Positions 1 through 64,000 of a stretch of DNA of 64,000 nt are shown piece after piece (within the stretch, counting starts at the first letter, position 1; every line of letters begins with the position of its first letter). The position numbers and the translations under genes were made by a program. A model generated the notes under the pieces. The model was not told where the DNA came from, did no database searches, and saw only the letters and a list, made by a program, of their open reading frames with translations. The stretch is from Promethearchaeota archaeon (GTDB lineage Archaea; Asgardarchaeota; Heimdallarchaeia; Hodarchaeales; Hodarchaeaceae): NCBI GenBank assembly GCA_048938105.1, contig JBHLMN010000010.1, positions 96,001-160,000 on the forward strand, in the 5' to 3' direction.

Positions 1-1
1 A

Positions 2-229
2 GGAATACCTTTCAAGGAATTTATTTTTCAACTAGATTCAAAATATCCTTCAAATGAACTTGACATTTTCCTTCTAAATAACAATATTCAAGGAGGTTTG
101 TCATTACACCCATATTTTCCAGAATTAAAACAATGTTATCTAACAGCAGTCACAGAGATGACAGATATTGTTGATATTGATCAATTCACTCAAAAAGTTC
201 GAGAATTCATCCTAGAACATAGAGGGTAA
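2..229 (+). CDS. gcvPA: Glycine cleavage system P protein subunit 1, C-terminal fragment (truncated by window edge)
   Basis: Frame 2 is open from the window start: GIPFKEF...IQGGLSLHPYFPELKQCYLTAVTEMTDIVDIDQF...*, typical of the GcvPA C-terminus. It stops 4 nt before gcvPB. Confidence 0.85.
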   Translation, partial: GIPFKEFIFQLDSKYPSNELDIFLLNNNIQGGLSLHPYFPELKQCYLTAVTEMTDIVDIDQFTQKVREFILEHRG

Positions 230-233
230 CAAA

Positions 234-1766
234 ATGTTCAAACAAACGGCATGGGAAAAGTCCTTGATCTTTGATCTATCGATTCCAGGAAGAATAGGAT
301 ATCAGGTGGGTGAATTATCTGATATAGAAAAACCATTACTCACTAAGTCAAAACAAAGAATTTCTTCACGGATTATACGTAAAGAACGACTAAATCTTCC
401 AGAAGTTAGTGAACTCTCTGTGGTTCGACATTTTACAAGGCTTTCTCAAATGAATTATGGTGTTGATACAGGATTTTATCCCTTAGGCAGTTGTACAATG
501 AAATATAATCCTAAGATCTGTGATCTTGTTACCACCTTCCCAGAGGCTCAAAATATTCATCCATATCAAGATCCAAGTACAGTGCAAGGATCACTCCAAA
601 TTATGTTCCAATTAGCAAAATGGTTGGCTGAACTCTCTGGAATGAGCAAAGTAACCCTCCAACCAGCCGCAGGAGCCCATGGAGAATATACTGGTATGAT
701 GATAGTCCGTAAATACCATGAGTCAAAGGGAAATTTCAACAAAAAAACAGAAATAATTATTCCAGACAGTGCACATGGAACAAATCCAGCTACAGCCACA
801 ATGTGTGGCTTCAAAACAGTAGTTATACCGTCTAATGAAGATGGTTGTGTTGACCTAGAAGCATTACGATCAGCTGTTTCTGATAGAACAGCAGGTATGA
901 TGCTTACCAATCCCAATACCCTAGGTATCTTTGAACAGCATATTGAGGATATTCTCAAAGTTATCCATGATGTTGATGGTCTCGCATACTATGATGGGGC
1001 AAACTTTAACGCTATAATGGGTAAAGTGAGACCAGGAGATATGGGATTTGATATTGTGCATTTTAACCTCCATAAAACTTTTGCCACTCCACATGGAGGT
1101 GGTGGTCCAGGTGCGGGGCCTGTTGGAGTCATACAACGATTAGAACCTTATCTACCTGTTCCAACAATAGATTTTGATCCTAAAACTCATACATATTTCT
1201 ACCAATATGATCATCCTTTATCGATTGGTAAAGTTCGGAGTTATTTTGGTAATTTTTCCATCATACTCAGAGCTTTCACATATATTCTAAGATTAGGTTC
1301 TGAAGGGTTAAAAGCAGTCTCTGAAATGGCAGTTTTAAACGCAAACTATATGAAAGCTCTGTGTAAATCAATAAAAGGGTTTTCAGTTCCCTATGGTAAA
1401 GATTCTATTTGTATGCATGAATTTGTATTGTCATCGAAACAGATTCTTAAAGATATAGGCATTTCAGCTATTGATATTTCAAAATTCATTATTGATAGGG
1501 GTTTTCATCCACCAACTGTATATTTTCCTCTAATTGTGTCAGAAGCCTTAATGATTGAACCAACTGAAACAGAACCAAAAAAGATGCTAGATGGTTATAT
1601 AGAAATTTTGAAGGATGTTTCCAGATTAGCGTATTCAAACCAAGAGAATCAGCAAAAACAGATCCTAGAAGCCCCTTTTAACGCTTCAGTAAAGCGTATT
1701 GATGACGTGAAAGCAGCTAGGAACCCAATATTGAGCTATCGAATGTTAAAACAACAGGAAGGATGA
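234..1766 (+). CDS. gcvPB: Glycine cleavage system P protein subunit 2 (PLP-dependent glycine dehydrogenase)
   Basis: YPLGSCTMKYNP, QPAAGAHGE, HFNLHKTFATPHGGGGPG (PLP lysine), PPTVYFPLIV, EPTETE motifs. Confidence 0.97.
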   Translation: MFKQTAWEKSLIFDLSIPGRIGYQVGELSDIEKPLLTKSKQRISSRIIRKERLNLPEVSELSVVRHFTRLSQMNYGVDTGFYPLGSCTMKYNPKICDLVTTFPEAQNIHPYQDPSTVQGSLQIMFQLAKWLAELSGMSKVTLQPAAGAHGEYTGMMIVRKYHESKGNFNKKTEIIIPDSAHGTNPATATMCGFKTVVIPSNEDGCVDLEALRSAVSDRTAGMMLTNPNTLGIFEQHIEDILKVIHDVDGLAYYDGANFNAIMGKVRPGDMGFDIVHFNLHKTFATPHGGGGPGAGPVGVIQRLEPYLPVPTIDFDPKTHTYFYQYDHPLSIGKVRSYFGNFSIILRAFTYILRLGSEGLKAVSEMAVLNANYMKALCKSIKGFSVPYGKDSICMHEFVLSSKQILKDIGISAIDISKFIIDRGFHPPTVYFPLIVSEALMIEPTETEPKKMLDGYIEILKDVSRLAYSNQENQQKQILEAPFNASVKRIDDVKAARNPILSYRMLKQQEG

Positions 1767-1796
1767 TTCCTTACCGAAAAATGGCTAGAGAAAATA

Positions 1797-2450
1797 TTAT
1801 CCACTATCTTTATGGTTATTACGCTGTAAATGGGTCTTTAACATCTTATCAAATGCTTTTACAAGATCTAATCTGTCAAGAGAGAGTACCACATCCCCTC
1901 GTGTTTTTTCTGTAATGTTTCGAGCGAAATCAGTCTTTTTTCTTAGATTATATGTTAATCTATCTGGATAATCTAAAGTAATTAAAAACGAATATAGGTC
2001 ATCCATCATGTCAAGTGCTTTAATTGCTGTCTCATTCTCTTTCTTTCTAAGTGAATCAAGAGCCACTCTACGTAGTTCACCAATAAAATCAGGAATGCCA
2101 TGAAGGTAAGCTAAATAGGGTATTTTAAGATCGAAATAACTAGGGAAAGGTTGATTTTGAAGAAAAGAGCTAAGAAAAACAGCTTCAGCATACTCCTGAT
2201 TACAAGATAAAATCATACCAAATGGTGACGGATTCATATCTTGAGCTAGATCATTAATTCTAGCAATCAAAATACTATTTTCTTCAATTATTTTTACTGC
2301 TGCCTCGATTTCTTTCCGATGCAAATGTCGGATGGCAATTGATGAATTACGAATGGAAAGACGGCCTAATTTTATCAATTCTTCACGAGCTTCATTGTCA
2401 AGTTCTATCTTATTCCTTATTTCTGAAAACAATTCTTCCATTTCAGCCAT
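1797..2450 (-). CDS. Translin/TRAX (C3PO-like) RNA-binding endonuclease
   Basis: All-helical 217 aa with QEYAEA and YLHGIPDFIGELRR (acidic catalytic residues of archaeal translin/TRAX) and LRKKTD. Confidence 0.88.
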   Translation of the reverse strand: MAEMEELFSEIRNKIELDNEAREELIKLGRLSIRNSSIAIRHLHRKEIEAAVKIIEENSILIARINDLAQDMNPSPFGMILSCNQEYAEAVFLSSFLQNQPFPSYFDLKIPYLAYLHGIPDFIGELRRVALDSLRKKENETAIKALDMMDDLYSFLITLDYPDRLTYNLRKKTDFARNITEKTRGDVVLSLDRLDLVKAFDKMLKTHLQRNNHKDSG

Positions 2451-2569
2451 TTGTATTACCTGATTTCATTAATGTCCTCTCCCATGGATTGAATATACCT
2501 ATAATTACTATAAGACCATATATGACATGAATCTATATTCCACGGATTTCATTATCTTTTTTATATATA

Positions 2570-2706
2570 TGCGGGGGGTGAGATTTGAACTCACGAACGC
2601 CTATGCGACTGGATCCTAAGTCCAGCTCCTTTTGCCAGTATTTCATAATAACTAATCATTGTTTTCGCTTTTATCCATACCTTTGACCTGGCTGGGAAAC
2701 CCCCGC
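2570..2706 (-). tRNA. tRNA-Leu(TAG) with a ~52-nt non-canonical intron in the D-arm (approx. 2628-2679)
   Basis: Minus strand GCGGGGGTTTCCCAGCCAGGTCAAAGG-[52 nt]-AGCTGGA CT TAG GA TCCAG, long variable arm, GTGAG TTCAAAT CTCAC CCCCCGC A. Acceptor, anticodon and T stems all pair; CCA is not encoded. Confidence 0.93.
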
Positions 2707-2714
2707 AATAGATT

Positions 2715-3026
2715 CTATAATTCTAAATTGATACCAACGGCTTGTCGAATTAGTTCAGCCAGGGGGTCTTTAACATCTTTTTGTATTAAAGGTAGCTCCA
2801 TTATAACAGGGAAAGGATTTTTTGTCATAAATTCAGTAATTTCTTGGTGATAACGTTCGGCAATATCAGGAGTAATCAAAATTATACTAATATCTTTCCG
2901 TAACCATAAACTAGATAATATCTCGAAAGGGTCTTCATGCTCTTCCTCTAAAGGGTAAACTTCTCCTATCCCTGCCAATTTAAGCCACTTACATGTTTCA
3001 GGATCACCAATAACAGTTATATAGAT
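2715..3026 (-). CDS. atpF: A/V-type ATP synthase subunit F (probable ATC start at 3026; ORF track starts at 2978)
   Basis: The in-frame extension gives YITVIGDPETCKWLKLAGIG, the subunit F N-terminal motif. Also ISIILITPDIAE, FPVIMELP and LIRQAVGINL. Confidence 0.9.
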   Translation of the reverse strand: MYITVIGDPETCKWLKLAGIGEVYPLEEEHEDPFEILSSLWLRKDISIILITPDIAERYHQEITEFMTKNPFPVIMELPLIQKDVKDPLAELIRQAVGINLEL

Positions 3027-3040
3027 TTTCTTTCACCTCA

Positions 3041-3355
3041 TTACTCTTCTAGAATGGAGTGAGTCACCATATCAATAGCTTTTTCCATATTTTTCGAAGC
3101 CTGTTCTTCTAATTCCTTTTTCTGGTTTTCTGTTTGATTTTCAAGCTCCTTAATTTTAGCTTTAAAATCCTCACGGATTTTTTCCATCTGATCAGTTTGA
3201 ACGGCTGATTTTGTTGCACTTGCTTGTTTAAGTATCTTTTTAGCTTCTGAACGCGCCTCATCAATAATCTTTTGAGCCTCAAGAGTCGCTTCATTGATTA
3301 TCCTTTCAGCTTTTTTCTCTGCATCTCGAATGAGATGTAATAAGTCACCAGTCAT
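3041..3355 (-). CDS. atpH: A/V-type ATP synthase peripheral stalk subunit H (G-like)
   Basis: 104-aa coiled coil (LIRDAEKKAERIINEA...EAQKIIDEARSEAKKIL...KNMEKAIDMVTHSIL) directly upstream of atpF. Confidence 0.75.
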   Translation of the reverse strand: MTGDLLHLIRDAEKKAERIINEATLEAQKIIDEARSEAKKILKQASATKSAVQTDQMEKIREDFKAKIKELENQTENQKKELEEQASKNMEKAIDMVTHSILEE

Positions 3356-3386
3356 TGTTAAGAACTCATGTAAAGGTTAGTGTAAA

Positions 3387-3461
3387 TGGGTCGGAGCAGA
3401 TTTGAACTGCTGACTTCTTGGGTGTAAGCCAAGTGTCATAACCAGGCTAGACCACCGACCC
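3387..3461 (-). tRNA. tRNA-Val(TAC), no intron
   Basis: GGGTCGG TG GTCT AGCCTGGTTA TGAC A CTTGG CT TAC AC CCAAG AAGTC AGCAG TTCAAAT CTGCT CCGACCC A. Confidence 0.97.
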
Positions 3462-3647
3462 TTTCTATGGTTATTGGTGGCTTTCTGTTGTTGATTGTAG
3501 GATTTATTTCTGTTCTAGTCTACATTACCTTGCTAGGAAAAGGAATTTATAATTTATTGCTTTTTGTAAATTGCACTTCACACTATTAAGAAGAAGTATT
3601 TTGCTTTAAGTGACTTCAATAATTGAAGAAATAAGGATCCTTGTGAA

Positions 3648-4682
3648 ATGGGCACCCAAATTGGAAAATTATTATCCAAATGTCGTGTTGAAATTGAATA
3701 TTCTGATTTATATGGAAAAAAGATCGGAATTGACGCTTATAATATGATCTATGCCTTCTTGGCACCAATTCGATATCGTCAGACTGGAGGAGGATATCTT
3801 ACTGATTCGGATGGTAATGTTACTAGTCATCTTTCGGGGCTTTTTTATAAGTTAACAAACTTATTACCCAATAATATCCGTCCTGTTTTCATTTTTGACG
3901 GCAAACCTCCCAAATTTAAGGAGACAGAAATTAAAATGCGTCAAGAAAAGAAGAAAGAAGCTGCAATAAGACGTGAAGAAGCTCTTGCTAAAGGAGATCT
4001 TGAGAGTGCAATGAAATATGCTGCAGTAACTTCCAAAATTACCCCTCAGATAATTGACGACGCAAAACGCCTTATCAAGTATTTTGGGCTTCCTTCGATT
4101 CAAGCTGCTTCTGAAGCCGAGGCTCAAGGTGCCTATATGGTACAGGAAGGTAAACTCGATGCAATGGCTTCTCAAGATTACGATTCCTTCTTATTTGGAA
4201 GTCCTCAAGTTATCCGTAATTTAACTGTGACAAGAAGGAGGATAGCATCGAAACAAGGAACTTTTGAATTGACACCGGAAAAAGTTAATTTTAATGAGCT
4301 GCTTGATGAATTAAAGTTTACTAATAGAGATCAATTGATTATGTTAGGTCTGCTTGTCGGAACAGACTATAATCCCAAGGGTGTAAGGGGAGTCGGACCT
4401 AAAACAGGACTCCGCTTAGTCCATAAATATATAACTCCCAATTCCCTCTTCGCATATCTAAATGCAAACTATTCCATCAAAGAATGTTTTCCATACCCTC
4501 CTGAAATACTGCTAGATTATTTTAGAACTCCTGAAGTTGATAAGGAATCTAAATTTACTTTCCGTGAACCAGAAATTTCTAAGATTAAGGAATTTCTTAT
4601 TGAGGAGAGGGATTTCAATAAAGATAGAATTGAGAAGCAATTAAGACAAATTATGAGAAAAACTCTCGATAGGTTTTTTTAG
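3648..4682 (+). CDS. fen: Flap endonuclease 1
   Basis: IGIDAYNMIYAFL, TSHLSGLFY, FIFDGKPP, SEAEAQ, SQDYDSFLFG, GTDYNPKGVRGVGPKT, C-terminal PIP-like TLDRFF. Confidence 0.96.
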   Translation: MGTQIGKLLSKCRVEIEYSDLYGKKIGIDAYNMIYAFLAPIRYRQTGGGYLTDSDGNVTSHLSGLFYKLTNLLPNNIRPVFIFDGKPPKFKETEIKMRQEKKKEAAIRREEALAKGDLESAMKYAAVTSKITPQIIDDAKRLIKYFGLPSIQAASEAEAQGAYMVQEGKLDAMASQDYDSFLFGSPQVIRNLTVTRRRIASKQGTFELTPEKVNFNELLDELKFTNRDQLIMLGLLVGTDYNPKGVRGVGPKTGLRLVHKYITPNSLFAYLNANYSIKECFPYPPEILLDYFRTPEVDKESKFTFREPEISKIKEFLIEERDFNKDRIEKQLRQIMRKTLDRFF

Positions 4683-4693
4683 ATTATTCAGGC

Positions 4694-5362
4694 TTAAACA
4701 CCGTATTTCCCTCTGAGGGGAACAAATGCAACTGATGATAATTTCTCTTTTTTTAATTCATTATCATTAATTTTCCAATATCGAGTCATCTGTTGCCAAA
4801 GTCCTGGCCGTCCCAAAGGCATCACTAAGCATCCATCAATCTTTAATTGATTCTTTAATGGGGGAGGAACGATTGGTCCAGCAGCAGTTAAGATAACTCG
4901 ATCATAAGGAGCTTTATCTTCATATCCTAAGGTTCCATCACCTTCAATGACTGTGACAGAACTATCGAATCCAGCACGAGTAAGGTTCTCCCTGGCAAAC
5001 TCAACTAATTTAGGTACAATTTCTATCGAATATACATGGCCAGGAGCTTCATCAGCTGCTACAATAGCTGCAATCAATGCAGCCTGGTAACCAGAACCTG
5101 CTCCTATTTCAAGGATTCTTTGGCCAGGAGCTAATTCAAGGTAATCCAAAATCATAATAGTCATGTGTGGAGCAGAAATAGTCTGTCCTGTATTCATCAA
5201 TGGTAATGGATGGTCTACATATGCGGAGGAAGCCATTTGTGTGGGAATAAACTTCTCCCGTGGAACTCGTCTGAAGGCATCAAAAGCTTTCTCGTCTTTA
5301 ACGTATCCTCTTCGCCGGTAATGATTAATTAATTGTTCTTTTACCACTGTATAGTCTGTCAT
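4694..5362 (-). CDS. pcm: Protein-L-isoaspartate O-methyltransferase
   Basis: VPREKF, GQTISAPHM, LEIGAGSGYQAA, GDGTLGY..APYDR, VAFVPLRG. Confidence 0.96.
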   Translation of the reverse strand: MTDYTVVKEQLINHYRRRGYVKDEKAFDAFRRVPREKFIPTQMASSAYVDHPLPLMNTGQTISAPHMTIMILDYLELAPGQRILEIGAGSGYQAALIAAIVAADEAPGHVYSIEIVPKLVEFARENLTRAGFDSSVTVIEGDGTLGYEDKAPYDRVILTAAGPIVPPPLKNQLKIDGCLVMPLGRPGLWQQMTRYWKINDNELKKEKLSSVAFVPLRGKYGV

Positions 5363-5407
5363 CCTAATTTCCCTTATAATTATGTAAAATCCACTTAAGA
5401 ACTTCTT

Positions 5408-6460
5408 TTAAACCAGCTGTAAATCTACATTTACTTGAACTCGAGAGGGGGAGACCTCTCTGCCTACTTTAATATATAGTTCTTTATAAGAATTAATGTT
5501 TCCTAGCTTTCTGGAGATCATATTATGAATCTGTACTTTAGGTTTCTCAAATTTTGAAATAAATTGGTAAAAAGTAATTATTCCTCCTTTTTTCAGTAAT
5601 TTTGCGGCATAAGGAAGATAATTCACTGACTCGTATGGGAGATTTATTATTATTCGATCAAAATAACCTTGAAATCTCAAAATATTTCGAGAATCCCCTA
5701 TAATAGGATGAATATTTCCTTGAAGCTTATTTCTCTTAACACTTCTTTTTAATGCATGTATTGCAGAAGGATTGATATCGATCGCGACTATTCTACATTG
5801 AGATTCTTTTGCACAATGCAAAGCAAACGATCCAACACCTGTAAACATATCTAGAATGATTTCACCAGGGTTTACAGACATAGCAACACGATGATGCTCT
5901 TCAGCCAATCGTGGGTTGAAATACGCTCGTTCAAGATCAACAAATATAAATACACCATATTCTTGATGCCAACTTTGCCAGATCTTTTTTCCTGCAAGAT
6001 ATTCTACAGGATATAGTCTTTTAGCTCCCTTAATAATGTCCCTTTTATTCAATACAGCTTTGAGGCGAGAAAATCGAGATAATATTAATTCACCCACTCG
6101 TTGACGAAATGAAAGTGTAGTTAAGGATGGATCAAGCTTCAAAACTGCGATCTCTCCTAATTGGTCGAACTTCAAAGAGATTCCATCCCAATTCAAATTT
6201 GGATATTCTTTTTGAAGACTTTCAACGATCGACTCTTGTTCTGAACGGCTTGGAAATTCCCATTTTTGAAATTTGTAAGAAATATCACCTAATATTTTAG
6301 GGATTTGTGTGGGATCATTGATAGGGAAAAATACACAATCCTGCGACTTAATTGGTTTCTTATTAGAAATAATAAGATTTGATTTAACCAAACGGAGACG
6401 TACTGCTTCAGCATCTTTGAGGGGAACACCAACTCCAAATGTTGATTGCTGACTTGCTAT
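5408..6460 (-). CDS. trm5: tRNA (guanine37-N1) methyltransferase Trm5 family (probable ATA start at 6460; ORF track starts at 6391)
   Basis: FDQLGEIAVL, VDLERAYFNPRLAEEHHR, DMFTGVGSF, IDINPSA, DRIIINLP. The N-terminal D1-like segment GVPLKDAEAVRLRL lies upstream of the TTG. Confidence 0.88.
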   Translation of the reverse strand: MASQQSTFGVGVPLKDAEAVRLRLVKSNLIISNKKPIKSQDCVFFPINDPTQIPKILGDISYKFQKWEFPSRSEQESIVESLQKEYPNLNWDGISLKFDQLGEIAVLKLDPSLTTLSFRQRVGELILSRFSRLKAVLNKRDIIKGAKRLYPVEYLAGKKIWQSWHQEYGVFIFVDLERAYFNPRLAEEHHRVAMSVNPGEIILDMFTGVGSFALHCAKESQCRIVAIDINPSAIHALKRSVKRNKLQGNIHPIIGDSRNILRFQGYFDRIIINLPYESVNYLPYAAKLLKKGGIITFYQFISKFEKPKVQIHNMISRKLGNINSYKELYIKVGREVSPSRVQVNVDLQLV

Positions 6461-6591
6461 TGGCCCGACTCTCCGGATTTATTTACTTGTTTGGAATAAA
6501 CCTACATTTATCTTACTCTTGATCTGATAACCCCAAATAATTTCTTATCTTGAAAGAAAGAAGAGAGAAATACTTAAGAAACGGGCATTAA

Positions 6592-6695
6592 CGGGCGCAG
6601 AGGGACTTGAACCCCCGACCAACGGGTATCTTCAGATTAAATAAGCATAATAACCTTTAAGAGCCCGCCGCTCTACCTTGCTGAGCTATGCGCCC
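6592..6695 (-). tRNA. tRNA-Lys(CTT) with 30-nt intron at canonical 37/38 (6628-6657)
   Basis: GGGCGCA TA GCTC AGCAAGGTA GAGC G GCGGG CT CTT A [AAGGTTATTATGCTTATTTAATCTGAAGAT] A CCCGT TGGTC GGGGG TTCAAGT CCCTC TGCGCCC G; BHB-like junction. Confidence 0.95.
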
Positions 6696-6878
6696 TTTAT
6701 GATGTCATTTTCTTTTTTCAACAGGAGTTATAAAAATAATGGGGTTTATAATTTTATGTGATTTCGCCTTTCTAGAATAAATAAGCGTTTCCATGCTGTA
6801 TTTATGTATAAAAGGTTCTAACAAGTGATTACCCTAAAACAAATGAAACATAAATTCATGAGTATAGGGACTATTCGG

Positions 6879-7601
6879 ATGAGTGTCATGGTAGAAAGTG
6901 AGAAAAAAGGTAGTATTGAGATTACTGATTATTTAAATCTATTAATTGCAATAGGTAAGATGGGAGGCACTCGTCGTCCTGTGTTTAGTACAACAAGTGA
7001 ACTAGGGAAAAAAGTAGGAATTTCCCAGCAAAGTGCCTCACGAAAACTAACAAAAATGGAAAATGAACATCTTATTGTTCGTAATTATAAACAGCGAGGA
7101 AATACAATTAAGATCACCCCCAAAGGTATAAAATCACTTGAACGGGTGTTTACAGATCTATGGATGATATTGACTGCTGAGGGACGAGAACTAGCAGAAA
7201 AAATTACAGTAAAAGGAACAGTATGTACAGGAATGGGGGAAGGGGCGTATTACATGAGACAAGGAGGATATAAAAACCAGTTTACTTCACTTCTTGGTTT
7301 TGAACCTTTCATGGGTACTTTGAACTTACAACTACTAGAGGAATCTAGTTTAAGGAACTTTGAGCGTATATTACGGAGCCCATCTCAGTTTATAAAGGAA
7401 TTTACAAAAGATGGACGAAGATTTGGTAAAGTCTTTGTATGGCCAACTTACCTGTTAATAAAAAACCATAAAATACCCTCTGCTTTAATTCATCCTGATC
7501 GAACTCACCATAGCAATCAAATAGAATTAATTGCAGAAGAGAATATTAAAAAAACCTACGGAGTAAAAGATGGGGATGTCCTAGAAATTATCCTGCAATA
7601 A
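6879..7601 (+). CDS. ribK: CTP-dependent riboflavin kinase with N-terminal wHTH (RbkR-type)
   Basis: TTSELGKKVGISQQSASRKL HTH; GTVCTGMGEGAYYM, LGFEPFMGTLN, PDRTHH, IELIA. Start is uncertain (6825-6888). Confidence 0.93.
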   Translation: MSVMVESEKKGSIEITDYLNLLIAIGKMGGTRRPVFSTTSELGKKVGISQQSASRKLTKMENEHLIVRNYKQRGNTIKITPKGIKSLERVFTDLWMILTAEGRELAEKITVKGTVCTGMGEGAYYMRQGGYKNQFTSLLGFEPFMGTLNLQLLEESSLRNFERILRSPSQFIKEFTKDGRRFGKVFVWPTYLLIKNHKIPSALIHPDRTHHSNQIELIAEENIKKTYGVKDGDVLEIILQ

Positions 7602-7628
7602 TTTAAAGAGAGAAAATTCGAGAGTATC

Positions 7629-8300
7629 TTATTCGAAAGAATGTTTATCTAAATTCTTGAATTTCAAAGAGGATTTTTCTTTTGGAATTCTAGCTTTTAA
7701 TTTAACTATCTCGATATTTTGGAGATTGTTGTCACTTAAAAGTTTGGACAACCTAGCTTCTGAAAGAGATTGATCGTAACCCAATGCAATTACATCTGGT
7801 TTGATTTTAATGACTATATCTAGAAACTTTTGGGGATTAGATGTCCCCTTCTCAACAATATCAACAATATCAATATGTTTCAGTAATTCTACACGACTAG
7901 ATTGAGAATTGAGCGGGGGACGCCCTTTATTCGCTTTAACAGTTTCATCAGAAGCTACAACTACAAATAACACATCACCTAGACTTCTTGCTTCTTTCAG
8001 TGTCTTCAAATGGCCTAGATGCACAATATCAAAGACTCCACCCGTTAACACTATCTTTAAGTTGTTAATTCCACCTATTGTAATTTTATAATCTTCAGGA
8101 GGGTCTGAGACTGACTCTACCATGTGAAGGCTTTTCAATACGGATAGAAGCGTCTTTCCTTCATCTTCTGTTCGTCTCAGACTGCTGGAAAAGTCAAAAA
8201 CACTAAAACTCTCCTTCTCACATGTTAACAAGTAAGCTGTCTTTAAAAATTCTTTTAAAAGATCCTGAAACACCTCATTAGATTTTGATTCACTTTTCAT
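7629..8300 (-). CDS. ribL: FAD synthase (cytidylyltransferase family) with N-terminal wHTH-like extension
   Basis: GGVFDIVHLGHLKTLKEA, VVVASD, KGRPP, KPDVIALGYDQ; convergent with ribK. Confidence 0.85.
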   Translation of the reverse strand: MKSESKSNEVFQDLLKEFLKTAYLLTCEKESFSVFDFSSSLRRTEDEGKTLLSVLKSLHMVESVSDPPEDYKITIGGINNLKIVLTGGVFDIVHLGHLKTLKEARSLGDVLFVVVASDETVKANKGRPPLNSQSSRVELLKHIDIVDIVEKGTSNPQKFLDIVIKIKPDVIALGYDQSLSEARLSKLLSDNNLQNIEIVKLKARIPKEKSSLKFKNLDKHSFE

Positions 8301-8388
8301 CTTGAATAACCAGCAATCGACTGAGTTTTTGAATCTTGTTAAATTTTATCAGTCATAATTTTATTTGCCATATTTTTATCAGTAGGAG

Positions 8389-9201
8389 CTATTCATCTTC
8401 ACCTTGATTCGACAATGGGCCTTTCCATAAAGTATTCACAGTTTCTTCTTCAGCAAAATGCAGTGATTCAGCGCATACTATCAGAGCTTGAGGAGGCCCA
8501 ATTCGTCTCCAATCTAATGTCGCCACTTCATCAGCAGCACCCGCTGAAACAACTTCTTTTTCAGTTCCAATGCGAGCCAAACCAATCACTAGGTCAGTCT
8601 TTGTGAAAATTGCTTCTTTTCTTTTATCCTCTAATTTTAATAGAATAAAAATTGCTTCATTCACTGTGAGGAATTCTCCAGTGCTTAGGTCAATATCTAG
8701 AAGAACTAGGGTATGAGCTCCAATCTGTTTATTTAGATTGATTACTTCATAAGGAAATTCACTTGGATTATGAGGAAAAGGACAAGTTACAGTCCGACCA
8801 AAACGATACGCGGACAAGCCAGAAACAGATGCTGCAGCTGTTATTATAGAAGAATTGTGGATAATCCGACATTTAAAACCTCGTTGGATTGCAGCTATTC
8901 TGAGAGAGTTATGGGTTGTTGCAATAAATGGATCTCCTGGTATTAAAATGGCTATTGATTTCCCTTCAATTCTTTTTAGAAATAACTGGTCATCATCTTC
9001 TAAATCTCTTCGGCTAAGAATTGTCATTTTTGACTTGATTTGTTCTAAGAGAGGGGGGATTTCTTCAGGGATGAAATTAGTATAATTTTCAATAAACACC
9101 TCATCAATTCTTTTTAAAACATCAAGAGTTTCTAGAGTACAACTCTTGAGTCCTGATAATCCCATACCAATGAAAAAGAGCACTGTTTCAGCTTTACGCA
9201 C
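8389..9201 (-). CDS. dph5: Diphthine synthase
   Basis: LFFIGMGL, ENYT, GDPFIATTH, GLSAYRFGRTVT, HTLVLLDI, PPQALIV, LHFAEEE. Confidence 0.95.
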   Translation of the reverse strand: MRKAETVLFFIGMGLSGLKSCTLETLDVLKRIDEVFIENYTNFIPEEIPPLLEQIKSKMTILSRRDLEDDDQLFLKRIEGKSIAILIPGDPFIATTHNSLRIAAIQRGFKCRIIHNSSIITAAASVSGLSAYRFGRTVTCPFPHNPSEFPYEVINLNKQIGAHTLVLLDIDLSTGEFLTVNEAIFILLKLEDKRKEAIFTKTDLVIGLARIGTEKEVVSAGAADEVATLDWRRIGPPQALIVCAESLHFAEEETVNTLWKGPLSNQGEDE

Positions 9202-9284
9202 TTTTTGTCATCTGTTAAGAAATGTGAATCCATACTGCTATACATTTAGGAATTATTTAACCTTTTTCTGGAAGATAACCATCC

Positions 9285-9782
9285 CTAGAGATTTCCTTCC
9301 CAAATAGAATCACCAAGGTAGTGAATATTATGGATGACCTTTCCTTTTAAGCTAAGTAACTCTGTAGAAGATTTTAAACTCTTTCCAAGTGCCAATACTG
9401 CATCTTGAGGATTAGAAACCACAACAATACTATTGGTTTTGAATTCTTGATTAACAAATGTAATTCCTTGAGCAAAAACGTCTGCACCGTTTAAGATATG
9501 TTGAACTGCTCCCTGATCAACCTTGACTATAGGAAAACCTATATGTGGGTTCTTTCGTATAAACTGTATAGTTGGTAAATACCTATTCTCAAAAAGAAAA
9601 AAACAAACATCGTAGTTTTGATTAAAAAGCAAGCTAGTTAACTTTTCATCATCTTCATAGAGAAATTGTGTGTTTTCTTTCAAGACATCGACTAAGATAT
9701 TTGGTGCGAAAATCGATTTTATAATCTTTTTTCGTAATTTTGATCCAATTTCCTTTTTGATAGGCATGAAATCCCTATCCAA
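9285..9782 (-). CDS. PUA-domain RNA-binding protein (MCT-1/Tma20-like)
   Basis: LPTI...VKVDQGAVQHILNGADVFAQGI...KGKVIHNIHYLGDSIW. Confidence 0.85.
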   Translation of the reverse strand: MDRDFMPIKKEIGSKLRKKIIKSIFAPNILVDVLKENTQFLYEDDEKLTSLLFNQNYDVCFFLFENRYLPTIQFIRKNPHIGFPIVKVDQGAVQHILNGADVFAQGITFVNQEFKTNSIVVVSNPQDAVLALGKSLKSSTELLSLKGKVIHNIHYLGDSIWEGNL

Positions 9783-9792
9783 ACGATATCTT

Positions 9793-11727
9793 CTAGTTGA
9801 AACGTATCGTTTCTAAGTTTGATGGTACATCAACTTTGACATGATATCGTTTTGATAAAGCCTGTGCCAATGATTGAGACTTATTTCGTTGACCATGTAT
9901 TAGGACGACCCTTTCAGGCTTAGGGCTTAATTCTCGGAAAAAATTTATCATCTCACCTCTATCAGAATGACCACTAAACCCGTCAATTTGATGGATTTCC
10001 ATTTTAACGGGAAGCATTTTCATCCTACCATCTTCGATACTACGAATTTCTTTTACCCCAGAGGCTATTCGTCTTCCCAAGGTTCCTTCAGCTTGGAATG
10101 ATACAAACACAATGGAATTATGTGGATCAGTAGCCAACTCTTTAAAATACTCTACAGAATTACCTCCTGTTAACATACCAGAAGTAGCTAAAATAACAAC
10201 TGGTTTCCCGTTTACAATCGATTGTCTCTCACTTTGGTTGTCTACCCGGTGAAAAATTTCACTTAAGAAAGGATTGTGCCCTTCATTGAAGATTTGATCT
10301 TGCAAGTATGATGACAAATATTCTGGGTGACAAGAATGGATTGCCGTTGCTTCAGCTATTAAACCATCCAGGTATATAGGAACATCAACTAACTGATGCT
10401 TTCGATAATAATTTGCTAAAACTACCATTAATTCTTGTGGTCGTCCTATAGCTAGGCTAGGGATCAGAATCTTTCCTCCTCGTTTTACTGTTTGATTAAT
10501 GATTTTGACTAGCTGAATTTCAGCATCACCACGTTTAGGCATATTATCCCTAGGCCCAGCATAAGTAGATTCCATGACAATGGCCTCTAAACGGGGGAAC
10601 TTCGTGTTAGCACGATCTAATAACCGAGACCTTTTACCCTTGAAATCGTTGGCAATAGCGATATTATAGCGCCCATCTCCAACGTGCATATGCATAATTG
10701 AGGATCCAAGTATATGTCCCGCAGGGGTCATAGTTAAGCGAATATCATTACTCAAATCAGTCACCTCCCCATAACGACGTGTGATCGTGTGTAAAATCAT
10801 CCTCTTAATGTCTCTTTGACTGTAAGGAACAAGACGTGACTCTCTCCCCGCCACCTCAATATAATCTTTCTGAAGAAGGGTCATAAGAGATAATGTAGCA
10901 TCATTGGCGTAAACAGGCCCTCTATAGCCCCATTTGAACAAATAGGGTAAGACTCCGCAGTGATCTAGATGAGCATGAGTAATCAATACTGCATCTATAT
11001 CGGCTATATCAAATTCAGGAACATTAAAATACGGAAACATCTGGTTTGGTTCTCGTGATCCCACATTTATGCCACAATCAATTAGAATTTTCGTTTCAGC
11101 TGTTTCCAAAAGCATACAGGACCTTCCAACTTCAGAGAAACCACCTAATCCTGTTAATCTAATGTACTCATCCTCAATAACTTTTGGGCGATGTATTCGC
11201 TTACCAATATTTAGTAATGCTTGTTTGCGTATTTCAGATTTATCAGTAAGCGTTTTTCTAATAGAATTGATTAATTGTGATTGAATTGGAGGAGATCTTA
11301 CGACTCTGGGCCTCCACATGGAATCTCGTGCTATTTCTCGTAGTGTAGTCCCACTCCGTCCGATAACGGCTCCCGGTTTTTTTGCTTCGATAATCACTTC
11401 ACCTAGCTCATCATCGAAGATTACATTAGTTATTTCCGCGTTTTCTGGCACAATTTCCATTATCCGTGCTTTAGCCTCATCCTTAGCCCTACGTACCGAC
11501 ACATCTGACCTGATTACGATTCTTTTTCGCAATGATTTTGCTAAACTCTTGACAATGTCCCCATTTTCCATGAGTACTGTAGGATTCAAAGAATAAATAA
11601 CCACAAATGGCCCTTCAAACACTACCTTGGACACTTGAGCGTCGGGTGGTAATTCGCTTATGAGGTCTGCTTTTAATTGTTCAATAGCTAATTCACGACT
11701 GAACTGTTTTTCCTTTTCTTTTACCAT
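9793..11727 (-). CDS. fttA: Beta-CASP ribonuclease aCPSF1 (FttA, transcription termination factor)
   Basis: Two KH domains (KKPGAVIGRSG), LGGFSEVGRSC, THAHLDHCG, AGHILGS, MESTY, GFSGHSD. Confidence 0.96.
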   Translation of the reverse strand: MVKEKEKQFSRELAIEQLKADLISELPPDAQVSKVVFEGPFVVIYSLNPTVLMENGDIVKSLAKSLRKRIVIRSDVSVRRAKDEAKARIMEIVPENAEITNVIFDDELGEVIIEAKKPGAVIGRSGTTLREIARDSMWRPRVVRSPPIQSQLINSIRKTLTDKSEIRKQALLNIGKRIHRPKVIEDEYIRLTGLGGFSEVGRSCMLLETAETKILIDCGINVGSREPNQMFPYFNVPEFDIADIDAVLITHAHLDHCGVLPYLFKWGYRGPVYANDATLSLMTLLQKDYIEVAGRESRLVPYSQRDIKRMILHTITRRYGEVTDLSNDIRLTMTPAGHILGSSIMHMHVGDGRYNIAIANDFKGKRSRLLDRANTKFPRLEAIVMESTYAGPRDNMPKRGDAEIQLVKIINQTVKRGGKILIPSLAIGRPQELMVVLANYYRKHQLVDVPIYLDGLIAEATAIHSCHPEYLSSYLQDQIFNEGHNPFLSEIFHRVDNQSERQSIVNGKPVVILATSGMLTGGNSVEYFKELATDPHNSIVFVSFQAEGTLGRRIASGVKEIRSIEDGRMKMLPVKMEIHQIDGFSGHSDRGEMINFFRELSPKPERVVLIHGQRNKSQSLAQALSKRYHVKVDVPSNLETIRFN

Positions 11728-12227
11728 TAATTTATACCTCGATGATAAGTAACCTATTTTTTGGAGAATAGTGAACCCCTATGTGAAAACAGCGGAATTT
11801 ATAGAGTACAACTAATAAGTTGTCTTGAATAGATGTCAATATACCCGTTTATAAATATAATATTGATCTTTTTTCATAATTAGGATATATTCATCTTATT
11901 TTTGCTTTTTAATTGGATTTTTATTAATAAAGGTGTGGAGAGTTGAGTAGATACTTTCATTCTACTCTCACATAAGGGAGTTTTCATATTTCTTTTTACA
12001 GTTTGAAATTAGATACTATAATAATGTAATTTTGTGTAGAGAACATAAATCGGAAGTTTGTTGGGATGTAACGGAAAATATCATAAGAATTAGTGCTATT
12101 TAACTTAACTAAATCGAAAGAAGAACTTTTTCTTAGTAAAATTCCCTTGTACACTCCTACACACACAGAGTTTATAAATATTGTGCCAATGTTCCCAAAT
12201 GGGACTGGGTACAAGGACAGCATTGAA

Positions 12228-13319
12228 ATGCCAGGATCAGAAATACTTGAATCGGTAGTACCAAGAACAATTGTAATTGGGAAGTCAACCATTCAGCGTA
12301 TTCCCGATATTATCCAATCACTTGGATTAAAACAGAAAATAATGATTCTTACAGGCCCCCATACTCGGTATGTCGTTGGGGAAGAAATTTATGATGAGGT
12401 AACCAATCAAGGAATGGAAAGTGAGGTCATCATCGTTGAGAACGCAACTGTTGAGGCCGCAAATACATATGCTGATCTTGTGAAACAATATAAACCTAAT
12501 GTTCTAATTTGTGCTGGGGGAGGGAAAAACATTGATGTTGGAAAATATTGTCTCAATAATATTTCTAATAATGTAGAAATGATTTCTGTCCCGACCTCAA
12601 CCTCCCATGATGGTCTTGCTTCTCCTTTCATCTTTTTGAACAATCCTACTGAAACTTTTATTGGTGAATGTCGACCTCCTATTGCTGTGATAGCGGATGT
12701 CGAGAAAATATTAGGTCATCCTGATTTAGTCCGCTATATTGCCGCAGGAGTCGGTGATACAGTTGGGAAAATCACCGCTATCTGGGATTGGAGACATGCT
12801 TGGCGTATAAAATCAGAAAAGTTTTCACGGTTTGTGGGGGGTGTTTTAGAAAATGCGGATACTCTTTTTCAAAGTCAAGTCTCCGAAGCTCTTGTCGACC
12901 CTGAACATGCTATTCAGGTAGTATTAAAAGCCCTTTTAATTGCTGGAGTGTTAATGGGGACATCAAACAACGTTCGAGTTGGTTATGGCTCAGAGCATAT
13001 GTTTTCCGCAGCTTTAGCAGCTCAAACTCCAAATGCTGATATCCTTCATGGAGAACGAATCGCGTTAGGTGCAATCATGATGGCCAAATTACAAGGCCAG
13101 AATCATGAAAAGATAGTGAATATTCTGAAAAATGTTGGTTGTCCAACAAATATTGAAGACTTAAAAGATGATATTCCTCCTGAAGCTATTGTTACAGCAC
13201 TTCACACAGCACATGAAACTAACTCAATGTACACAGTTCTTGGACAATCGGGATTAACGAAAACCGCAGCTTTGAACATTGCTCAAACAACAGGAGTGCT
13301 AAACAAGCTTCATAAGTAA
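12228..13319 (+). CDS. egsA: sn-glycerol-1-phosphate dehydrogenase
   Basis: GGGKNIDVGKY, VPTSTSHDGLASP, PIAVIAD, AGVGD, GSEHMFS, LHGERIALG. The likely start is the ATG at 12228. Confidence 0.85.
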   Translation: MPGSEILESVVPRTIVIGKSTIQRIPDIIQSLGLKQKIMILTGPHTRYVVGEEIYDEVTNQGMESEVIIVENATVEAANTYADLVKQYKPNVLICAGGGKNIDVGKYCLNNISNNVEMISVPTSTSHDGLASPFIFLNNPTETFIGECRPPIAVIADVEKILGHPDLVRYIAAGVGDTVGKITAIWDWRHAWRIKSEKFSRFVGGVLENADTLFQSQVSEALVDPEHAIQVVLKALLIAGVLMGTSNNVRVGYGSEHMFSAALAAQTPNADILHGERIALGAIMMAKLQGQNHEKIVNILKNVGCPTNIEDLKDDIPPEAIVTALHTAHETNSMYTVLGQSGLTKTAALNIAQTTGVLNKLHK

Positions 13320-13406
13320 CATTTAAAATTGATATTTGAGTAGTCTTTTCTAGTTCCTTTTCTAAATATCAAAAATAAATTCTTCACAAAAAGGATAAGA
13401 ACAAAC

Positions 13407-14144
13407 ATGGAATCCTCCTCTGAAAGCCCTGTAATTGGTATTATTACTAGCAGCTTTACAGATGCAGGTCCACAAGTGATTTTTAACTCCACAAAAGACC
13501 ATATAACGGAAGATCAAGCTCTTAACCTTTCAATTCGGATTATGACAGTCATCGGGGAGGAAATCAGTAAGGATTTATATGGTCCTCTCCCTGTCCCTTC
13601 GAATGATGAACTTTTGTGCCTAGCTTATGTGTTTCGGGTAGAATCGACGTTCACTACAGACCCTAGACTGAAAGAACGACCAACAGTGATCAGTATAATA
13701 TTTAAAAGGTCCTTAAAAAGAGAAATGTCTCGTGCACAAGGGATTATTTTATCCTATCTTTCCCAAATGACATCTAAGGATTTTAAAGACGAGAATGACC
13801 TTAAACCAGTAAAAATGGAAGAAATTCATAACCGTCTTTCTGCATTAATTGCCACAAACCCAGTTCGTATCTATATGGTACAAGATGATCGCATTCAGGA
13901 ACACACAGGAACCCTTGATATGCCCACAGACGCATATGTTATTGCTGATATGCAGACAAATATCTTTTACATTATTTTCGAACCTTACATCTCACCATTA
14001 AGAAAACGGCAGGTTGTAATCCTTGTTGACTCTCTTAATGAAAAAACTTACCGGAGACGATTCAATAAACAGATAGTTGACTCTGAAGAAGAAGCTACTC
14101 GTCTTTTAAACTTCTATGGTTTGAAACACAGAAAGCAGCATTAA
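13407..14144 (+). CDS. Hypothetical protein: N-terminal longin/uDENN-like domain + C-terminal gelsolin-like domain
   Basis: N-term IGIITSSFTDAGPQVIF...LYGPLPVP...CLAYVF...DPRL...VISIIF. C-term IYMVQ...DAYVIADMQTNIFYIIFEPYISPLRKRQVV...KQIVDSEEEATRLL. Domain calls are pattern-based. Confidence 0.55.
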   Translation: MESSSESPVIGIITSSFTDAGPQVIFNSTKDHITEDQALNLSIRIMTVIGEEISKDLYGPLPVPSNDELLCLAYVFRVESTFTTDPRLKERPTVISIIFKRSLKREMSRAQGIILSYLSQMTSKDFKDENDLKPVKMEEIHNRLSALIATNPVRIYMVQDDRIQEHTGTLDMPTDAYVIADMQTNIFYIIFEPYISPLRKRQVVILVDSLNEKTYRRRFNKQIVDSEEEATRLLNFYGLKHRKQH

Positions 14145-14158
14145 TAAAGGGAGAGTAG

Positions 14159-14557
14159 TTGATTTTGAAGCTTGAAAGTGCTTATGGAATCGAACTAGAG
14201 AGTCTTAAAGACCTAGTTCGTCTTGTCTCGAGTTCGAGTCCAGATCGTCCCTCCACTATTTTTAAGTGGGACTCGGATAAAAATTCAGATGTATATTATG
14301 GATCTTTTGCAATATTTCCTGGATACTACGAATTTAAAGCCTTACCTGTTCTTTTCTTCGTTGTTCATAAATCCTCGATTGAAGAACAGAACCAATCCTT
14401 GGTACGTTACGATTTACAGGCCAAAAAAGATCAGATCTCATTTTTAAGTCACATAGAAGAGAGAGATCTGGAAAATGTTCACACAGGTTTAGTCCGTTTT
14501 ATCCCTATTGTAAAACTAAAAAAAGCACCAAAGATCTTTTCTGATATGACATTTTAA
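14159..14557 (+). CDS. Conserved archaeal hypothetical protein
   Basis: 132-aa ORF in an operon-like run (14/12-nt gaps), GGAG upstream; motif IELESLKDLVRL...YYEFKALPVLFFV...FIPIVKLK. Confidence 0.7.
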   Translation: MILKLESAYGIELESLKDLVRLVSSSSPDRPSTIFKWDSDKNSDVYYGSFAIFPGYYEFKALPVLFFVVHKSSIEEQNQSLVRYDLQAKKDQISFLSHIEERDLENVHTGLVRFIPIVKLKKAPKIFSDMTF

Positions 14558-14569
14558 GAAGGTCTTTCT

Positions 14570-15364
14570 GTGCTCAAAGAAGGGGACACTGTACGTATAG
14601 TTGAAATTTCTCAGAGACAATCAAAAGCTTGGATAATATCTCTGGTGCAAGATGCAGAACTCTCGACTCACATTGGTAATATCTTTCATAATGACTGTTT
14701 AGGTAAAAACTTTGGGGACATTCTTTCTCTTACCAAAGGAAAAGTAATTATCTCGAGACCCACTCCTCGAGATTACTTACGTTACTTTCGCTTAAAAACC
14801 CAAATTCTTTATGAAGATGATTGTGCTATTGCTTGTAGTCTTGCAGGGGTTGGTTCGGGTATGAATGTTGGGGAAGCAGGGACTGGTTCAGGAGCATTAA
14901 CGGTATTTCTTGCTCATAATGTCCAACCCACTGGACATGTCTTCTCCTATGATATAAATGCCGATTATCTTGCTAATGCTCGGGAAAATTTGGCAAAAAC
15001 CGATTTATCTGATTATATAACGTTTAAACTCCAAGATATTCGTTCACCACTAGAAGAAGGTCAATTAGACGCCTTTTTTTTGGATTTTTCTTCCCCTTAT
15101 GAAGCCATTGATAATATTGCTCCTGTTTTAAATGGTGGTGGACACTTAATCTGCTTTGTTCCTAACTGGGGGCAAGTGGAACAAACGGTTGCTCAAATTA
15201 GGCAATCCCCATATTTTGTTCACCAAGAAACTTTTGAGATAACACGACGGAATTTCATAGTTAATCCAGATAAACATGTAATGAGGCCTGTCTTCCGTGA
15301 TCTGGTTTATTCGGGGATACTTATCCATGCTATTCGTGTAAACCCTAATAAACGAGATGATTAG
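14570..15364 (+). CDS. trmI: tRNA (adenine57/58-N1) methyltransferase
   Basis: STHIG, KTQILYEDD, EAGTGSGALT, GHVFSYD, DAFFLDFSSPYE, FVPNWGQV. Confidence 0.92.
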   Translation: MLKEGDTVRIVEISQRQSKAWIISLVQDAELSTHIGNIFHNDCLGKNFGDILSLTKGKVIISRPTPRDYLRYFRLKTQILYEDDCAIACSLAGVGSGMNVGEAGTGSGALTVFLAHNVQPTGHVFSYDINADYLANARENLAKTDLSDYITFKLQDIRSPLEEGQLDAFFLDFSSPYEAIDNIAPVLNGGGHLICFVPNWGQVEQTVAQIRQSPYFVHQETFEITRRNFIVNPDKHVMRPVFRDLVYSGILIHAIRVNPNKRDD

Positions 15365-16264
15365 ATGATACGAATCCCTAAACACATCTATGAAAAATTC
15401 TTACGTTTTGCTCTTGAGAATGCCAACCCCTTAGACTCACAAGACTGGAAAGAATGCATCGGATTAGTTTTAGGACGAATCACAGAAGATGAGGTTATTG
15501 TAACAGACATTGTCCCCATCGGATCTGGGACTGCAGTTTTTGTTGACATTACGGATTATGAAAAGGTCTTTTCGTTAATTTCACCTAGTAGGATTAACTC
15601 TGGAGAAGTCATTGTAGGATGGGCACACACTCATCCAGGACTTGGTCTCTTTTTATCAGCCACAGATATACGTACACAGCAGATGTATCAGCAGATGCAT
15701 CCAAAAGCATTTGCTCTTGTATTAGATCCCACAAAAATTTCCAAAAATTTCTCTGGATTCAACATCTATCGTCTTGATGAAGTAGGATCTCATCCCACAT
15801 TAGTAGATTATGATTTTGACGAGTATTTTGATTTTTTTGCCAGTCGAGAAACCCTTACCTCTGAATTATATCTAGTTCCAGTACCTGAAGTTCCAACCAT
15901 TATTTCGGAAAAAGAAATATCTTGGAAGGCTATAAGAATTATGCTCAATGGAGATACAGAGATTCCGGTTAATCAACCCTTTGAAGTAAAATTAGAAATT
16001 AATTTACCCTTTCGTCAATTCATTCGTATAGAATATCAAATAGAGATAGATGATATGACTGAGGATCCGTTCTCAATGCAAATGCTTTATAGTAAGACTA
16101 TTTATAACGAAACAATCACTTCAGGCACCCTTAGCATCTTTACTTTTCGTCCCAAAGAGAGAAAATCCACTTATATTCGTATTAAAGGCTTAATTTTATC
16201 AGATTACCGACAAAAACTTGAAAAAATGCCAGATTTATATTTAAAAACTCAAATTAAAGGATAA
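15365..16264 (+). CDS. JAB1/MPN (JAMM) metalloprotease, Rpn11/CSN5-like, with C-terminal beta-rich domain
   Basis: ECIGLVLG ... VGWAHTHPGLGLFLSATDIRTQ ... FALVLDP (intact E...HxH...S..D). Confidence 0.92.
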   Translation: MIRIPKHIYEKFLRFALENANPLDSQDWKECIGLVLGRITEDEVIVTDIVPIGSGTAVFVDITDYEKVFSLISPSRINSGEVIVGWAHTHPGLGLFLSATDIRTQQMYQQMHPKAFALVLDPTKISKNFSGFNIYRLDEVGSHPTLVDYDFDEYFDFFASRETLTSELYLVPVPEVPTIISEKEISWKAIRIMLNGDTEIPVNQPFEVKLEINLPFRQFIRIEYQIEIDDMTEDPFSMQMLYSKTIYNETITSGTLSIFTFRPKERKSTYIRIKGLILSDYRQKLEKMPDLYLKTQIKG

Positions 16265-16273
16265 TGGAGTTAT

Positions 16274-17020
16274 TTATTGGGCAGGTTCACGGTATTTACG
16301 ATCACCATATAATCCGAATATAACTAGTGCTAAGAAAATGAATAAAACACCTATAAATGCATAAATAATTACAACAGGTGGGGTTGGATAGCTTTTTATA
16401 AGGCTGAAAGTTATATTTTGGTGATAAAAACTATCGACTGGTGTTTCATCTCCACGATAAATATGATACTGCACTCGGAACACAAATTTGTAGATCCCAT
16501 ACCTAATTAGATCTAGTGAAGGAACAATTACTACTTCGGATTTAGTAGAATTAGGTTCAAGAATGAATTCAATAAGGTTAAGTTTGGGATCATCTGGATT
16601 ATAATAAAGAGAAAGAACTGCAGTACGATTCAAGGTATCTTTTTCTCCAGAAATCACTCTATAGACATCTACTGCAAAATGGTGGATGACTAGGCTCACT
16701 GAACTTCCAATTACAGTGGAATAGCTAGCATTAATACGAAGGGATGTTTTGTTCACCAATTGTGGTAATGGATATTCCTGAAATTCAGGATTTAATGCCT
16801 CTGAAATTAAATCATCTAGAGGTACAAATCGATTTTGGACCTTTGCTTCGATATTTACCACATCAATAATGAGTAAATCGTTACTAGCATTTACAGTGTT
16901 AGGAGATGATTTAATTGCAACTGGAAAAACAGAGTGTTGTTGACCAAAACCGCTTGAAATGGTAATTATTAACAATAAAATCATAGCTTTTGGAAATAAT
17001 TTTATCATTAGCTGTTTCAA
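16274..17020 (-). CDS. Hypothetical type I membrane protein
   Basis: N-terminal signal-like hydrophobic segment, beta-rich ectodomain, C-terminal TM (VVIIYAFIGVLFIFLALVIFGLY) and short charged tail. Confidence 0.75.
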   Translation of the reverse strand: MKQLMIKLFPKAMILLLIITISSGFGQQHSVFPVAIKSSPNTVNASNDLLIIDVVNIEAKVQNRFVPLDDLISEALNPEFQEYPLPQLVNKTSLRINASYSTVIGSSVSLVIHHFAVDVYRVISGEKDTLNRTAVLSLYYNPDDPKLNLIEFILEPNSTKSEVVIVPSLDLIRYGIYKFVFRVQYHIYRGDETPVDSFYHQNITFSLIKSYPTPPVVIIYAFIGVLFIFLALVIFGLYGDRKYREPAQ

Positions 17021-17214
17021 CCTTGTACATCTAGCTAAAACGCCCTGTTATAAAAATTGGGCATTTGGACATTTATTTCTTAATCAGATATAAGTGTTGA
17101 AGCTGTGATGATTCTTCAATACCTTTTTTAATATTCAATCCCGACATACACCCTTTAAACCCAGTCACTAAGGATTGGTCAGATAAGAAACTAAAAACAA
17201 ATTTCGAGTAAAAA

Positions 17215-17832
17215 TCAGTCTGTAAAAAGTATAGCATGCACTTTATCGCGAATGAAATCTTCACGACGACTTAATCTTGCCTCAATTGTATTAAATACAC
17301 TTAGGGATTCCTTACAAATTATTGCCCCACCTTCATCTAAATCACTCTCTGTTGTCGTTACTTTAAGTGAGGTTTTATTACCACTAGCTTTCATGATTTT
17401 AGATTGTATATCCTTAATATCGATTAATGATACGTCTTCGGGTGTGAGCTTAACGGTTAACTCTCCTCCCTCAAGAGAAACTCCTCCTTGTACAATAAGA
17501 TCAATCAAAGCGGAGCAATATTCTTCAGATTTTTTATCTTTCCATTCCTGGATTCGTTTGAGGCTATTCGCTAATATTTGTTTCAATAACATCTCTTTTA
17601 CATTATTAATCTCAATTTTACTGATTATCCGAAGTCGAGATAATTCACGTTGAGCTTTTTGCTCTTCCTCTTTCTCTATTTCAACTAAAATCTTCTGTGC
17701 TATTCGTTCTGACTCACTTCGCGCTTGATTGAGGATCTTGGTTGCTTCTTCCTTGGCGTTTTGAACAATCTCTTTAGCCTGCTGATTAGCTTCTAGGATT
17801 ATTTCGTTTTCAAAATAGTCAATTTCCGCCAT
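17215..17832 (-). CDS. atpE: A/V-type ATP synthase subunit E
   Basis: N-terminal right-handed coiled coil (IILEANQQAKEIVQNAKEEA), C-terminal GGAII...VFNTIEARL. Confidence 0.9.
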   Translation of the reverse strand: MAEIDYFENEIILEANQQAKEIVQNAKEEATKILNQARSESERIAQKILVEIEKEEEQKAQRELSRLRIISKIEINNVKEMLLKQILANSLKRIQEWKDKKSEEYCSALIDLIVQGGVSLEGGELTVKLTPEDVSLIDIKDIQSKIMKASGNKTSLKVTTTESDLDEGGAIICKESLSVFNTIEARLSRREDFIRDKVHAILFTD

Positions 17833-17971
17833 AATCTTTCCTTTCTATTTTCAAGATGGTTTTTTAAAGTGTTCGTTCCTTCTGAAAGCCCCTACAACAT
17901 TATCAACAATTCATCAGTACTGATGGACTTCAAGTGAGAAACTAAATGAATCTTTTTATGTAGTTCTATAT

Positions 17972-19000
17972 TTAATCAAGTTGCATTATTGGATATTCTT
18001 CAGTTAGTAAGCTTTCTATTACTGCTCGAATCGCATTTTGTGCTTCTTTAACTTCTTCAATATTGAAAAATTTACTAATTTCCTTTTCAACAAGATAATC
18101 TGGTTCTTTTTCCCCGTCTTCGGATAGAATAAGGAAGATTTCTTTTTCAAGTACACCACGAGAGAATTTCGTTTTTAATTGATTGAAAATAATCTCATAT
18201 GCAAGCATAATTTCTAATTGGTGATCATTGATTCTATTAATGACCCCCTCACTAAGAATTAGAACTGAAAAAACCTCTTTAACTCGATTAACAGAATTTA
18301 AAGTGAAAATAGGGACAAAAATCGGTTCAAAGCGACTCTCCACATGGAGTTGAAACAGATGAGCATTCACATAAACTCTATATTTATTTACAAGTTGGGA
18401 ATATTCCTTAAGACTAGAATGTATATTAGCTAGGGCACTTTTAGCTTTTTGAAATTCCTTTAAATGCTTCATTCGTTCAGCTTTTACTTTTTCAATAATA
18501 GAAGCAGTAGGGATGACTTTAAGGCCCATTCTAATCTTCATCCTCAACTGAACCTCAATCATTTCTGTGAAATCCTTATAAGGGATAATTTCACGTTTTT
18601 GCCGACGAATAGGATGAAGACGTTTGATATCTTCAAAAGCTTTGATTTCTGCTTCTAAGATAGATTGATTGTTGCACATGATCCACCTTGTTACCGCAGT
18701 AAAATATTGCATTCCTGTTTGAAAAGCTAATGAGTCTAAGGATTGAAATATAGGGATAGAAAATGCAATTAAAAGAAAATCTTCTCCCTCTTGTGATATT
18801 AATTGAAAAAAAAACGGACTAATCTTTTTATTTTCTCGCTGCAATAAACCATTAACACCGAAAAAACGGACACGATCAATCACATCCAATAATTCTTCAT
18901 ATTGGATGGTAACTCTCTCGAATTCCATAGCCATCCACTCTTCAATCACCAAGTGAAACTGAAACCTTTGACCTGGTGGAATATCATCCCGAGAGCTCAT
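17972..19000 (-). CDS. Hypothetical protein with degenerate M48/zincin-like C-terminal segment
   Basis: 342-aa ORF with AGGAG upstream; ILSEGVINRINDHQLEIMLAYEI. Confidence 0.7.
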   Translation of the reverse strand: MSSRDDIPPGQRFQFHLVIEEWMAMEFERVTIQYEELLDVIDRVRFFGVNGLLQRENKKISPFFFQLISQEGEDFLLIAFSIPIFQSLDSLAFQTGMQYFTAVTRWIMCNNQSILEAEIKAFEDIKRLHPIRRQKREIIPYKDFTEMIEVQLRMKIRMGLKVIPTASIIEKVKAERMKHLKEFQKAKSALANIHSSLKEYSQLVNKYRVYVNAHLFQLHVESRFEPIFVPIFTLNSVNRVKEVFSVLILSEGVINRINDHQLEIMLAYEIIFNQLKTKFSRGVLEKEIFLILSEDGEKEPDYLVEKEISKFFNIEEVKEAQNAIRAVIESLLTEEYPIMQLD

Positions 19001-19051
19001 AATACCGTTATTACTCCTTTAGTTTAGTAGATAAACCTACTCATAAAAAAG

Positions 19052-20104
19052 TTAATAGCGTTTACCTGCACGTCGATAAGCGACTCCAAAGAGGAACAAG
19101 AAAATCCCAAAAGCTAAGAGAATAGCTGTGGAACGACTAATAACTTCTAAATCTCCAGAAACAAAGTTCACTATCTGAAAAAAGACGAGAGTCAACCAAC
19201 CTATGATACTAGTATCCCTACTTGTTGTGAGTCCTTTCCAATACCTCACAATAAGCATCAAAATTCCTAAAATCACTGCGCCGATATGAAATAATTGGAG
19301 AAAAGCTTCTGTGGGAAAGATATCTTTAGAAACAACTAGGTAAATGAATTCTAAAAATAAAAAGAGTGCAGCTGAAATAAGAGTAATAAGAGGGCCAGGA
19401 ACTCTTACAGTGTGATCAACTTGTTGAGCACCTTCGTAAATTAAGTATAAAATACCTCCAATTGTTGCAGAATCCGCTAATATCAATGCTGAGGTGTAAA
19501 TAACATCTAATTGGGTATTCCAAATATTGAAAAGCTTCAGGAAGAAACCTAGAATACCAGATTGTTCACCAAGCGGATCATAACCAAAATAAAATCCAAT
19601 AATTACCAGTAGTGGTAATGGTAAATAAAGTAGAGTTAGTATTATAGTTTTTCGCTGAGTAGAGATTAATTTTCCTTCTTCACGCCATTTAAAAAGGTAC
19701 ACTGCAATGAAATACCCACCAAGTAATGAAACAATGGGAGTAATCATGGGGAATAGAAAGATTATACCCACAATAAAATTAAAGCCGTAAAATGCTTTAA
19801 CTGTGGTTGGTAATCGCCAAACTTCTTTCCCAAAAGATTCATAAGCATCTCCAATTTGATATCTACTACCATAGGTCCAAAAAAAGAAAGGAACTGACAT
19901 GAAAAGAGGCCCAATTCCATAGATAATAATATCTGACAAGATACGTAAATCTCCCGTGTTTAAAAACCAAATAACCCCCTCTACAAAGACAAAAGATAAT
20001 AAATAAAAGTATACAGGGATAAATATAAATTGTAGAATCACTACCAACCTTCCATAATGAATATAGGTTTCGTAATCACTCAATTGATTTCCTACTCCAA
20101 ACAA
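19052..20104 (-). CDS. Hypothetical polytopic membrane protein (~9-10 TM)
   Basis: Many hydrophobic segments; basic C-terminus; co-oriented with the next ORF. Confidence 0.8.
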   Translation of the reverse strand: MFGVGNQLSDYETYIHYGRLVVILQFIFIPVYFYLLSFVFVEGVIWFLNTGDLRILSDIIIYGIGPLFMSVPFFFWTYGSRYQIGDAYESFGKEVWRLPTTVKAFYGFNFIVGIIFLFPMITPIVSLLGGYFIAVYLFKWREEGKLISTQRKTIILTLLYLPLPLLVIIGFYFGYDPLGEQSGILGFFLKLFNIWNTQLDVIYTSALILADSATIGGILYLIYEGAQQVDHTVRVPGPLITLISAALFLFLEFIYLVVSKDIFPTEAFLQLFHIGAVILGILMLIVRYWKGLTTSRDTSIIGWLTLVFFQIVNFVSGDLEVISRSTAILLAFGIFLFLFGVAYRRAGKRY

Positions 20105-20242
20105 TCGTCTGACTTGCTAAAGAGAATACAAGATTCTTTTTAAAAACATACCTCTTGCATTCCTTAAAAATAAATTCCTTGGGTCAATTTTAAGAAGCCA
20201 ACCCTTGGATGCTCCAATTAAGATTTTGGTGAGAATAGCAAG

Positions 20243-20554
20243 ATGAGTAATTCAAAAGAAGAGGAGAAATTTCCCTATAAATCAGAATACTATCATTTGA
20301 TCAAGGGGAAGACTATCTCACGACGGGGCAGGTGGTGGACAGCAGTCCTTCTAGTCCAAAATGCTGAAGATGCCGATAAACGAATTGTCGTCATCCAACG
20401 TTGGCAACAACGCAGAAGAGCTGACCCTAATGCAGAGGGGAAAATGTCAAACTACTGGGCGCCTGCGAAATCTTTTACACTCAACTCTAGTAAACCTTGG
20501 GAAACCCTCAAAGAAACTGTTGAAGAATGGCTTTCAACAAATGACTGGAAGTAA
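20243..20554 (+). CDS. Small conserved hypothetical protein, Trp/Arg-rich (possible PC4-like nucleic-acid binder)
   Basis: IKGKTISRRGRWWTAVLLV...IVVIQRWQ...YWAPAKSFTLNS..PWETLKETVEEWL; GGTGA upstream. Confidence 0.7.
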   Translation: MSNSKEEEKFPYKSEYYHLIKGKTISRRGRWWTAVLLVQNAEDADKRIVVIQRWQQRRRADPNAEGKMSNYWAPAKSFTLNSSKPWETLKETVEEWLSTNDWK

Positions 20555-20636
20555 TTAAGACCTCTTTGATAGTGGTTAAAGCCTAATATTCTAAATAAAA
20601 AGGATTTATGAAAAGACAGAGAATTATTGAGTCCTT

Positions 20637-21968
20637 CTAAGCAATTTTGATATACTCATAAGCCTTCCTAGCTGATTCGAAACCATAATGGATTTTTTGA
20701 TAATCTGTACGGAATTTTGCAACTTCTTTAGCAACCTCAGTTGGATTTTTCTGATCTACAATGACAGCTTTAAAGAATTCTGCGATCTGTTCCATTTCAT
20801 TTTCTTTCATCCCCAATCGAGTAACTTCCTGTGATCCAATACGAATCCCCCCTGGGTTCTTATAGTTACGTTTTTCTATGATGTCCCATGGAAGGAGATT
20901 GCGATTAGCAACAATATTTGCCTTTTCTAATCGTTGTTCGACATCTTTTCCTAATCCAATCGTATCTTGAAAATTACTGATATCAACTAGGAGTGTGTGA
21001 GATTCTGTAAAGCCTTTCTCTGGACAAACTACTTGAAAACCTCTTTCATACAACGCCTGACCCAAAGCTTTGGCATTCGTGATCACTTGTTTGGAATAAG
21101 GTACACCATATTTCTTGAATTCAACAGCAGCAACGGCAAGGGCTGCTACATGCATCAGATGATGATTAGATGTCGTACTAGGGAAAGCTGCTGATTTTAT
21201 CTTTTCCGCGAGTTCTTCTCTAGCTGCTATAACGATCCCTTTTTGAGGCCCTGGAAATGTTTTGTGAGTTGACATTGTCATTGTATCAGTTCCTTCTCGT
21301 AAAGGGTCTTGAAATTGTTTAGCTGCAATCAATCCTGCAACATGAGCAGCATCATAATTTACATGAGCTCCAACCTCATGAGCTATAGGTGCTAATTCTT
21401 TCACTGGATGAGGAAAAAGGAAAACACTGGCACCAAACTGAACGAGTTTCGGTTTTCTTTCTCCAATAGCTTTGATAGCTGCATCAACATCAATATTCAA
21501 GCCATATCGATCAAATGGAATATATTCAACATTTAATCGCGAAACAGCCCCTGCTGTACCGCCTATAAACGCTCCAGTTGAAGCTTTGAGTGGTCCAGAG
21601 CTAATATGACCACCAACAGGTATAGAAATTGCCATCATCTTATCATTGGCCTGGGTAAATGCAGTATAGACGGTCAAATTAGCAACAACACCAGAAATTG
21701 GCCGAGCATCTATAAATGGTGCATCAAAAATCTCTTTTAACAATTTTAAACATAATTCTTCAATTTCATCAAAGTATTGATTCCCTGGATAGACTCGTTC
21801 ACCTATCCAACCTTCTGCATATCGATGTGCAAGATCAGAAATCGCAGCTTCTCGTACTGCAGGACTTGTCACATTTTCACTTGCAATAAGAGGGATTGAA
21901 TTACTCCAGTAATCATGATGCTTTTCCAATATGGATCTAATTTTTATAAAATCAGGATCTAAAGCCAT
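20637..21968 (-). CDS. glyA: Serine hydroxymethyltransferase (archaeal type)
   Basis: LIASENVTS, RYAEG, ISGVVANL, YDAAHVAGLIA, STHKTFPGPQ, GIRIGSQEVTRLGM. Confidence 0.97.
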   Translation of the reverse strand: MALDPDFIKIRSILEKHHDYWSNSIPLIASENVTSPAVREAAISDLAHRYAEGWIGERVYPGNQYFDEIEELCLKLLKEIFDAPFIDARPISGVVANLTVYTAFTQANDKMMAISIPVGGHISSGPLKASTGAFIGGTAGAVSRLNVEYIPFDRYGLNIDVDAAIKAIGERKPKLVQFGASVFLFPHPVKELAPIAHEVGAHVNYDAAHVAGLIAAKQFQDPLREGTDTMTMSTHKTFPGPQKGIVIAAREELAEKIKSAAFPSTTSNHHLMHVAALAVAAVEFKKYGVPYSKQVITNAKALGQALYERGFQVVCPEKGFTESHTLLVDISNFQDTIGLGKDVEQRLEKANIVANRNLLPWDIIEKRNYKNPGGIRIGSQEVTRLGMKENEMEQIAEFFKAVIVDQKNPTEVAKEVAKFRTDYQKIHYGFESARKAYEYIKIA

Positions 21969-22204
21969 ATACTTCTCACCAATTGTATCCTAGTGGTAGT
22001 TCTTGTAATTTGGATTAACCGATTGTGATAACACATTAACTGCTAAAATTTTAAATAAATTCTCAAGACACTTGCAGATATCTAACTATTTGCTTGATCT
22101 GTTTAAATATTGATTTTTCAAACCTCTTTTTGCTTTCAAGAGGTTCATTTCTTTATAATAAATTATTAAGGGAAACACTAATTGAATTAATGTAGTGATC
22201 ACCT

Positions 22205-23347
22205 GTGAAAACTCAACTTTATAATTGGCATGCAAAGAATGGCGATATAATCGATTTCTCAGGATTCCAGATGCCTGTAATGTATAGATCCATTAAAGAA
22301 GAACATATGGCAGTAAGAAATACTACTGGTCTTTTTGATGTCTCACACATGGGTCGTATGTGGATTGAAGGACATGATGCAGAAAATTTTTTGAATTTAC
22401 TTGTACCCAGAGACCTCACAAAAACCCAAATAGGCAAAGCATCTTACACATTCATGTTGAATGAACAGGGAGGTTTTAGAGACGACATGATTTTCGCAAG
22501 AATCAAGAGAGATAAGTGGTTAATGGTTTGGAATGCAGGAAATCTTACAAAAATTAAATTGTGGATGGAATCTTTCAAAAATACTCTCAATCAATTTGTA
22601 GATTTAGATATTTCATTGATGGATATTTCTCCTACTTCTGCCATGTTTGCCTTACAAGGACCAGAATACCAAGATACATTAATAGCAGCTTTTGAGGGAA
22701 AAATTGAAGCACCACTTCCTTGGAGTATTATAAGAGCAAAATACAATGATATTGAACTCTTATTGTCTGGGACTGGGTATACTGGAGAAAAAGGGTGTGA
22801 AATCATAATCTTAAACACAACGTTTGAAGAGCCAATAAGAGCAAAAAAGATTTGGAGACTCCTTATTGAGGCTGGTAGTAAACCTTGTGGACTTGGAGCG
22901 AGAGACTCTCTTCGTCTCGAAGCAGGACTAGCTCTTTATGGGAATGATATTGACGAAAATATTAATCCTATTGAAGCTGATCTCTTCTTCACTCCTTTTA
23001 TTCACATGGATAAGACCTATTTCATAGGGAAATCTCAACTGGAATATTTCTCTGATCATATGCCCAACCGTACCCGTGTAGGATTTATTGCCCAGAAAAA
23101 AGGGCCTAGCCCAAGAGCTGGGATACATCTGTTAAAAGATGGTCAAGAAATTGGCATTGTAACCTCTGGAGGTTTCTCTCCTCTGTTAAATATTGGAATT
23201 GGAATGGGATATGTGCTTAGAAGCTTGAGTAAAGAAGGAACTTCCATTCAGTATGAAGTTAGAGGAAAATTTCATGAAGCTAAAATCCTAAAATTCCCCT
23301 TATTTGATGCTACTAAGTATGGAAAAACCAGAAAGAGTTTAGATTAA
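22205..23347 (+). CDS. gcvT: Glycine cleavage system T protein (aminomethyltransferase)
   Basis: EHMAVR..GLFDVSHMG, TGYTGEKGCE, CGLGARDSLRLEAGLALYG, VTSGGFSP. Confidence 0.96.
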   Translation: MKTQLYNWHAKNGDIIDFSGFQMPVMYRSIKEEHMAVRNTTGLFDVSHMGRMWIEGHDAENFLNLLVPRDLTKTQIGKASYTFMLNEQGGFRDDMIFARIKRDKWLMVWNAGNLTKIKLWMESFKNTLNQFVDLDISLMDISPTSAMFALQGPEYQDTLIAAFEGKIEAPLPWSIIRAKYNDIELLLSGTGYTGEKGCEIIILNTTFEEPIRAKKIWRLLIEAGSKPCGLGARDSLRLEAGLALYGNDIDENINPIEADLFFTPFIHMDKTYFIGKSQLEYFSDHMPNRTRVGFIAQKKGPSPRAGIHLLKDGQEIGIVTSGGFSPLLNIGIGMGYVLRSLSKEGTSIQYEVRGKFHEAKILKFPLFDATKYGKTRKSLD

Positions 23348-23361
23348 AACTCTATTCTTGA

Positions 23362-26300
23362 TTATTTCTTCTTCTTTTTACCTTTATCAATCTCCCCTGT
23401 TTCTCCACTAATAGAACCTAATTCAGAGAGAGCATCTGAAAACAAATCAGCTAGATCTGGTATTTTTACTTGGCTTTCTTTGGCTTCTTCAATAGGACTA
23501 ATCTCTTGATAATCTACCTGGGGTACATGAAATATATCTTTTGTTACGGATTCTTCTTCTTTTGTTAAGATATCTTCAATTGAATCAGCGCGACTCTCTG
23601 GTGGAATAATTTCTTGAGGTTCTCCTAGTGCTTTCTCAAAAATCCCCTCTGCTATATCTTCCATAACATCCTTGGCCTCCTCTTCTTGAATTATTTTTTC
23701 AAGAGGAGATAAGTCAGGAGTAGCAATTGCTACATCACTTGGAAGCTCTTCTCTTTCAACTTGTGGCTCCTCTATTGAAGAAGCTAATGTTCCTTTCTTC
23801 CACAATCGTCCAAAACTATCTACCTCCCACTCTTCATCCTCTGGTACCTCTTCTTCTCTCGCAACCATCTCTGGTTGTTCAAATTCTTCCGCCCTTGGAA
23901 TGAAAAGAGATTCTACTTCTTCCTCTGATAGAGCAGCTGGTTTTACTTCTTTTTTGTGGGAAATCTGTTCTATAGCTGGGTGAACTTCCTCAACAGGAGG
24001 AGTAATCTCCTCTGGGGGAAGAACAGCTTCTTTTGAGGGAACCTCCTGAATTGGTGAAGGTTCTGCGGAAAATAAGGTGCTGATTTCTGCATCTGAAAGA
24101 GCTGCTGTTTTTGGTATCTCTGGTGTTTCATGAGGGAGAGGTTTAATAATTTCTTCTGGTTCTTGTTGTGAAACATCAAACTTATCTTCAAAAGGAACTT
24201 CTATACTCGGTTCAACAGGAACCTCATCCGCCATAGGGGAAACTTTCTCTTGATCTGTCATAACTGGAGCTTCTTCGCCGAATTCTTTTATAACGCTTAC
24301 AAATTCTTCGTCAATTTGTTCATCTATCTCTTCTTGAGTAGGTTCAATAGGTGTGGGCACTTCTAGTGTTGGAGGTACAATTACTTTTGTTTCAACAAGC
24401 TCAGGAACTGGTTCAGGTTCTTCTTCAAGTTCAACAGCTTCAATTTTTCCGATTTTCTCCTCTACATGAACCATTCGTTGTTCTGATAACATTGCATACT
24501 CTTTCTTGTATTTCTTAGGTTTTATCCCGAGTTCATCAATGTACTTCTTAACCAATTCTATACGATCGTTATCCTTTACCTCCTCCGCGTGATGTAACAG
24601 AAAGACTAAGGTTCCTCCAATTTCTTCTTTCTTATTTATCATTGAACTTAAGCGAGTCATATAATCAAGATATGTGTAAGCGATCTTGAGATTATCTGCT
24701 TTAATAGCAACCTCAATAAGATTTACCATAACGTTGAATAATTCATCAAGATCCTGAAGCTCCTCGTACTTCTCTAAAGTTTGTTGGAATGATGCAAGAG
24801 CAGCAACATTATTAGTAAAAACTAAATATTCTGTCAAGTGGGAAAGCAATATTGCTTCATATTTATCAGCTTTAAATTTCTTACATATACCTATACCTCT
24901 TTTATAAGCTCTGATAGTTTGTTTAGGAGATGTAATTTGTTCTGCTAGGTTTATATAGACGTCAACAACACCTTCAAAATTATTCAAACTGCGATAGAGA
25001 GTTGAAGCTTGATAGGCATACTCTGATGCCAAATCTGGGTTCTCTGAAGCTACAAAAAGTGCGAATTTTTGAGATATTTTTGCGGCAAGTAATCGTCCTT
25101 CTCCACCAAATCTGTCTTCAGCTGTTTTAATAACACGATCCGTATATTCTCGCGCTCCCTCAAGTAAGGAATTGTTAATAAGCTCTTTAATAAAGTCGAA
25201 AGAAGCTAGTAGAACTTCTGCCATTGGTTTTTCAGTTTTTTCCAACACAATTGCCATCAAACGAGAAGCATGGGAAATTTGTTCAGTGTTTAACATCTTA
25301 TAGGCATACTTATTTGCAATTCGGTCTCCTTCCTCTCCCCATCCCTCATCATAGGCAGAAATTACGAAATTAACTATAGCTTCTGCGTTATTTTCAGAAA
25401 TTTCGTCGGAACTGAGCATGTAATCAAATATCTTTTCTAAAAAAGGAAAAAGATCCTCAAATGGTGGTTTTAAAACTTGTTTCGCGGTGTCAATTAGCTG
25501 AATATCAGGATATTTTTGGAATAAAGGTTCAAGATATTTACGAGCAATTTTCTTGAATTCAGCTTTTTCTCCTCGAATCTTAATAATTCGTTGAAAAACC
25601 TGCATAGCAGATACTAGATCCTCCGCCTCGTAAACAGTATCAAAAATCATTTGCAAAAATTCAAGTGCTTTCTCTGATTGATTCTCCTCTTCTAGAAGAT
25701 TTGCCACTTCTAAACAGAATTTTGCAGAAGTTGCTGTATCTCCTCTATCTAAAGCATTTTTTGAATAATCTTTCATTGCAGAAATTGCCAGTTTGAATTT
25801 CCTATGGCTCTGTCCAAATCTGAGGATCAAGTCTGTCATTCGATTTGCTTCTTCAACTTGCTTATAGTCGAGAAATTTATCTCGAATCTCTTCAAGATAT
25901 TTCATAACCTTAGTAATGTCCCCTAACCGTTCATAATATCGAGCATTCTGAACACTAAAGATATAAGCGTCTTGGAACTTTCCAAGCTCCAATTGTTTGT
26001 CAATTAGGGGTGAAACAATATTAATACAATTCTTATAGTCCTCTTTCTGCTCGATTTCTTTAAGAATCGAATCAGTTATTCGTTGAGCTAGTTCGACTGA
26101 ATATTCAAGGATCTGTTTCTGAAAGGCAATTAATGCTTCAACAGATCCTTCAGGATCGCCCATTTCTTGATAAACTTCAGCTATTCTTTGGATATAATAT
26201 TCAACTAAATCAAATCTTTCAGTATTCTCTAAAAGATAATCAATAAATCGAGTTATGCTATCGATTGCTCGTGTATAATCCTGTTGCTTTTTCTGAAGTA

Positions 26301-28869
26301 TTATTAACTGATTCATAATAAATGCAGCATTATCAAGTTTGTTTACCTGCTGTAAATCCTTAACAAAACCTTGCAATACTTTGTAGTCAATATGATCAGT
26401 TTGGATCATTAGATTTGAGGAATATTTCATGTACTCAAAAACCATATCCAGTTGGTTATATTCTAGTAATTTTGCCATGAATTTCTGACAAAATTTAATA
26501 ACTTCAGCGATCTTATCTCCAGACGATAATAATCGTGAAAGTTCTTGATTGATCATCTCCTGAGCTGATAGAATTGCGTGATTCTCTAATAGATCATTAA
26601 CGTAATTGATAATGATCTTCTCTCGCTTCCTCGCATCACCGATTGTCTGTAATGCAGATTGAATGTATGCTTTTGCTTGGTCTTTCAATCCTAATTTTCC
26701 AAATAAATCGCTAATTATTAATTGTTTTTCAACACGACGTTTTTCATCAGTTTCATAGGCCTTTACAATAAGAGACTCTACAAATCTTATATAATCTCGT
26801 GCTGCGTTCGTTTCTTTTATTTCTACAAGACCCCGGACAATCTCTAAACTAAAATCAATTGCCTCGGGGATTTTATTTAGTTCATAGAATAACTTAATTG
26901 CTCTATTCCCGTATTCACAGGCTTTAATATAATTCTCTGAATCTAACAGAAATTTCGTACTCTCAATAGTAATTTCTAGTGCCTTTTCTTTCTTACCTTG
27001 GGTTTCTAAAGATATTAATAGCTGGTCAGCATATTTTAGATATGTTTCTTTATCATTTACTTCCTTAAGAAGGTTTAGTACAGTCTCAAGAGATTCTAGT
27101 AATTCAAAATGTACTTCTCGCTCTTCCTGTGACTCGAAAGCTTGATCTAATAGGAAATTTATGTCTTCTAGATAAGCAGTTTTCTGTTCGATGGTTACTT
27201 GATCATCATCCATTTTATTCAATTGTCTAATTGTATAACGGGCATAACGAAACGCATTTTCCTCCATAACTGATGGTAACCTTGCATTTTTATAGAAATC
27301 AACTTGTTTTCGTCCGAGCTGGGTAACATACTTCAGAGCTTCGACATTTTCCTCATCGGACAGATATTGATCTAATAATAACCCACAAAGATTAGCTGCA
27401 TTTAAGTAAGATTCTGCGGAAACTAACTTATCTAATGAATCTAAGACGAATTTATGAGCAGCATCAATGTCATTCTCCAATAATTCTTCAACTAAGGAGT
27501 TTCTAAGTTTTACTGCGTTAGTAGTCTTCTTTTGATCCTCGAAATAGCTCAAAAGTTTTAATCCGAATTGAAGAATACCTTTTGTGTTCTTCTCTTTCCT
27601 GAAACGTTCAAGAAGGAGTTCTGTTATTTGTGCTGCTGCTTCAAAATCGCCATCCGCTTCATGTTGTTCAATTATCTGCAGAAAATGACCTACAGCCACA
27701 TTAAGAATGATATCACCCATTGGCCGCTTAGCAAGCTGTTGTATTATCTTAAATAAATTTTCTGAGGCATCATAAAGATAACTAAAGGAAATCTGAGGGA
27801 TCTCTTGGTTTATTAGCCTAGCAAGTTCGTCTTGATCGATCTTGGCTTTAGTTACTTCAGAATACAACCCCTCTTTTGTTTTGAACTGTACAAACCAGGA
27901 ATCTAATTGGCGTAAAATTATGCAAATTACCCCACCTGTATGTTCAATTTCAACTTCTTTAACAGGTAATGGTTGGCCTTCGTTTACAAATGTCGTTACT
28001 TTTGCAATGAATTGATCAAAATCTTCAGCCTTAGTATACTCGGAGACATCTAGCGATGACAAATCAACCATGGTCATTTCATCTTCAGGTTCTTCCGCTT
28101 CTGAAATAGTGACCATTGGCTCTCCAATACCTGCTTTCGTTTCGGCTATTACGATTTCTTTGGCCTTTTCAGTCTCTAAGTAGGCTTCAGGATGTAGGAT
28201 GATCTTTTGAAGCTCCTCTGCTGTATCATAAATAGCGGAAAAAGAAAGAAAATCAATACCAGAATCACTAATCATTGCAACAAGATTGTCTTCATTTACA
28301 GCGTCTTTAGGAAATTTTTTCCGAACAATAAGAGTCTCATTTTGATAGAGAACAACTGCATATTGTCCATCTGGGCAATAATATACTCCTGCAAAACCTG
28401 CTTGAGAATATGGCATCTCGAATTTCTTCAGTAATTTATCATTTGGGTCAATGGAAATCTTTGAATCAGGTTTAGCAGCAACTTGAATAGCAGCTGATTC
28501 TTCTTCCGCAGCTGCTACTGAAATAGTTGCTTCAAGATCATCTGATATAGAAGGGGAGACAACAGCGCTTGGTTTTTCCTCTTCAACAACTAATGGTTGA
28601 AATTCATCATTTATTGTATTTAAAAGGAGTTCAGCTACATCAAAGATAGCTGAAAAACTAAAAAACTCAATTCCAGCGTCACTCAATAAATCAACTATAT
28701 TATCTAGGGTTAATTGTGATCCTGAGACTGAAGAAGATTTGAGTTGACGCTCGTTTTGATAAAAGGTAAAGATATATTCACCACGACTCAAATCATCCCT
28801 TATTTCACATTCAACGCCCGATGTGGAGGGGAGTTCTAATCTAATCTGCTTATGTTCTCGAGTTGCCAT
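23362..28869 (-). CDS. Giant (1835 aa) alpha-solenoid (TPR/SNAP-like) protein with three N-terminal repeats and an acidic disordered C-terminus
   Basis: Repeats ending IEFFSFSAIFDVAE / IDFLSFSAIYDTAE / IPQISFSYLYDASE; >1000 aa of helical hairpins (e.g. ENYIKACEYGNRAIKLFYELNKIPEA); E/P-rich tail ending KKKKK. Confidence 0.85.
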   Translation of the reverse strand: MATREHKQIRLELPSTSGVECEIRDDLSRGEYIFTFYQNERQLKSSSVSGSQLTLDNIVDLLSDAGIEFFSFSAIFDVAELLLNTINDEFQPLVVEEEKPSAVVSPSISDDLEATISVAAAEEESAAIQVAAKPDSKISIDPNDKLLKKFEMPYSQAGFAGVYYCPDGQYAVVLYQNETLIVRKKFPKDAVNEDNLVAMISDSGIDFLSFSAIYDTAEELQKIILHPEAYLETEKAKEIVIAETKAGIGEPMVTISEAEEPEDEMTMVDLSSLDVSEYTKAEDFDQFIAKVTTFVNEGQPLPVKEVEIEHTGGVICIILRQLDSWFVQFKTKEGLYSEVTKAKIDQDELARLINQEIPQISFSYLYDASENLFKIIQQLAKRPMGDIILNVAVGHFLQIIEQHEADGDFEAAAQITELLLERFRKEKNTKGILQFGLKLLSYFEDQKKTTNAVKLRNSLVEELLENDIDAAHKFVLDSLDKLVSAESYLNAANLCGLLLDQYLSDEENVEALKYVTQLGRKQVDFYKNARLPSVMEENAFRYARYTIRQLNKMDDDQVTIEQKTAYLEDINFLLDQAFESQEEREVHFELLESLETVLNLLKEVNDKETYLKYADQLLISLETQGKKEKALEITIESTKFLLDSENYIKACEYGNRAIKLFYELNKIPEAIDFSLEIVRGLVEIKETNAARDYIRFVESLIVKAYETDEKRRVEKQLIISDLFGKLGLKDQAKAYIQSALQTIGDARKREKIIINYVNDLLENHAILSAQEMINQELSRLLSSGDKIAEVIKFCQKFMAKLLEYNQLDMVFEYMKYSSNLMIQTDHIDYKVLQGFVKDLQQVNKLDNAAFIMNQLIILQKKQQDYTRAIDSITRFIDYLLENTERFDLVEYYIQRIAEVYQEMGDPEGSVEALIAFQKQILEYSVELAQRITDSILKEIEQKEDYKNCINIVSPLIDKQLELGKFQDAYIFSVQNARYYERLGDITKVMKYLEEIRDKFLDYKQVEEANRMTDLILRFGQSHRKFKLAISAMKDYSKNALDRGDTATSAKFCLEVANLLEEENQSEKALEFLQMIFDTVYEAEDLVSAMQVFQRIIKIRGEKAEFKKIARKYLEPLFQKYPDIQLIDTAKQVLKPPFEDLFPFLEKIFDYMLSSDEISENNAEAIVNFVISAYDEGWGEEGDRIANKYAYKMLNTEQISHASRLMAIVLEKTEKPMAEVLLASFDFIKELINNSLLEGAREYTDRVIKTAEDRFGGEGRLLAAKISQKFALFVASENPDLASEYAYQASTLYRSLNNFEGVVDVYINLAEQITSPKQTIRAYKRGIGICKKFKADKYEAILLSHLTEYLVFTNNVAALASFQQTLEKYEELQDLDELFNVMVNLIEVAIKADNLKIAYTYLDYMTRLSSMINKKEEIGGTLVFLLHHAEEVKDNDRIELVKKYIDELGIKPKKYKKEYAMLSEQRMVHVEEKIGKIEAVELEEEPEPVPELVETKVIVPPTLEVPTPIEPTQEEIDEQIDEEFVSVIKEFGEEAPVMTDQEKVSPMADEVPVEPSIEVPFEDKFDVSQQEPEEIIKPLPHETPEIPKTAALSDAEISTLFSAEPSPIQEVPSKEAVLPPEEITPPVEEVHPAIEQISHKKEVKPAALSEEEVESLFIPRAEEFEQPEMVAREEEVPEDEEWEVDSFGRLWKKGTLASSIEEPQVEREELPSDVAIATPDLSPLEKIIQEEEAKDVMEDIAEGIFEKALGEPQEIIPPESRADSIEDILTKEEESVTKDIFHVPQVDYQEISPIEEAKESQVKIPDLADLFSDALSELGSISGETGEIDKGKKKKK

Positions 28870-29054
28870 CTAATATCCCTTGGCGAGGTTAATCAGTTAC
28901 TAGGTACCAATACAAGTGAAAATACAAAAAGATTCTTCAATGAAGGCTCTTTCTATTCAGTTGTTTAGTAACTTTTCCGTTCTAAAAGTTTTCTAATTTC
29001 AGCAAAAATGATTCAACATGTAAAAAGTGAAATAATTTTAGTGGACGTTGACCT

Positions 29055-30413
29055 CTAGAATTCCTTAGGGGTCATCATTTTTGGCAATATAATCTGAAAT
29101 ATTTTCTTATACAGTATCCGTACAATTGGAACATCAAAAAGTGTTCTTAGTATTCGTAAGCTTATGTTTCGCCTAGATTCAAGGATTTCCCCATCAAGTG
29201 ATATCTTATTAATCCAAAAAGATTTACGAAATAAACTCATAATTAAATGATAATTAATAATAGTAATAAGATCCCAAGCTCTTTTGATATGTTGTTCAGG
29301 ATAATCTATTGTTTCTCCCATACTCAATCGAATGATTTCAATTAAATGATATACATCAATCTTACTACCAAAAAGTTCACGAGAAACCCATAATAAATAA
29401 AGACAGCCTCCACAATATGTTATCATAGCCTCCGCTCCAGTTGATTCTGCTTCCCGAAACTTTTTCTTTGATGTAGCCATTATATCAAATACGATATTCA
29501 GAGGACGTTTCCATGAAGCTCCAGCCCCAAAGCCACAGCAAAGAGAATTTTCCCTGTTATGTCTCATTTCTATGATTTTACAACCTGTATGCTTGAGTAT
29601 GAATCGAGGAGGATCCCAATACCCACTACCAGCTTTTGAGTAACAATTGTCATGAATTGTAACTCTCATTTCTAGCTGGTATGGGAGAAGGATTTCACCA
29701 CTTCTTATTTTATCAAGAAGGAACTTATGGAAATTTATAACTTTATAATCATTCGACACGCCCATTTCTGAAGGATGGACATTGGTCAACATCCAATGGA
29801 CAGCATCAAGAGAAGGAATTATTTTTTTGACATTCCACCTTCGGAAATCTCGCTTACACTTTTCAGCGATGTGTTTAACTACATCTAGATATCCTCCTTG
29901 ATATAAGTACGCACCACACTCCCAATGATCCAATCTATCAATAGGATTAAAATAATTGAGTAATTTGCTATTACCATAGACGAATGGTAAAAGGTGGAGG
30001 TAGTTACTAACAAGGAAGACGTCATCCTTGGGTGTTTGGGTCATCCATCGATTCACCCATGTAAGTTCTTCAGTAGTCATAAAGATACGGAGTATTTGCC
30101 AGATATTATGCTCCATAGTGGGAACCACAAATCGATAAATAGATGGAGCTCCTCTTTGTTTGTAAAGCGCATTCCAACGTTCTAGAATCAATTGATAGGG
30201 CTTACAATCATGTGGACAATAATGGTTGCAGGAAAAACATGAAGTACAGTGCAAAAGAACATATTGGCTTTCATTCCCCTTAATTAAGTTTGTAATCTCC
30301 TGTTGTGCTACCTCTAATGGTAATCTTAACTCAGGGCAGCGATGGAAACACTCTCCACATTTTGTACAAAGAGATTCATTGAACACTGACTCATTCCTGG
30401 CGATTATTTTCAT
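29055..30413 (-). CDS. Fe-S oxidoreductase, HdrD/GlpC-like (2x4Fe-4S + CCG domains)
   Basis: CTKCGECFHRCP, CTSCFSCNHYCP, VTIHDNCY, LCCGFGAG, TYCGGC. Confidence 0.88.
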   Translation of the reverse strand: MKIIARNESVFNESLCTKCGECFHRCPELRLPLEVAQQEITNLIKGNESQYVLLHCTSCFSCNHYCPHDCKPYQLILERWNALYKQRGAPSIYRFVVPTMEHNIWQILRIFMTTEELTWVNRWMTQTPKDDVFLVSNYLHLLPFVYGNSKLLNYFNPIDRLDHWECGAYLYQGGYLDVVKHIAEKCKRDFRRWNVKKIIPSLDAVHWMLTNVHPSEMGVSNDYKVINFHKFLLDKIRSGEILLPYQLEMRVTIHDNCYSKAGSGYWDPPRFILKHTGCKIIEMRHNRENSLCCGFGAGASWKRPLNIVFDIMATSKKKFREAESTGAEAMITYCGGCLYLLWVSRELFGSKIDVYHLIEIIRLSMGETIDYPEQHIKRAWDLITIINYHLIMSLFRKSFWINKISLDGEILESRRNISLRILRTLFDVPIVRILYKKIFQIILPKMMTPKEF

Positions 30414-30443
30414 TCACAAGTCACTCCTAGAAAATAAGACATC

Positions 30444-31724
30444 TTAGTAAGTATTCTCTGGTGGATCCTCAGGTATCGGTGGAAGAAAAAATCGTTTTCT
30501 TGAATACAATTTTGGAAATTGTTTCACTATTATCCCACGAAACATTTTAGAAGCAGTTCGATTAATCATTCGCTTTGGTGATTCCCCAATAGCAAGTTGA
30601 AGTAATTCGATAATGTGATAGATATCCATTGGGAATTTTTTGAGATAAAGCTTTTTGGCTACATGATATTGCTGATTGCAACCAGAACAATATACACATA
30701 AAACATCGGCCCCCGTCTTTTTAGCAAAATCAAGATTTTGAACAGTCGATTTACGCATTTGAATGGGAGAATATGCAGAATCCACGCTAAATCCAGCACC
30801 GATACCACAGCATCTCATAGTTTCTCTATTATATGGAAGTTCAGTGATTTTTGCCCCAATTTTTTCTAAAATCTTCCGTGGAAGATCCATATAGTCGTCC
30901 CCGAACATTTTTGCGTAACAAGAGTCTTGGATGGTCACTTTCATGTCTAATTGCTGAGTTATCTCTATTTCCCCATCTTTCAGTCTATTCCATAGCCATT
31001 CAATGTATGGCGTTATTGATTCAAACTCATATTCTAATCCATAGCTTGGTAAAACGTTCTTGAAGACATTTGTACCTGCTGTACATAGTACCATGAGGTT
31101 TTTAGGTTTTAAAATATTGAACCATTTATCTAATCTCTTGGCAATCTGCTTTAATTCATTAATATAGCCTGTTCTAAAAAGGGTCTCCCCACAACAGTAT
31201 TCTAATCTTCCTCGAATGTCACATTCCTCAAACAGGCTAGTACCATGTACTAAGGTTGGTGTTAGTATCACATTACACCCAGGATAAGTTAGAGTATCCC
31301 CTTTCAGAGGATCAAAACTTGCCCATTTCTCAATAATGCTTCTTTCTTCAGGAGTCATTCTTTCCAAGGTATAAGTTCTGAAATTTGGATAATTTGGATA
31401 ATGAGTCAGAAAATACTTCCCCCTAATCTTAAGGCCCTCACTTTCATATTGCTCTCGCCAGCGTTGAAGAATCAAACTTGTCGGATTACACCCCTTCTCA
31501 CAATAGAAATTACATGTGAAACAACTTTGGCAATCATATAATATGCGTGATACTTTTCCAACAATTAAATTCTTCATTTCTTCGATTGCTTTATCCAAAG
31601 ACAATTCCATGATAGGACAAGAAGTGAGGCATTCCCCACATATGTCACATTTTTCGGATTTGAATTCCCCAAAAAAATCACTTGTTACTGGGATTAATGG
31701 TCGAGTCATTCTATCTATATCCAA
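30444..31724 (-). CDS. Fe-S oxidoreductase, HdrD/GlpC-like (2x4Fe-4S + CCG domains)
   Basis: CDICGECLTSCP, CQSCFTCNFYC, YPGC, YCCGE, QDSCY, RCCGIGAG, YCSGC. Confidence 0.88.
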   Translation of the reverse strand: MDIDRMTRPLIPVTSDFFGEFKSEKCDICGECLTSCPIMELSLDKAIEEMKNLIVGKVSRILYDCQSCFTCNFYCEKGCNPTSLILQRWREQYESEGLKIRGKYFLTHYPNYPNFRTYTLERMTPEERSIIEKWASFDPLKGDTLTYPGCNVILTPTLVHGTSLFEECDIRGRLEYCCGETLFRTGYINELKQIAKRLDKWFNILKPKNLMVLCTAGTNVFKNVLPSYGLEYEFESITPYIEWLWNRLKDGEIEITQQLDMKVTIQDSCYAKMFGDDYMDLPRKILEKIGAKITELPYNRETMRCCGIGAGFSVDSAYSPIQMRKSTVQNLDFAKKTGADVLCVYCSGCNQQYHVAKKLYLKKFPMDIYHIIELLQLAIGESPKRMINRTASKMFRGIIVKQFPKLYSRKRFFLPPIPEDPPENTY

Positions 31725-31754
31725 TAGCTAATCACTATACCTGTAATTGACTCT

Positions 31755-32999
31755 TCAGGTAGATTTTTCAACATAAATTTGGACTAAATTCAAAATTGTT
31801 TCAACTGATTTTTCCATAGCAATAACAGGAACGAATTCTTTTTTACTATGAAAATTTATGCTCCCAGTAAAAATATTGGGGGTAGGAAGACCCATATAGC
31901 TCAATCGTGCTCCATCAGTGCCACCTCGTACTGGTTTACGAATCACCTCAATTCCAGCTCGTTTGATAGCCTCTTCTGCATAAACAACAACATGAGGAAC
32001 TTTATCTAGCTGATATTTCATGTTCTTATATTGTTCTTTAAGATCTAACTCAATCTTGGCTTTGGGATATTGATCCTGTATATCCAGGACAATTTCTTTA
32101 ACTTTCTGCATTTTTCGATGGAGCTCATCTAAGTCAAAATCACGTAAAATAAACTTTAATTTAGATTCATTCACAGACCCTTCAGCTTCTAGAACGTGAT
32201 AATAACCCTCTTGCTTTTCAGTTGTTTCTGGTGCTTGATCTTTAGGAAACTGTGTAATGATATCACCCAAAATCCGAACAGCATTAACCATTTTATCCTT
32301 AGCATAACCTGGATGAAAATTGAAACCCTTTATTGATATTGTTCCGCCAGCAGCATTAAAAGTCTCAGATTCTAAGACACCCATCTCATCACCATCAATA
32401 GTATAACCAACATCCGCTCCTAATGCTTCAACATCTAAAGCATCGACTCCATGACCCACTTCTTCGTCTGGTGTGAAGACTATTTTAATAGTCCCATGTT
32501 TAATGGAAGGATCGCTTACTAAAATATCTATTACGGTCATAATCGCAGCAATCCCTGCCTTATCATCCCCTCCAAGCAAAGTTGTACCATCTGATGTGAC
32601 AATATCACTTCCAATGAATTTTTTCAAACTTGGAGTTTCTTGGGGAGAAATAACTAGATCAGGATTACCTGGGAGTACAATATCCCCCCCATCATAATTT
32701 TTAATTATTTGAGGTTTAACATTTTCCCCTGGTTCTTCTGGTGAAGTATCCATGTGAGCACATAGACAAAGAACAGGGACTTTCTTAGCCAATTCCTTGG
32801 AAAGATTTGATTGAAGGGTTGCAATAACATAACAATGCTCATCTACAGAAGCATCTGTCAAACCAAGCGCTTGTAATTCTGTGAGCAACAAATTGGCAAG
32901 ATCAAACTGTCTTTGAGTGCTAGGAATTTCAGAAATGTCTTCCTGACTCGTTGTATGAATTGTAACATATTTCAGAAATCTGTCTACTACCGATGACAT
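31755..32999 (-). CDS. pepT: Peptidase T (M20B tripeptidase)
   Basis: RFLKYV, AHMDTS, DGTTLLGGDDKAG, FTPDEEVG, ETFNAA, HPGYAK, RGGTDG, GLPTPNIFTG..NFHS. Confidence 0.96.
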   Translation of the reverse strand: MSSVVDRFLKYVTIHTTSQEDISEIPSTQRQFDLANLLLTELQALGLTDASVDEHCYVIATLQSNLSKELAKKVPVLCLCAHMDTSPEEPGENVKPQIIKNYDGGDIVLPGNPDLVISPQETPSLKKFIGSDIVTSDGTTLLGGDDKAGIAAIMTVIDILVSDPSIKHGTIKIVFTPDEEVGHGVDALDVEALGADVGYTIDGDEMGVLESETFNAAGGTISIKGFNFHPGYAKDKMVNAVRILGDIITQFPKDQAPETTEKQEGYYHVLEAEGSVNESKLKFILRDFDLDELHRKMQKVKEIVLDIQDQYPKAKIELDLKEQYKNMKYQLDKVPHVVVYAEEAIKRAGIEVIRKPVRGGTDGARLSYMGLPTPNIFTGSINFHSKKEFVPVIAMEKSVETILNLVQIYVEKST

Positions 33000-33149
33000 A
33001 AGCACATCAACTACACCAGCTAGCTAGAGGAACTTGTTAAAGGCTTTACTACTCAGACACTAAGAAAAGATTTATTTCCCTATTGAGGAATACGTGAAAG
33101 AATACCCCCATTTGATTACATCGATGAGAATTAGTAAGGTAGAACAAAA

Positions 33150-34601
33150 TTGGAAGATTTATTAGAATATGTACTAGAACTGGGGAAAGGGGATGAATAT
33201 TTAGACATTCGATTGGAATCCTTTCAAAATGTAGTTATTAAGTCAATCAACAAAGAAATAACAAAGGCATTTACTTACCAAAAAAGAGGATTGGGAGTTC
33301 GAGTATTATTTAATGGTGCCTGGGGGTTTGCCTGTACCCAAAATTTAAACAAAGAGCAACTGCAAAAAACTGTGGATATCGCCCGAAAAATGGCAACTAT
33401 CGAATCAAGCCGAACAAAAAATCCAATTCAACTAGCAGAAATTCCAATCGTAGAAGATCGGGTCGAATTAAATTGCAAAATTGATTTTAGAGAAATTAGC
33501 CTTGAAGAAAAAGTCAAAGACGTTTTACAATGGCATAATGAGATCGATATATCTGAGAACATTGTGAGAACGATTGTAGATTATGCAACTATTTCAGCAA
33601 GAAAATTCTTCTGGAGTAGTGAAGGAACGAAGATCGAATTCATTCGTCCAATTGTTAATGTAAATTTAGGAGCTGTGGCTAGAGGAACATCTGGCGTTCA
33701 GGCATATTATCAACCATGGGGAGGAACAACTCCAGATGTAGGTGGAACAGGTGGGCACGAAATACTAGGTCAAAATGGAAATCTCACTGAAACATGTCGC
33801 AGAATGGGCGAAAAAGCTCTTAATTTAGCAAATGCAAAACCAGCACCAAATCTTCGAGATGTTCCCATCGTTTTTGATCCATCTTATATGGCATTACTTG
33901 TACATGAGATTGTGGGACACCCATCTGAAGCAGATCGAGTCCTTGGTTGGGAAAGTGCCTGGGCAGGAACCACTTGGTGGAAGGGAATAAGTAAAGATGA
34001 AGGAAATCCTACTAAGATTGGATCTAAATACGTCACGGTTTATAATGATCCAACAATTCCAAACAACTTTGCTTACATGCTATATGATGATGAAGGAACC
34101 CCTTGTAAGAGAACTACACTGATTAACGAAGGGATCCTCACTGAAAGAATGCATTCGCGCGAAACAGCGGCGATTATGGACGTAAAACCGAATGGTGCCA
34201 TGAGAGCAAATACATATGAATATCATCCTATTATTCGGCAAATCAATGTATACTGGGGGATTGGAGATTGGAAGGCAGAGGAAATAATCGAAGACACAAA
34301 AGAAGGGGTCTATCTTTTGGGAGCAAACATCCCTTCTCTCGACGACCAACGATTCAATTGGGCAATTTCAAGCCAAGAAGGTTATCTTATCAAAAATGGA
34401 GAATTAACAGATCACCTTTATTCATGTACGGCAACAGCAACCACTCCAGCTTTTCTTAAAAGTATTGATGCGCTTGCTAAAGACGATCAAAACCTCTTTT
34501 GGTCAGGATGTGGAAAAGGAGACCCAATGCAAGGTGGAACAGTATCGAATGGAGGCCCAACGATGCGTGGCTTAGCAAGCCTCAAAGGACCAGGAAGCTG
34601 A
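33150..34601 (+). CDS. tldD: TldD family metalloprotease
   Basis: GLGVRVL.NGAWGFA, HEIVGHPSEADR, YDDEG, GCGKGDPMQ. Confidence 0.92.
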   Translation: MEDLLEYVLELGKGDEYLDIRLESFQNVVIKSINKEITKAFTYQKRGLGVRVLFNGAWGFACTQNLNKEQLQKTVDIARKMATIESSRTKNPIQLAEIPIVEDRVELNCKIDFREISLEEKVKDVLQWHNEIDISENIVRTIVDYATISARKFFWSSEGTKIEFIRPIVNVNLGAVARGTSGVQAYYQPWGGTTPDVGGTGGHEILGQNGNLTETCRRMGEKALNLANAKPAPNLRDVPIVFDPSYMALLVHEIVGHPSEADRVLGWESAWAGTTWWKGISKDEGNPTKIGSKYVTVYNDPTIPNNFAYMLYDDEGTPCKRTTLINEGILTERMHSRETAAIMDVKPNGAMRANTYEYHPIIRQINVYWGIGDWKAEEIIEDTKEGVYLLGANIPSLDDQRFNWAISSQEGYLIKNGELTDHLYSCTATATTPAFLKSIDALAKDDQNLFWSGCGKGDPMQGGTVSNGGPTMRGLASLKGPGS

Positions 34602-34616
34602 TAAGAGGAGATAAAG

Positions 34617-36014
34617 ATGCAAGATTATTCAGAACGTTTGGAATATGCCTTAATAAAAGCAAGGGATAAAAAAGAAACAGCTCAAGCTGAAGTTTTTCTG
34701 GGAGCTAATCATCTATTAACTATACGCTCGGCAGTAGGGAAGATTCTCGAAAGCAAAGTTATTCAGGATGCAGGTTTAGGGATACGGATTCTAACGAAAG
34801 ACCAAGGATTAGGTTTTTCCTCAACCTGCGATTTTTCCGACAAGTCTATTTCAGATGCAGTTGAAGAAGCTTTAGTATTATCAAAGTATCGGAAAATCCC
34901 TGATTACTCTTTCTCATTTCCTAAAAAAGCTACTCGGGTAAGTAAGTTCCATGATAAAAAGATCGTTGACATGATTTTTTCGTATAAAGAAGTCAACGAG
35001 CAAGTCAATCAGATGTTACAAGAGACTCTTGAACTAAATCCAGCAGTTAAAGAGGTAGCTGGTCCAACTCATCTGGTGGAATACTCTAAACAGGTCATGA
35101 ATACTAATGGTATAGACATTTCGGAGAAAGGTACATACTGGAATATTGAACTGCTAGCAGTCGCTGAATCAACTACAGACAGACGAGAAGGGTCAGATTC
35201 TTCGGCTGGATGGAATTTCAGCGAAATTAATACTGTTCCTCTTTCAAAACATGCAGTAGACATGGCAGTAACAAGTCTTGATGGTACAAAACTGCAGGCT
35301 GGTTCGTATGAAATAATTTTAAGTCCCATGTCAGTTTCAACATTCTTGCATTGGCTAGCATTGCTAACTTATCCACAAAATCAGGAAAGAAACATGCCTC
35401 TATTGAGAGATAAAATTGGTGAAGAAATCGCTTCATCGTTAATGACTGTAGGCCATGATCCTTTAACGGTACCAAGCCCCACTTCTGGATCGTATGATGA
35501 CGAAGGGGTACCAATTCAAGATCTGTGTCTAATTAAAGAGGGAGTATATAAATTAATACCCCTTGATACATTCTATGCTACTCAATTCCAAACCACATCG
35601 AATGGTACTGGATATCGAATCCTAGCAGCTTCTGGAATGACTCAGTATCCTGGCCAGCTTTATCAAAGTGAACCGTTACCTCAGCTTCCCGCAGTTTATA
35701 TGGAAGAGGGGAAAAATAGTATTGAAGAAATGATTGCGGAAACGAAACATGGTATTTACCTTGATTTCCTCCATTATGCTTATGTGACAAACGGAGGAAC
35801 TGGGGACTACACAGGGATATTAAGACAAGGAACCTTCTTAGTCAAAAATGGAGAAATAACAGAACCCATTCAAAAATGCCGTCTCTTAGACAACATCATT
35901 GAAATGGCCAAGAAAATTAAAATGATTGGTCCTAGTCGTATGGCTGGGCACTGGCGAGACATGCTGAAAGTTCCTCCAGTAAAAATATCAGAAGTGAATA
36001 TTACACCCTATTAA
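34617..36014 (+). CDS. pmbA: TldE/PmbA family protein
   Basis: GLGIRI, YDDEGVP, TGDY, NGEI; lacks HExxH; 15 nt downstream of tldD with GAGGAG SD. Confidence 0.88.
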   Translation: MQDYSERLEYALIKARDKKETAQAEVFLGANHLLTIRSAVGKILESKVIQDAGLGIRILTKDQGLGFSSTCDFSDKSISDAVEEALVLSKYRKIPDYSFSFPKKATRVSKFHDKKIVDMIFSYKEVNEQVNQMLQETLELNPAVKEVAGPTHLVEYSKQVMNTNGIDISEKGTYWNIELLAVAESTTDRREGSDSSAGWNFSEINTVPLSKHAVDMAVTSLDGTKLQAGSYEIILSPMSVSTFLHWLALLTYPQNQERNMPLLRDKIGEEIASSLMTVGHDPLTVPSPTSGSYDDEGVPIQDLCLIKEGVYKLIPLDTFYATQFQTTSNGTGYRILAASGMTQYPGQLYQSEPLPQLPAVYMEEGKNSIEEMIAETKHGIYLDFLHYAYVTNGGTGDYTGILRQGTFLVKNGEITEPIQKCRLLDNIIEMAKKIKMIGPSRMAGHWRDMLKVPPVKISEVNITPY

Positions 36015-36024
36015 TATTATGGGG

Positions 36025-36045
36025 TAAAAAAAAAGAAAAAAGAAG
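36025..36045 (-). terminator. Oligo-T archaeal terminator candidate
   Basis: Minus strand CTTCTTTTTTCTTTTTTTTT just downstream of the AIM24 stop, between convergent genes. Confidence 0.5.
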
Positions 36046-36055
36046 TAAACGTTCC

Positions 36056-36775
36056 TTAGCCTCGTGTTACAGGGAGATACGGTGCAAGTAAAGAAGCTAA
36101 TAAACCAATTTCACGATTTTGAGTATAAACGATACCAGGGCCAGTATAACGAATCACAATCCCTTCACCACCAAGGAAAAAGCTTTTCTTTCCACCTACT
36201 TTTGAGACTCTGTGTTCCATATGAGATTGAAAAGCCATCATCACACCATTGTCACAAACAAATTCTTGTCCTGGAGCTAGTTCATGACGCTCAACGAATC
36301 CATACCCACCAATCCACACATCCCCTTCCCCTTCAGCCATGATTTTAGTCAGTACAAGTCCTTCCCCACCTAACACACTCTTGAATCCACCTAATTTAGA
36401 GGTTACTGCTATGCTGGTAGTCCCACAAATATATGCATCTCTACTTAATGTCCATTCCTCACCTTTTTGAAGGTGGAAGTGAACAATATCACCAGGAGCA
36501 CCGTGTGCGAAGGCAACCATTCCCATAGGGGCGCCATCTTGGATAGAAAAAAAGTTTTGAAACATTGATTCGCCTGAGAATTTTCGTTTCAAGCCCCGCA
36601 TAATACCTCCAGAGGACTTTGTCTCCATATGAACATGACCATCCATATAAACCATAGCCCCGCCTTCTGCTCGTACCTGTTGGCCAGGCTGATCTAGGAA
36701 GATTTTAACCACAGAGAAGGCCGGACTACCCGTTATCTCATATTTTAGAAAAGAATATTCTTTATCTGCTGACAT
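36056..36775 (-). CDS. AIM24 / TIGR00266 family protein
   Basis: YEITGSPAF, VRAEGGAMVYM, GESMFQNFF, GGEGL, GYG...DNG.MMAF, GGEGIV.RYTGPG.VYTQ.R. Confidence 0.92.
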   Translation of the reverse strand: MSADKEYSFLKYEITGSPAFSVVKIFLDQPGQQVRAEGGAMVYMDGHVHMETKSSGGIMRGLKRKFSGESMFQNFFSIQDGAPMGMVAFAHGAPGDIVHFHLQKGEEWTLSRDAYICGTTSIAVTSKLGGFKSVLGGEGLVLTKIMAEGEGDVWIGGYGFVERHELAPGQEFVCDNGVMMAFQSHMEHRVSKVGGKKSFFLGGEGIVIRYTGPGIVYTQNREIGLLASLLAPYLPVTRG

Positions 36776-36904
36776 ATTTTCACATCTTGCTTGGATAATC
36801 TATTTCACAGGAAAATCATGACTTATATTTAATTAAGCTTTGTAAGTAATCAATCAGTATCAAATCATTCTAAAAGTATTAGAACTCCACATTGGACTAA
36901 TCTT

Positions 36905-38173
36905 TCACGAAGATCTCCTTTTACGAAGATTGTACATTGTGGAACGTAATTTTTTCCTAGCAGTTTTAGAATATTTCTCTTCGTTCAACACATCGTTTAA
37001 CATCTGAACATTTTGAGTTTGTAATCTTTGAAGATTTGTTGATCCTGTTTGAGAAATTCTTCGTTCCAGCTTATCTTGAAACATATGCATAGTTCGCTGA
37101 GCTCCTGAAAAATTCCCTTGATCCGCCATCTCCATAGCCTCATATTGGACAAACGCGGCTTCTAAAAGATGCACATTTTCTAAAACTTGATCATCTTCGG
37201 TGGTTAGAAGTTTTTCATCAGATGTAGGGATAATATTACACGAAACTGGCTTGAGCTGAATTGGTTTTGTTGATCCACTTCGGGGAATCCATCGTACATT
37301 GAATGTCACAGCTTCAATTTCTTCAGCTTTTATTGGTGGAATTGTCACATCTAGGATAATTAACAATTCATTACCACTTCTGAGATCACCCATTTTCGTA
37401 CTGGACGATAAACGGTCTTCATAAGGAACTCCTAGAGCTCTTCGTATTTGAACTCCTTCTGCTTTTTGCCATTCCACCTCGATATTATAAGCAGCGGTTG
37501 CTAGAAGTCCTTGAAACTCATGTTCAATGAATTTAGGGATATCATCTGCAGTTTCAATGAAATAAAATGATCCTCCAGCCACATCAGCGATATTCACCAT
37601 TAAATCCTCGTCAAAATCGTCACCGACTCCAAAAGTGCTGATGCCTATACCTCCTTCATAAATATCAGTCACAGATTCTCGAATTCGGCCACGATCAGTG
37701 ATCCCCTCATTTGCGAGACCATCAGAAAGGAGAAGTACCACATTCCGATACTCAAGATGTTTGGCACTTTCAACCTGTTTTGCTCCTTCCACGACACCCC
37801 CATGGAGGTTTGTACGGCCACGACTACGAATGGAACGGAGGCGGGTAATAATAGAGGCAGGATTGGTTAATTTCGCTGAAGAAATAATTGTATCCACACG
37901 ATGATCGTAAATTGTTAAGGCGAAAACATCATCCTTTGAGAGATTATTGACAACAAATTCAACAGCTTCTTTAGCTTTTTGGAGCTTGGATCCGTGCATA
38001 CTCCCTGAACGATCGAGAACTACTCCTAAATTTAAGTTTGTTCTGGAAACTTGGATCTCTCTTCCTGTTAATTTTAACTGAATATAAAGATGCGTCTCAC
38101 CATCAGCTAACGCATAGGGTGAGCTTGGAGTTACCTCAATGTTAATATCCTCTTGAGTATTTACTTCTATCAT
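36905..38173 (-). CDS. vWA domain protein with intact MIDAS
   Basis: LNLGVVLDRSGSM, GRTNLHGG, LLLSDGLANEG, TFGVGDDFDEDLM, GGSFYFI. The start is likely the ATG at 38173 (AGGA SD, 10 nt after the upstream stop). Confidence 0.92.
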   Translation of the reverse strand: MIEVNTQEDINIEVTPSSPYALADGETHLYIQLKLTGREIQVSRTNLNLGVVLDRSGSMHGSKLQKAKEAVEFVVNNLSKDDVFALTIYDHRVDTIISSAKLTNPASIITRLRSIRSRGRTNLHGGVVEGAKQVESAKHLEYRNVVLLLSDGLANEGITDRGRIRESVTDIYEGGIGISTFGVGDDFDEDLMVNIADVAGGSFYFIETADDIPKFIEHEFQGLLATAAYNIEVEWQKAEGVQIRRALGVPYEDRLSSSTKMGDLRSGNELLIILDVTIPPIKAEEIEAVTFNVRWIPRSGSTKPIQLKPVSCNIIPTSDEKLLTTEDDQVLENVHLLEAAFVQYEAMEMADQGNFSGAQRTMHMFQDKLERRISQTGSTNLQRLQTQNVQMLNDVLNEEKYSKTARKKLRSTMYNLRKRRSS

Positions 38174-38183
38174 AATTATTCCT

Positions 38184-38753
38184 TCATTTGGCTTGTTCGA
38201 GCTTCTTTTGTACTTTATAAACCATTTCTCCTTTTTTTGTGAGTCTGTGGCGTTTTTTAGGACGTCCAGGCCCTCCCATTGTTTTCTTCTCAAGTGGAAA
38301 TTCTGGCTTGATTTTCTTGGGCTTACTCTTAATCTGTTCTATTAACCCAAGGTTACTTAATTTCTGCAAACCTACATTAATCGTAGTAGGAGACATTTGT
38401 GCTACTTTTTGAAGTTCAACAACATTTGCATCTTTATGTTGTTTAATTTGATGGAGAAGGGCGCGATGAGACCGTTTTAGCTCCGTTATCTCAGGATGTT
38501 GAAGAATTTGACGATCAAGGATATCTTCTGCTTGTGGAGTAATAACAAAAGTGTTAGAATCTGGAGGTTGTCTAATGATAAATCCAACCAGTTCTAATTC
38601 TTTTAATCTCCTATAAACTGTAGCAGTTGTTAGTGAATCAGAAGATTCTTTAGTAAAATGCTTGTTAATATCAGAACTACTAATAGGTTGAGACTGATTT
38701 CTAATAAATTCTAGAATCTCTTTCGTCCCCGTGGAAGCCAGTAAGTCTAACAT
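38184..38753 (-). CDS. Tandem winged-helix transcriptional regulator
   Basis: wHTH1 SLTTATVYRRLKELELVGFI; wHTH2 MSPTTINVGLQKLSNLGLI...GRPKKRHRLTKKG. Confidence 0.85.
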   Translation of the reverse strand: MLDLLASTGTKEILEFIRNQSQPISSSDINKHFTKESSDSLTTATVYRRLKELELVGFIIRQPPDSNTFVITPQAEDILDRQILQHPEITELKRSHRALLHQIKQHKDANVVELQKVAQMSPTTINVGLQKLSNLGLIEQIKSKPKKIKPEFPLEKKTMGGPGRPKKRHRLTKKGEMVYKVQKKLEQAK

Positions 38754-38777
38754 CGTTTAAAACCATTTTAATACTTC

Positions 38778-40121
38778 TTATTCATCAGAAATCTGTTCAA
38801 GAGAAATTTGTTGCTGAACTCGCGGATCCTGAATATTCTGAACCTGAATCCGAGGCATCCTAGGCACCCGACCAGGTGTTCTCCCTTTGAGAATATCGAC
38901 TTGCTTTTTGCTAGCGTATAAGTGTATAGGGGTTCCTTTGTAATGAATACTGATACCTTGCCATTTCTTGTTATTGAATCGGAATAAATCTCCGACACCA
39001 GTTGCTTTCTCTTTTTTCACCTTGATATCTTTGAATTCACCTTTCAGAAGCGCTTCTAAATTATCTGGGAGGTTCTGGTCTGTTTCTATTTTCTGCATGA
39101 AAATTCTATCAGTCAGAAATCCTTTAAGTACAACCTCACTAAATTGGGACCAAAGCTTGGGGGAGCCATAAATCTCGACACCCAATAACTTATCACTATA
39201 CGCACAGATAATGCCCATCTGATTCTCAAGCTTAGTTGCTGCAGAAAGTGTTTCTTGAAGAGTTTTGAGGTGTTTATCCTTTTCATATGATTTTTCTTGA
39301 ATCTCTCTATAACTATGAGTAGGAGCATCTTCCTCGCTGAGAGCTAATGCACCTGCTACCGCAGACACAGTTTCCCATAGGGTAGTCTGATCTCCAGCTT
39401 TCGCTGACACGTTTGCCATCTGTGAGGCCATTCGAGTTTTAGCAGACTTGAATTTTAAGGAGGTTGTTTCTCCACGAGAACTAGAATATCTCCACCGAGA
39501 CTGTTCAATGCACTTTGCGGGAATTTTTAAGGGATTAGCCTCATCATGGCCAACAGGGATGAGAATAGGCTCAAAAATGGTTCTATCTTGCTTCCCACCC
39601 TCAACTTGATGAAGATAGGGAATTAAAACGGGGAGCTCACTTTTATTAATTGCTTCGAGTAATTCGACACTCTCTGAACCTTCACTTTCTTGGATCCATG
39701 CAAGCTCCTGCTCCTCAGCCTCAAGTAAACCTAATACAAGGGTTGATACGTCACTCTTAAGAAGAGGATAAACAGAAAACTTATCATGGGTGACAGGTGT
39801 CCCAATGTCAAAATAATTTCCTAAATCTTGAATAATATCTTGAAAATTCACTTTTTTCCACCTATTATTTTTTTTTAAGACCTCCTCAGCATAAAGAGAG
39901 AGGATCAATCGATTGGAATTCGTATGTAATCTTACAATTAAGTTTGCTTGTTCTAATTCTTTGACCCTGCGGTAAATAGTTGCAGTAGTAAGTGATAAAT
40001 CAGGAGATTGAGCGAAATGAACGTTAATCATTGGCACAGTGGTACCAGGATTATGGTATAAATAAGAAAGAATCCTTAGCGACCCTTTTGCTGAGAGAAG
40101 ATCTTGGATTGTTTTCATCAT
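38778..40121 (-). CDS. wHTH fused to ARPP-1 (DUF6569) domain
   Basis: N-term SLTTATIYRRVKELEQANLI; C-term GTPVTHDKFSVYPL, INKSELPVLI, GGKQDR, IPAKCIEQSRW, DQTTLWETV, GIICAYSDKLLGVEIYGSPKLW. Confidence 0.8.
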   Translation of the reverse strand: MMKTIQDLLSAKGSLRILSYLYHNPGTTVPMINVHFAQSPDLSLTTATIYRRVKELEQANLIVRLHTNSNRLILSLYAEEVLKKNNRWKKVNFQDIIQDLGNYFDIGTPVTHDKFSVYPLLKSDVSTLVLGLLEAEEQELAWIQESEGSESVELLEAINKSELPVLIPYLHQVEGGKQDRTIFEPILIPVGHDEANPLKIPAKCIEQSRWRYSSSRGETTSLKFKSAKTRMASQMANVSAKAGDQTTLWETVSAVAGALALSEEDAPTHSYREIQEKSYEKDKHLKTLQETLSAATKLENQMGIICAYSDKLLGVEIYGSPKLWSQFSEVVLKGFLTDRIFMQKIETDQNLPDNLEALLKGEFKDIKVKKEKATGVGDLFRFNNKKWQGISIHYKGTPIHLYASKKQVDILKGRTPGRVPRMPRIQVQNIQDPRVQQQISLEQISDE

Positions 40122-40140
40122 GAATTCTCAAAAAGTGTAA

Positions 40141-40186
40141 TATTTATAAAACTTTCGAATTTATCAAATTATGGAATCAATTTGAT
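40141..40186 (-). promoter_or_regulatory. BRE-TATA promoter with upstream inverted-repeat operator for the ARPP-1 operon
   Basis: Minus strand CGAAAG-TTTTATAAATA (40141-40157), ~20-36 nt above the ATG; perfect IR ATCAAATT-N8-AATTTGAT at 40163-40186. Confidence 0.6.
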
Positions 40187-40376
40187 CTCAACATTTTAAC
40201 AAACTTATATTTGATTTAATCATTAAAAAATCTTAGTTTAATATCTAGATGTGAGGAGAAAAGAGAAAATAAAGAAAGAAAAAGCGAGAACACAAAATTA
40301 ATGTAAAATTCAAAAACTTGTTTGAAGTTTTATTTCTTTCTGTACCAACTAACAACAAAAATCAAGTTAGGCACTT

Positions 40377-41132
40377 TTATTTGCTCGATTTCCTTCTTGG
40401 GAAAATTAAGACAAATGTGCATAAGACTACAAGAACTGATAATACCCCAGGAAAAGGACTTGCTGCTGTTTCTGTCTCTGTTGTTTCAGAAATTGATGGA
40501 TGAATAATCTCCACCGTGCGATCCACAGTCGTTTCCACAGTTACTGTTATTGTTACTGTTGTTCTTTCAAGCGGAGATTCAAATGAGGAATAAATGTTAA
40601 TCTTTTTCACCTTGGGTGTAAAATAAATGTTCGGATCTGATTTAAAAACCGCACGATATTTTAAATATAACGCAACACCACTAAAGGTGAAATTTGAAGA
40701 GTAATAACTGATATAATGAAAACCTTCGGCGTTGGTGGTATTTGATAACCCAACTTGGAACCTCAATTCTGTACCTACTGGTTGACCTGCTGAATACCAA
40801 GTGAAATTACCCGCTATTCGAAGAACAACTCTAAAATAGGTCAATCCTGATTCAAATGTTCCTATTAGGGGAGATGTATGACCAGGATAGAGCCAAATAT
40901 CATCATAGTAGGCACCATTATACCCTCCAAACAAGATTACTTTATCTAAACTTGTAATATAATTCATTGAAAAGCTATGTCTGGCATTTGGCAGAGTGGA
41001 CTGATTCTTTTGGTTCCAAATATTCATTGTCAAATCATAAATCCAAGTATCATCAAGGTACGTGCCATTATATCCCCCAAATAAAACTACAATATCAGCA
41101 GTGGTATCATATGCAATTGAGTGGAATTTCAC
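40377..41132 (-). pseudogene. 5'-truncated Kelch-repeat surface protein with C-terminal membrane anchor
   Basis: Begins mid-blade (HSIAYD..VVLFGGY...DTWIYD); only two Kelch repeats; no signal peptide; Thr-rich linker + SPFPG-TM-RRK tail. Confidence 0.6.
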
Positions 41133-41374
41133 AATATATTAATCTATTGTTTGATAATGAGACCTCTTGAGAATTTATTTGTTGGGGTACTCTCAAGTCA
41201 GTCTGATTACAGAATTGGTTCTCAATTCATATAATGAAAGAAATTTTGATTAAAAATAACAAGAACAGTATGTGTTATGAAATAAGCTTTATGAGGATAG
41301 AAAGTAAGCTCTCCTTTTTTTCTTTTTTTGCCTGTTTGAATATTTTTTAAAAGAAGACCTGAAAATGGCACATT

Positions 41375-42697
41375 ATGAGTGAAATACGGAATAAGTTATT
41401 GGCTACTGAGAATTTAGATCCTAAAGCCCAATCACTTCTTCTGCAATATGTTCTCGTTGATTCGATTCGATTAGTAGCGTTTAATATTTCTAGTATGTTT
41501 ATCATTTTATTTTTACTAGATACATTAGAATCAACCGAAGTGGGAATTCTCTTTGCTGTAAGCTATCTTATCCTCACATTGATTGATTATCCCACAGGTG
41601 TCTTAGGGGATCTCATTGGTTATAAGAAAGTGATGATGCTCGCTTATTTTTTTCATATCATCTCATTTATCCTACTTATATTCTCTGAGACATTCGTTCC
41701 CCTATTATTCTATAGCGCGTGTTCAGCAATTGCTTCCTCCCAAGAGAGTGGGGCCTTAGAATCGTGGTTTGATAATAATTATCGTATGTTTACACAAGCT
41801 ACGGATCCAGAGCGGCAAATATACAAAGCCTTTCAAGCAAGAATATCAATTTTAATCTATGCATTATCTGGCCTCTCCTTTATCGCCGGTGGAATGATCG
41901 CTCAATATCTTTCAAGGAAATTTCTATTCGGGGTATCTTTATTCCTCATCATTCTTGTCTTTATTTTGATAATTGGAGTAATTAAAGACTATAACTCCTT
42001 TGATCAATCGGATTTCACAATGAGGGTCTATTTTAGCCAGTTTTTGGGAGGATTTAGATTTCTTTTCTCCCAAAAAGGGATATTATTGTTTTTTGTAGGA
42101 ACAACAATTATCTGGGCTGCTAATAACAGCATTTGGGTTAATTTTTTGTTGTTTCCCATTTATGAGGGCTATTCAGGAGGTCAAGATCATACCACAGCCA
42201 TGTTTCGAGCAATCATTTTTGCCTCTGGAGTGTTATGGCAACTATTCATTGTGAAATATATCAATAAATTGACTCGGATTAAACTGTGGATTTTCATTAC
42301 GACGGCGTTTTCAAATGTGATATTTTTCTTTGCTATTTTTCTCTATTATTCATGGTTTCCCCCGATAACGTTTGATCTCATGCTACTCTTGGGGTTATTT
42401 ATTGTGTTTCAACTCCCTGGAATGTGGGAACCATTGGAATTTATATTGAGAAACCGACTCAACTTAGATCTAGTCCCTGATAATATACGCAATGCAGTCT
42501 ATTCGTTATTACCAACATTAACAACCCTGATAGGAATCCCTGGGGCACTAATTGGGGGTTATTATTTGAAATATATTGGATTTGCTGAAACAGTCCTATT
42601 TACCTCACTTTTTAGTGGACTTGGAGTTTTATTGACTGGTGTAGGCCTCCTATGGTTGCCTGAAATTAGGGAACAGATCAAGAAGGAAAGAAATTAA
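41375..42697 (+). CDS. MFS transporter
   Basis: ~12 TM; DYPTGVLGDLIGYKK motif A; SGALESW; LVPDNIRNAVYSL. Confidence 0.9.
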   Translation: MSEIRNKLLATENLDPKAQSLLLQYVLVDSIRLVAFNISSMFIILFLLDTLESTEVGILFAVSYLILTLIDYPTGVLGDLIGYKKVMMLAYFFHIISFILLIFSETFVPLLFYSACSAIASSQESGALESWFDNNYRMFTQATDPERQIYKAFQARISILIYALSGLSFIAGGMIAQYLSRKFLFGVSLFLIILVFILIIGVIKDYNSFDQSDFTMRVYFSQFLGGFRFLFSQKGILLFFVGTTIIWAANNSIWVNFLLFPIYEGYSGGQDHTTAMFRAIIFASGVLWQLFIVKYINKLTRIKLWIFITTAFSNVIFFFAIFLYYSWFPPITFDLMLLLGLFIVFQLPGMWEPLEFILRNRLNLDLVPDNIRNAVYSLLPTLTTLIGIPGALIGGYYLKYIGFAETVLFTSLFSGLGVLLTGVGLLWLPEIREQIKKERN

Positions 42698-42781
42698 CTA
42701 TTCATACTAGATAATAGGTTAAAAAAAAAAGAGGTAGAAGTATTAGTTATCTCTTTTTACGTCTTCAAATGAAAGTCTTAT

Positions 42782-44221
42782 TCATTTATTATAGGGAGCA
42801 CGCTTTTCGGCGACATATTCTTGATGACGATCTTTAATCAACATGAAGAAAGAGAAGCCAATCAAAAATAGGACTAGCAGGACAAAGATGCCAATTTTGT
42901 AGGCGAGGGCGTTGGAGCCGAAACCTTGGCCTGATGCAAAGAAGCCAATTACACCCCCGAAAAGAATGATACCGAAAGCACTACTTCCCTTGCCGGCAAG
43001 CTTACTGAAACCAAAATATTGACCAATCTTATCGGGAGGGGCAAGCTCAAGAGTCATAGTTCGTTGAACAACCCAAATGGAACCCATACCAAAGCCAACC
43101 AGAATGGCCATGAGAAAAACGGTGAAATTAGGAAGAAAGCTGAGTACGATCGGAAGCTCAACATCGGGGTCGAAACTGTCAGCGAAAATGGGAATAGCAA
43201 GCGCAATCAACCAGACAATACCTACAACTTTGGCTAGAAACTTTGGCCCTTTCTTATCAGCGATTGGACCAGCAATACCAGTCAACAAAACAGCGAAAAC
43301 GACACCAACAAGAAGTAAAATGGTAGCAGTAGTTTCATCCATCCCAAATCCTTCAACAGCTGCAGGTTTCATAATATTAATAACCGTTTGGACTACATCA
43401 ACTGCAAAAAACCAGCCAATCACAAACCAACGCATATCCTTGTAATTCCACACTTCTTTGGCTGTGTCAACAGTTTCAGATAGGGCTGAACCTAATAAGG
43501 AACGAAAACCCAACTCAGCTATTCGATTTCGGCCAGCACGCTCCCGAGACAACAAGAAGGGTAAAGCAATGAGGAGAAAACCAAGCGCATAAAGCAACCA
43601 CATTTCATTGAGATGACCAATCCACTCACTTTTAGGACCCAATACAGTTTCATATTGATCAGGGTTGATCGTACCAATATCATCAGGAAGATCCACAGCT
43701 TCAGTAAAAAACGCAATCGCAGCGAAATTGAAGATAACAGCAAAAAAAGAACCAAAATATCCTAAAGCAACACCTACAGCAGAAACCCACCCTTTATCCT
43801 TATCTTGACAGATGCGAGGAATCATGGTATCATAAAACAAATTTCCCCACTGGTAGAAGATGTTAGCAGCAATAAAACAGAATAAAGCAATAAAGAGATT
43901 ATTAAACAGGAAAACAAGACCAGTAAAAAGAATGGTGAGCGACCCAAAGAGAATAGTACCAGGTTTGCCTTTACCATTGTTATCAGCAATCGTCCCCATG
44001 ATAGGAATAGTAAGGGCAACAAGGAAGGTACTGAGAGCAATAGCTATGCTGGCTAAGAAATAACTGAGACCATAATCGAAACCATTCCACATCCCCAAGA
44101 GGGTGCCATATTGCAAGACAGTCATGGAGACAATACCCATACTGAAGACAGTATTGGCAATATCATAGGAAGACCAGAGAAGAACATTGAGTTTAGACGT
44201 AGGGGGAGAGGGATCAGACAT
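42782..44221 (-). CDS. MFS transporter, ATG22/UMF1 (BtlA)-like
   Basis: WSSYDIANT, PIMGTIAD, FYDTMIP, VSAVGVALGYFG, GPIADKKGPK, GQYFGFSKLAGKGSSAFG. Confidence 0.9.
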   Translation of the reverse strand: MSDPSPPTSKLNVLLWSSYDIANTVFSMGIVSMTVLQYGTLLGMWNGFDYGLSYFLASIAIALSTFLVALTIPIMGTIADNNGKGKPGTILFGSLTILFTGLVFLFNNLFIALFCFIAANIFYQWGNLFYDTMIPRICQDKDKGWVSAVGVALGYFGSFFAVIFNFAAIAFFTEAVDLPDDIGTINPDQYETVLGPKSEWIGHLNEMWLLYALGFLLIALPFLLSRERAGRNRIAELGFRSLLGSALSETVDTAKEVWNYKDMRWFVIGWFFAVDVVQTVINIMKPAAVEGFGMDETTATILLLVGVVFAVLLTGIAGPIADKKGPKFLAKVVGIVWLIALAIPIFADSFDPDVELPIVLSFLPNFTVFLMAILVGFGMGSIWVVQRTMTLELAPPDKIGQYFGFSKLAGKGSSAFGIILFGGVIGFFASGQGFGSNALAYKIGIFVLLVLFLIGFSFFMLIKDRHQEYVAEKRAPYNK

Positions 44222-44373
44222 AAAACAGGCTCCAAAAGAGGGTAAGATCGGTTGAGTACTCCTATCTAAGAATTTTTCTCATCATAAATGGAGGTGAGGA
44301 AAAACCAAAAGCGAACCTGAAAACTAGACACACACAGCTTAATCATGGTTCTAGGGAAAAATCACACATGCAA

Positions 44374-44404
44374 GTTGCCATAGGTTGCCATAGATATTGC
44401 CATA
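44374..44404. repeat. Three direct repeats TTGCCATA (two as tandem GTTGCCATAG)
   Basis: gttgccatag gttgccatag atattgccata in a ~550-bp intergenic region. Confidence 0.8.
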
Positions 44405-44505
44405 ACTTTATAACATAGAAGAAGAATACAGCATATGGGGTTAGGTCAGGAATAAACACCCTTTTTAATAACTGATAAACCCGGGAAAGAAATATAGAAA
44501 GCCAT

Positions 44506-44555
44506 GGGCATCCAACGAACCGAAAAAACCTTTTTTTTCCTAACGTTGGGTGCCC
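44506..44555. other. GC-rich inverted repeat / hairpin (12-bp stem)
   Basis: GGGCATCCAACG (44506-17) pairs with CGTTGGGTGCCC (44544-55) with one U-G pair; the loop contains A6/T8 tracts. Confidence 0.75.
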
Positions 44556-44772
44556 CTCCCTCCCCCCTTTCAAAAATGAACTGATCTATGTTCTCCCTCA
44601 GTCTATTCATCACCTCATACCCGCATAGATCCATTATTAAACCTATTGATTTTCTTTTTCCTGAAATGCTCCTCCTTTTGCTGTCCTCCAGTTTATAGAT
44701 CATAACCAAGTTGTGAGTGACGTCCATCTTAGTGTACAAAACCTTTTTAGGAACGAAATCCTAGACATAGTG

Positions 44773-45033
44773 ATGTTCATGTTAGAAAAAAAATCATCCA
44801 TTGAATTAGTTAATCCCGAGATAAGTAGAATTAAAGTAGGAGCAGGAATAGGACTGATCCTGATCTCATTTATTCTATTAATTTCCAGTTACCTATTTTC
44901 TGAGTACATAGAATCAATTAAAATAATCTTAAAGTTCGGAGCTTACCTCCTTAGCGGATTCGGGGGAGTATTAATTGGATTTGGACTTGGAGGTGGAAAA
45001 TACAGGAGTCAATGGATAAAAAAAAGAGATTAA
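44773..45033 (+). CDS. Small 2-TM membrane protein
   Basis: VGAGIGLILISFILLISSYLF and ILKFGAYLLSGFGGVLIGFGL; basic tail. Confidence 0.65.
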   Translation: MFMLEKKSSIELVNPEISRIKVGAGIGLILISFILLISSYLFSEYIESIKIILKFGAYLLSGFGGVLIGFGLGGGKYRSQWIKKRD

Positions 45034-45243
45034 ACCGAATCTTTAAACATATAAGATTCAAATAAGGAGGGATTTCTCTTTTTTGTAAGTATATCTGAAA
45101 ATCATTGATTGATGTTCACGCTAGGGTTCCAGTAGTCGTGCGGATGGTTTTATCCATTTTTGAAAATACTAAATATATTCCCTCCTAAATAATCCCCAGC
45201 ATTCCCAAGGAATGTTGTATTAAAGAATTTGGGAGTTATTCGT

Positions 45244-46524
45244 TTACACTCTCTTCTGTTTCAGAATTAATAACCCGAAGACGAAAAAGATGATTACTAG
45301 GAGAAGGAGCCCTATTAAGATGTTTTCGCTCAGAATGGGGGTTAGAGTAAGAGCAGAAGTAAGAACAGAAGTAGGAGCAGCTCGGGGATGCTCATCTTGA
45401 TTGTTTGCATCGCCGTCAATAGGATAGGGATTGTCAACGATCCCATCACCCTCGGTATCGGGTTCCGTCCAATCATCCCAGTAGTTCTGGTCAAATGTAT
45501 TATTTCTCCCATCATCATTAGCTTGATGAGATGATACAAATAGATTATTACTCATGAAAGAGTTCCACGACACATTACAATATGAAGACTCTTCATCCAT
45601 TGAAATACCATATTCACTATTATTGGAGACTATATTGCTAAAAATGGTAATGTTATTAGACCCTACGAGCTCAAGCCCTTGCCCATTGTGGGAAACCGAA
45701 TTATTAGAAATTTTTACGTTATTAGACTCGTAGAGATAAATTCCTTCCCAATTATAGTAGACGATGTTGTTGGAAATAGTGACCTCCGTAGAATAACTAA
45801 TACGAATTCCTCCTTCATATCTATTGGTTATTATATTGTTATAAATAGCATTATTATTAGAATAATAAAGATTAATTCCTTCCCCGTTGTTGTTGGAAAC
45901 TAAGTTGTTAGAAATAACACCATTATTAGACCTACTAAAATGAATTCCATAGCCATTGTTGTTTGAGACGGTATTATTAGAAATGGTGCTATTATGTGAG
46001 TCCTCAAGAAAAATACCAAAGCCTAGAATCCAGTCCTTATTTATGTTTGATACATTATTGTTGGCAATTATGGTATTCCTTGAGTTCTGTAGTGTTATTC
46101 CACTAAGCAAATAATTAATCACAACGTTATTTTTAACGGTTCCATGTGTAACATTGTGTAACTCAATACCTGATTGAGCTGAAGATAAACCATTAAGAAA
46201 AATATGTTTAATACAAAAATGTGCACTTAAATTAAACATTCTGATTGAACTACCAATGGCCGTGATATTAAAGTCTTCAATGCGGTAAGGATCATCAATA
46301 GTACCCAAACCAGGGAATCCTTGGGATTCAAAATCATCATTCTTTGTAATTATAATGGACTCATGAGGTATGAACTGACGATCTTTTGGGGCAATAATCA
46401 TATGTTGAATAGATTGATCATCCAAGAATTGGTTATCAGGGATAATTGGAAGTACTTGGCCTAATCCATAGATAGATAGACAAAAGAAAATCATGACAAT
46501 GAGAACAGTATTACTAAATTTCAA
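45244..46524 (-). CDS. NosD/CASH right-handed beta-helix surface protein with C-terminal TM
   Basis: GLGTIDDPYRIE, repeated N(N)TISNN..SNN...GI, NYWDDW..D.EGDGIVDNPY, D.HP; N-terminal signal/TM; likely TTG start at 46524. Confidence 0.9.
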   Translation of the reverse strand: MKFSNTVLIVMIFFCLSIYGLGQVLPIIPDNQFLDDQSIQHMIIAPKDRQFIPHESIIITKNDDFESQGFPGLGTIDDPYRIEDFNITAIGSSIRMFNLSAHFCIKHIFLNGLSSAQSGIELHNVTHGTVKNNVVINYLLSGITLQNSRNTIIANNNVSNINKDWILGFGIFLEDSHNSTISNNTVSNNNGYGIHFSRSNNGVISNNLVSNNNGEGINLYYSNNNAIYNNIITNRYEGGIRISYSTEVTISNNIVYYNWEGIYLYESNNVKISNNSVSHNGQGLELVGSNNITIFSNIVSNNSEYGISMDEESSYCNVSWNSFMSNNLFVSSHQANDDGRNNTFDQNYWDDWTEPDTEGDGIVDNPYPIDGDANNQDEHPRAAPTSVLTSALTLTPILSENILIGLLLLVIIFFVFGLLILKQKRV

Positions 46525-46604
46525 AGTGGTTTCCTTTTTGATCCAAATCCTAAGGTTTATCTTAAAAATTTCCTTCAGATTAGTATGATCTCTTCTTTTC
46601 CCAA

Positions 46605-47273
46605 TCAATAATCTGATTGAATAAACTCAATGTTGTCAGCATCAATATTTGAGTCGATAAATTGCACATCCACTCGATCAGGCTGGTACATGGTACAAAT
46701 TACTAACTTTCTTGCTTCAATTGAGAGATTTTTGATTATAAAGACTTTTTTCATTCGGGTTGGTATTCTGAGTTTATTTAGGATTATATCTGGTAGTAAA
46801 AACCATTTTGTGAAGAACCCAAGGAATGAAATGGTGACAATAGGTGCGTTGATTACACCATTAATGCTAGGGCCTTTTTTCTTAGGATTAATTGGTAACC
46901 AGACCGATTCAGATGCATTAATATCCCTTTCAACCTTAATATCTCCCCAAAGCTCAATATTCTTCCCTTCAATTGAGTACACTTTTACTGATTTACCATT
47001 AAAACGAATTACCTTGCCTCGCACATTTCCTTTGATTTCACATGCTCCCTCCACGGTAATGTTTTCGGAGGAAATCATATCATTTCCTATTTTTAAAGAG
47101 TTATTGACGTAAATCGATCCCCTGGTGGTTACAAGATCTTCATTGACTGTTAGTGCTCTTTCAGATATGAGGGAAAATACTTGGATAGAGCCAAGTGCTG
47201 TGGTTACACCAGTTATATGAAGATCATCTTCTAAAATCAAGTCTTCTTTTAAAATTTGGGAGTGAAATTTCAT
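46605..47273 (-). CDS. Bactofilin-like (polymer-forming) beta-helix protein
   Basis: Repeats LHITGV, LTVNEDL, GSIYVNNSLKIGNDM, ITVEGACEIKGNVRGKVI, IELWGDIKVERDINASESV, INGVINA. Confidence 0.65.
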   Translation of the reverse strand: MKFHSQILKEDLILEDDLHITGVTTALGSIQVFSLISERALTVNEDLVTTRGSIYVNNSLKIGNDMISSENITVEGACEIKGNVRGKVIRFNGKSVKVYSIEGKNIELWGDIKVERDINASESVWLPINPKKKGPSINGVINAPIVTISFLGFFTKWFLLPDIILNKLRIPTRMKKVFIIKNLSIEARKLVICTMYQPDRVDVQFIDSNIDADNIEFIQSDY

Positions 47274-47809
47274 ATAGTTCAATTTCCATATTGATTGTCT
47301 ATTAATTTAAAATTTAGTCAGTGTGACAAAAACCTTGAATTTTTATACTTTTAGATTTTTTCTGTGTTGAAGAATAAAGGTATATTGAAATCAATTTCTC
47401 TATAAAATAATAGCTTCCTCTCTTAAACCATAAGTAAAGAAACAAACCATAGTCTTTTTCTCACTGTATTACTCGTATATACGTTGTTATTACAGTGGCA
47501 AATATCAGTGTATTATTGACAACCGAATCATGAAGGGGTTCTCCAATTCAACACCGATCCCATTTTCTCTAATCAATTGGGATTAATTTTTTTCTTTTAT
47601 TCATCAATCCCTTTCTTACATACAATTTTACGAGTTTCTCTTGCTCTATCACCCTCTTTTTTGTGATAGGCTTATACTCAGATCACTTTAAATTATAGTA
47701 ATTCATATATCAGAATAGCATTCCAGAGATTAGACTGAGTAATTCCATTCTGAGAGGATTTTATTTCCTAAATATCTTAATCATTTATTCTAAATGGAGA
47801 AATCTTAAG

Positions 47810-50800
47810 GTGGGTATGGTTAAAGAAGATACCAAGCTAGATTTTCAACTTATTGCTAACTTAAGCGTTGATGTGATATTTCAACTGGCTTTGAATGGTG
47901 ATATAACGTATTGTTCCCCATCAGTTGAACAAATGCTTGGTTACAGATCTGATGAAGTTATTGGTGCCAATTTTCGTAATTTTATGAATCCTACTGACAC
48001 TTCTAGTGCAGCAGAGGCCTTTCGACAATTAATCTCTGGTGAAATAATTGTCAACTTCGAGTTTCAGTTGTTACGCAAAGATAATTCACCTGTTCAGGTT
48101 GAGTTTAGTGCTGCGCCTGTTATCACTCAAGGAACAGTGGTCAGTATCCAAGGAATTTGTCGCGATATCTCTGAGCTCAAACAGGTAAAAGAGGAGACTC
48201 GTCAGAGCGAAGAACGCTTCTATGAATTTATTGAAGCGTCTCCCGATGGTATTGCAATAACAGACCTTGATGGAACAATCCTCATGGTTAACAATTACGG
48301 GGCAACGACACTTGGTTATGAAGACAAAGAAGAATTAATAGGGAAAAATGGATTTGACAACCTTATTCCAGAAGATAGAACCCGAGCACTTGAAAATGTA
48401 ACACATGTTTTAGAAGCTGGAAGACTTGATACAACAGAATATTCTCTTATTAAGAAAGATGGGTCAATTTTCTCGGTGGATATGACTGTGTCTACAATCA
48501 AAGATGCCGATGACAATCCAGTCAGCTTCATGGTTGTGATTCGAGATATCTCTGACCGCATAAAACTGCAAAAAGCAGTACAAGAAAGTGAGATCCACAC
48601 TCATCAAATCATCGAAAATATTCGAGATATCGTTTTTACTCTATCTCCTGAAGGATACATCACTTCTTTAAATCCTGCATTTGAGGAAATCACAGGATTA
48701 TCTCTAAATGAAGCTATTGGAAAACATTTTACTTCCATGATTCATCCTGATACTAGTTCCAGTGCTCTGAAAGCATTTAAATCGATTATACAAAATAAAT
48801 CGACTGGTACAAGTGAGGTTCTACTCAAAACTAAAGAAGATACTTATGCAATTATTGAAGGACGAGTAACTCCTCAATTTGATCAAGGAGAAATTGTTAG
48901 CTTTTTTGGTGTTGCTCGAGACATAACCAAACGTAAACAAGCTGAGGAAGCTCTTCGAGAAAATGAAGAAATGTTCCGATTATTATCTGAACAATCTTTT
49001 TTAGCTATTTGTTTGGTTCAGGACGATCGAATAAAGTATGTTAATCAAGCTTTTCTCGATTTTGTGAATCTTCCTTCAGAAGAAGTCCTGTCTTGGACGA
49101 GAAAAGAGTACTCACAATTTATTCACCCTGATGATCGACAAGTTACCCTAGAACAAGGACGTAAAAAGCAAATTGGTGAAAAAGAAGGAGTAATTCCTCA
49201 TTATTCTTTACGAATAATCACCCTATCTGGAGAAAGAAGGTGGATCGAAGTTTATTCGAAAACAATAGACTATAAAGGGAAACTGGCAAATTTCGTAACC
49301 TTTATTGACATTACTGAAAGAAAACGAATGGAAAAATCACTTCGAGAAAGCGAGGAACAATACCGTGATATTTTAGAGAATATTCGTGATGTTGTTTTCA
49401 CTCTCACGCCTGATATTACAATTTCATCAGTTTCACCAGAATTTGAAAAATTCACAGGGTATTTATGCGCCGAAAGGATTGGAAAAAGCTTCATGGAGAT
49501 TGTTCACCCTGATGACATTCATAGTACTACAATGGGATTTAAAGCAACACTTCATGGAGAAACTCCTCCTCCACACGAAACACGAATTATATCTAAATCT
49601 GGTGAGATTGTAACTTGTGAAATAAAAGCAACACCTCAGGTCAAAGATGGTGATATTGTCGGGTGTTTAGGTATTTGTCGAGACATCACTGAACGAAAAA
49701 AGGCCGAAGAGGAACTTATTAGAACCAAAAAACGACTTGAATATCTTCTTAAATCCTGTCCAGCAGTGATCTATTCTTGTACGCCAGATGGCCATTTTGA
49801 AACCACATTTATGAGTGAGAACATTGAGAAAATCCTCGGACATCAGGCTGATAATTTTGTTCACAAGCCAGAGTTCTGGGAAGAGAGTATTCATCCTGAA
49901 GACAGAGAACATGTTATTGCTGCATTTAGTGAAATAACTGAAAAAAGCTATTATAGTGATGAGTACCGATTCAAGCATAAAGATGGTTCCTACCACTGGA
50001 TGCTTGAAGAAGCCAATCTTATTCCTGATGATAATGGAAATCCCTTGGAAGTCGTTGGTTTTTGGACAGACATTACCGAGCGTAAAATTGTAGAAGAGAA
50101 ATTACGACAGAGCGAAAAACAGTATAGAACGCTATTCGAGAATACGCCCATTGGACTTTATCGCAGTACACCTGACAACAAATTTCTTACAGCGAATCCT
50201 AAATTTATCAAACAAGTTGGATTATCTTCTTTCAAAGAACTATGCACTATTAGTCCCAATGGGTTAGCAACCCAAAGGAATTATCCAAGGGATCGTTTTA
50301 TAAATGAAATTAATAAAAAAGGGGAAGTCAAGGGATTTGAATCCCAATTTATTAGACCAGATGGAACTTTCACCTACATCAGAGAGAATGCACGAGCAAT
50401 AACGGATTCAGATGGGTCAATTCTATACTATGAAGGGAGTGTGGAAGATATTACTGACCGGATTTTAGCAGAGAAAGCAGTTTGTGAAAGTGAAGAGAAA
50501 TTTAGATCAATTTTTGATAGTGCACCTATCGGGATGGCCCTTACAGATTTAGACTTTCAATTCACTAGGGTTAATAAAGCTATTACTGAAATGATGGGAT
50601 ATTCTGAAGAAGAACTTATAGAATCATCTCTTCCTGAGATTACACACCTCGAAGATCGAATAAACGATTTAAAATTCATTGAAGGTTTCGTTAATAATGA
50701 AAAACCTACCTATCAGACTAAAAAAAGATATCTTAAGAAAGATAGGAAACCTTTTTGGGCTCGTACGACTCTTTCCCATCTTTATAACGATAAAGGAGAA

Positions 50801-51541
50801 CCTATCAATTACCTTGCAATGATTGAAGATATTACTGCAAGTGTACAATTAGAAGAAGGTTGGAAACAGCAATTATTGAAATATGATGTCACTGGTGGAA
50901 ATATCTATCTAGTAACAGAAAATACTCCTGTGTTATCCCAGACTGTATTTAAAGATCTTATTGAGGTGGGATACAGAGGGTACATCATTTCTAGAGCTTT
51001 AGAAAAAGATTATCATATTCCCACGAAAGAAAATTACGTTTTTCATCACTTGAATGAGAAGATGGACAACGAGGCCCTCTTAAAGATTATAGAAGACACA
51101 CCAAACAAAAGTGTCATTTTAATTGATCGAATAGAATACTTATTCACAAATAGAGGGTTCGAGGAAACAATGCAACTTGTTTATAAATTATCTGAGACTG
51201 CATATCTGAAAACCTCGATTATTATAATATCTGTTGACAAGCTCACATTAACAGAACGACAAATGCACATTTTAAAGAAAGAAACCAAAGAAATCGAACT
51301 CCGCTCATTAGCAGCACTTTCTGAAGAAAATCTTGAGATCTTAAGATTAATCTATCAACAGAATAATTTAGGAAAAAAACCATCATATTCTGTCATTGGA
51401 AAGGAGTTAGAGATTAGTAGACCAACAGCTAGAAAAAGAATAAAGCATCTAGTAGCTACAGGATATTTAATTGAAAGAAGAAAGAGAAATAGTAAAGTTT
51501 TAGAATTAACTGAAAAAGGTAAGCTTCTATTCTTGAGATAA
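47810..51541 (+). CDS. Multi-PAS (8x) sensor fused to DUF835-like domain and C-terminal wHTH
   Basis: Eight PAS/PAC units ending RDIS/RDIT/DITE; SVILIDRIEYLFTNRGF (DUF835-like); IGKELEISRPTARKRIKHL...LELTEKG. Confidence 0.9.
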   Translation: MGMVKEDTKLDFQLIANLSVDVIFQLALNGDITYCSPSVEQMLGYRSDEVIGANFRNFMNPTDTSSAAEAFRQLISGEIIVNFEFQLLRKDNSPVQVEFSAAPVITQGTVVSIQGICRDISELKQVKEETRQSEERFYEFIEASPDGIAITDLDGTILMVNNYGATTLGYEDKEELIGKNGFDNLIPEDRTRALENVTHVLEAGRLDTTEYSLIKKDGSIFSVDMTVSTIKDADDNPVSFMVVIRDISDRIKLQKAVQESEIHTHQIIENIRDIVFTLSPEGYITSLNPAFEEITGLSLNEAIGKHFTSMIHPDTSSSALKAFKSIIQNKSTGTSEVLLKTKEDTYAIIEGRVTPQFDQGEIVSFFGVARDITKRKQAEEALRENEEMFRLLSEQSFLAICLVQDDRIKYVNQAFLDFVNLPSEEVLSWTRKEYSQFIHPDDRQVTLEQGRKKQIGEKEGVIPHYSLRIITLSGERRWIEVYSKTIDYKGKLANFVTFIDITERKRMEKSLRESEEQYRDILENIRDVVFTLTPDITISSVSPEFEKFTGYLCAERIGKSFMEIVHPDDIHSTTMGFKATLHGETPPPHETRIISKSGEIVTCEIKATPQVKDGDIVGCLGICRDITERKKAEEELIRTKKRLEYLLKSCPAVIYSCTPDGHFETTFMSENIEKILGHQADNFVHKPEFWEESIHPEDREHVIAAFSEITEKSYYSDEYRFKHKDGSYHWMLEEANLIPDDNGNPLEVVGFWTDITERKIVEEKLRQSEKQYRTLFENTPIGLYRSTPDNKFLTANPKFIKQVGLSSFKELCTISPNGLATQRNYPRDRFINEINKKGEVKGFESQFIRPDGTFTYIRENARAITDSDGSILYYEGSVEDITDRILAEKAVCESEEKFRSIFDSAPIGMALTDLDFQFTRVNKAITEMMGYSEEELIESSLPEITHLEDRINDLKFIEGFVNNEKPTYQTKKRYLKKDRKPFWARTTLSHLYNDKGEPINYLAMIEDITASVQLEEGWKQQLLKYDVTGGNIYLVTENTPVLSQTVFKDLIEVGYRGYIISRALEKDYHIPTKENYVFHHLNEKMDNEALLKIIEDTPNKSVILIDRIEYLFTNRGFEETMQLVYKLSETAYLKTSIIIISVDKLTLTERQMHILKKETKEIELRSLAALSEENLEILRLIYQQNNLGKKPSYSVIGKELEISRPTARKRIKHLVATGYLIERRKRNSKVLELTEKGKLLFLR

Positions 51542-51576
51542 ATCTTCTTTTATCCGCATTAGTTTGAAATAAGACA

Positions 51577-52194
51577 TTACTCAATAGGTTGACGAATAAT
51601 AGTTCTGAGTCTCTCAGGTTTCGTTCTTCGAGGATCAGAGAGGTATATTTCATGATGTTTTCCTCTCAAGCTGTGTCCCTGATCCTTAATATAATTATGC
51701 ATCCGTTCGATGGTGGGGCCTTCTTCATAATATGGCCCAAAGTACAGGATTTGAGCAGATAATCCTTCAATATAGGTTTCAAACCGAACTCTTGATAGAG
51801 AGGGAGGATTTTTCTTCTTTTGTACTTCCTCAATTGCCTCGTCCACCATGTCTTGTGTGATAAAATCAGGCTGCATAATCATGGAGGTCCATAACCATTC
51901 ATCTTTCCTTTCCATGAATGATTCTGTAAAAATCTCCATATCCTTAGCCCACCATAGACCCTCAAGGGGCATAACGACGTAATCTTTTCCTGTTTTCTTT
52001 ACTATAAATTTCAATGTATATGAAAGGGGGTACAAGGTCATCATGGCATCTTGATATTCTTGGGATGTACCAGGATACCCCTGCCCATCTATCATGAGAA
52101 AATTCAATGGAGGGACATCCACAATTGAAAATTCTTTTGCTGACACTCCCGAGTAAAAATCTTTCAGTTCTTTTTTGAAATCTATTTTTTTCAT
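51577..52194 (-). CDS. GyrI-like small-molecule-binding protein
   Basis: KIDFKKELK, FLMIDGQG, LYPLSYTLKF, YVVMPLEGLWW, W.WTSMIMQP, GPY..EG, HHEIYLSDPRR, LRTIIRQP. Confidence 0.92.
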   Translation of the reverse strand: MKKIDFKKELKDFYSGVSAKEFSIVDVPPLNFLMIDGQGYPGTSQEYQDAMMTLYPLSYTLKFIVKKTGKDYVVMPLEGLWWAKDMEIFTESFMERKDEWLWTSMIMQPDFITQDMVDEAIEEVQKKKNPPSLSRVRFETYIEGLSAQILYFGPYYEEGPTIERMHNYIKDQGHSLRGKHHEIYLSDPRRTKPERLRTIIRQPIE

Positions 52195-52419
52195 ATTCTT
52201 CATAACTCCTTTCATGGATAAAGTCTCGTTTCATCCCAAAAAGTATTCTTTTATATTTTGATAGTGAGTGAAGGAGGGAAACAGAAATCTGTAATTATAT
52301 TTAAAACACGCAAGTATCTGATTAAAGTTGATAAGGAAACAAAAATCATTCTCAATTATGCAGTTTATAAATACAGAACAATCCATTTAAAAGCTAGAGT
52401 CCTCTGTTGGAAAATCCAG

Positions 52420-54168
52420 ATGAAAAAAGATAATTCTATAGATGATGCATTACCCACTTCTGGCCATTTACCGATGTATGTCATGCACAAATTCTTTGCA
52501 CGAAAACAGGAGGATGTCATCAGAGAATATATTCAAACTTATTCAAACAAAGGAGACATTGTCCTCGATCCTTTTTGTGGGAGTGGTGTAATGATTGGGG
52601 AGGCTTTGAGATTGGAACGGAAAACGATAGGAGTAGATATCAACCCTGTTTCAATATTCATTACAAGAAATACAATAAGATACGTTTCAAACATTGAACA
52701 GATTATTAAAGAATTCAATCATATTAAAATCGGAGTGAAAAATGATATCAACAAGTTATATCAGACTACTTGTCGTAAATGCGGAGAACAAGTATATGCA
52801 ATTTGTTTCACCTGGAAGAAGAATAATATAGTAGATGTCCGTTATGAATGTCCGCACCATGGCAAAATAATTAGTCAGGTGAATGAAGAGGACTTAAGCC
52901 TCTTGAAAAAGATCGAAAAGGGTACGATACCCGAATATTTTGATGAGAACGGCGAATGTCGATATTGGTATCCTACAAATAAGCTCTACTATCGGGATGG
53001 AACACCCTTTTTGAAAAAAGAGCGATTTAACTCTATTGATGAAATGTTCAGCAAAAGAAACCTCATATCTTTGGCAAAATTATATGATAGAATCAAAAAA
53101 ATAGATGATTTAGAGCTACAAGAGGCATTTAAATTTGCATTTTCATCAATGACACATTTAGCCTCGAAAATGACTCCTGTGCGGCCATCTCGCCCATTTA
53201 GTTCAGCTTGGGTTCAACAAAGTTACTGGTATTGCCAACACAATATGGAATCAAACGTTTGGATCCTTTTTGAACGAGCGATAATAGGACGACAAGGCTT
53301 GATAAAGGCCAAAAAAAGCATGTCAGAAGTTTTCAAGGATAAGAAAGAAGCTACTTGCTTTGACCAATTGGTGAATGAAAATGATTTTAATTATATATTA
53401 TTAGAATCATCAATTAATACTTTGGAAGGAATCAAAGAAAATAGTATAGATTGTGTGATAACTGATCCCCCTTATGGCCCTTCGATCCAGTATGGAGAAT
53501 TACTCTATCTGTGGGGATGTTGGCTAGAATTAATGGATAATTTTGACAAAATTATTGAAGAAGAGATCATCAAGAACCCTCATCAAAATAAAGGCGATAG
53601 AGAATATGAAAAAATGCTGAGACAGGCATTCAGAAAAATATATTATGTGTTAAAACCTGAGGGATATTTTATTATTACATTCCATAGTCCTAGCTTAAAA
53701 TATCGGAATATTCTTGTTAGATCAGTATTGTTAGCGGGATTTGAGTTTGAAAAAATAGTCTATCAACCTCCACCTAGGGCCTCAGCAAAGAGTCTTCTCC
53801 AACCATTTGGTTCACAACGAGGAGATTACTTCTTTAGATTCAAAAAGCCAAAAGAGAGAATAGAGAAATCTTACGAAGCAATTGAAGTAAATAAAGTTGA
53901 AGAATTAATTGTAAACATCACCAGAGAGATAATAATGGAGAGAGGTGAACCAACTCACTATACAGATATCCAAAATTCGTTAGACCCAATTCTCTATGAA
54001 GAACTGAAAAAAGCACATCTTTTGATGGATTTTAATCCTGAGAGTGTTGAAAGAATTTTAAAACGGTATGTTGGGAAAGTATTTGAATTAGTAGATATGG
54101 AAATAAGACTTCTAGGGAAAAAACCACTCCAAGGAACAGGATGGTGGTTGAGTAATGCTAAGCACTAA
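52420..54168 (+). CDS. Adenine/N4-cytosine DNA methyltransferase with Zn-ribbon insert (no adjacent nuclease)
   Basis: MHKFFARK, VLDPFCGSG (motif I), CRKCG..CPHH, ITDPPYG (motif IV), VLKPEGYF..TF; likely ATG start at 52420. Confidence 0.9.
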   Translation: MKKDNSIDDALPTSGHLPMYVMHKFFARKQEDVIREYIQTYSNKGDIVLDPFCGSGVMIGEALRLERKTIGVDINPVSIFITRNTIRYVSNIEQIIKEFNHIKIGVKNDINKLYQTTCRKCGEQVYAICFTWKKNNIVDVRYECPHHGKIISQVNEEDLSLLKKIEKGTIPEYFDENGECRYWYPTNKLYYRDGTPFLKKERFNSIDEMFSKRNLISLAKLYDRIKKIDDLELQEAFKFAFSSMTHLASKMTPVRPSRPFSSAWVQQSYWYCQHNMESNVWILFERAIIGRQGLIKAKKSMSEVFKDKKEATCFDQLVNENDFNYILLESSINTLEGIKENSIDCVITDPPYGPSIQYGELLYLWGCWLELMDNFDKIIEEEIIKNPHQNKGDREYEKMLRQAFRKIYYVLKPEGYFIITFHSPSLKYRNILVRSVLLAGFEFEKIVYQPPPRASAKSLLQPFGSQRGDYFFRFKKPKERIEKSYEAIEVNKVEELIVNITREIIMERGEPTHYTDIQNSLDPILYEELKKAHLLMDFNPESVERILKRYVGKVFELVDMEIRLLGKKPLQGTGWWLSNAKH

Positions 54169-54288
54169 CAATGATTAAGACTAATTTTTGTTTCACTTTC
54201 CTCCCTAAGCTAGACAAGAATTTGTCTTAAACCGTCATTTTCGGTTATCTAGCCGAAATGTTTTTATAAGTGGGATCCTCGTAATTTC

Positions 54289-55743
54289 TTGAATAAGGGG
54301 GTTCTTTTGAGCCAGATTGCAGATCAAATTATCCAGCTGATTGTCCAGCAGACTGGTCTCTCTCGGGAACAAATCTTAGCTAGCGTGCAGCTACTTCAAC
54401 GTTCACTACAACCTCACATTAAAGAATTCGACAATTATAATGATCCTACTTTTCCCCAGTTGCTCGCTCAAGAGCTGAATGTTGATTTAGGCGATCCTAC
54501 AAATTATCTCTACGTAGAACTGCTCTTCGACGAAGCTCCGCTCATAGTTCGAGTTATCCCCTTTACCACCGTTAATAAAGATAAGATTAAGGCGACTTTG
54601 CGTGCAATGATTTTAGAGTGTGAACCACTGATCAGGGATAAGTTTAAATTGTCGGAGAACCAACAAATCACTCTGACTGATGAGTTATCGTTCATGTGTG
54701 GTCCTTATGCGCATCCAGAACAAGGTCAGCTTTATGTTCAGGACGGGACTGAGTTCTCTTTTCGAGCTTACGAATCTTGGGCAAATTTCGATGGAGAGTT
54801 TGATCATATCCGAGTTCTGGAAGATTTTATCGACCACGCAGAGCTGTATCGTACTTTTATTGATTACCAGATTGTGCGCACCGCTGATCCCACGAAGACT
54901 TTCATCCCCTATTCGTTGTTAAACAAGGTGATGAATTTTCCCCCTGATTGGGCAGCTTTTGATCCAGAGAATCGTTTTAGTTCTTTAGAGTTTCCATATA
55001 TTACCCTCGAGTCTTTTCGAGCTACCCCCGACTTAAAATCCCTTTTGATAAACAATCCTCGAGTTAAAGAGATCATTGGAGTGGAGGCGCTCCACAATTC
55101 CCCCCTACTCTCCATTATCTCAATTTTCCAGAAGTCTATTTCGTTAGAGGTTCTAAATTTTCCACCTTTTCTCTCGTTGCCTAACCTTGAGCTTATCCAC
55201 CTCCAATTTGACTCCAAACTGCGAAATGATTTTTTTGATCTCTCATTTTTGTACAATTGTCCCAAACTTCGACAGATTGAGTTCTATATCAATCATTCTC
55301 CTTCCTTTAAGCAACTCCTCCTTCCTCCATTGAATCATCACTCTCATTTAGAGGAGATCCGCATTGGTTCTCATTCGGAATCCGTTGTCCTCTCTCCCCC
55401 GTGGGATTGTCCCAACCTCAAAATTTTGGAAATTTGCACAAGACTAATTGAGACTCTGGATCTTACACCACTAAGCCACTGTCCCAAGTTACAAGAACTA
55501 GATCTTTCTTGTAATCGCTTTGTCACACTGAATCTCTCCCCACTACGCCATTGTCAAAAGCTACAGAAATTAAATCTCTCCTCTAACTGCCTGACATCAT
55601 TAGATTTAACCCCTCTCGAGAATCACTCTTCCTTAGAAGTAATCAATCTCAAACGTAACAAACTAGAACACATTGACCTCTCCCCATTAGAGAACTCCCC
55701 CAGAACCCAAATCAACCTCCAGAACAATCCAATTACACTCTAA
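54289..55743 (+). CDS. Leucine-rich repeat protein with N-terminal helical domain
   Basis: C-terminal repeats LDLTPLSHCPKLQELDLSCNRF / LNLSPLRHCQKLQKLNLSSNCL / LDLTPLENHSSLEVINLKRNKL. Confidence 0.88.
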   Translation: MNKGVLLSQIADQIIQLIVQQTGLSREQILASVQLLQRSLQPHIKEFDNYNDPTFPQLLAQELNVDLGDPTNYLYVELLFDEAPLIVRVIPFTTVNKDKIKATLRAMILECEPLIRDKFKLSENQQITLTDELSFMCGPYAHPEQGQLYVQDGTEFSFRAYESWANFDGEFDHIRVLEDFIDHAELYRTFIDYQIVRTADPTKTFIPYSLLNKVMNFPPDWAAFDPENRFSSLEFPYITLESFRATPDLKSLLINNPRVKEIIGVEALHNSPLLSIISIFQKSISLEVLNFPPFLSLPNLELIHLQFDSKLRNDFFDLSFLYNCPKLRQIEFYINHSPSFKQLLLPPLNHHSHLEEIRIGSHSESVVLSPPWDCPNLKILEICTRLIETLDLTPLSHCPKLQELDLSCNRFVTLNLSPLRHCQKLQKLNLSSNCLTSLDLTPLENHSSLEVINLKRNKLEHIDLSPLENSPRTQINLQNNPITL

Positions 55744-55916
55744 CTCTAAGTAGAATGATATTATTACCTGTTGTTTTGCTTAAGTAAAACCTGCTATAAT
55801 TCTTTTTTGCTTTATAGATAACTACTTCTTTAAAAGGAGTATATAAAGAAGCGAATATTTATATACTTGATTATTTTATGTCTTTATTAGCTCACGACTA
55901 TTGGAGAGTTGTGTTT

Positions 55917-56741
55917 ATGAAACCCCCTGTCAACCTTGTTGACCGCCCCTTTGACTCGAACCATCCCTCTGACGATTCCACTATGTCCTGTGAACAGTAT
56001 GAAACCTGGTTCTTAGGTTCCCTCATGCGTGTTAAGAAACCTCAGAGAGATTTCAATCGACTGTCCTCCTTACACAACCGGATTACTCATGAAGAAACGA
56101 ATTTTGATGAGCGACTTCAAGTTAACTGGCGTGTTGCTTCTCAATTGTCAGAATTCTTTCCTCTTAAATGGTTAATTGAGATAACAGCCCAATTTAGAAA
56201 ATTAGATGCCACTAAATTAGGTATTAAAACCTATCAAGATCGTGTCTGTTCTTACTTGGGTTATATCGAATTATACTTAACTTTTCGGGGACTAACCTTG
56301 TTAGATTCAACCTTGGTGGAGATTAACGCTTTTTTAGCTATTAATATTTCCAAAAACGATGTCCGTACTTGGAAATTAAAACTCCTCCGAATTACTCCTG
56401 GATTACAAGAGCAATGGATCAAGATTCGTGCAAGAACCCACCAAAGCGCCATAATGTCCACTGTTGTCCATGTTATGAATCGAGAACTGGTATTAACTAA
56501 TTGTACGAAAGAAGAAGTTTTCAAAGTCAAACAGTGTGCATTACTTTTGGCACGGAAGTTTGTTGAAACTAAAAAAGCGCGACATATTAAAAAACCTGAA
56601 GTTTGGGCTCGTGCTATCTGTACCAAAGCCCTCTTTGAGACCCTTCCTCGTTATCACAGCGTGGCGTTTCCTCATCTATCTCATAAAACTCGAAAAGTAA
56701 TAGAAAACAAACGTTGGCAACTCGACCGCCTCATTGGTTAA
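55917..56741 (+). CDS. Hypothetical protein, divergent TFIIB/cyclin-fold-like
   Basis: FLGSLM...DFNRLSSLHNR linker-like segment; ALLLARKF...KKPEVWARAI resembles TFB cyclin repeat 2; no Zn ribbon. Confidence 0.5.
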   Translation: MKPPVNLVDRPFDSNHPSDDSTMSCEQYETWFLGSLMRVKKPQRDFNRLSSLHNRITHEETNFDERLQVNWRVASQLSEFFPLKWLIEITAQFRKLDATKLGIKTYQDRVCSYLGYIELYLTFRGLTLLDSTLVEINAFLAINISKNDVRTWKLKLLRITPGLQEQWIKIRARTHQSAIMSTVVHVMNRELVLTNCTKEEVFKVKQCALLLARKFVETKKARHIKKPEVWARAICTKALFETLPRYHSVAFPHLSHKTRKVIENKRWQLDRLIG

Positions 56742-57079
56742 AATAAATGAGTAAATATTCTATTATTCTTCTCTTGTAATTATTACGTGACTCTTTCTAT
56801 TCTTTTAGTTCACTATAAGCATTTTTCCACCAATGAAACCTTCGAAAATTTTATATCTGATCCTTGTTTCTCTTTTTGGTTGATTATCCTTTATACCTCA
56901 TTACATGAACATTATTTTCCTTAGAATCAGTTTTCTCTTGAAACTTCCCCCAAATTCGGAATAATCAATCCAATTTCACAGGTTTTGAGTGAATGATTCT
57001 CAACATGCTCTAAATTATAAATAACTTTAATTCAGGGCATAGATGGATCAATGAAAAATGTATTTCCAGGAAAGGCAAA

Positions 57080-57631
57080 ATGATGATAGATGATTTAGTT
57101 TTAAGGCAGAAAGAGCAGGAGACATTAAAAATCGATAATTTAATTATTAAACTTGACCATATAGCCTATAGAGTAAACAGAGGAGAGAGAAGGAGATTTA
57201 TTGACGAATTATCAAATGTGGTACCATATCAAGAGTTTAAAAACTTCAAAGTACTCAATGCAAATGCAGTTACTACCTGTATAAAACTTCATAGCACTTT
57301 ACCTGTCATTGTTGTTTCCGAGGGGGTTACTGATGACTCCATTGTCGAAAAATATTGTCAAAAATATGGTTCTAGAGTCCATCATTTGGCATATCTAGTA
57401 AAAGACATTCGAAAAGTAGTTGAGGTTCAAAAACAGCGAGGAATTCAATTTACAACAGAAAAGATCATTGGCAGTGAAGCGGAGGGAATATTACAAATCT
57501 TTACAACCCCAACTGAGACAACTAACCATATTTTAGAGTATATCCAACGATTTGGTGATTTTGATGGTTTTTTCACTCCATCTAATATTTCCAAGCTAAT
57601 GAAATCTACTGAAAAATTAGGCGAAGCTTAG
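57080..57631 (+). CDS. VOC/glyoxalase family protein (HPPD C-terminal-like)
   Basis: LDHIAYRV, YGSRVHHLAY.V.DI, GIQF, ILQIFT, LEYIQR.G.F.GFF...N..LM. Confidence 0.85.
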   Translation: MMIDDLVLRQKEQETLKIDNLIIKLDHIAYRVNRGERRRFIDELSNVVPYQEFKNFKVLNANAVTTCIKLHSTLPVIVVSEGVTDDSIVEKYCQKYGSRVHHLAYLVKDIRKVVEVQKQRGIQFTTEKIIGSEAEGILQIFTTPTETTNHILEYIQRFGDFDGFFTPSNISKLMKSTEKLGEA

Positions 57632-57763
57632 AGATTATGAGACTCCTTTTTTTAATTCCTAACTGTGAAAAAAAAGGCTTGGCAGCTTGTCGAATATCTC
57701 GTTTGCACAAACCAAAACTGTTTCCAAGACTAATAAACATTGTATGGAGGAGGTTCAATAGAA

Positions 57764-58339
57764 GTGAAATTTGAAAGAAAACCCTTACCTTTACTAGTAT
57801 GTCCAGTTGTTTTAGTTACTACACAAGATAAAAAGTATGATCGGGCAAATATAATAACGTTAACCCTTGTTGGTGGTTTTTGCTGGGAACCACCGATTAT
57901 TGGAGTCGGGATTGGAAGAAGCCAATATTCTAAAGGATTAATAGATCAAATTGGTGAATTTGTTGTCAATGTTCCTACAACTGAATTGATAGAAGACGTT
58001 GAATATTGTGGTCTTGTTTCTGGAAAAGACATTGATAAATTTGCAAATACTAACTTTACTCCAGTCCCTTCTAAACATGTCAAACCACCAATGATCAAAG
58101 AATGTCCAATTAATCTGGAGTGTAAAGTAATAATGAGCATTCCACTTGGTTCAAATGTATTATTCCTTGGTAAAGTTGTATGTCTCCATGTTGATGAATC
58201 AATTCTTGATAGTAAGGGTGGAATGAATTTAATGAAAGCTAATCCTATTATGTTTAATTTAACGAATAGCTATTGGAGTGTGGGTGAAAAAATTGCCTCG
58301 TATGGATTCAGTAAATCTCAGAAAAATCTCATAGATTAA
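57764..58339 (+). CDS. Flavin reductase family protein
   Basis: PVVLVTT, GEFVVNVP, CG.VSGKD.DKF, PPMIKECPINLEC.V, LFLGKV; GGAGGT SD before GTG at 57764. Confidence 0.93.
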   Translation: MKFERKPLPLLVCPVVLVTTQDKKYDRANIITLTLVGGFCWEPPIIGVGIGRSQYSKGLIDQIGEFVVNVPTTELIEDVEYCGLVSGKDIDKFANTNFTPVPSKHVKPPMIKECPINLECKVIMSIPLGSNVLFLGKVVCLHVDESILDSKGGMNLMKANPIMFNLTNSYWSVGEKIASYGFSKSQKNLID

Positions 58340-59114
58340 AGAGGTCTTTAGCATTTTCAGTTAAAATTCTTTTTTTATTAGCATAAGAAATGGGGGCATA
58401 TGTTACCTTGGTTTTTTCCCAAGTAATGTCACGAGCTCCCCATGGATAATCAGAACCAAATAATATCTTTTCAACACCCATAACATCCACAGCTTCAGCT
58501 AATCGGCGTGGATGGGGAATATAGGAACATTCAAGGAAGAGGTTGGGGTGATGAGCTGCCATTTCAATATGGGAGAAGCGATCGTTAAGACCATACTCTT
58601 CTTTCATGTGTAAACACACAAAAGTTCCATCCGAGTATGTTTCTGCTAATGCTGCGATGTCCTTAACAGACCCTTCTGGCCCCCATCCGGAGTGGATCAT
58701 AATAGGAAGCTCAAACTCAATTGCTTTTTCAACGAAAGGTTTCACAATAGGATCTGTGAGCTTGTACCCATCAAATACTGGATGTAGTTTTAACCCTCGA
58801 AAGTTTTTCTCTTCGATCAAATCTTGAAAATCGTCTGGAGAATCATACTTTGGATTAAGCCAAGCCACAAGTAGGAATCGTCGTTTCATTGGTTCAACTC
58901 GGGTGGCAAGTAACTCATTTTCTTGTCTCATTGACTCTTTTTTTGGCCCACAGAGTAAAACCGCTTCCGTTACATGAGCATTATTTAGAGCTGCCAAATA
59001 CTCATCGAAGGAAGGAAGGTTTTTTGCATCTGAAATGAAAAATGTAACGGGACTTAACGGAAAATGAGTATGTATATCAATTGTGGGAAGAAATTTTAAC
59101 GATTCATCAGCCAT
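58329..59114 (-). CDS. Amidohydrolase family 2 protein
   Basis: IDIHTH, RGLKLHP, PIMIHSG, CLHM, LECS, KILFGSDYP. Confidence 0.92.
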   Translation of the reverse strand: MADESLKFLPTIDIHTHFPLSPVTFFISDAKNLPSFDEYLAALNNAHVTEAVLLCGPKKESMRQENELLATRVEPMKRRFLLVAWLNPKYDSPDDFQDLIEEKNFRGLKLHPVFDGYKLTDPIVKPFVEKAIEFELPIMIHSGWGPEGSVKDIAALAETYSDGTFVCLHMKEEYGLNDRFSHIEMAAHHPNLFLECSYIPHPRRLAEAVDVMGVEKILFGSDYPWGARDITWEKTKVTYAPISYANKKRILTENAKDLFNL

Positions 59115-59324
59115 TTGTCTCAATTCCACTTAAAAAAAGCGACTTGATTTCTCTTCTTTTTTTAGTCAGACTAATTTATATATTTATACAATGTGTGGAA
59201 ACAAACGATCTTATATTTCATAAAGGATATGAAGTAAAAATAGAAATAGTGACTTGTGAATACCTTGTATACAAAAGAAATTCTTCCTTCATTCTTCTCT
59301 TAGTAGGTAATTATCTTGAAAACC

Positions 59325-60428
59325 ATGTCTGATCATTGGGCTATCTTTGTTGAGGGAGCTGAGATCAGATGGACATTTGGTAATCCGAGTGCTGAATTCC
59401 AAAAAATTGTACTCAATTTTCTGTTGGGTCTTGGGAATTTGGGAGAAGAAATATTTGGTGAAGGCATTGCAAGTATAACCTTTGATTTACAAAAGCATAC
59501 TGGAATGAAAGCTTCTGAGATCTTCATCGTTTCTTTACAGGATCAATTTCTTTTGATAATTAGTGACCCTGCCACAACACTCCTCTTAATCACGACTCAA
59601 GGAGGAATCCCCATCGATATCAAAGAAATAATGACCGCTGTACTAGTGGGTCAAGCTTCAATTCTTTATGCGAACACCATATCTGATTTAAATGTATTAG
59701 GAAAAAGAGCTGTTGAGAAGAAATATAGAGACATCATTCTAGACATCAATAATGAATATCTCAAGGATGATTTAATATATACCATTGTAGGAAGATCAGG
59801 AAGTAATTTTTCCATCCTAACATTTGAAGAATGTTTATTACTACATTTTTATCTTAGAAAGCAGATTGTGCCAACAGATTATCTCCCCTCATCTAGTTGG
59901 TGTTTAATCTCACAATTGGGTGGAGGAGCTATCCCTTTCTCATTTAATATTAGGGATGAGTTAGTCATGGGGGGATATTTCGCAGCTATAATCGAATTCA
60001 TCTCTACTCTCTTTGGTACGAAACCCAAGTACATCTCATTTGGTTCCACTCAGATACGCAGAGTACGCTTTGTCTATGGTGGAGATTACTTTATGGCTAT
60101 TGATGCATCTTTCATGATCGACCTATTGCTTAGGCGGCGGTTTCAGAAACAATTTTTTGAAACAAATTACTCGATAATAAAAGACATGTCCGTTGGGATT
60201 AAAGAATTGATCATTGAAGAGATCATTCAATTCAGTGAAAAAAAATTAACCGAATTATCTGTTGAAACCCTTTTACGTACTTACATAGGCGAAGGAAGTG
60301 AAGATTTAGAGCTATCATTCGGAACAAATGTGGAAAAGGGGAAAGAGAAAGAGCTTTTGGAGCTTTTACGGGAGGAACGTATGGATCAAGTATTACGTGT
60401 ATGGGGACGATATTTAATTAATTTATAG
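59325..60428 (+). CDS. Hypothetical protein with two longin-like domains
   Basis: VLNFLLGLGNLGEEIFGEGIASITFD and ELVMGGYFAAIIEFISTLFGTKPKYISFG each follow a beta-hairpin and precede three strands. Confidence 0.6.
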   Translation: MSDHWAIFVEGAEIRWTFGNPSAEFQKIVLNFLLGLGNLGEEIFGEGIASITFDLQKHTGMKASEIFIVSLQDQFLLIISDPATTLLLITTQGGIPIDIKEIMTAVLVGQASILYANTISDLNVLGKRAVEKKYRDIILDINNEYLKDDLIYTIVGRSGSNFSILTFEECLLLHFYLRKQIVPTDYLPSSSWCLISQLGGGAIPFSFNIRDELVMGGYFAAIIEFISTLFGTKPKYISFGSTQIRRVRFVYGGDYFMAIDASFMIDLLLRRRFQKQFFETNYSIIKDMSVGIKELIIEEIIQFSEKKLTELSVETLLRTYIGEGSEDLELSFGTNVEKGKEKELLELLREERMDQVLRVWGRYLINL

Positions 60429-60512
60429 AAATAAAAGGAAAAAGCAGATTATTTTCGATTAAGTAAAGAAGACACATGTCAATGAGATTTCTTACTACAT
60501 AATATCCGTTGG

Positions 60513-61166
60513 GTGAGTTTTTCTATGCAACTGTACATTGTACGACATGGTCAAACTGAATTCAATGTTGGAGAACCACGTTTTCGTGGCCAACTAGACA
60601 TACCGCTTTCAGAAATCGGTATTCAACAAGCTGAAGCAATTGCATTAGCACTGAAAACCATTCCTTTTAATACGATTTACTATAGTCGGTTACAACGTGC
60701 AAAGATAACTGCTGAAATGATCCACCATTTTCATAGTTCCTCGCGTTTTATTGAAGAACCACTACTAATAACAATGAATTTCGGTGATTGGCAAGGACAG
60801 TTCCATAAGGAAGTATTTAAAACAGTTGAAGAAAGGAAAGCATGGTTAACGAACCCTAACACTCTTGTCATTCCCAATGGAGAAACATTTTATGAAGTTT
60901 TAAACAGAGTTCACCGATTATTGACACGGTTACGCGCCCAACTGGAAGAAAACATCGCGTTAATTACACACAGGGTTGTTATTATCATTCTGTTACTGTA
61001 TTTATTCAAATTAGATCCTTCTCACTTTTGGAATTTCCGTGTTGACACAGCTTCGATTACCCAAATTCAATATAACTCAAATAATACATTTCGGTTGATA
61101 AAACTCAACGAGACACATCATTTGACTAATTTAGCTCACTCTAATTCTAGGGAAACTACTTTTTAG
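60513..61166 (+). CDS. Histidine phosphatase (PGM family)
   Basis: LYIVRHGQTEFN, D.PLS..G..QA, SRLQRA..TA, PNGET, ITHRVVI, LNETHHL. Confidence 0.93.
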   Translation: MSFSMQLYIVRHGQTEFNVGEPRFRGQLDIPLSEIGIQQAEAIALALKTIPFNTIYYSRLQRAKITAEMIHHFHSSSRFIEEPLLITMNFGDWQGQFHKEVFKTVEERKAWLTNPNTLVIPNGETFYEVLNRVHRLLTRLRAQLEENIALITHRVVIIILLLYLFKLDPSHFWNFRVDTASITQIQYNSNNTFRLIKLNETHHLTNLAHSNSRETTF

Positions 61167-61315
61167 AAAGAAACTAATAATTGCACTTAAAAGAATAATT
61201 TAGATTTAACTGAATAGAGACAATCACCCGAGAGACAGTATACACATCTTAAAACGCAAAAAAGAATCAAGACGAAGATTTATCAAAGCTTAAAATAATC
61301 AACTGGCGCCCAAAG

Positions 61316-62944
61316 ATGACAAATTCAATCAAAAATACCTTATTAAACAATTATCAGGTGTTGATTGTACTATCGATAATTACGCTTTTTACTATTATTT
61401 CTGGTGTAATTTATTATCTAAGCCTCATTGAAGAAAATCAGGAAGAGGAGAATAATCCATCTGATGAAATAAACAGTCCTGTATTCGATGGTTATAACTT
61501 ATTCGTTCTCGAGGATAAAAATCTGCTAACCTTGAATAGAAGCTTGAAACTTCTTATCACTGATATGGAAGGAGAAGTAATTATTGAAAAGGATTATCTT
61601 AAAGAACCTCGGGGATTAGATGTTTATCCTGTAGAATTATTTAATACTACAACTGTGTTATTAGGCGCTGATGATGGAGCTGTCCTTTGGAATTTTGTAA
61701 CAAATACAACATATGATTTGGGTTTTGAGGGACATCATGATCTTGAATACAACGTTAATTATAACACATTTTTTACAATGAGCTGGTATGCAACTGAAAT
61801 TGATGGGATTCTCTACGGTTTTGATGTTATTAAAGAGTACGATTGGCAAGGAAATTTACAATGGTCCCTCGACACACGGGAATTCGTTTCCCCGACAATG
61901 TGGTGCCCTTTTCAAGATAGCTATGGAGAAATCAGAGATCTAACTCATGGTAATACAGTCTTTTATGACTCCGAAGAAGATATTATTTATTATAATTCCC
62001 GTAATTGTAATACATTTTGGAAGATTGATCACAAGACAGGCAGAATACTTTGGGCATTAGGAGAATATGGTGATTTTCAACTTTTCGACAGACGTGGAAA
62101 TCTTCGAGAACATCTATTTTTTCATGCCCACTCTGTTGAAAAAATAGACGCTAATACATTCATTTTATTTGACAATGATATGCATAACCAGACGGATCCA
62201 ACGAACTTTCGATCTCGTATTTTAGAGATTGTTGTTAACGAGACCACCATGACTGCCAACGAATCATGGGTATGGGCAGCTCCTGTGGAGTATTACACTA
62301 ACATTTGGGGTGATGCAGACCGTCTACCAAATGGTAATCGTTTGGGGACATTTGGAACGGAAACTCATCCCAACACTGACATTGGACCAAGATTAGTAGA
62401 GGTTACCAATGAGGGAGAGATCGTATGGGAGTTGACTTATAGGACAACTGAAGATTATATGTATGGGATTTATCGCATGGAGCGATTTCGCTTTACTCCA
62501 ACTCTCAGTTCTCAACCAAATATAAAGATGGTATCAACAGATAGTGTTAACGTTAGCTGGCAAACATGGTTTAATTTCAGAACAAAACAACAAATGAAAG
62601 GACTTTATGCGATCTTCTTTGACGGTACGCTGATTGATAGCGGTTTATACACGTTTGAAAAGTGGTGGCTCCCCTCCAACTTGGATGTTTCCTTAAATAA
62701 TTTGTCACCAAGAAAACATAACTTAACAGTTGTACTCTCAGACATGATGGGAGGCTCCACACGTAATAGTGTCATCATTCACGACACCACGAGCTCTACA
62801 ACCACTCAACAGACTAACCTGGAAACAACGACATCTTCAATGGCAAAAACAAGTAGCTTCTCTGGATTATTAGCCATTATATTGTTCATTAGCAGCCTAG
62901 TAGTATTCATTCAAATACGAAAGAAGAGAATAGAATTAGAATAG
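61316..62944 (+). CDS. Aryl-sulfate sulfotransferase-like beta-propeller, membrane anchored
   Basis: GHHD, DLTHGNTV, NSRN, ILWALG, HAHS, LFDN, WGDADRLPNGN.L, IYRMERF; Thr-rich linker + TM + RKKR. Confidence 0.85.
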   Translation: MTNSIKNTLLNNYQVLIVLSIITLFTIISGVIYYLSLIEENQEEENNPSDEINSPVFDGYNLFVLEDKNLLTLNRSLKLLITDMEGEVIIEKDYLKEPRGLDVYPVELFNTTTVLLGADDGAVLWNFVTNTTYDLGFEGHHDLEYNVNYNTFFTMSWYATEIDGILYGFDVIKEYDWQGNLQWSLDTREFVSPTMWCPFQDSYGEIRDLTHGNTVFYDSEEDIIYYNSRNCNTFWKIDHKTGRILWALGEYGDFQLFDRRGNLREHLFFHAHSVEKIDANTFILFDNDMHNQTDPTNFRSRILEIVVNETTMTANESWVWAAPVEYYTNIWGDADRLPNGNRLGTFGTETHPNTDIGPRLVEVTNEGEIVWELTYRTTEDYMYGIYRMERFRFTPTLSSQPNIKMVSTDSVNVSWQTWFNFRTKQQMKGLYAIFFDGTLIDSGLYTFEKWWLPSNLDVSLNNLSPRKHNLTVVLSDMMGGSTRNSVIIHDTTSSTTTQQTNLETTTSSMAKTSSFSGLLAIILFISSLVVFIQIRKKRIELE

Positions 62945-63111
62945 CCTAGAGTTACTAGCAGTTGTAAAAATTACTTTATGTATGAATAAGAACTTAATTG
63001 TATCAAACCAAAATTAATTATATCCAAAACCAAGAATCAAATTTCTCTAGAAATGGCTGTGTTGAATTAATAGTGGACGTAGTATTTGAGAAGAACATTT
63101 CAACAGGTAAT

Positions 63112-63990
63112 ATGTTTATTGTTAAACATTCACTTATCGTGTACTTCCTACTAGCCTATATAATATCTTGGGCTGGTTGGATACCACTTATAATAATAAC
63201 TGTTGCTTCTTCATCGATACAATGGATGACATTAATGACTATAGGCATTATTGGTCCTCTTCTTGCTTCAATAATCACAATAAGTATAATTCATGGGAAA
63301 AAAGGTATAACAGAGTTTCTTGGCAGAATATTTGCATGGAGAGTACCTTATATCTGGTATTTGGCTGCTTTTGCAATAGCGGTTATTATTTGGCTTTTAC
63401 CAACAATTATCCATATTTGTTTAAGTGGAACCCCTCCAGTATTATTTAGTAAAACACCTTATATTCCCTCTTCTTGTACCTTTCTTCAGATTCACGATAA
63501 CACCCTCCTGTGTATAATCCTTCAGTTTATCACGATTTTTCTAATTAATGGTATTACGGAGGAACCAGGATGGAGAGGTACTGCATTACCCAAACTTCAA
63601 GAGAAGTATAATGCGGTATTCTCCAGTATAATCATTGGAATCATCCATGCATGCTGGCACTTACCACTATACTTCATTCCTGGGTCTACTAAATACTTTG
63701 CTAATACAGGAAAACTTCTTCTCCCCTTTATATCCTTCGTTATTGTTACAGTCTTATGTTCATTCATCTATACCTGGCTTTACAATTCAACAGAAAGTAT
63801 TCTATTCCCCATGATCTTTCATACGATATGGAATTTATCTATTGAGTTATTAAGACCTCCCACGGCAGGGTATCCTGTTGGATATGATGTGATTTTAATA
63901 GCAGTAGAATTTGTTTGGGTTCTGTTATTGATCCACTTCTTTGGAAGTGAAAGACTAACAAGAAGATCAAGAGAAAGTGATCAGAATTGA
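63112..63990 (+). CDS. CPBP/CAAX intramembrane metalloprotease (Abi family)
   Basis: EEPGWRGTALP.LQ, IHACWHLP, WLYNST.SIL..MIFHTIWN. Confidence 0.93.
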   Translation: MFIVKHSLIVYFLLAYIISWAGWIPLIIITVASSSIQWMTLMTIGIIGPLLASIITISIIHGKKGITEFLGRIFAWRVPYIWYLAAFAIAVIIWLLPTIIHICLSGTPPVLFSKTPYIPSSCTFLQIHDNTLLCIILQFITIFLINGITEEPGWRGTALPKLQEKYNAVFSSIIIGIIHACWHLPLYFIPGSTKYFANTGKLLLPFISFVIVTVLCSFIYTWLYNSTESILFPMIFHTIWNLSIELLRPPTAGYPVGYDVILIAVEFVWVLLLIHFFGSERLTRRSRESDQN

Positions 63991-64000
63991 AGAGATTAAT

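Follow-up and report, generated by a model that had tools for sequence, protein, structure and literature searches.

Eukaryotes regulate lysosomal Rag and Arf GTPases through the longin GAP complexes of folliculin (FLCN), GATOR1 and C9orf72-SMCR8, in which the catalytic longin works as a heterodimer with a second longin subunit and carries an arginine finger (R164 in FLCN, R78 in NPRL2 and R147 in SMCR8). The arginine finger of COPII Sec23 may lie within its gelsolin-like domain. Asgard gelsolins are, to our knowledge, among the few archaeal actin regulators of proven activity. The GAP-type longins FLCN, NPRL2, SMCR8 and C9orf72 share a “GP motif”, which by definition closes the beta1-beta2 loop or opens strand beta2 and is not found in FNIP2, NPRL3, adaptins, TRAPP or DENND proteins, and the GP and arginine marks have been reported for Heimdall “FLCN/SMCR8-type” longins as well as for the GAP longins of eukaryotes (PMC12290439; for the Heimdall longins also Liu et al., 2020/21, 10.1101/2020.10.19.343400). 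NPRL2-like longins are numerous in Asgard archaea, some of them fused to two-component signalling domains (10.1101/2020.10.19.343400; PMC12290439), and the Asgard gelsolins described to date comprise either a single gelsolin domain, with or without a coiled-coil “X” domain behind it, or a pair of gelsolin domains (Akil et al., 2020, PMC7444086). A gelsolin fused to a longin of this class is mentioned neither in 10.1101/2020.10.19.343400 and PMC12290439 nor in the other literature searched, in agreement with a first-pass annotation of the present locus, made from the sequence alone, which had not recognised such a fusion as described.

Here we analysed a gene within a 64,000-nucleotide stretch of Hodarchaeaceae DNA (the window, to whose first letter all coordinates refer), encoding a protein that we term LG for its two predicted halves, longin and gelsolin. 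We consider it an evenly balanced judgement that LG is a cytosolic regulator built of two domains, that it belongs among the “eukaryotic signature” proteins of Asgard archaea, and that it combines a GAP-type longin with an actin-binding gelsolin domain. The features on which the following argument is built are:

13407..14144, + strand: LG gene, 245 aa, from the ORF list and its translation, stop codon within
13407..13856, + strand: LG residues 1-150, predicted FLCN/NPRL2-type longin domain (AF2, VIA-align, Foldseek)
13467..13472, + strand: GP motif residues G21-P22, which open beta-strand 2 (alignments, AF2 model)
13659..13667, + strand: candidate arginine finger D85-P-R87, on the loop between beta4 and beta5 (family alignments)
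13857..14126, + strand: LG residues 151-240, predicted divergent ProGel-type gelsolin-homology domain (AF2, Foldseek, VIA-align, hhalign, HMM)
14159..14557, + strand: ORF of 130-132 aa that follows LG, a conserved neighbour and putative partner protein

The reading frame was found exactly where the first-pass annotation had placed it, starting with ATG and coding for 245 aa on the + strand, and the two strings quoted there could be located at residues 9-22 (V-I-G-I-I-T-S-S-F-T-D-A-G-P) and at residues 153-234 (the pattern that runs from RIYMV through DAYVIAD, IFYIIF, SPLRKRQVV, VDSL and QIVDSEEE to LL). Orthologues in Hodarchaeales are 57-92% identical to LG, and since 48 cluster representatives of the same length fall in this range and an exhaustive phmmer search returned 58 representatives (50% clustering), this is no chance ORF and is confirmed as a real gene. 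Full-length family members that keep the two-domain form were present in all 40 of the 40 Heimdall-class genomes searched, and full-length relatives also occur in Wukong and Loki MAGs. The mean pairwise identity within the orthogroup is 68% for the N-terminal and 60% for the C-terminal domain, which shows both halves to be under purifying selection. PAS/GAF-fused relatives were also seen among the related longins. At E ≤ 1, no Pfam model, Gelsolin, Folliculin and NPR2 included, detected either domain in LG, which counts against our reading of the protein, and neither Folliculin or NPR2 nor anything else relevant was detected at this threshold in 26 family members. A PDB sequence-profile search with LG gave 0 matches, and an Atlas feature search returned only Heimdall clusters without names.

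The predicted structure of the N-terminal half has a five-stranded antiparallel sheet in the longin topology beta-beta-alpha-beta-beta-beta-alpha-alpha (strands at residues 9-18, 21-27, 57-63, 66-79 and 90-100; helices at 35-49, 101-125 and 134-150), with a pLDDT of about 81-93 over residues 11-150 in the AF2 model. Its best structure match in VIA-align is the Loki Roadblock-Longin protein 8yqg_B (Z 13.4, rmsd 3.3 over 141 residues, 16% sequence identity), likewise an Asgard multidomain longin and dimeric in the crystal, whose longin is combined with an N-terminal Roadblock domain, whereas that of LG has a gelsolin domain on its C-terminal side. The top eukaryotic matches are FLCN, SMCR8/C9orf72, Lst4 and NPRL2; with scores of Z 11.5 (FLCN 6nzd_H), 11.4 (7o2w_A), 10.9 (Lst4) and 10.1 (NPRL2 8fw5_C), the likeness to FLCN (with FNIP), NPRL2 (of GATOR1) and SMCR8/C9orf72 lies in the longin fold itself, at Z 10.1-11.5. 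Foldseek placed NPRL2 first, with the Loki longin and Npr2 also at the top, and longin structures populate the whole VIA-align list, so that the longin fold claimed for this part by the first-pass annotation is borne out by the model and by both structure searches. In this model, residues 1-150 are shown to form a longin domain; its class is probably that of FLCN, NPRL2 and SMCR8 (GAP-type), to which the Asgard NPRL2-like and “FLCN-SMCR8-type” longins also belong. Foldseek alignments of 251-257 columns had raised the C-terminal domain as an equivalent of the region that follows the longin in NPRL2; this candidate was rejected, as the rmsd was 12-13 Å, VIA-align matched only residues 5-152 to NPRL2/Npr2, and NPRL2 is absent from the top matches of the C-domain model.

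The sequence F-x-D-x-G-P, which had been taken for a uDENN/longin hallmark, is instead the GP motif of GAP-type longins, explicitly not a feature of DENND proteins (PMC12290439). Strand 2 of the model begins at residue 21, so G21-P22 are its first residues; the pair is invariant in three alignments of the LG family (A1, A2 and A5) and kept in 50 of 51 family representatives. In the same set D85 is found in 49 and R87 in 48, and both are invariant across the LG paralogues, including those encoded in Rag GTPase clusters. By longin topology alone, the loop of R87 would share an edge with the beta1-beta2 loop and lie beside the GP motif, and R87 is a putative catalytic arginine finger. The eukaryotic GAP longins and LG share a GP motif on strand 2 and a conserved arginine in a loop that topology would place next to it. 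It should be considered that the longin could be non-catalytic, a GEF-type or scaffold platform as in Mon1-Ccz1, TRAPP, DENN and the SNARE and adaptor longins, with GP and D-x-R being merely structural. Most longin domains are indeed platforms or parts of GEFs (PMC12290439), VAMP7 (Z 9.8), sedlin (Z 8.9), AP sigma/mu and Mon1/Ccz1 also match the N-terminal domain at Z 8-9.8, with the GAP-type longins ahead of VAMP7 and sedlin by only 0.3-1.7 Z, and no second longin subunit is encoded beside the LG gene, which sets LG apart from FLCN, NPRL2 and SMCR8. The narrow margin and the want of a neighbouring gene for a second subunit also speak against our main reading. We nevertheless regard a non-catalytic longin as unlikely, because the GP motif is reported to be specific to GAP-type longins (PMC12290439), about 95% of the family members, a diverse set of 51 that includes the Rag-cluster ones, retain GP and D-x-R, and FLCN, SMCR8/C9orf72, Lst4 and NPRL2 head the eukaryotic structure matches. 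The GAP activity of LG is a prediction that follows from this likeness.

The C-terminal domain is more divergent. Its pLDDT was only 55-60 in the full-length AF2 model and rose to 83 when the domain was modelled on its own with a deeper alignment, giving the gelsolin arrangement of a central sheet packed against a long helix, in the order four strands, long helix, strand and short helix (strands at 5-11, 14-18, 28-33, 38-43 and 72-76; helices at 49-67 and 79-88, in domain numbering). The best 50 Foldseek matches of this model were all gelsolin-family (TM up to 0.69; E-values 1.6e-4 to 2.8e-2), as were VIA-align ranks 1-19, at Z 9.8-7.5, which is below the Z of 10 under which common arrangements occur. 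The closest structure is the Thor ProGel 7c2f_D, solved on actin (Z 9.8, rmsd 2.9 over 85 residues), and the matching Atlas clusters have PF00626 in 98-100% of their members. PF00626 itself gave no match to LG at E ≤ 1, and a genome-wide search with it recovered 6 canonical domains above the cut-off (21 bits) and one sub-threshold match elsewhere (E 0.93, 12.1 bits), with no match at the LG locus. Sequence profiles bridge this gap: in hhalign the LG C-domain profile (A3) aligned with that of the six canonical gelsolin domains of the same genome (A4) at E 7.3e-5, setting D-A-Y-V-I-A-D against V-Y-V-L-L-D and I-F-Y-I-I against I-F-L-W-I, and with one of these six, the PF00626-verified gelsolin of C52, at a probability of 93.7% and E 1.8e-7 over 91 columns. 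When the A3 HMM was run over the 5.85 Mb genome, its first match outside the family was this same PF00626 gelsolin of C52 (E 4.7e-5, positions 5-95 of 99).

Could the gelsolin likeness be an artefact of modelling or convergence, the C-terminal 95 residues being an unrelated small alpha/beta domain? The low pLDDT of the full-length model, the moderate Foldseek E-values and the Z below 10 would allow for it; we nonetheless judge it very improbable given the confident domain-only model, the uniformly gelsolin-family matches in Foldseek, VIA-align and the named Atlas clusters, and the independent hhalign and HMM support. The gelsolin fold proposed in the first-pass annotation for the C-terminal ~90 aa is thus upheld by structure and sequence profiles alike, and where that annotation had looked to predicted structures without the longin or gelsolin folds as its point of failure, modelling produced both. 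By these models and profiles, the C-terminal 90 residues are shown to be a single, divergent gelsolin-homology domain of ProGel type.

The Asp of what we take to be the G-D-x-Y motif of human gelsolin G1 is kept in LG as D175. At the start of the long helix, where gelsolin presumably carries its calcium-binding Glu, LG reads S-P-L-R-K-R with an Arg in that place (R199), which makes calcium control of this domain unlikely. LG resembles the Asgard gelsolins in having one core domain in which calcium-site residues are not evident (PMC7444086), and differs from ProGel, 1DGelX and 2DGel in that its gelsolin domain lies C-terminal to a longin and escapes PF00626, and its actin binding is only predicted.

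The genomic context supports a link to GTPases and actin at the loci of the paralogues, and not at that of the copy at 13407-14144. Two full-length LG paralogues in the same genome lie within clusters of Gtr1/RagA-type GTPases: the C52 cluster has the order Rag, degenerate Rag, LG and Rag, and in C28 a Rag gene adjoins an LG paralogue that carries an extra C-terminal extension. In the whole genome the top four Gtr1_RagA matches come from these two clusters, and the clients of FLCN and GATOR1 are likewise of the Rag type. Immediately upstream of a canonical two-domain gelsolin gene, on the same strand, is a paralogue that has the longin alone and belongs to the GP/D-x-R family, an adjacency kept at 18 of 19 loci in 17 genomes of the same genus, the one genus in which the pair is seen, at identities down to 53%. 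Together, the Rag-cluster paralogues and this conserved pair lend indirect support to the coupling of small-GTPase regulation to actin that the first-pass annotation had put forward as a possibility. The neighbours of LG itself, by contrast, are the housekeeping genes EgsA, TrmI and a JAB protease, with no GTPase, actin or actin-regulator gene adjoining, which stands against the main reading. Also against it are the nearest LG genes from other Heimdall families and from Wukong, Loki and Kari MAGs, which stand alone in varying contexts; in ten genomes of other Heimdall families, none of Rag GTPase, EgsA, TrmI, JAB or the small downstream ORF was found within ~6 kb. In one relative from the Hodarchaeales, an Arf/Ras-type GTPase lies 3.5 kb upstream of LG.

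The downstream ORF begins 15-20 nt after LG, with a TTG start at 14159 or 14165 and GGGAG ahead of it at 14149-14153. An ORF of ~130 aa adjoins the LG orthologue in all 18 of the 18 same-genus genomes that hold both genes, bearing consecutive locus tags in 10/10 named pairs; no linkage to LG is seen for its distant relatives in other Heimdall families. It had no match in Pfam, PDB or Atlas. The idea that it is an FNIP/NPRL3-like second longin was rejected (hhalign probability 0.3% against the longin profile, no PDB or Atlas match); the ~130-aa protein may be a working partner of LG.

COPII Sec23 offers a precedent for a different use of the gelsolin-like domain. Like LG as we read it, Sec23 is a GTPase-activating protein, acting on Sar1, that ends in a gelsolin-like domain, and this domain binds Sec31 and PPP motifs (PMC6775307), not actin; unlike LG, Sec23 lacks a longin and is otherwise made up of zinc-finger, trunk, barrel and helical domains. 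In the same manner, the gelsolin-like domain of LG could be an interaction or assembly module of a GTPase regulator and no actin binder: it could bind the GTPase or a partner, for example the ~130-aa protein, or it could serve for dimerisation where FLCN and NPRL2 have their DENN or C-terminal domain. LG has a gelsolin domain after its longin and neither a DENN nor an NPRL2-type C-terminal domain. Sec23 and Sec24 gelsolin-like domains do match the C-domain model (2nup_A, Z 7.1; 1m2v_B, Z 5.6), LG escapes PF00626 and has no actin-related gene nearby, and the conserved exposed residues of its long helix are basic (K200, R201, R216 and R217). On the other side, actin-binding gelsolin domains outrank Sec23/24 in every search, and LG resembles Sec23 less than it does true gelsolins. 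In profile comparisons LG matches best a canonical PF00626 gelsolin encoded in its own genome, which shares the basic helix start (V-R-x-[RK]-F). The single-domain canonical gelsolins of this genome likewise have basic residues there, and a related longin is the conserved neighbour of a two-domain gelsolin. We see a Sec23-like role as possible, if somewhat doubtful.

Under the preferred reading of a GAP-type longin joined to an actin-binding gelsolin domain, the longin would dock on a small GTPase of the Rag/Arf family and, by analogy with FLCN, NPRL2 and SMCR8, probably stimulate GTP hydrolysis with R87 as arginine finger. For the gelsolin domain, we would expect actin binding by way of the long helix, probably weak and not controlled by calcium; it may be noted against this reading that the Thor ProGel binds rabbit actin very weakly, with a Kd of 337 uM (PMC7444086). 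The gelsolin part would serve either to bring the GTPase regulator to the actin cytoskeleton or to relay the state of the GTPase to actin. The copy at 13407-14144 is the strongly conserved stand-alone paralogue, and no gene for its GTPase client adjoins it.

Because both domains of LG escape Pfam, the “eukaryotic signature” gelsolins and the FLCN/NPRL2-like longins of Asgard genomes are undercounted. LG combines a predicted GAP-type longin with a predicted gelsolin domain in one small soluble protein that is found throughout Heimdallarchaeia and has paralogues in Rag GTPase operons, a pairing which suggests that, in archaea closely related to eukaryotes, GTPase signalling may be linked to actin. 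It is a concrete and easily expressed reagent for asking whether archaeal longins already act as GAPs, and whether GTPase signalling was coupled to actin dynamics before eukaryotes. A bolder scenario, which we put forward as rather a long shot, is that LG proteins are archaeal sisters or forerunners of the catalytic longins of folliculin, GATOR1 and C9orf72-SMCR8, wiring Rag/Arf switching to actin filaments in Heimdallarchaeia. If this were true, the control of actin by a Rag-like nutrient or positional switch would be older than eukaryotes, and the conserved stand-alone LG copy would be the housekeeping version of this GTPase-actin link.

The longin-gelsolin protein (LG) is encoded by an ATG-initiated open reading frame of 245 residues at 13407-14144 on the plus strand, in a window with a G+C content of 35-38% that the names of close homologues assign to Hodarchaeales (Heimdallarchaeia, Asgard). 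The strings from which the first-pass annotation had read a longin/uDENN-like domain fused to a gelsolin-like domain were both recovered, V-I-G-I-I-T-S-S-F-T-D-A-G-P at residues 9-22 and RIYMV...DAYVIAD...IFYIIF...SPLRKRQVV...QIVDSEEE...LL at residues 153-234. Homologues of equal length were found as 48 cluster representatives (identity 57-92%), and an exhaustive phmmer search yielded 58 representatives at 50% clustering, many of them full-length at 22-32% identity; mean pairwise identity within the orthogroup was 68% for the N half and 60% for the C half. Judged from these same-length homologues, the phmmer relatives and the conservation of both halves, the frame is a real gene. The full-length two-domain form was present in all 40 of the 40 Heimdall-class genomes searched, and also in MAGs labelled Kariarchaeaceae, Wukongarchaeota and Lokiarchaeota; the closest members in these MAGs and in other Heimdall families stand alone, in varying contexts.

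A Pfam search of LG left the N domain (residues 1-150) without any match. In an AlphaFold2 model built on a 24-sequence alignment, pLDDT was about 81-93 over residues 11-150, and the N domain followed the order beta-beta-alpha-beta-beta-beta-alpha-alpha. The top Foldseek matches of LG in the PDB were NPRL2 in GATOR1, the longin domain of Lokiarchaeota Roadblock-Longin, Npr2 of the SEA complex, FNIP2, SMCR8 and Lst4, and a second comparison of the model by an independent all-against-representatives alignment (VIA-align) gave the chains below.

Structural matches of the LG model in VIA-align (chain, protein, Z, rmsd, aligned residues)
8yqg_B, Loki Roadblock-Longin, Z 13.4, 3.3 A, 141
6nzd_H, FLCN, Z 11.5, 2.8 A, 134
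7o2w_A, C9orf72-SMCR8 complex, Z 11.4, 3.4 A, 137
4zy8_C, Lst4, Z 10.9, 3.2 A, 130
8fw5_C, NPRL2, Z 10.1, 3.0 A, 124

The span of LG aligned to these five chains was residues 3-155, except for 7o2w_A, where it nominally ran up to residue 182; in the same alignment, the longins of SNARE, adaptor and TRAPP proteins ranked below (Z 9.8 and lower). F-x-D-x-G-P had been taken as a uDENN/longin hallmark, and AlphaFold2, Foldseek and VIA-align uphold the longin fold, whereas the uDENN label falls, as the motif is reported absent from DENND proteins as well as from FNIP2, NPRL3, adaptins and TRAPP (PMC12290439). Because F-x-D-x-G-P is what was described in 2025 as the GP motif of FLCN, NPRL2, SMCR8 and C9orf72 (PMC12290439), it should read as a GAP-type longin hallmark. 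The GP motif lies at the end of the loop preceding strand 2 or in the first part of that strand, an arginine finger adjoins it in GAP-type longins, and Heimdall "FLCN/SMCR8-type" longins carry both marks, GP motif and arginine (PMC12290439). Strand 2 of the LG model begins with G21-P22, which was kept in 50 of 51 diverse family representatives; D85 and R87 of the D-x-R loop (D85-P-R87) were kept in 49 and 48 of the 51, respectively, and are invariant in the paralogues of LG in the same genome. R87 sits in the beta4-beta5 loop of the model. The longin strand order 2-1-5-4-3 puts this loop and the beta1-beta2 loop at one edge, so that topology would place R87 beside the GP motif, and this predicted adjacency makes it a candidate arginine finger.

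The C domain (residues 151-240) was matched by PF00626 neither in the protein search nor in a genome-wide search of 5.85 Mb (65 contigs, the window being C56:96001-160000), which detected six canonical gelsolin domains at other loci. Its pLDDT was just 55-60 in the full-length model; residues 149-245, cut from 32 family members with identity down to 14% and modelled alone, gave a pLDDT of 83 and a pTM of 0.74. In this model four strands are followed by a helix of 19 residues, one more strand and a short helix. Gelsolin-family domains made up 50 of the 50 best Foldseek matches in the PDB, including Thor ProGel on actin (E 1.6e-4), CapG, adseverin, gelsolin G2 and G4-G6 (TM up to 0.69), villin, severin, fragmin, and Thor and Heimdall 2DGel. 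They also filled ranks 1-19 of a wide VIA-align search, headed by ProGel 7c2f_D (Z 9.8, rmsd 2.9, 85/88 residues), and PF00626 was found in 98-100% of the members of the nearest named ESM Atlas clusters. A profile of LG C domains matched the six canonical domains in the expected register (E 7.3e-5) and the gelsolin at C52:422423 with a probability of 93.7% (E 1.8e-7, 91 columns); against the six-frame genome, the C-domain HMM matched LG itself, two paralogues and next the PF00626 gelsolin at C52:422423 (E 4.7e-5, positions 5-95 of 99). Since structure searches of the model and sequence profiles agree, we concluded that the C domain is a genuine, though divergent, gelsolin-homology domain and belongs to the single-domain ProGel type. 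The earlier gelsolin-like call is thus borne out, and the proposed check of the predicted structure against known folds returned the gelsolin fold in both Foldseek and VIA-align. The main rival, by analogy with Sec23, is that this domain may serve as a non-actin interaction module: in Sec23, a GAP for Sar1, the gelsolin-like domain binds Sec31 and PPP motifs (PMC6775307). The Sec23/24 gelsolin-like domains ranked below the gelsolins in VIA-align (Z 7.1 to 5.3), with ADF-H domains (Z 6.1 or lower) in between.

Within C52:419644-422668, the gelsolin best matching the LG C domain is a 308-aa frame composed of gelsolin, an Ala/Pro/Thr-rich linker and a C-terminal domain; a small Ras-superfamily GTPase gene lies ~2.3 kb upstream.

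The functional leads come from the gene contexts of the paralogues. On contig C52 (99775-103480; L020:3775-7480) the order is Rag (122 bits), degenerate Rag (27 bits), LG paralogue (273 aa) and Rag (117 bits), the flanking Rag genes being of Gtr1/RagA type. On C28 (57969-62400; L019:1969-6400) a 340-aa paralogue with an extra C-terminal extension lies next to, and divergent to, a RagA-like GTPase gene (130 bits) and also near a Rag fusion of 729 aa whose Rag-type GTPase domain is N-terminal. Four Rag matches at these two loci head the Gtr1_RagA ranking for the whole genome, where Rag-type neighbours occur at LG paralogues only and not at the window copy. On C65, a canonical two-domain gelsolin of 403 aa is directly preceded, on the same strand, by a 306-aa protein whose longin has the same GP and D-x-R marks. 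Across 17 non-independent genomes of one GTDB genus, 18 of 19 loci retain this pair, with identity as low as 53%; this 2DGel context, like that of Rag, belongs to the paralogues and not to window LG. From the fusion, the C65 pair and the C52 and C28 loci, the LG longin class is linked to gelsolin domains in two ways, as a fusion and as a gene neighbour, and to Rag-type GTPases as a gene neighbour.

The extension of the C28 paralogue has a winged-helix look and recurs in the proteins P0072, P0078 and P0084; an Hsp90 gene lies on the opposite side of this paralogue. The C65 pair belongs to three co-directional genes (C65:12032-17495; L018:4032-9495, minus strand). The remaining gene encodes a membrane protein of 1050 aa, with a cytoplasmic tail and a large N-terminal part that is rich in repeats and presumably extracellular. 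The 306-aa longin protein ends in a coiled-coil tail, and the 403-aa gelsolin joins two gelsolin domains, a Pro/Thr-rich linker and an additional C-terminal domain.

In the window, egsA (G1P dehydrogenase) lies upstream of LG across a gap of 87 nt, and trmI begins 12 nt past a small ORF on the other side:
14159-14557, plus strand, small ORF of 130-132 aa, 15-20 nt past the LG stop and preceded by a GGGAG of its own
15365-16264, plus strand, JAB/MPN (Rpn11-like) protease of 299 aa, start codon abutting the trmI stop with zero gap

The order EgsA, LG, small ORF, TrmI, JAB also occurs in Heimdall B3 (60% identity); beside a 43%-identical LG relative the small ORF is missing. It adjoins the LG orthologue in 18 of the 18 same-genus genomes holding both (one GTDB genus, genomes not independent), and the locus tags are consecutive in 10/10 named pairs. 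It is highly conserved: column identity averages 72%, and the motifs F-A-I-F-P-G-Y and T-G-L-x-R-F are invariant. Pfam, PDB and longin-profile comparisons gave no match, and distant relatives in other Heimdall families are unlinked to LG. Its product is at most a candidate partner of LG.

Of the JAB/MPN protease, residues 2-113 alone form the catalytic domain, and Pfam matched nothing in the other ~185 residues. Two conserved minus-strand ORFs without a Pfam family flank the V-ATPase subunit E gene, one of 248 aa (16274-17020) with hydrophobic segments at the N and C terminus, the other of 342 aa (17972-19000) with a weak RasGAP_C-like stretch (E 0.023); in Heimdall B3, ORFs without Pfam matches, alike in size and position alone, flank vATP-synt_E.

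NPRL2-like longins, including fusions to signalling domains, are known in Asgard archaea (10.1101/2020.10.19.343400; PMC12290439), as are FLCN/SMCR8-type longins (PMC12290439), and the Asgard gelsolins described are ProGel, 1DGelX and 2DGel (PMC7444086). Relatives of the LG longin domain fused to PAS/GAF were also found: in P0088, P0089 and P0096, which come from other genomes, the same GP-type longin follows a PAS domain and, in 620-630 aa forms, precedes GAF domains, which fits the published NPRL2-like longin fusions to two-component signalling domains. No report of a longin-gelsolin fusion was found in the literature searched, whose coverage was incomplete, and we rate LG as two known domain classes, neither seen by Pfam, in an undescribed and widely conserved combination.

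With the architecture, conserved motifs, homology of both domains and gene contexts of LG and its paralogues established, we propose that LG links GTPases to actin. Its longin domain would bind a GTPase of the Rag/Arf family and, if it acts like FLCN, NPRL2 and SMCR8, could speed GTP hydrolysis via R87, and its gelsolin domain would touch actin through the long helix in a ProGel-like manner. Calcium control of the gelsolin domain is unlikely and its actin affinity may be low; the Kd of ProGel for rabbit actin is 337 uM (PMC7444086). From these two predicted contacts, LG would either put a GTPase regulator on actin or pass the state of the GTPase on to actin.

Follow-up and report, generated by a model that had tools for sequence, protein, structure and literature searches.

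Among the described systems closest to the locus considered here is the ArnA-ArnB pair of Sulfolobus acidocaldarius (PDB 8S05, 5A8J), in which ArnB has a vWA/beta-sandwich/helix-bundle architecture and the zinc ribbon of ArnA contacts both the beta1-beta2 loop and the linker to the bundle (PMC6509490, PMC12852372). ArnB-type vWA proteins control gene expression in Sulfolobus; ArnAB probably works via other DNA-binding proteins (PMC6509490, PMC12852372), and the latest structural paper suggests DNA-binding partners yet to be identified. ARPP proteins, the other family represented at the locus, were defined in predicted anti-viral, ARG-centred systems by Iyer, Burroughs, Anantharaman and Aravind in 2022 (PMC9503650), who tied them to ADP-ribose systems, proposed ARPP to be an enzyme, and described a pair formed by ARPP and a WYL transcription factor.

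We have analysed a stretch of 64,000 nucleotides (the window, whose numbering is used throughout) from a genome of the Hodarchaeales, and describe an operon of three genes, all on its minus strand. A sequence-only reading had described three co-oriented genes separated by gaps of 24 and 10 nt, and these coordinates are correct; the features are collected in the table. The neighbouring genes encode AIM24, TldD/PmbA, Kelch and MFS proteins according to profile searches, and no match to the exact three-gene architecture was found in the searchable literature. A neighbourhood survey shows that the arrangement recurs in 9–10 genomes, with the module restricted to one genus-level clade (Hodarchaeales, Asgard). 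The gene order and co-occurrence that emerge from these computations are consistent: the tandem wHTH gene adjoins the vWA gene in 14/14 clade genomes that have both, and a head of the gene 1 type, whether fused or stand-alone, is present at every vWA locus with a readable region upstream of the tandem wHTH gene. Two genomes without a vWA gene (G066 and G071) also lack the head; in two others without one (G070 and G074) the contig end cuts the ARPP gene and the head is unreadable there. Type III loci consist solely of ARPP and tandem wHTH genes and have no vWA gene. Conversely, five genomes and one metagenome contig carry a stand-alone wHTH, the tandem wHTH and the vWA gene, with ARPP-1 encoded elsewhere or not found; because these sister genomes retain the other components without it, ARPP-1 is an optional part of the module.

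Features of the three-gene operon (positions in the window; residue numbers refer to the encoded proteins)
Feature	Position	Strand	Basis or remark
Gene 1, wHTH head + ARPP-1 domain, 447 aa	38778-40121	minus	ORF and translation
Gene 1 wHTH head, residues 1-98	39828-40121	minus	VIA-align; paralogy to gene 2 head
Gene 1 reading helix SLTTATIYRRVKELE	39951-39995	minus	
ARPP-1 domain, gene 1 residues 105-403	38913-39809	minus	Pfam; 39-homologue alignment
Gene 2, tandem wHTH + basic AT-hook tail, 189 aa	38184-38753	minus	Pfam, NCBIfam
Gene 2 head, residues 1-80; reading helix	38592-38636	minus	
Gene 2 second wHTH (MarR/TrmB/Lrs14-like), residues 92-150	38304-38480	minus	
Gene 2 AT-hook GRPKKR, residues 160-175	38229-38276	minus	
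Gene 3, ArnB-type vWA protein, 422 aa	36905-38173	minus	Pfam VWA, AF2, Foldseek
Gene 3 MIDAS DRSGS	38000-38014	minus	
Gene 3 parts: N-terminal strands of sandwich 1-46; vWA 47-224; beta-sandwich 226-317; helical bundle 320-418			
Candidate operator box 1 ATTCCATAATTTGATAA	40161-40177	minus	just upstream of BRE/TATA
BRE-like CGAAAG + TATA box TTTATAAA	40143-40157	minus	sequence; block conserved in orthologues
Candidate operator box 2 ATTACACTTTTTGAGAA	40125-40141	minus	between TATA box and start codon
Palindrome (8-8-8) ATCAAATT-N8-AATTTGAT	40163-40186		right arm overlaps box 1

Gene 3 encodes a vWA protein (PF00092, E 7e-20) with an intact MIDAS, as had been recognized earlier, and 40 homologues share the MIDAS residues D54, S56, S58, T121 and D151 without exception. 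Its AF2 model (pLDDT 91.8) has the ArnB-type architecture, with the vWA domain inserted in a beta-sandwich that is followed by a C-terminal helical bundle. The top Foldseek match is 8s05_A, which is ArnB in the ArnAB complex (E 2.9e-26, TMq 0.72), and 4fx5 (TMq 0.73) and the ArnB paralogue 5a8j (TMq 0.63) are also matched; 8s05_A and 5a8j_A are recovered by sequence as well, with gene 3 and ArnB being only 16–18% identical. As modelled, the gene 3 product is thus an ArnB-type tripartite adaptor rather than an evident effector. None of the operon genes encodes an FHA domain, a zinc ribbon or a kinase, and there is no partner of the ArnA type among them.

Modelling of complexes suggests what the partner may be. 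Gene 3 with gene 2 scores 0.71 (0.71, 0.68 and 0.72 in separate runs), the best of three controls scoring 0.01, and the mark used was attained by 58/80 solved complexes and 2/110 mismatched pairs, counts that apply only approximately to this model because custom alignments were used. The runs have at least 70% of their contacts in common, with a partner pLDDT of at least 74, and the modelled contacts join vWA residues 17–30, 320–326 and 364–375 to residues 3–9 and 26–51 of gene 2, the latter including a helix that gene 2 shares with gene 1. The shared helix of the gene 2 head is therefore predicted to dock into the ArnB-like groove of gene 3. On the vWA side, S17, S18, A21, G25, T27, H28, Y30, E320, L323 and E326 vary little or not at all among 20 Asgard orthologues but are not conserved in distant homologues, and the invariant MIDAS lies outside the predicted interface. 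The vWA protein had been proposed as an effector under the control of the regulators, which is not borne out either by its adaptor fold or by this predicted binding; as a predicted binder of the shared helix, it seems to belong to the switch itself rather than to be what the switch controls.

As anticipated from their sequences, genes 1 and 2 have paralogous heads, with 37% identity over 83 aa (BLASTP, E 3e-16), and helices LTTATIYRRVKELE and LTTATVYRRLKELE are indeed nearly identical between them, both heads conforming to a reading-helix pattern of LTTAT[IV]YRR[LV]KELE. Pfam matches to the N-terminus of gene 1 are weak, and VIA-align places residues 1–98 with HxlR/PadR/MarR/ArsR winged helices at Z 10–12; locus L030 encodes a stand-alone 122-aa homologue of this head (E 2e-9). 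Gene 2 is a double wHTH protein with separate Pfam matches at residues 11–62 (FUR/HTH_11) and 92–150, the second passing, over residues 98–150, the curated cut-offs of both MarR (33.2 bits against 24.6) and TrmB (32.2 bits against 25.6); an Lrs14 match of 38.1 bits falls below the NCBIfam equivalog cut-off of 90. Beyond this lies an AT-hook with a GRP core and basic flanks (PGRPKKRHRLTKKG), whose G163, R164 and P165 do not vary among 27 homologues. Gene 2 has 53 homologue clusters, and every one with a named source derives from a Heimdall-group or other Asgard MAG. The Type III genomes, which lack the vWA gene, retain the same helix, so that it has a role independent of the vWA protein; such a role fits DNA reading, though it does not prove it.

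The upstream region contains two copies of a 17-nt box with the consensus ATTACAnnnTTTGAKAA, one on each side of the TATA box, both conserved in aligned orthologous promoters (nine of them for box 1). Box 1 matches ATTACANNNTTTGAKAA with one mismatch, and box 2 is the sole exact match to the pattern in the 5.85-Mb genome. Allowing up to one mismatch yields 41 matches genome-wide against 19 in the control, and with only a twofold excess no wider regulon is evident. A 14-nt core of the box occurs, in 680 kb of loci, only in the promoters of loci with gene 2 homologues, and in all three architecture types; the one exception is a copy some 430 nt upstream in the G067 locus (L002/L013). A palindromic operator had been suggested earlier, and although the palindrome does exist, its left arm is conserved in no orthologous promoter; from sequence conservation, the candidate operator is instead the pair of 17-nt boxes flanking the TATA box. 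The ATG lies approximately 22 nt downstream of the TATA box, so that the mRNA is probably leaderless with the transcription start placed accordingly; and as box 2 is situated between the TATA box and this probable start, binding of a protein there would shut the promoter.

We favor, tentatively and at a little under an even chance, a reading in which the operon forms a transcription switch that is specific to its lineage, regulates itself and has an ArnB-type adaptor at its centre. Paralogous heads with one reading helix would be carried by two proteins, one on ARPP-1 in gene 1 and the other at the N-terminus of gene 2, and the wHTH proteins of the operon would occupy the boxes that flank the TATA box. 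The vWA protein would grip the same helix in a groove lined by the beta-hairpin at its N-terminus, by the linker from sandwich to bundle and by the helical bundle itself, and this capture would either remove the regulators from DNA or gather them into one complex. ARPP-1 would probably act as a Cys/Gln-dependent enzyme, or else bind a molecule of the sugar or nucleotide type, and its fused head would tether it to this hub as an optional input or output. Repression and sequestration are inferences, as are the choice of head or domain that recognizes the box and whatever part ARPP-1 or ADP-ribose may play. If the helix solely docks protein, the box would be read by the second wHTH and AT-hook of gene 2, and sequestration would not apply.

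The sequence-only reading had offered a one-component regulator, in which the ARPP-1 domain senses an ADP-ribose- or NAD-type ligand and gene 1, in competition with gene 2 or as its heterodimer partner, acts at an operator common to both to control a vWA effector. The C-terminal domain of gene 1 is ARPP-1 (PF20208, E 4.9e-42; 144.7 bits with the cut-off at 27, covering profile positions 3–296 of 297), and the motifs reported for it are present, GGKQDR at 175–180, CIEQSRW at 204–210 and Q..LW at 245–249. Their key residues are invariant across 39 Asgard homologues (G175, G176, Q178, D179, R180, C204, E206, R209, W210, Q245 and W249, as are Q301 and E316), and these include the absolutely conserved Cys and Gln of Iyer et al. 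2022, represented by C204 and by Q178, Q245 and Q301. A sensor of this kind agrees with the joining of a DNA-binding head to ARPP-1 in a single polypeptide, with an independent wHTH-ARPP fusion (P0063), with ArsR-type genes that end a few nt from the ARPP-1 start in 9/18 sampled Asgard loci (and weakly in three more), with the previously described ARPP-WYL pair and ADP-ribose link, and with the correspondence between identical helices and a box that is present twice. However, the dense set of invariant polar residues, a Cys among them (C204, Q178, D179, R180, E206, R209, Q245, Q301 and E316), resembles an active site more than a pocket that passively senses a ligand, and an enzyme is also proposed in PMC9503650; the module persists without ARPP-1 in G058, G062 and G064; and no ADP-ribose enzyme is linked to it. 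The absence of an ADP-ribosylglycohydrolase or phosphatase near the operon, remarked upon earlier, is confirmed, and both ARG genes of the genome sit on other contigs (C27 and C63). With the vWA protein being a predicted binder of the head rather than an evident effector, we regard this one-component scheme as unlikely.

ARPP-1 could instead be a housekeeping enzyme acting on sugars or nucleotides in a plain enzyme operon, with gene 2 as a dedicated autorepressor and the vWA protein as an accessory assembly or docking factor outside transcription control, which we think slightly less likely still. The ARPP-1 family includes thousands of clusters, and its members are common in Asgard archaea (173/399 genomes sampled), 44–50% identical when Heimdall-, Thor- and Loki-labelled genomes are compared, and found in conserved synteny with housekeeping genes (MFS - ARPP - acetyl-CoA synthetase; TldD/PmbA); the Type III loci, too, are what such an operon would look like. 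This explanation accounts neither for the invariable position of the vWA gene after the tandem wHTH gene, nor for the persistence of the three-protein module without ARPP-1, nor for the co-variation of the interface patch with partner presence. The family fold is a duplicated beta-meander into which a barrel is inserted. The AF2 model of gene 1 has a pLDDT of 83, the structural neighbours of an ARPP-1 Atlas model are only other ARPP-1 clusters (TM 0.80–0.81), and PDB searches with the whole gene 1 model (ARPP-1 domain plus head) matched only the wHTH head; a PDB sequence search found no solved structure for the family, and the literature yielded no tested function.

An anti-virus conflict module akin to the ARG-centred systems, in which ARPP-1 would be an effector or processor and the vWA protein a sensor or adaptor, is suggested by the context in which ARPP was defined, but we consider it improbable: ARPP-1, the vWA protein and AIM24 have no PADLOC match, no ARG, phosphatase, nuclease or helicase gene is adjacent, and the ARPP-1 gene is single copy in this genome, strongly conserved rather than rapidly evolving, and in stable housekeeping synteny. 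Very improbable indeed is a proto-COPII-like role for gene 3 as a Sec23/24-core relative in the membrane traffic of close archaeal kin of eukaryotes, since, although Foldseek matches Sec24/Sec23 (E about 1e-14, TMq 0.5–0.6) and ArnAB has been termed the archaeal counterpart of the Sec23/24 core (PMC12852372), gene 3 is nearer to crenarchaeal ArnB and bacterial 4fx5 (TMq 0.72–0.73), has full-length bacterial homologues, lacks the zinc finger and the gelsolin domain that Sec23/Sec24 have beside their trunk, beta-barrel and helical domains, comprising only trunk, sandwich and helical parts, and is co-encoded with DNA-binding proteins in one genus-level clade.

Returning to the adaptor-centred switch, the operon may show the route by which ArnB-type proteins reach DNA, as an ArnB-like protein is encoded together with two DNA-binding proteins, a clear candidate operator and a specific predicted interface, in a small testable system of three proteins and one 60-bp promoter. 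A broader proposal, which we hold to be possible but doubtful, is that adaptors of the ArnB/Sec23-24-core type act as anti-repressors, the groove that takes a zinc ribbon in ArnA-ArnB and in Sec23/24 clamping the DNA-reading helix of winged-helix factors; in this module one adaptor would arbitrate between two paralogous heads, of which one carries the ARPP-1 enzyme. If true, the proposal would fill in the logic, missing so far, by which ArnB-type regulators work with DNA-binding partners, and would give a first experimental handle on ARPP-1. Because ARPP-1 is joined here to a regulator head, its ligand or substrate may be approached from that side.

A comparison with known systems reveals both correspondences and departures. 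Like the ARG-centred systems, the operon has a clear ARPP-1 family member with the conserved Cys and Gln, paired with a transcription factor in a manner that recalls the two-gene ARPP-WYL neighbourhood (PMC9503650); unlike them, it has no ARG, rhodanese-phosphatase, Macro, NADAR, HIRAN or deacetylase partner, its transcription factor is a fused wHTH or an adjacent ArsR-type gene and not WYL, the vWA linkage is absent from PMC9503650, and Asgard ARPP-1 behaves as a conserved single-copy housekeeping gene. With autoregulated archaeal repressors of the MarR/ArsR/Lrs14 type it shares wHTH domains in the operon proteins, a dedicated local target, and candidate operator copies that flank the BRE/TATA and overlap the start, but here one reading helix is common to two proteins, gene 2 combines a tandem wHTH with an AT-hook, and a vWA partner is predicted to lie over the reading helix. 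Bacterial FHA-vWA fusions and YfbK/4FX5-type proteins include full-length homologues of gene 3 (30–36% identity), a subset of them carrying an FHA domain at the N-terminus, and have the same fold; their partner domain is FHA, and the Asgard-specific patch (S17–Y30, E320–E326) is not conserved in them. The ArnA-ArnB pair is similar in its tripartite fold with an intact MIDAS, in being encoded beside a small partner, in its ties to control of gene expression, and in the predicted docking of that partner at the N-terminal hairpin and sandwich-to-bundle linker, the topologically equivalent elements holding the ArnA zinc ribbon in Sulfolobus. ArnB is controlled by phosphorylation and an FHA partner, and as the operon has neither an FHA domain nor a kinase, phospho-control is not indicated. 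Here the predicted partner is a winged-helix protein rather than a zinc-ribbon/FHA one, the DNA-binding domains and candidate operator are part of the module itself, whereas no DNA binding by ArnAB was found by its authors, and in this operon an ARPP-1 domain is attached.

The three co-oriented genes described in the sequence-only reading are recovered from the ORF coordinates, all on the minus strand and with gaps of 24 nt and then 10 nt. Its assignment of the C-terminal domain of gene 1 to ARPP-1 also holds: residues 105–403 match Pfam PF20208 (E 4.9e-42), and the N-terminal winged helix-turn-helix (wHTH) domain, here called the head, gives a weak signal. Gene 2 encodes a double wHTH, as proposed, with two separate matches (residues 11–62 and 92–150); MarR and TrmB matches exceed the cut-offs. 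As had been claimed, genes 1 and 2 have paralogous heads (BLASTP E 3e-16, with 37% identity across 83 aa), which share a near-identical reading helix, LTTAT[IV]YRR[VL]KELE. Gene 3 matches the VWA profile (E 7e-20), and the ARPP-1 motifs and MIDAS residues singled out in that reading are present and invariant across homologues.

Coordinates of the operon, its promoter and associated features (window positions unless a locus is named)
Feature	Position	Strand or direction	Remarks
Gene 1	38778-40121	minus	447 aa; head and ARPP-1 domain
Gene 2	38184-38753	minus	189 aa; tandem wHTH and AT-hook
Gene 3	36905-38173	minus	422 aa; ArnB-like vWA protein
Box 1	40161-40177	minus-strand gene direction	upstream of BRE/TATA
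BRE-like CGAAAG and TATA box TTTATAAA	40143-40157	gene direction	between box 1 and box 2
Box 2	40125-40141	gene direction	between TATA and ATG
Gene 1 ATG	40121	gene direction	
Gene 1 C-terminal tail	38781-38873	minus	disordered, pLDDT <50; ends in conserved acidic P/L-E-Q-I motif
AIM24/TIGR00266 family gene	36056-36775	minus	129 nt downstream of gene 3; own TATA-like element
TldD/PmbA metallopeptidase gene pair	33150-36014	plus	
Kelch-repeat protein (C-terminal hydrophobic segment) and two MFS/ATG22-type transporter genes	40377-41132 and 41375-44221	minus (40377-41132)	operon flanks
G066 gene 1 orthologue (locus L006, G066:C1:1110000-1126000)	~7394-8520		in-frame internal deletion takes out most of the head
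G068 gene 1 orthologue (locus L008)	8047-8355		head and ARPP-1 part in different frames
G068 vWA match (locus L008)	5168-6438		split in two, internal stops

Two 17-nt putative operator copies, box 1 and box 2, flank the TATA box upstream of gene 1, and the conserved blocks in aligned orthologous promoters are these boxes (consensus ATTACAnnnTTTGAKAA) and the BRE/TATA. The 8-8-8 palindrome at 40163–40186, earlier taken as the operator, overlaps box 1 with its right arm; its left arm is unconserved in the orthologous promoters, and we have abandoned it. Because of the position of the ATG relative to the TATA box the transcript is probably leaderless, with a start that we infer; a bacterial promoter/terminator scan is not informative for an archaeon. 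A genome-wide search with the box pattern gives a single exact match, box 2, and recovers box 1 at one mismatch, at which level there is a twofold excess of matches, insufficient to name further targets. A 14-nt core of the box lies at the module promoter in all three architecture types described below, inverted in some lineages; elsewhere in the 680 kb of fetched loci there is a single copy, which the G067 locus has some 430 nt upstream, and the numerous loci where ARPP-1 stands by itself or in an ArsR–ARPP-1 pair have none. The box thus accompanies the tandem-wHTH gene, and autoregulation of the operon is the most economical reading, the placement of box 2 between TATA and start suggesting repression. 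The box could be read by the shared head or by the second wHTH together with the AT-hook, whose GRP is invariant. An ESCRT-II-like role for the tandem wHTH was considered and seems less likely, since its profile matches of DNA-binding type, its AT-hook and the operator favor DNA binding.

The arrangement is kept elsewhere, as fusion, tandem wHTH and vWA gene recur together in related genomes of the genus-level clade, and the source labels of the closest homologues are those of MAGs from Hodarchaeales or Heimdallarchaeota. Within the class the tandem-wHTH gene is present in 18 of the 21 genomes of this genus-level group (the present genome counted) and in 0 of 61 elsewhere, and only 53 homologue clusters exist, all source-named ones being Heimdall-group or other Asgard MAGs. 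Orthologues of the vWA gene occur in 15/21 genomes of the group, with one distant match (34% identity) outside it. The ARPP-1 family is far larger, with 6687 representative clusters in a profile search, mostly single-domain and of about 300–360 aa; of the 399 Asgard genomes sampled, 173 carry it, and it is single-copy in this 5.85-Mb genome.

Architecture types of the module
Type	Composition	Genomes
I	wHTH–ARPP-1 fusion, tandem wHTH, vWA	own genome, G057, G060, G065, G067, G068, G072, G073, G075; probably G076 (contig end)
II	stand-alone ~122-aa homologue of gene 1 head (E 2e-9), tandem wHTH, vWA	G058, G061, G062, G063, G064, metagenome contig L030
III	ARPP-1, tandem wHTH; no vWA orthologue found genome-wide	G066, G070, G071, G074

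What never varies in the module is the tandem-wHTH gene, which adjoins the vWA gene in all 14 genomes that have both. Every readable vWA-bearing locus has a gene 1-type head, whether fused or free, and both readable vWA-less genomes (G066 and G071) lack one; contig ends within the ARPP-1 gene make the head unreadable in G060 (type I) and in G070 and G074 (type III). Type I ARPP-1 domains are 46–78% identical to that of the present genome; among the type II genomes, G061 and G063 carry ARPP-1 at another locus, and none was found in G058, G062 or G064. The G066 locus retains the promoter and both boxes, its vWA gene is gone, and together with the deletion in its gene 1 orthologue it looks like a natural double loss of head and vWA. 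In a quick maximum-likelihood search the fused forms make up one clade of the ARPP-1 domain tree (SH-aLRT 96), within which there have been at least three later head losses or splits. For G060 and G073, single stops are reported inside the vWA match, and these, like the frame breaks and stops in G068, could reflect decay or assembly errors.

The TldD/PmbA pair is syntenic with the module throughout the clade, and in the ARPP-only locus L052 it directly adjoins an unfused ARPP-1 gene. In most type I loci, as well as in G066 and G074, the AIM24 gene comes after the module; it is missing from L052 and the type II loci. MFS genes adjoin stand-alone ARPP-1 in Thor- and Loki-labelled loci (L003, L004), with a Kelch gene nearby in the Thor-labelled one only; this neighborhood may be left over from an old gene order. 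These Thor- and Loki-labelled ARPP-1 orthologues (44–50% identity) have the MFS transporter gene on one side and an acetyl-CoA synthetase gene on the other. A more distant ARPP-1 group (~30% identity, ~345 aa) is widespread in NCBI-labelled Promethearchaeota genomes, preceded by an ArsR-type HTH_20 gene of 136–148 aa ending within a few nt of the ARPP-1 start; among 18 upstream neighbors sampled, nine are clear HTH_20/HTH_5 matches and three more are weak wHTH matches. The pair recurs in L025, L027, L033–L036, L039 and L050, many of these genomes having two ARPP-1 matches each. Because of these ArsR-type neighbors and an independent wHTH–ARPP-1 fusion (P0063), the link between ARPP-1 and winged helices is old and recurrent in Asgard archaea; that between ARPP-1 and vWA appears specific to the genus-level clade.

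Conservation of the ARPP-1 domain is very strong, and across 39 homologues its invariant residues include G175, G176, Q178, D179, R180, C204, E206, R209, W210, Q245, W249, Q301 and E316. A PDB sequence search with gene 1 gave no match, Foldseek and VIA-align PDB searches with the whole gene 1 model matched the head alone, an Atlas structure search with ARPP-1 returned only other ARPP-1 clusters, and an Atlas feature search excluding PF20208 gave no usable match. None of ARPP-1, vWA and AIM24 matches a defence family in PADLOC, and no ADP-ribosylglycohydrolase (ARG) or phosphatase is linked to the operon, as already remarked in the sequence-only reading. Iyer et al. 2022 (PMC9503650), who defined ARPP and noted its conserved Cys and Gln, suggested that it is an enzyme whose substrates are ribose or other sugar moieties. 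From the residue conservation and these two absences we take ARPP-1 to be probably an enzyme, and failing that a domain that binds small molecules. There are no vWA–ARPP-1 fusions in the best 150 of the 6687 representatives, and the extra sequence of six ARPP-1 matches scanned (P0337, P0362, P0428, P0403, P0302, P0304) has no Pfam family. The P/L-E-Q-I motif ending gene 1 is common to homologues with and without a vWA partner, and is a candidate short linear motif, perhaps a MIDAS ligand.

A PDB sequence search with gene 3 found 8s05_A and 5a8j_A, and Foldseek with its AF2 model (pLDDT 91.8) matched 8s05_A, ArnB in the ArnAB complex (E 2.9e-26, TMq 0.72), the bacterial vWA protein 4fx5 (E 7.9e-25, TMq 0.73) and the ArnB paralogue vWA2, 5a8j (E 9.9e-22, TMq 0.63). 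Its tripartite architecture of vWA domain, beta-sandwich and helical bundle is that of the Sulfolobus ArnA–ArnB papers (PMC6509490, PMC12852372), in which the ArnA zinc ribbon binds the beta1–beta2 sandwich loop together with the linker that leads into the helical bundle, no DNA binding by ArnAB was found, other DNA-binding proteins are suggested downstream, and structural relatives in Heimdallarchaeota are mentioned. Full-length bacterial homologues are 30–36% identical, some with an N-terminal FHA domain, and because of these and the ArnB-like fold, gene 3 is placed in a prokaryote-wide adaptor family.

Modelled with gene 2, gene 3 gives a complex scoring 0.71 (runs 0.71, 0.68 and 0.72; best control 0.01), a mark that 58 of 80 solved complexes reached, as did 2 of 110 mismatched pairs; these counts are rough here as custom alignments (A1, A3) were used. 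The runs have at least 70% of contacts in common, with partner pLDDT of at least 74. On the vWA side the contacts are residues 17–30 (N-terminal sandwich hairpin), 320–326 (sandwich-to-bundle linker) and 364–375 (bundle), and on the gene 2 side residues 3–9 and 26–51, covering the shared helix. By topology, as judged from the published description, these vWA elements would be those holding the ArnA zinc ribbon; the partner here is a winged helix, so that the pass is unlikely to be due to likeness to 8S05. In 20/20 Asgard orthologues, the type II set (47–52% identical) among them, residues S17, S18, A21, G25, T27, H28, Y30, E320, L323 and E326 show no or almost no variation; in distant homologues they are unconserved, which provides independent support for the modelled interface. 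The invariant MIDAS site lies outside it. Of the gene 2 contact residues, 13/23 are identical in gene 1 in the alignment of the heads, compared with 37% overall, including the entire LTTAT.YR..K stretch, and the gene 1 head could thus occupy the same vWA groove.

We tentatively favor, at somewhat less than even chances, a self-repressing operon in which the winged-helix proteins would bind the twin boxes, and the ArnB-like adaptor would clamp the shared reading helix so that the regulators are removed or reorganised; ARPP-1 would be tethered to this hub through the gene 1 head as an optional input or output. The earlier proposal that ARPP-1 senses a ligand for a one-component regulator controlling a vWA effector is unlikely: gene 3 has an ArnB-type adaptor fold and is not an evident effector. 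Slightly less likely still is a simple enzyme operon that has its own dedicated repressor and in which the vWA protein is an unrelated accessory. A conflict system, the setting of the ARG and phosphatase partners, is improbable given the lack of either gene and of a PADLOC defence match. Least credible is a proto-COPII role for the vWA protein; Foldseek does match Sec24/Sec23 of the COPII inner coat (E ~1e-14, TMq 0.5–0.6), but membership of a prokaryote-wide adaptor family argues against a specific Sec23/24 relative.

The favored self-repressing operon departs from known systems in several respects. The ARPP partners listed by Iyer et al. 2022 (PMC9503650) are ARG, rhodanese-phosphatases, HIRAN, a WYL transcription factor and a deacetylase; vWA and a fused wHTH are not among them, and both are present here. 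The literature searched contained neither the combination, the winged-helix/ArnB pairing, the helix capture nor the twin operator. A winged-helix partner for an ArnB-type adaptor and the capture of a DNA-reading helix, both as modelled, and a putative module-specific twin operator would thus be new elements, and while each of the three parts is a member of a known family, their combination is new.
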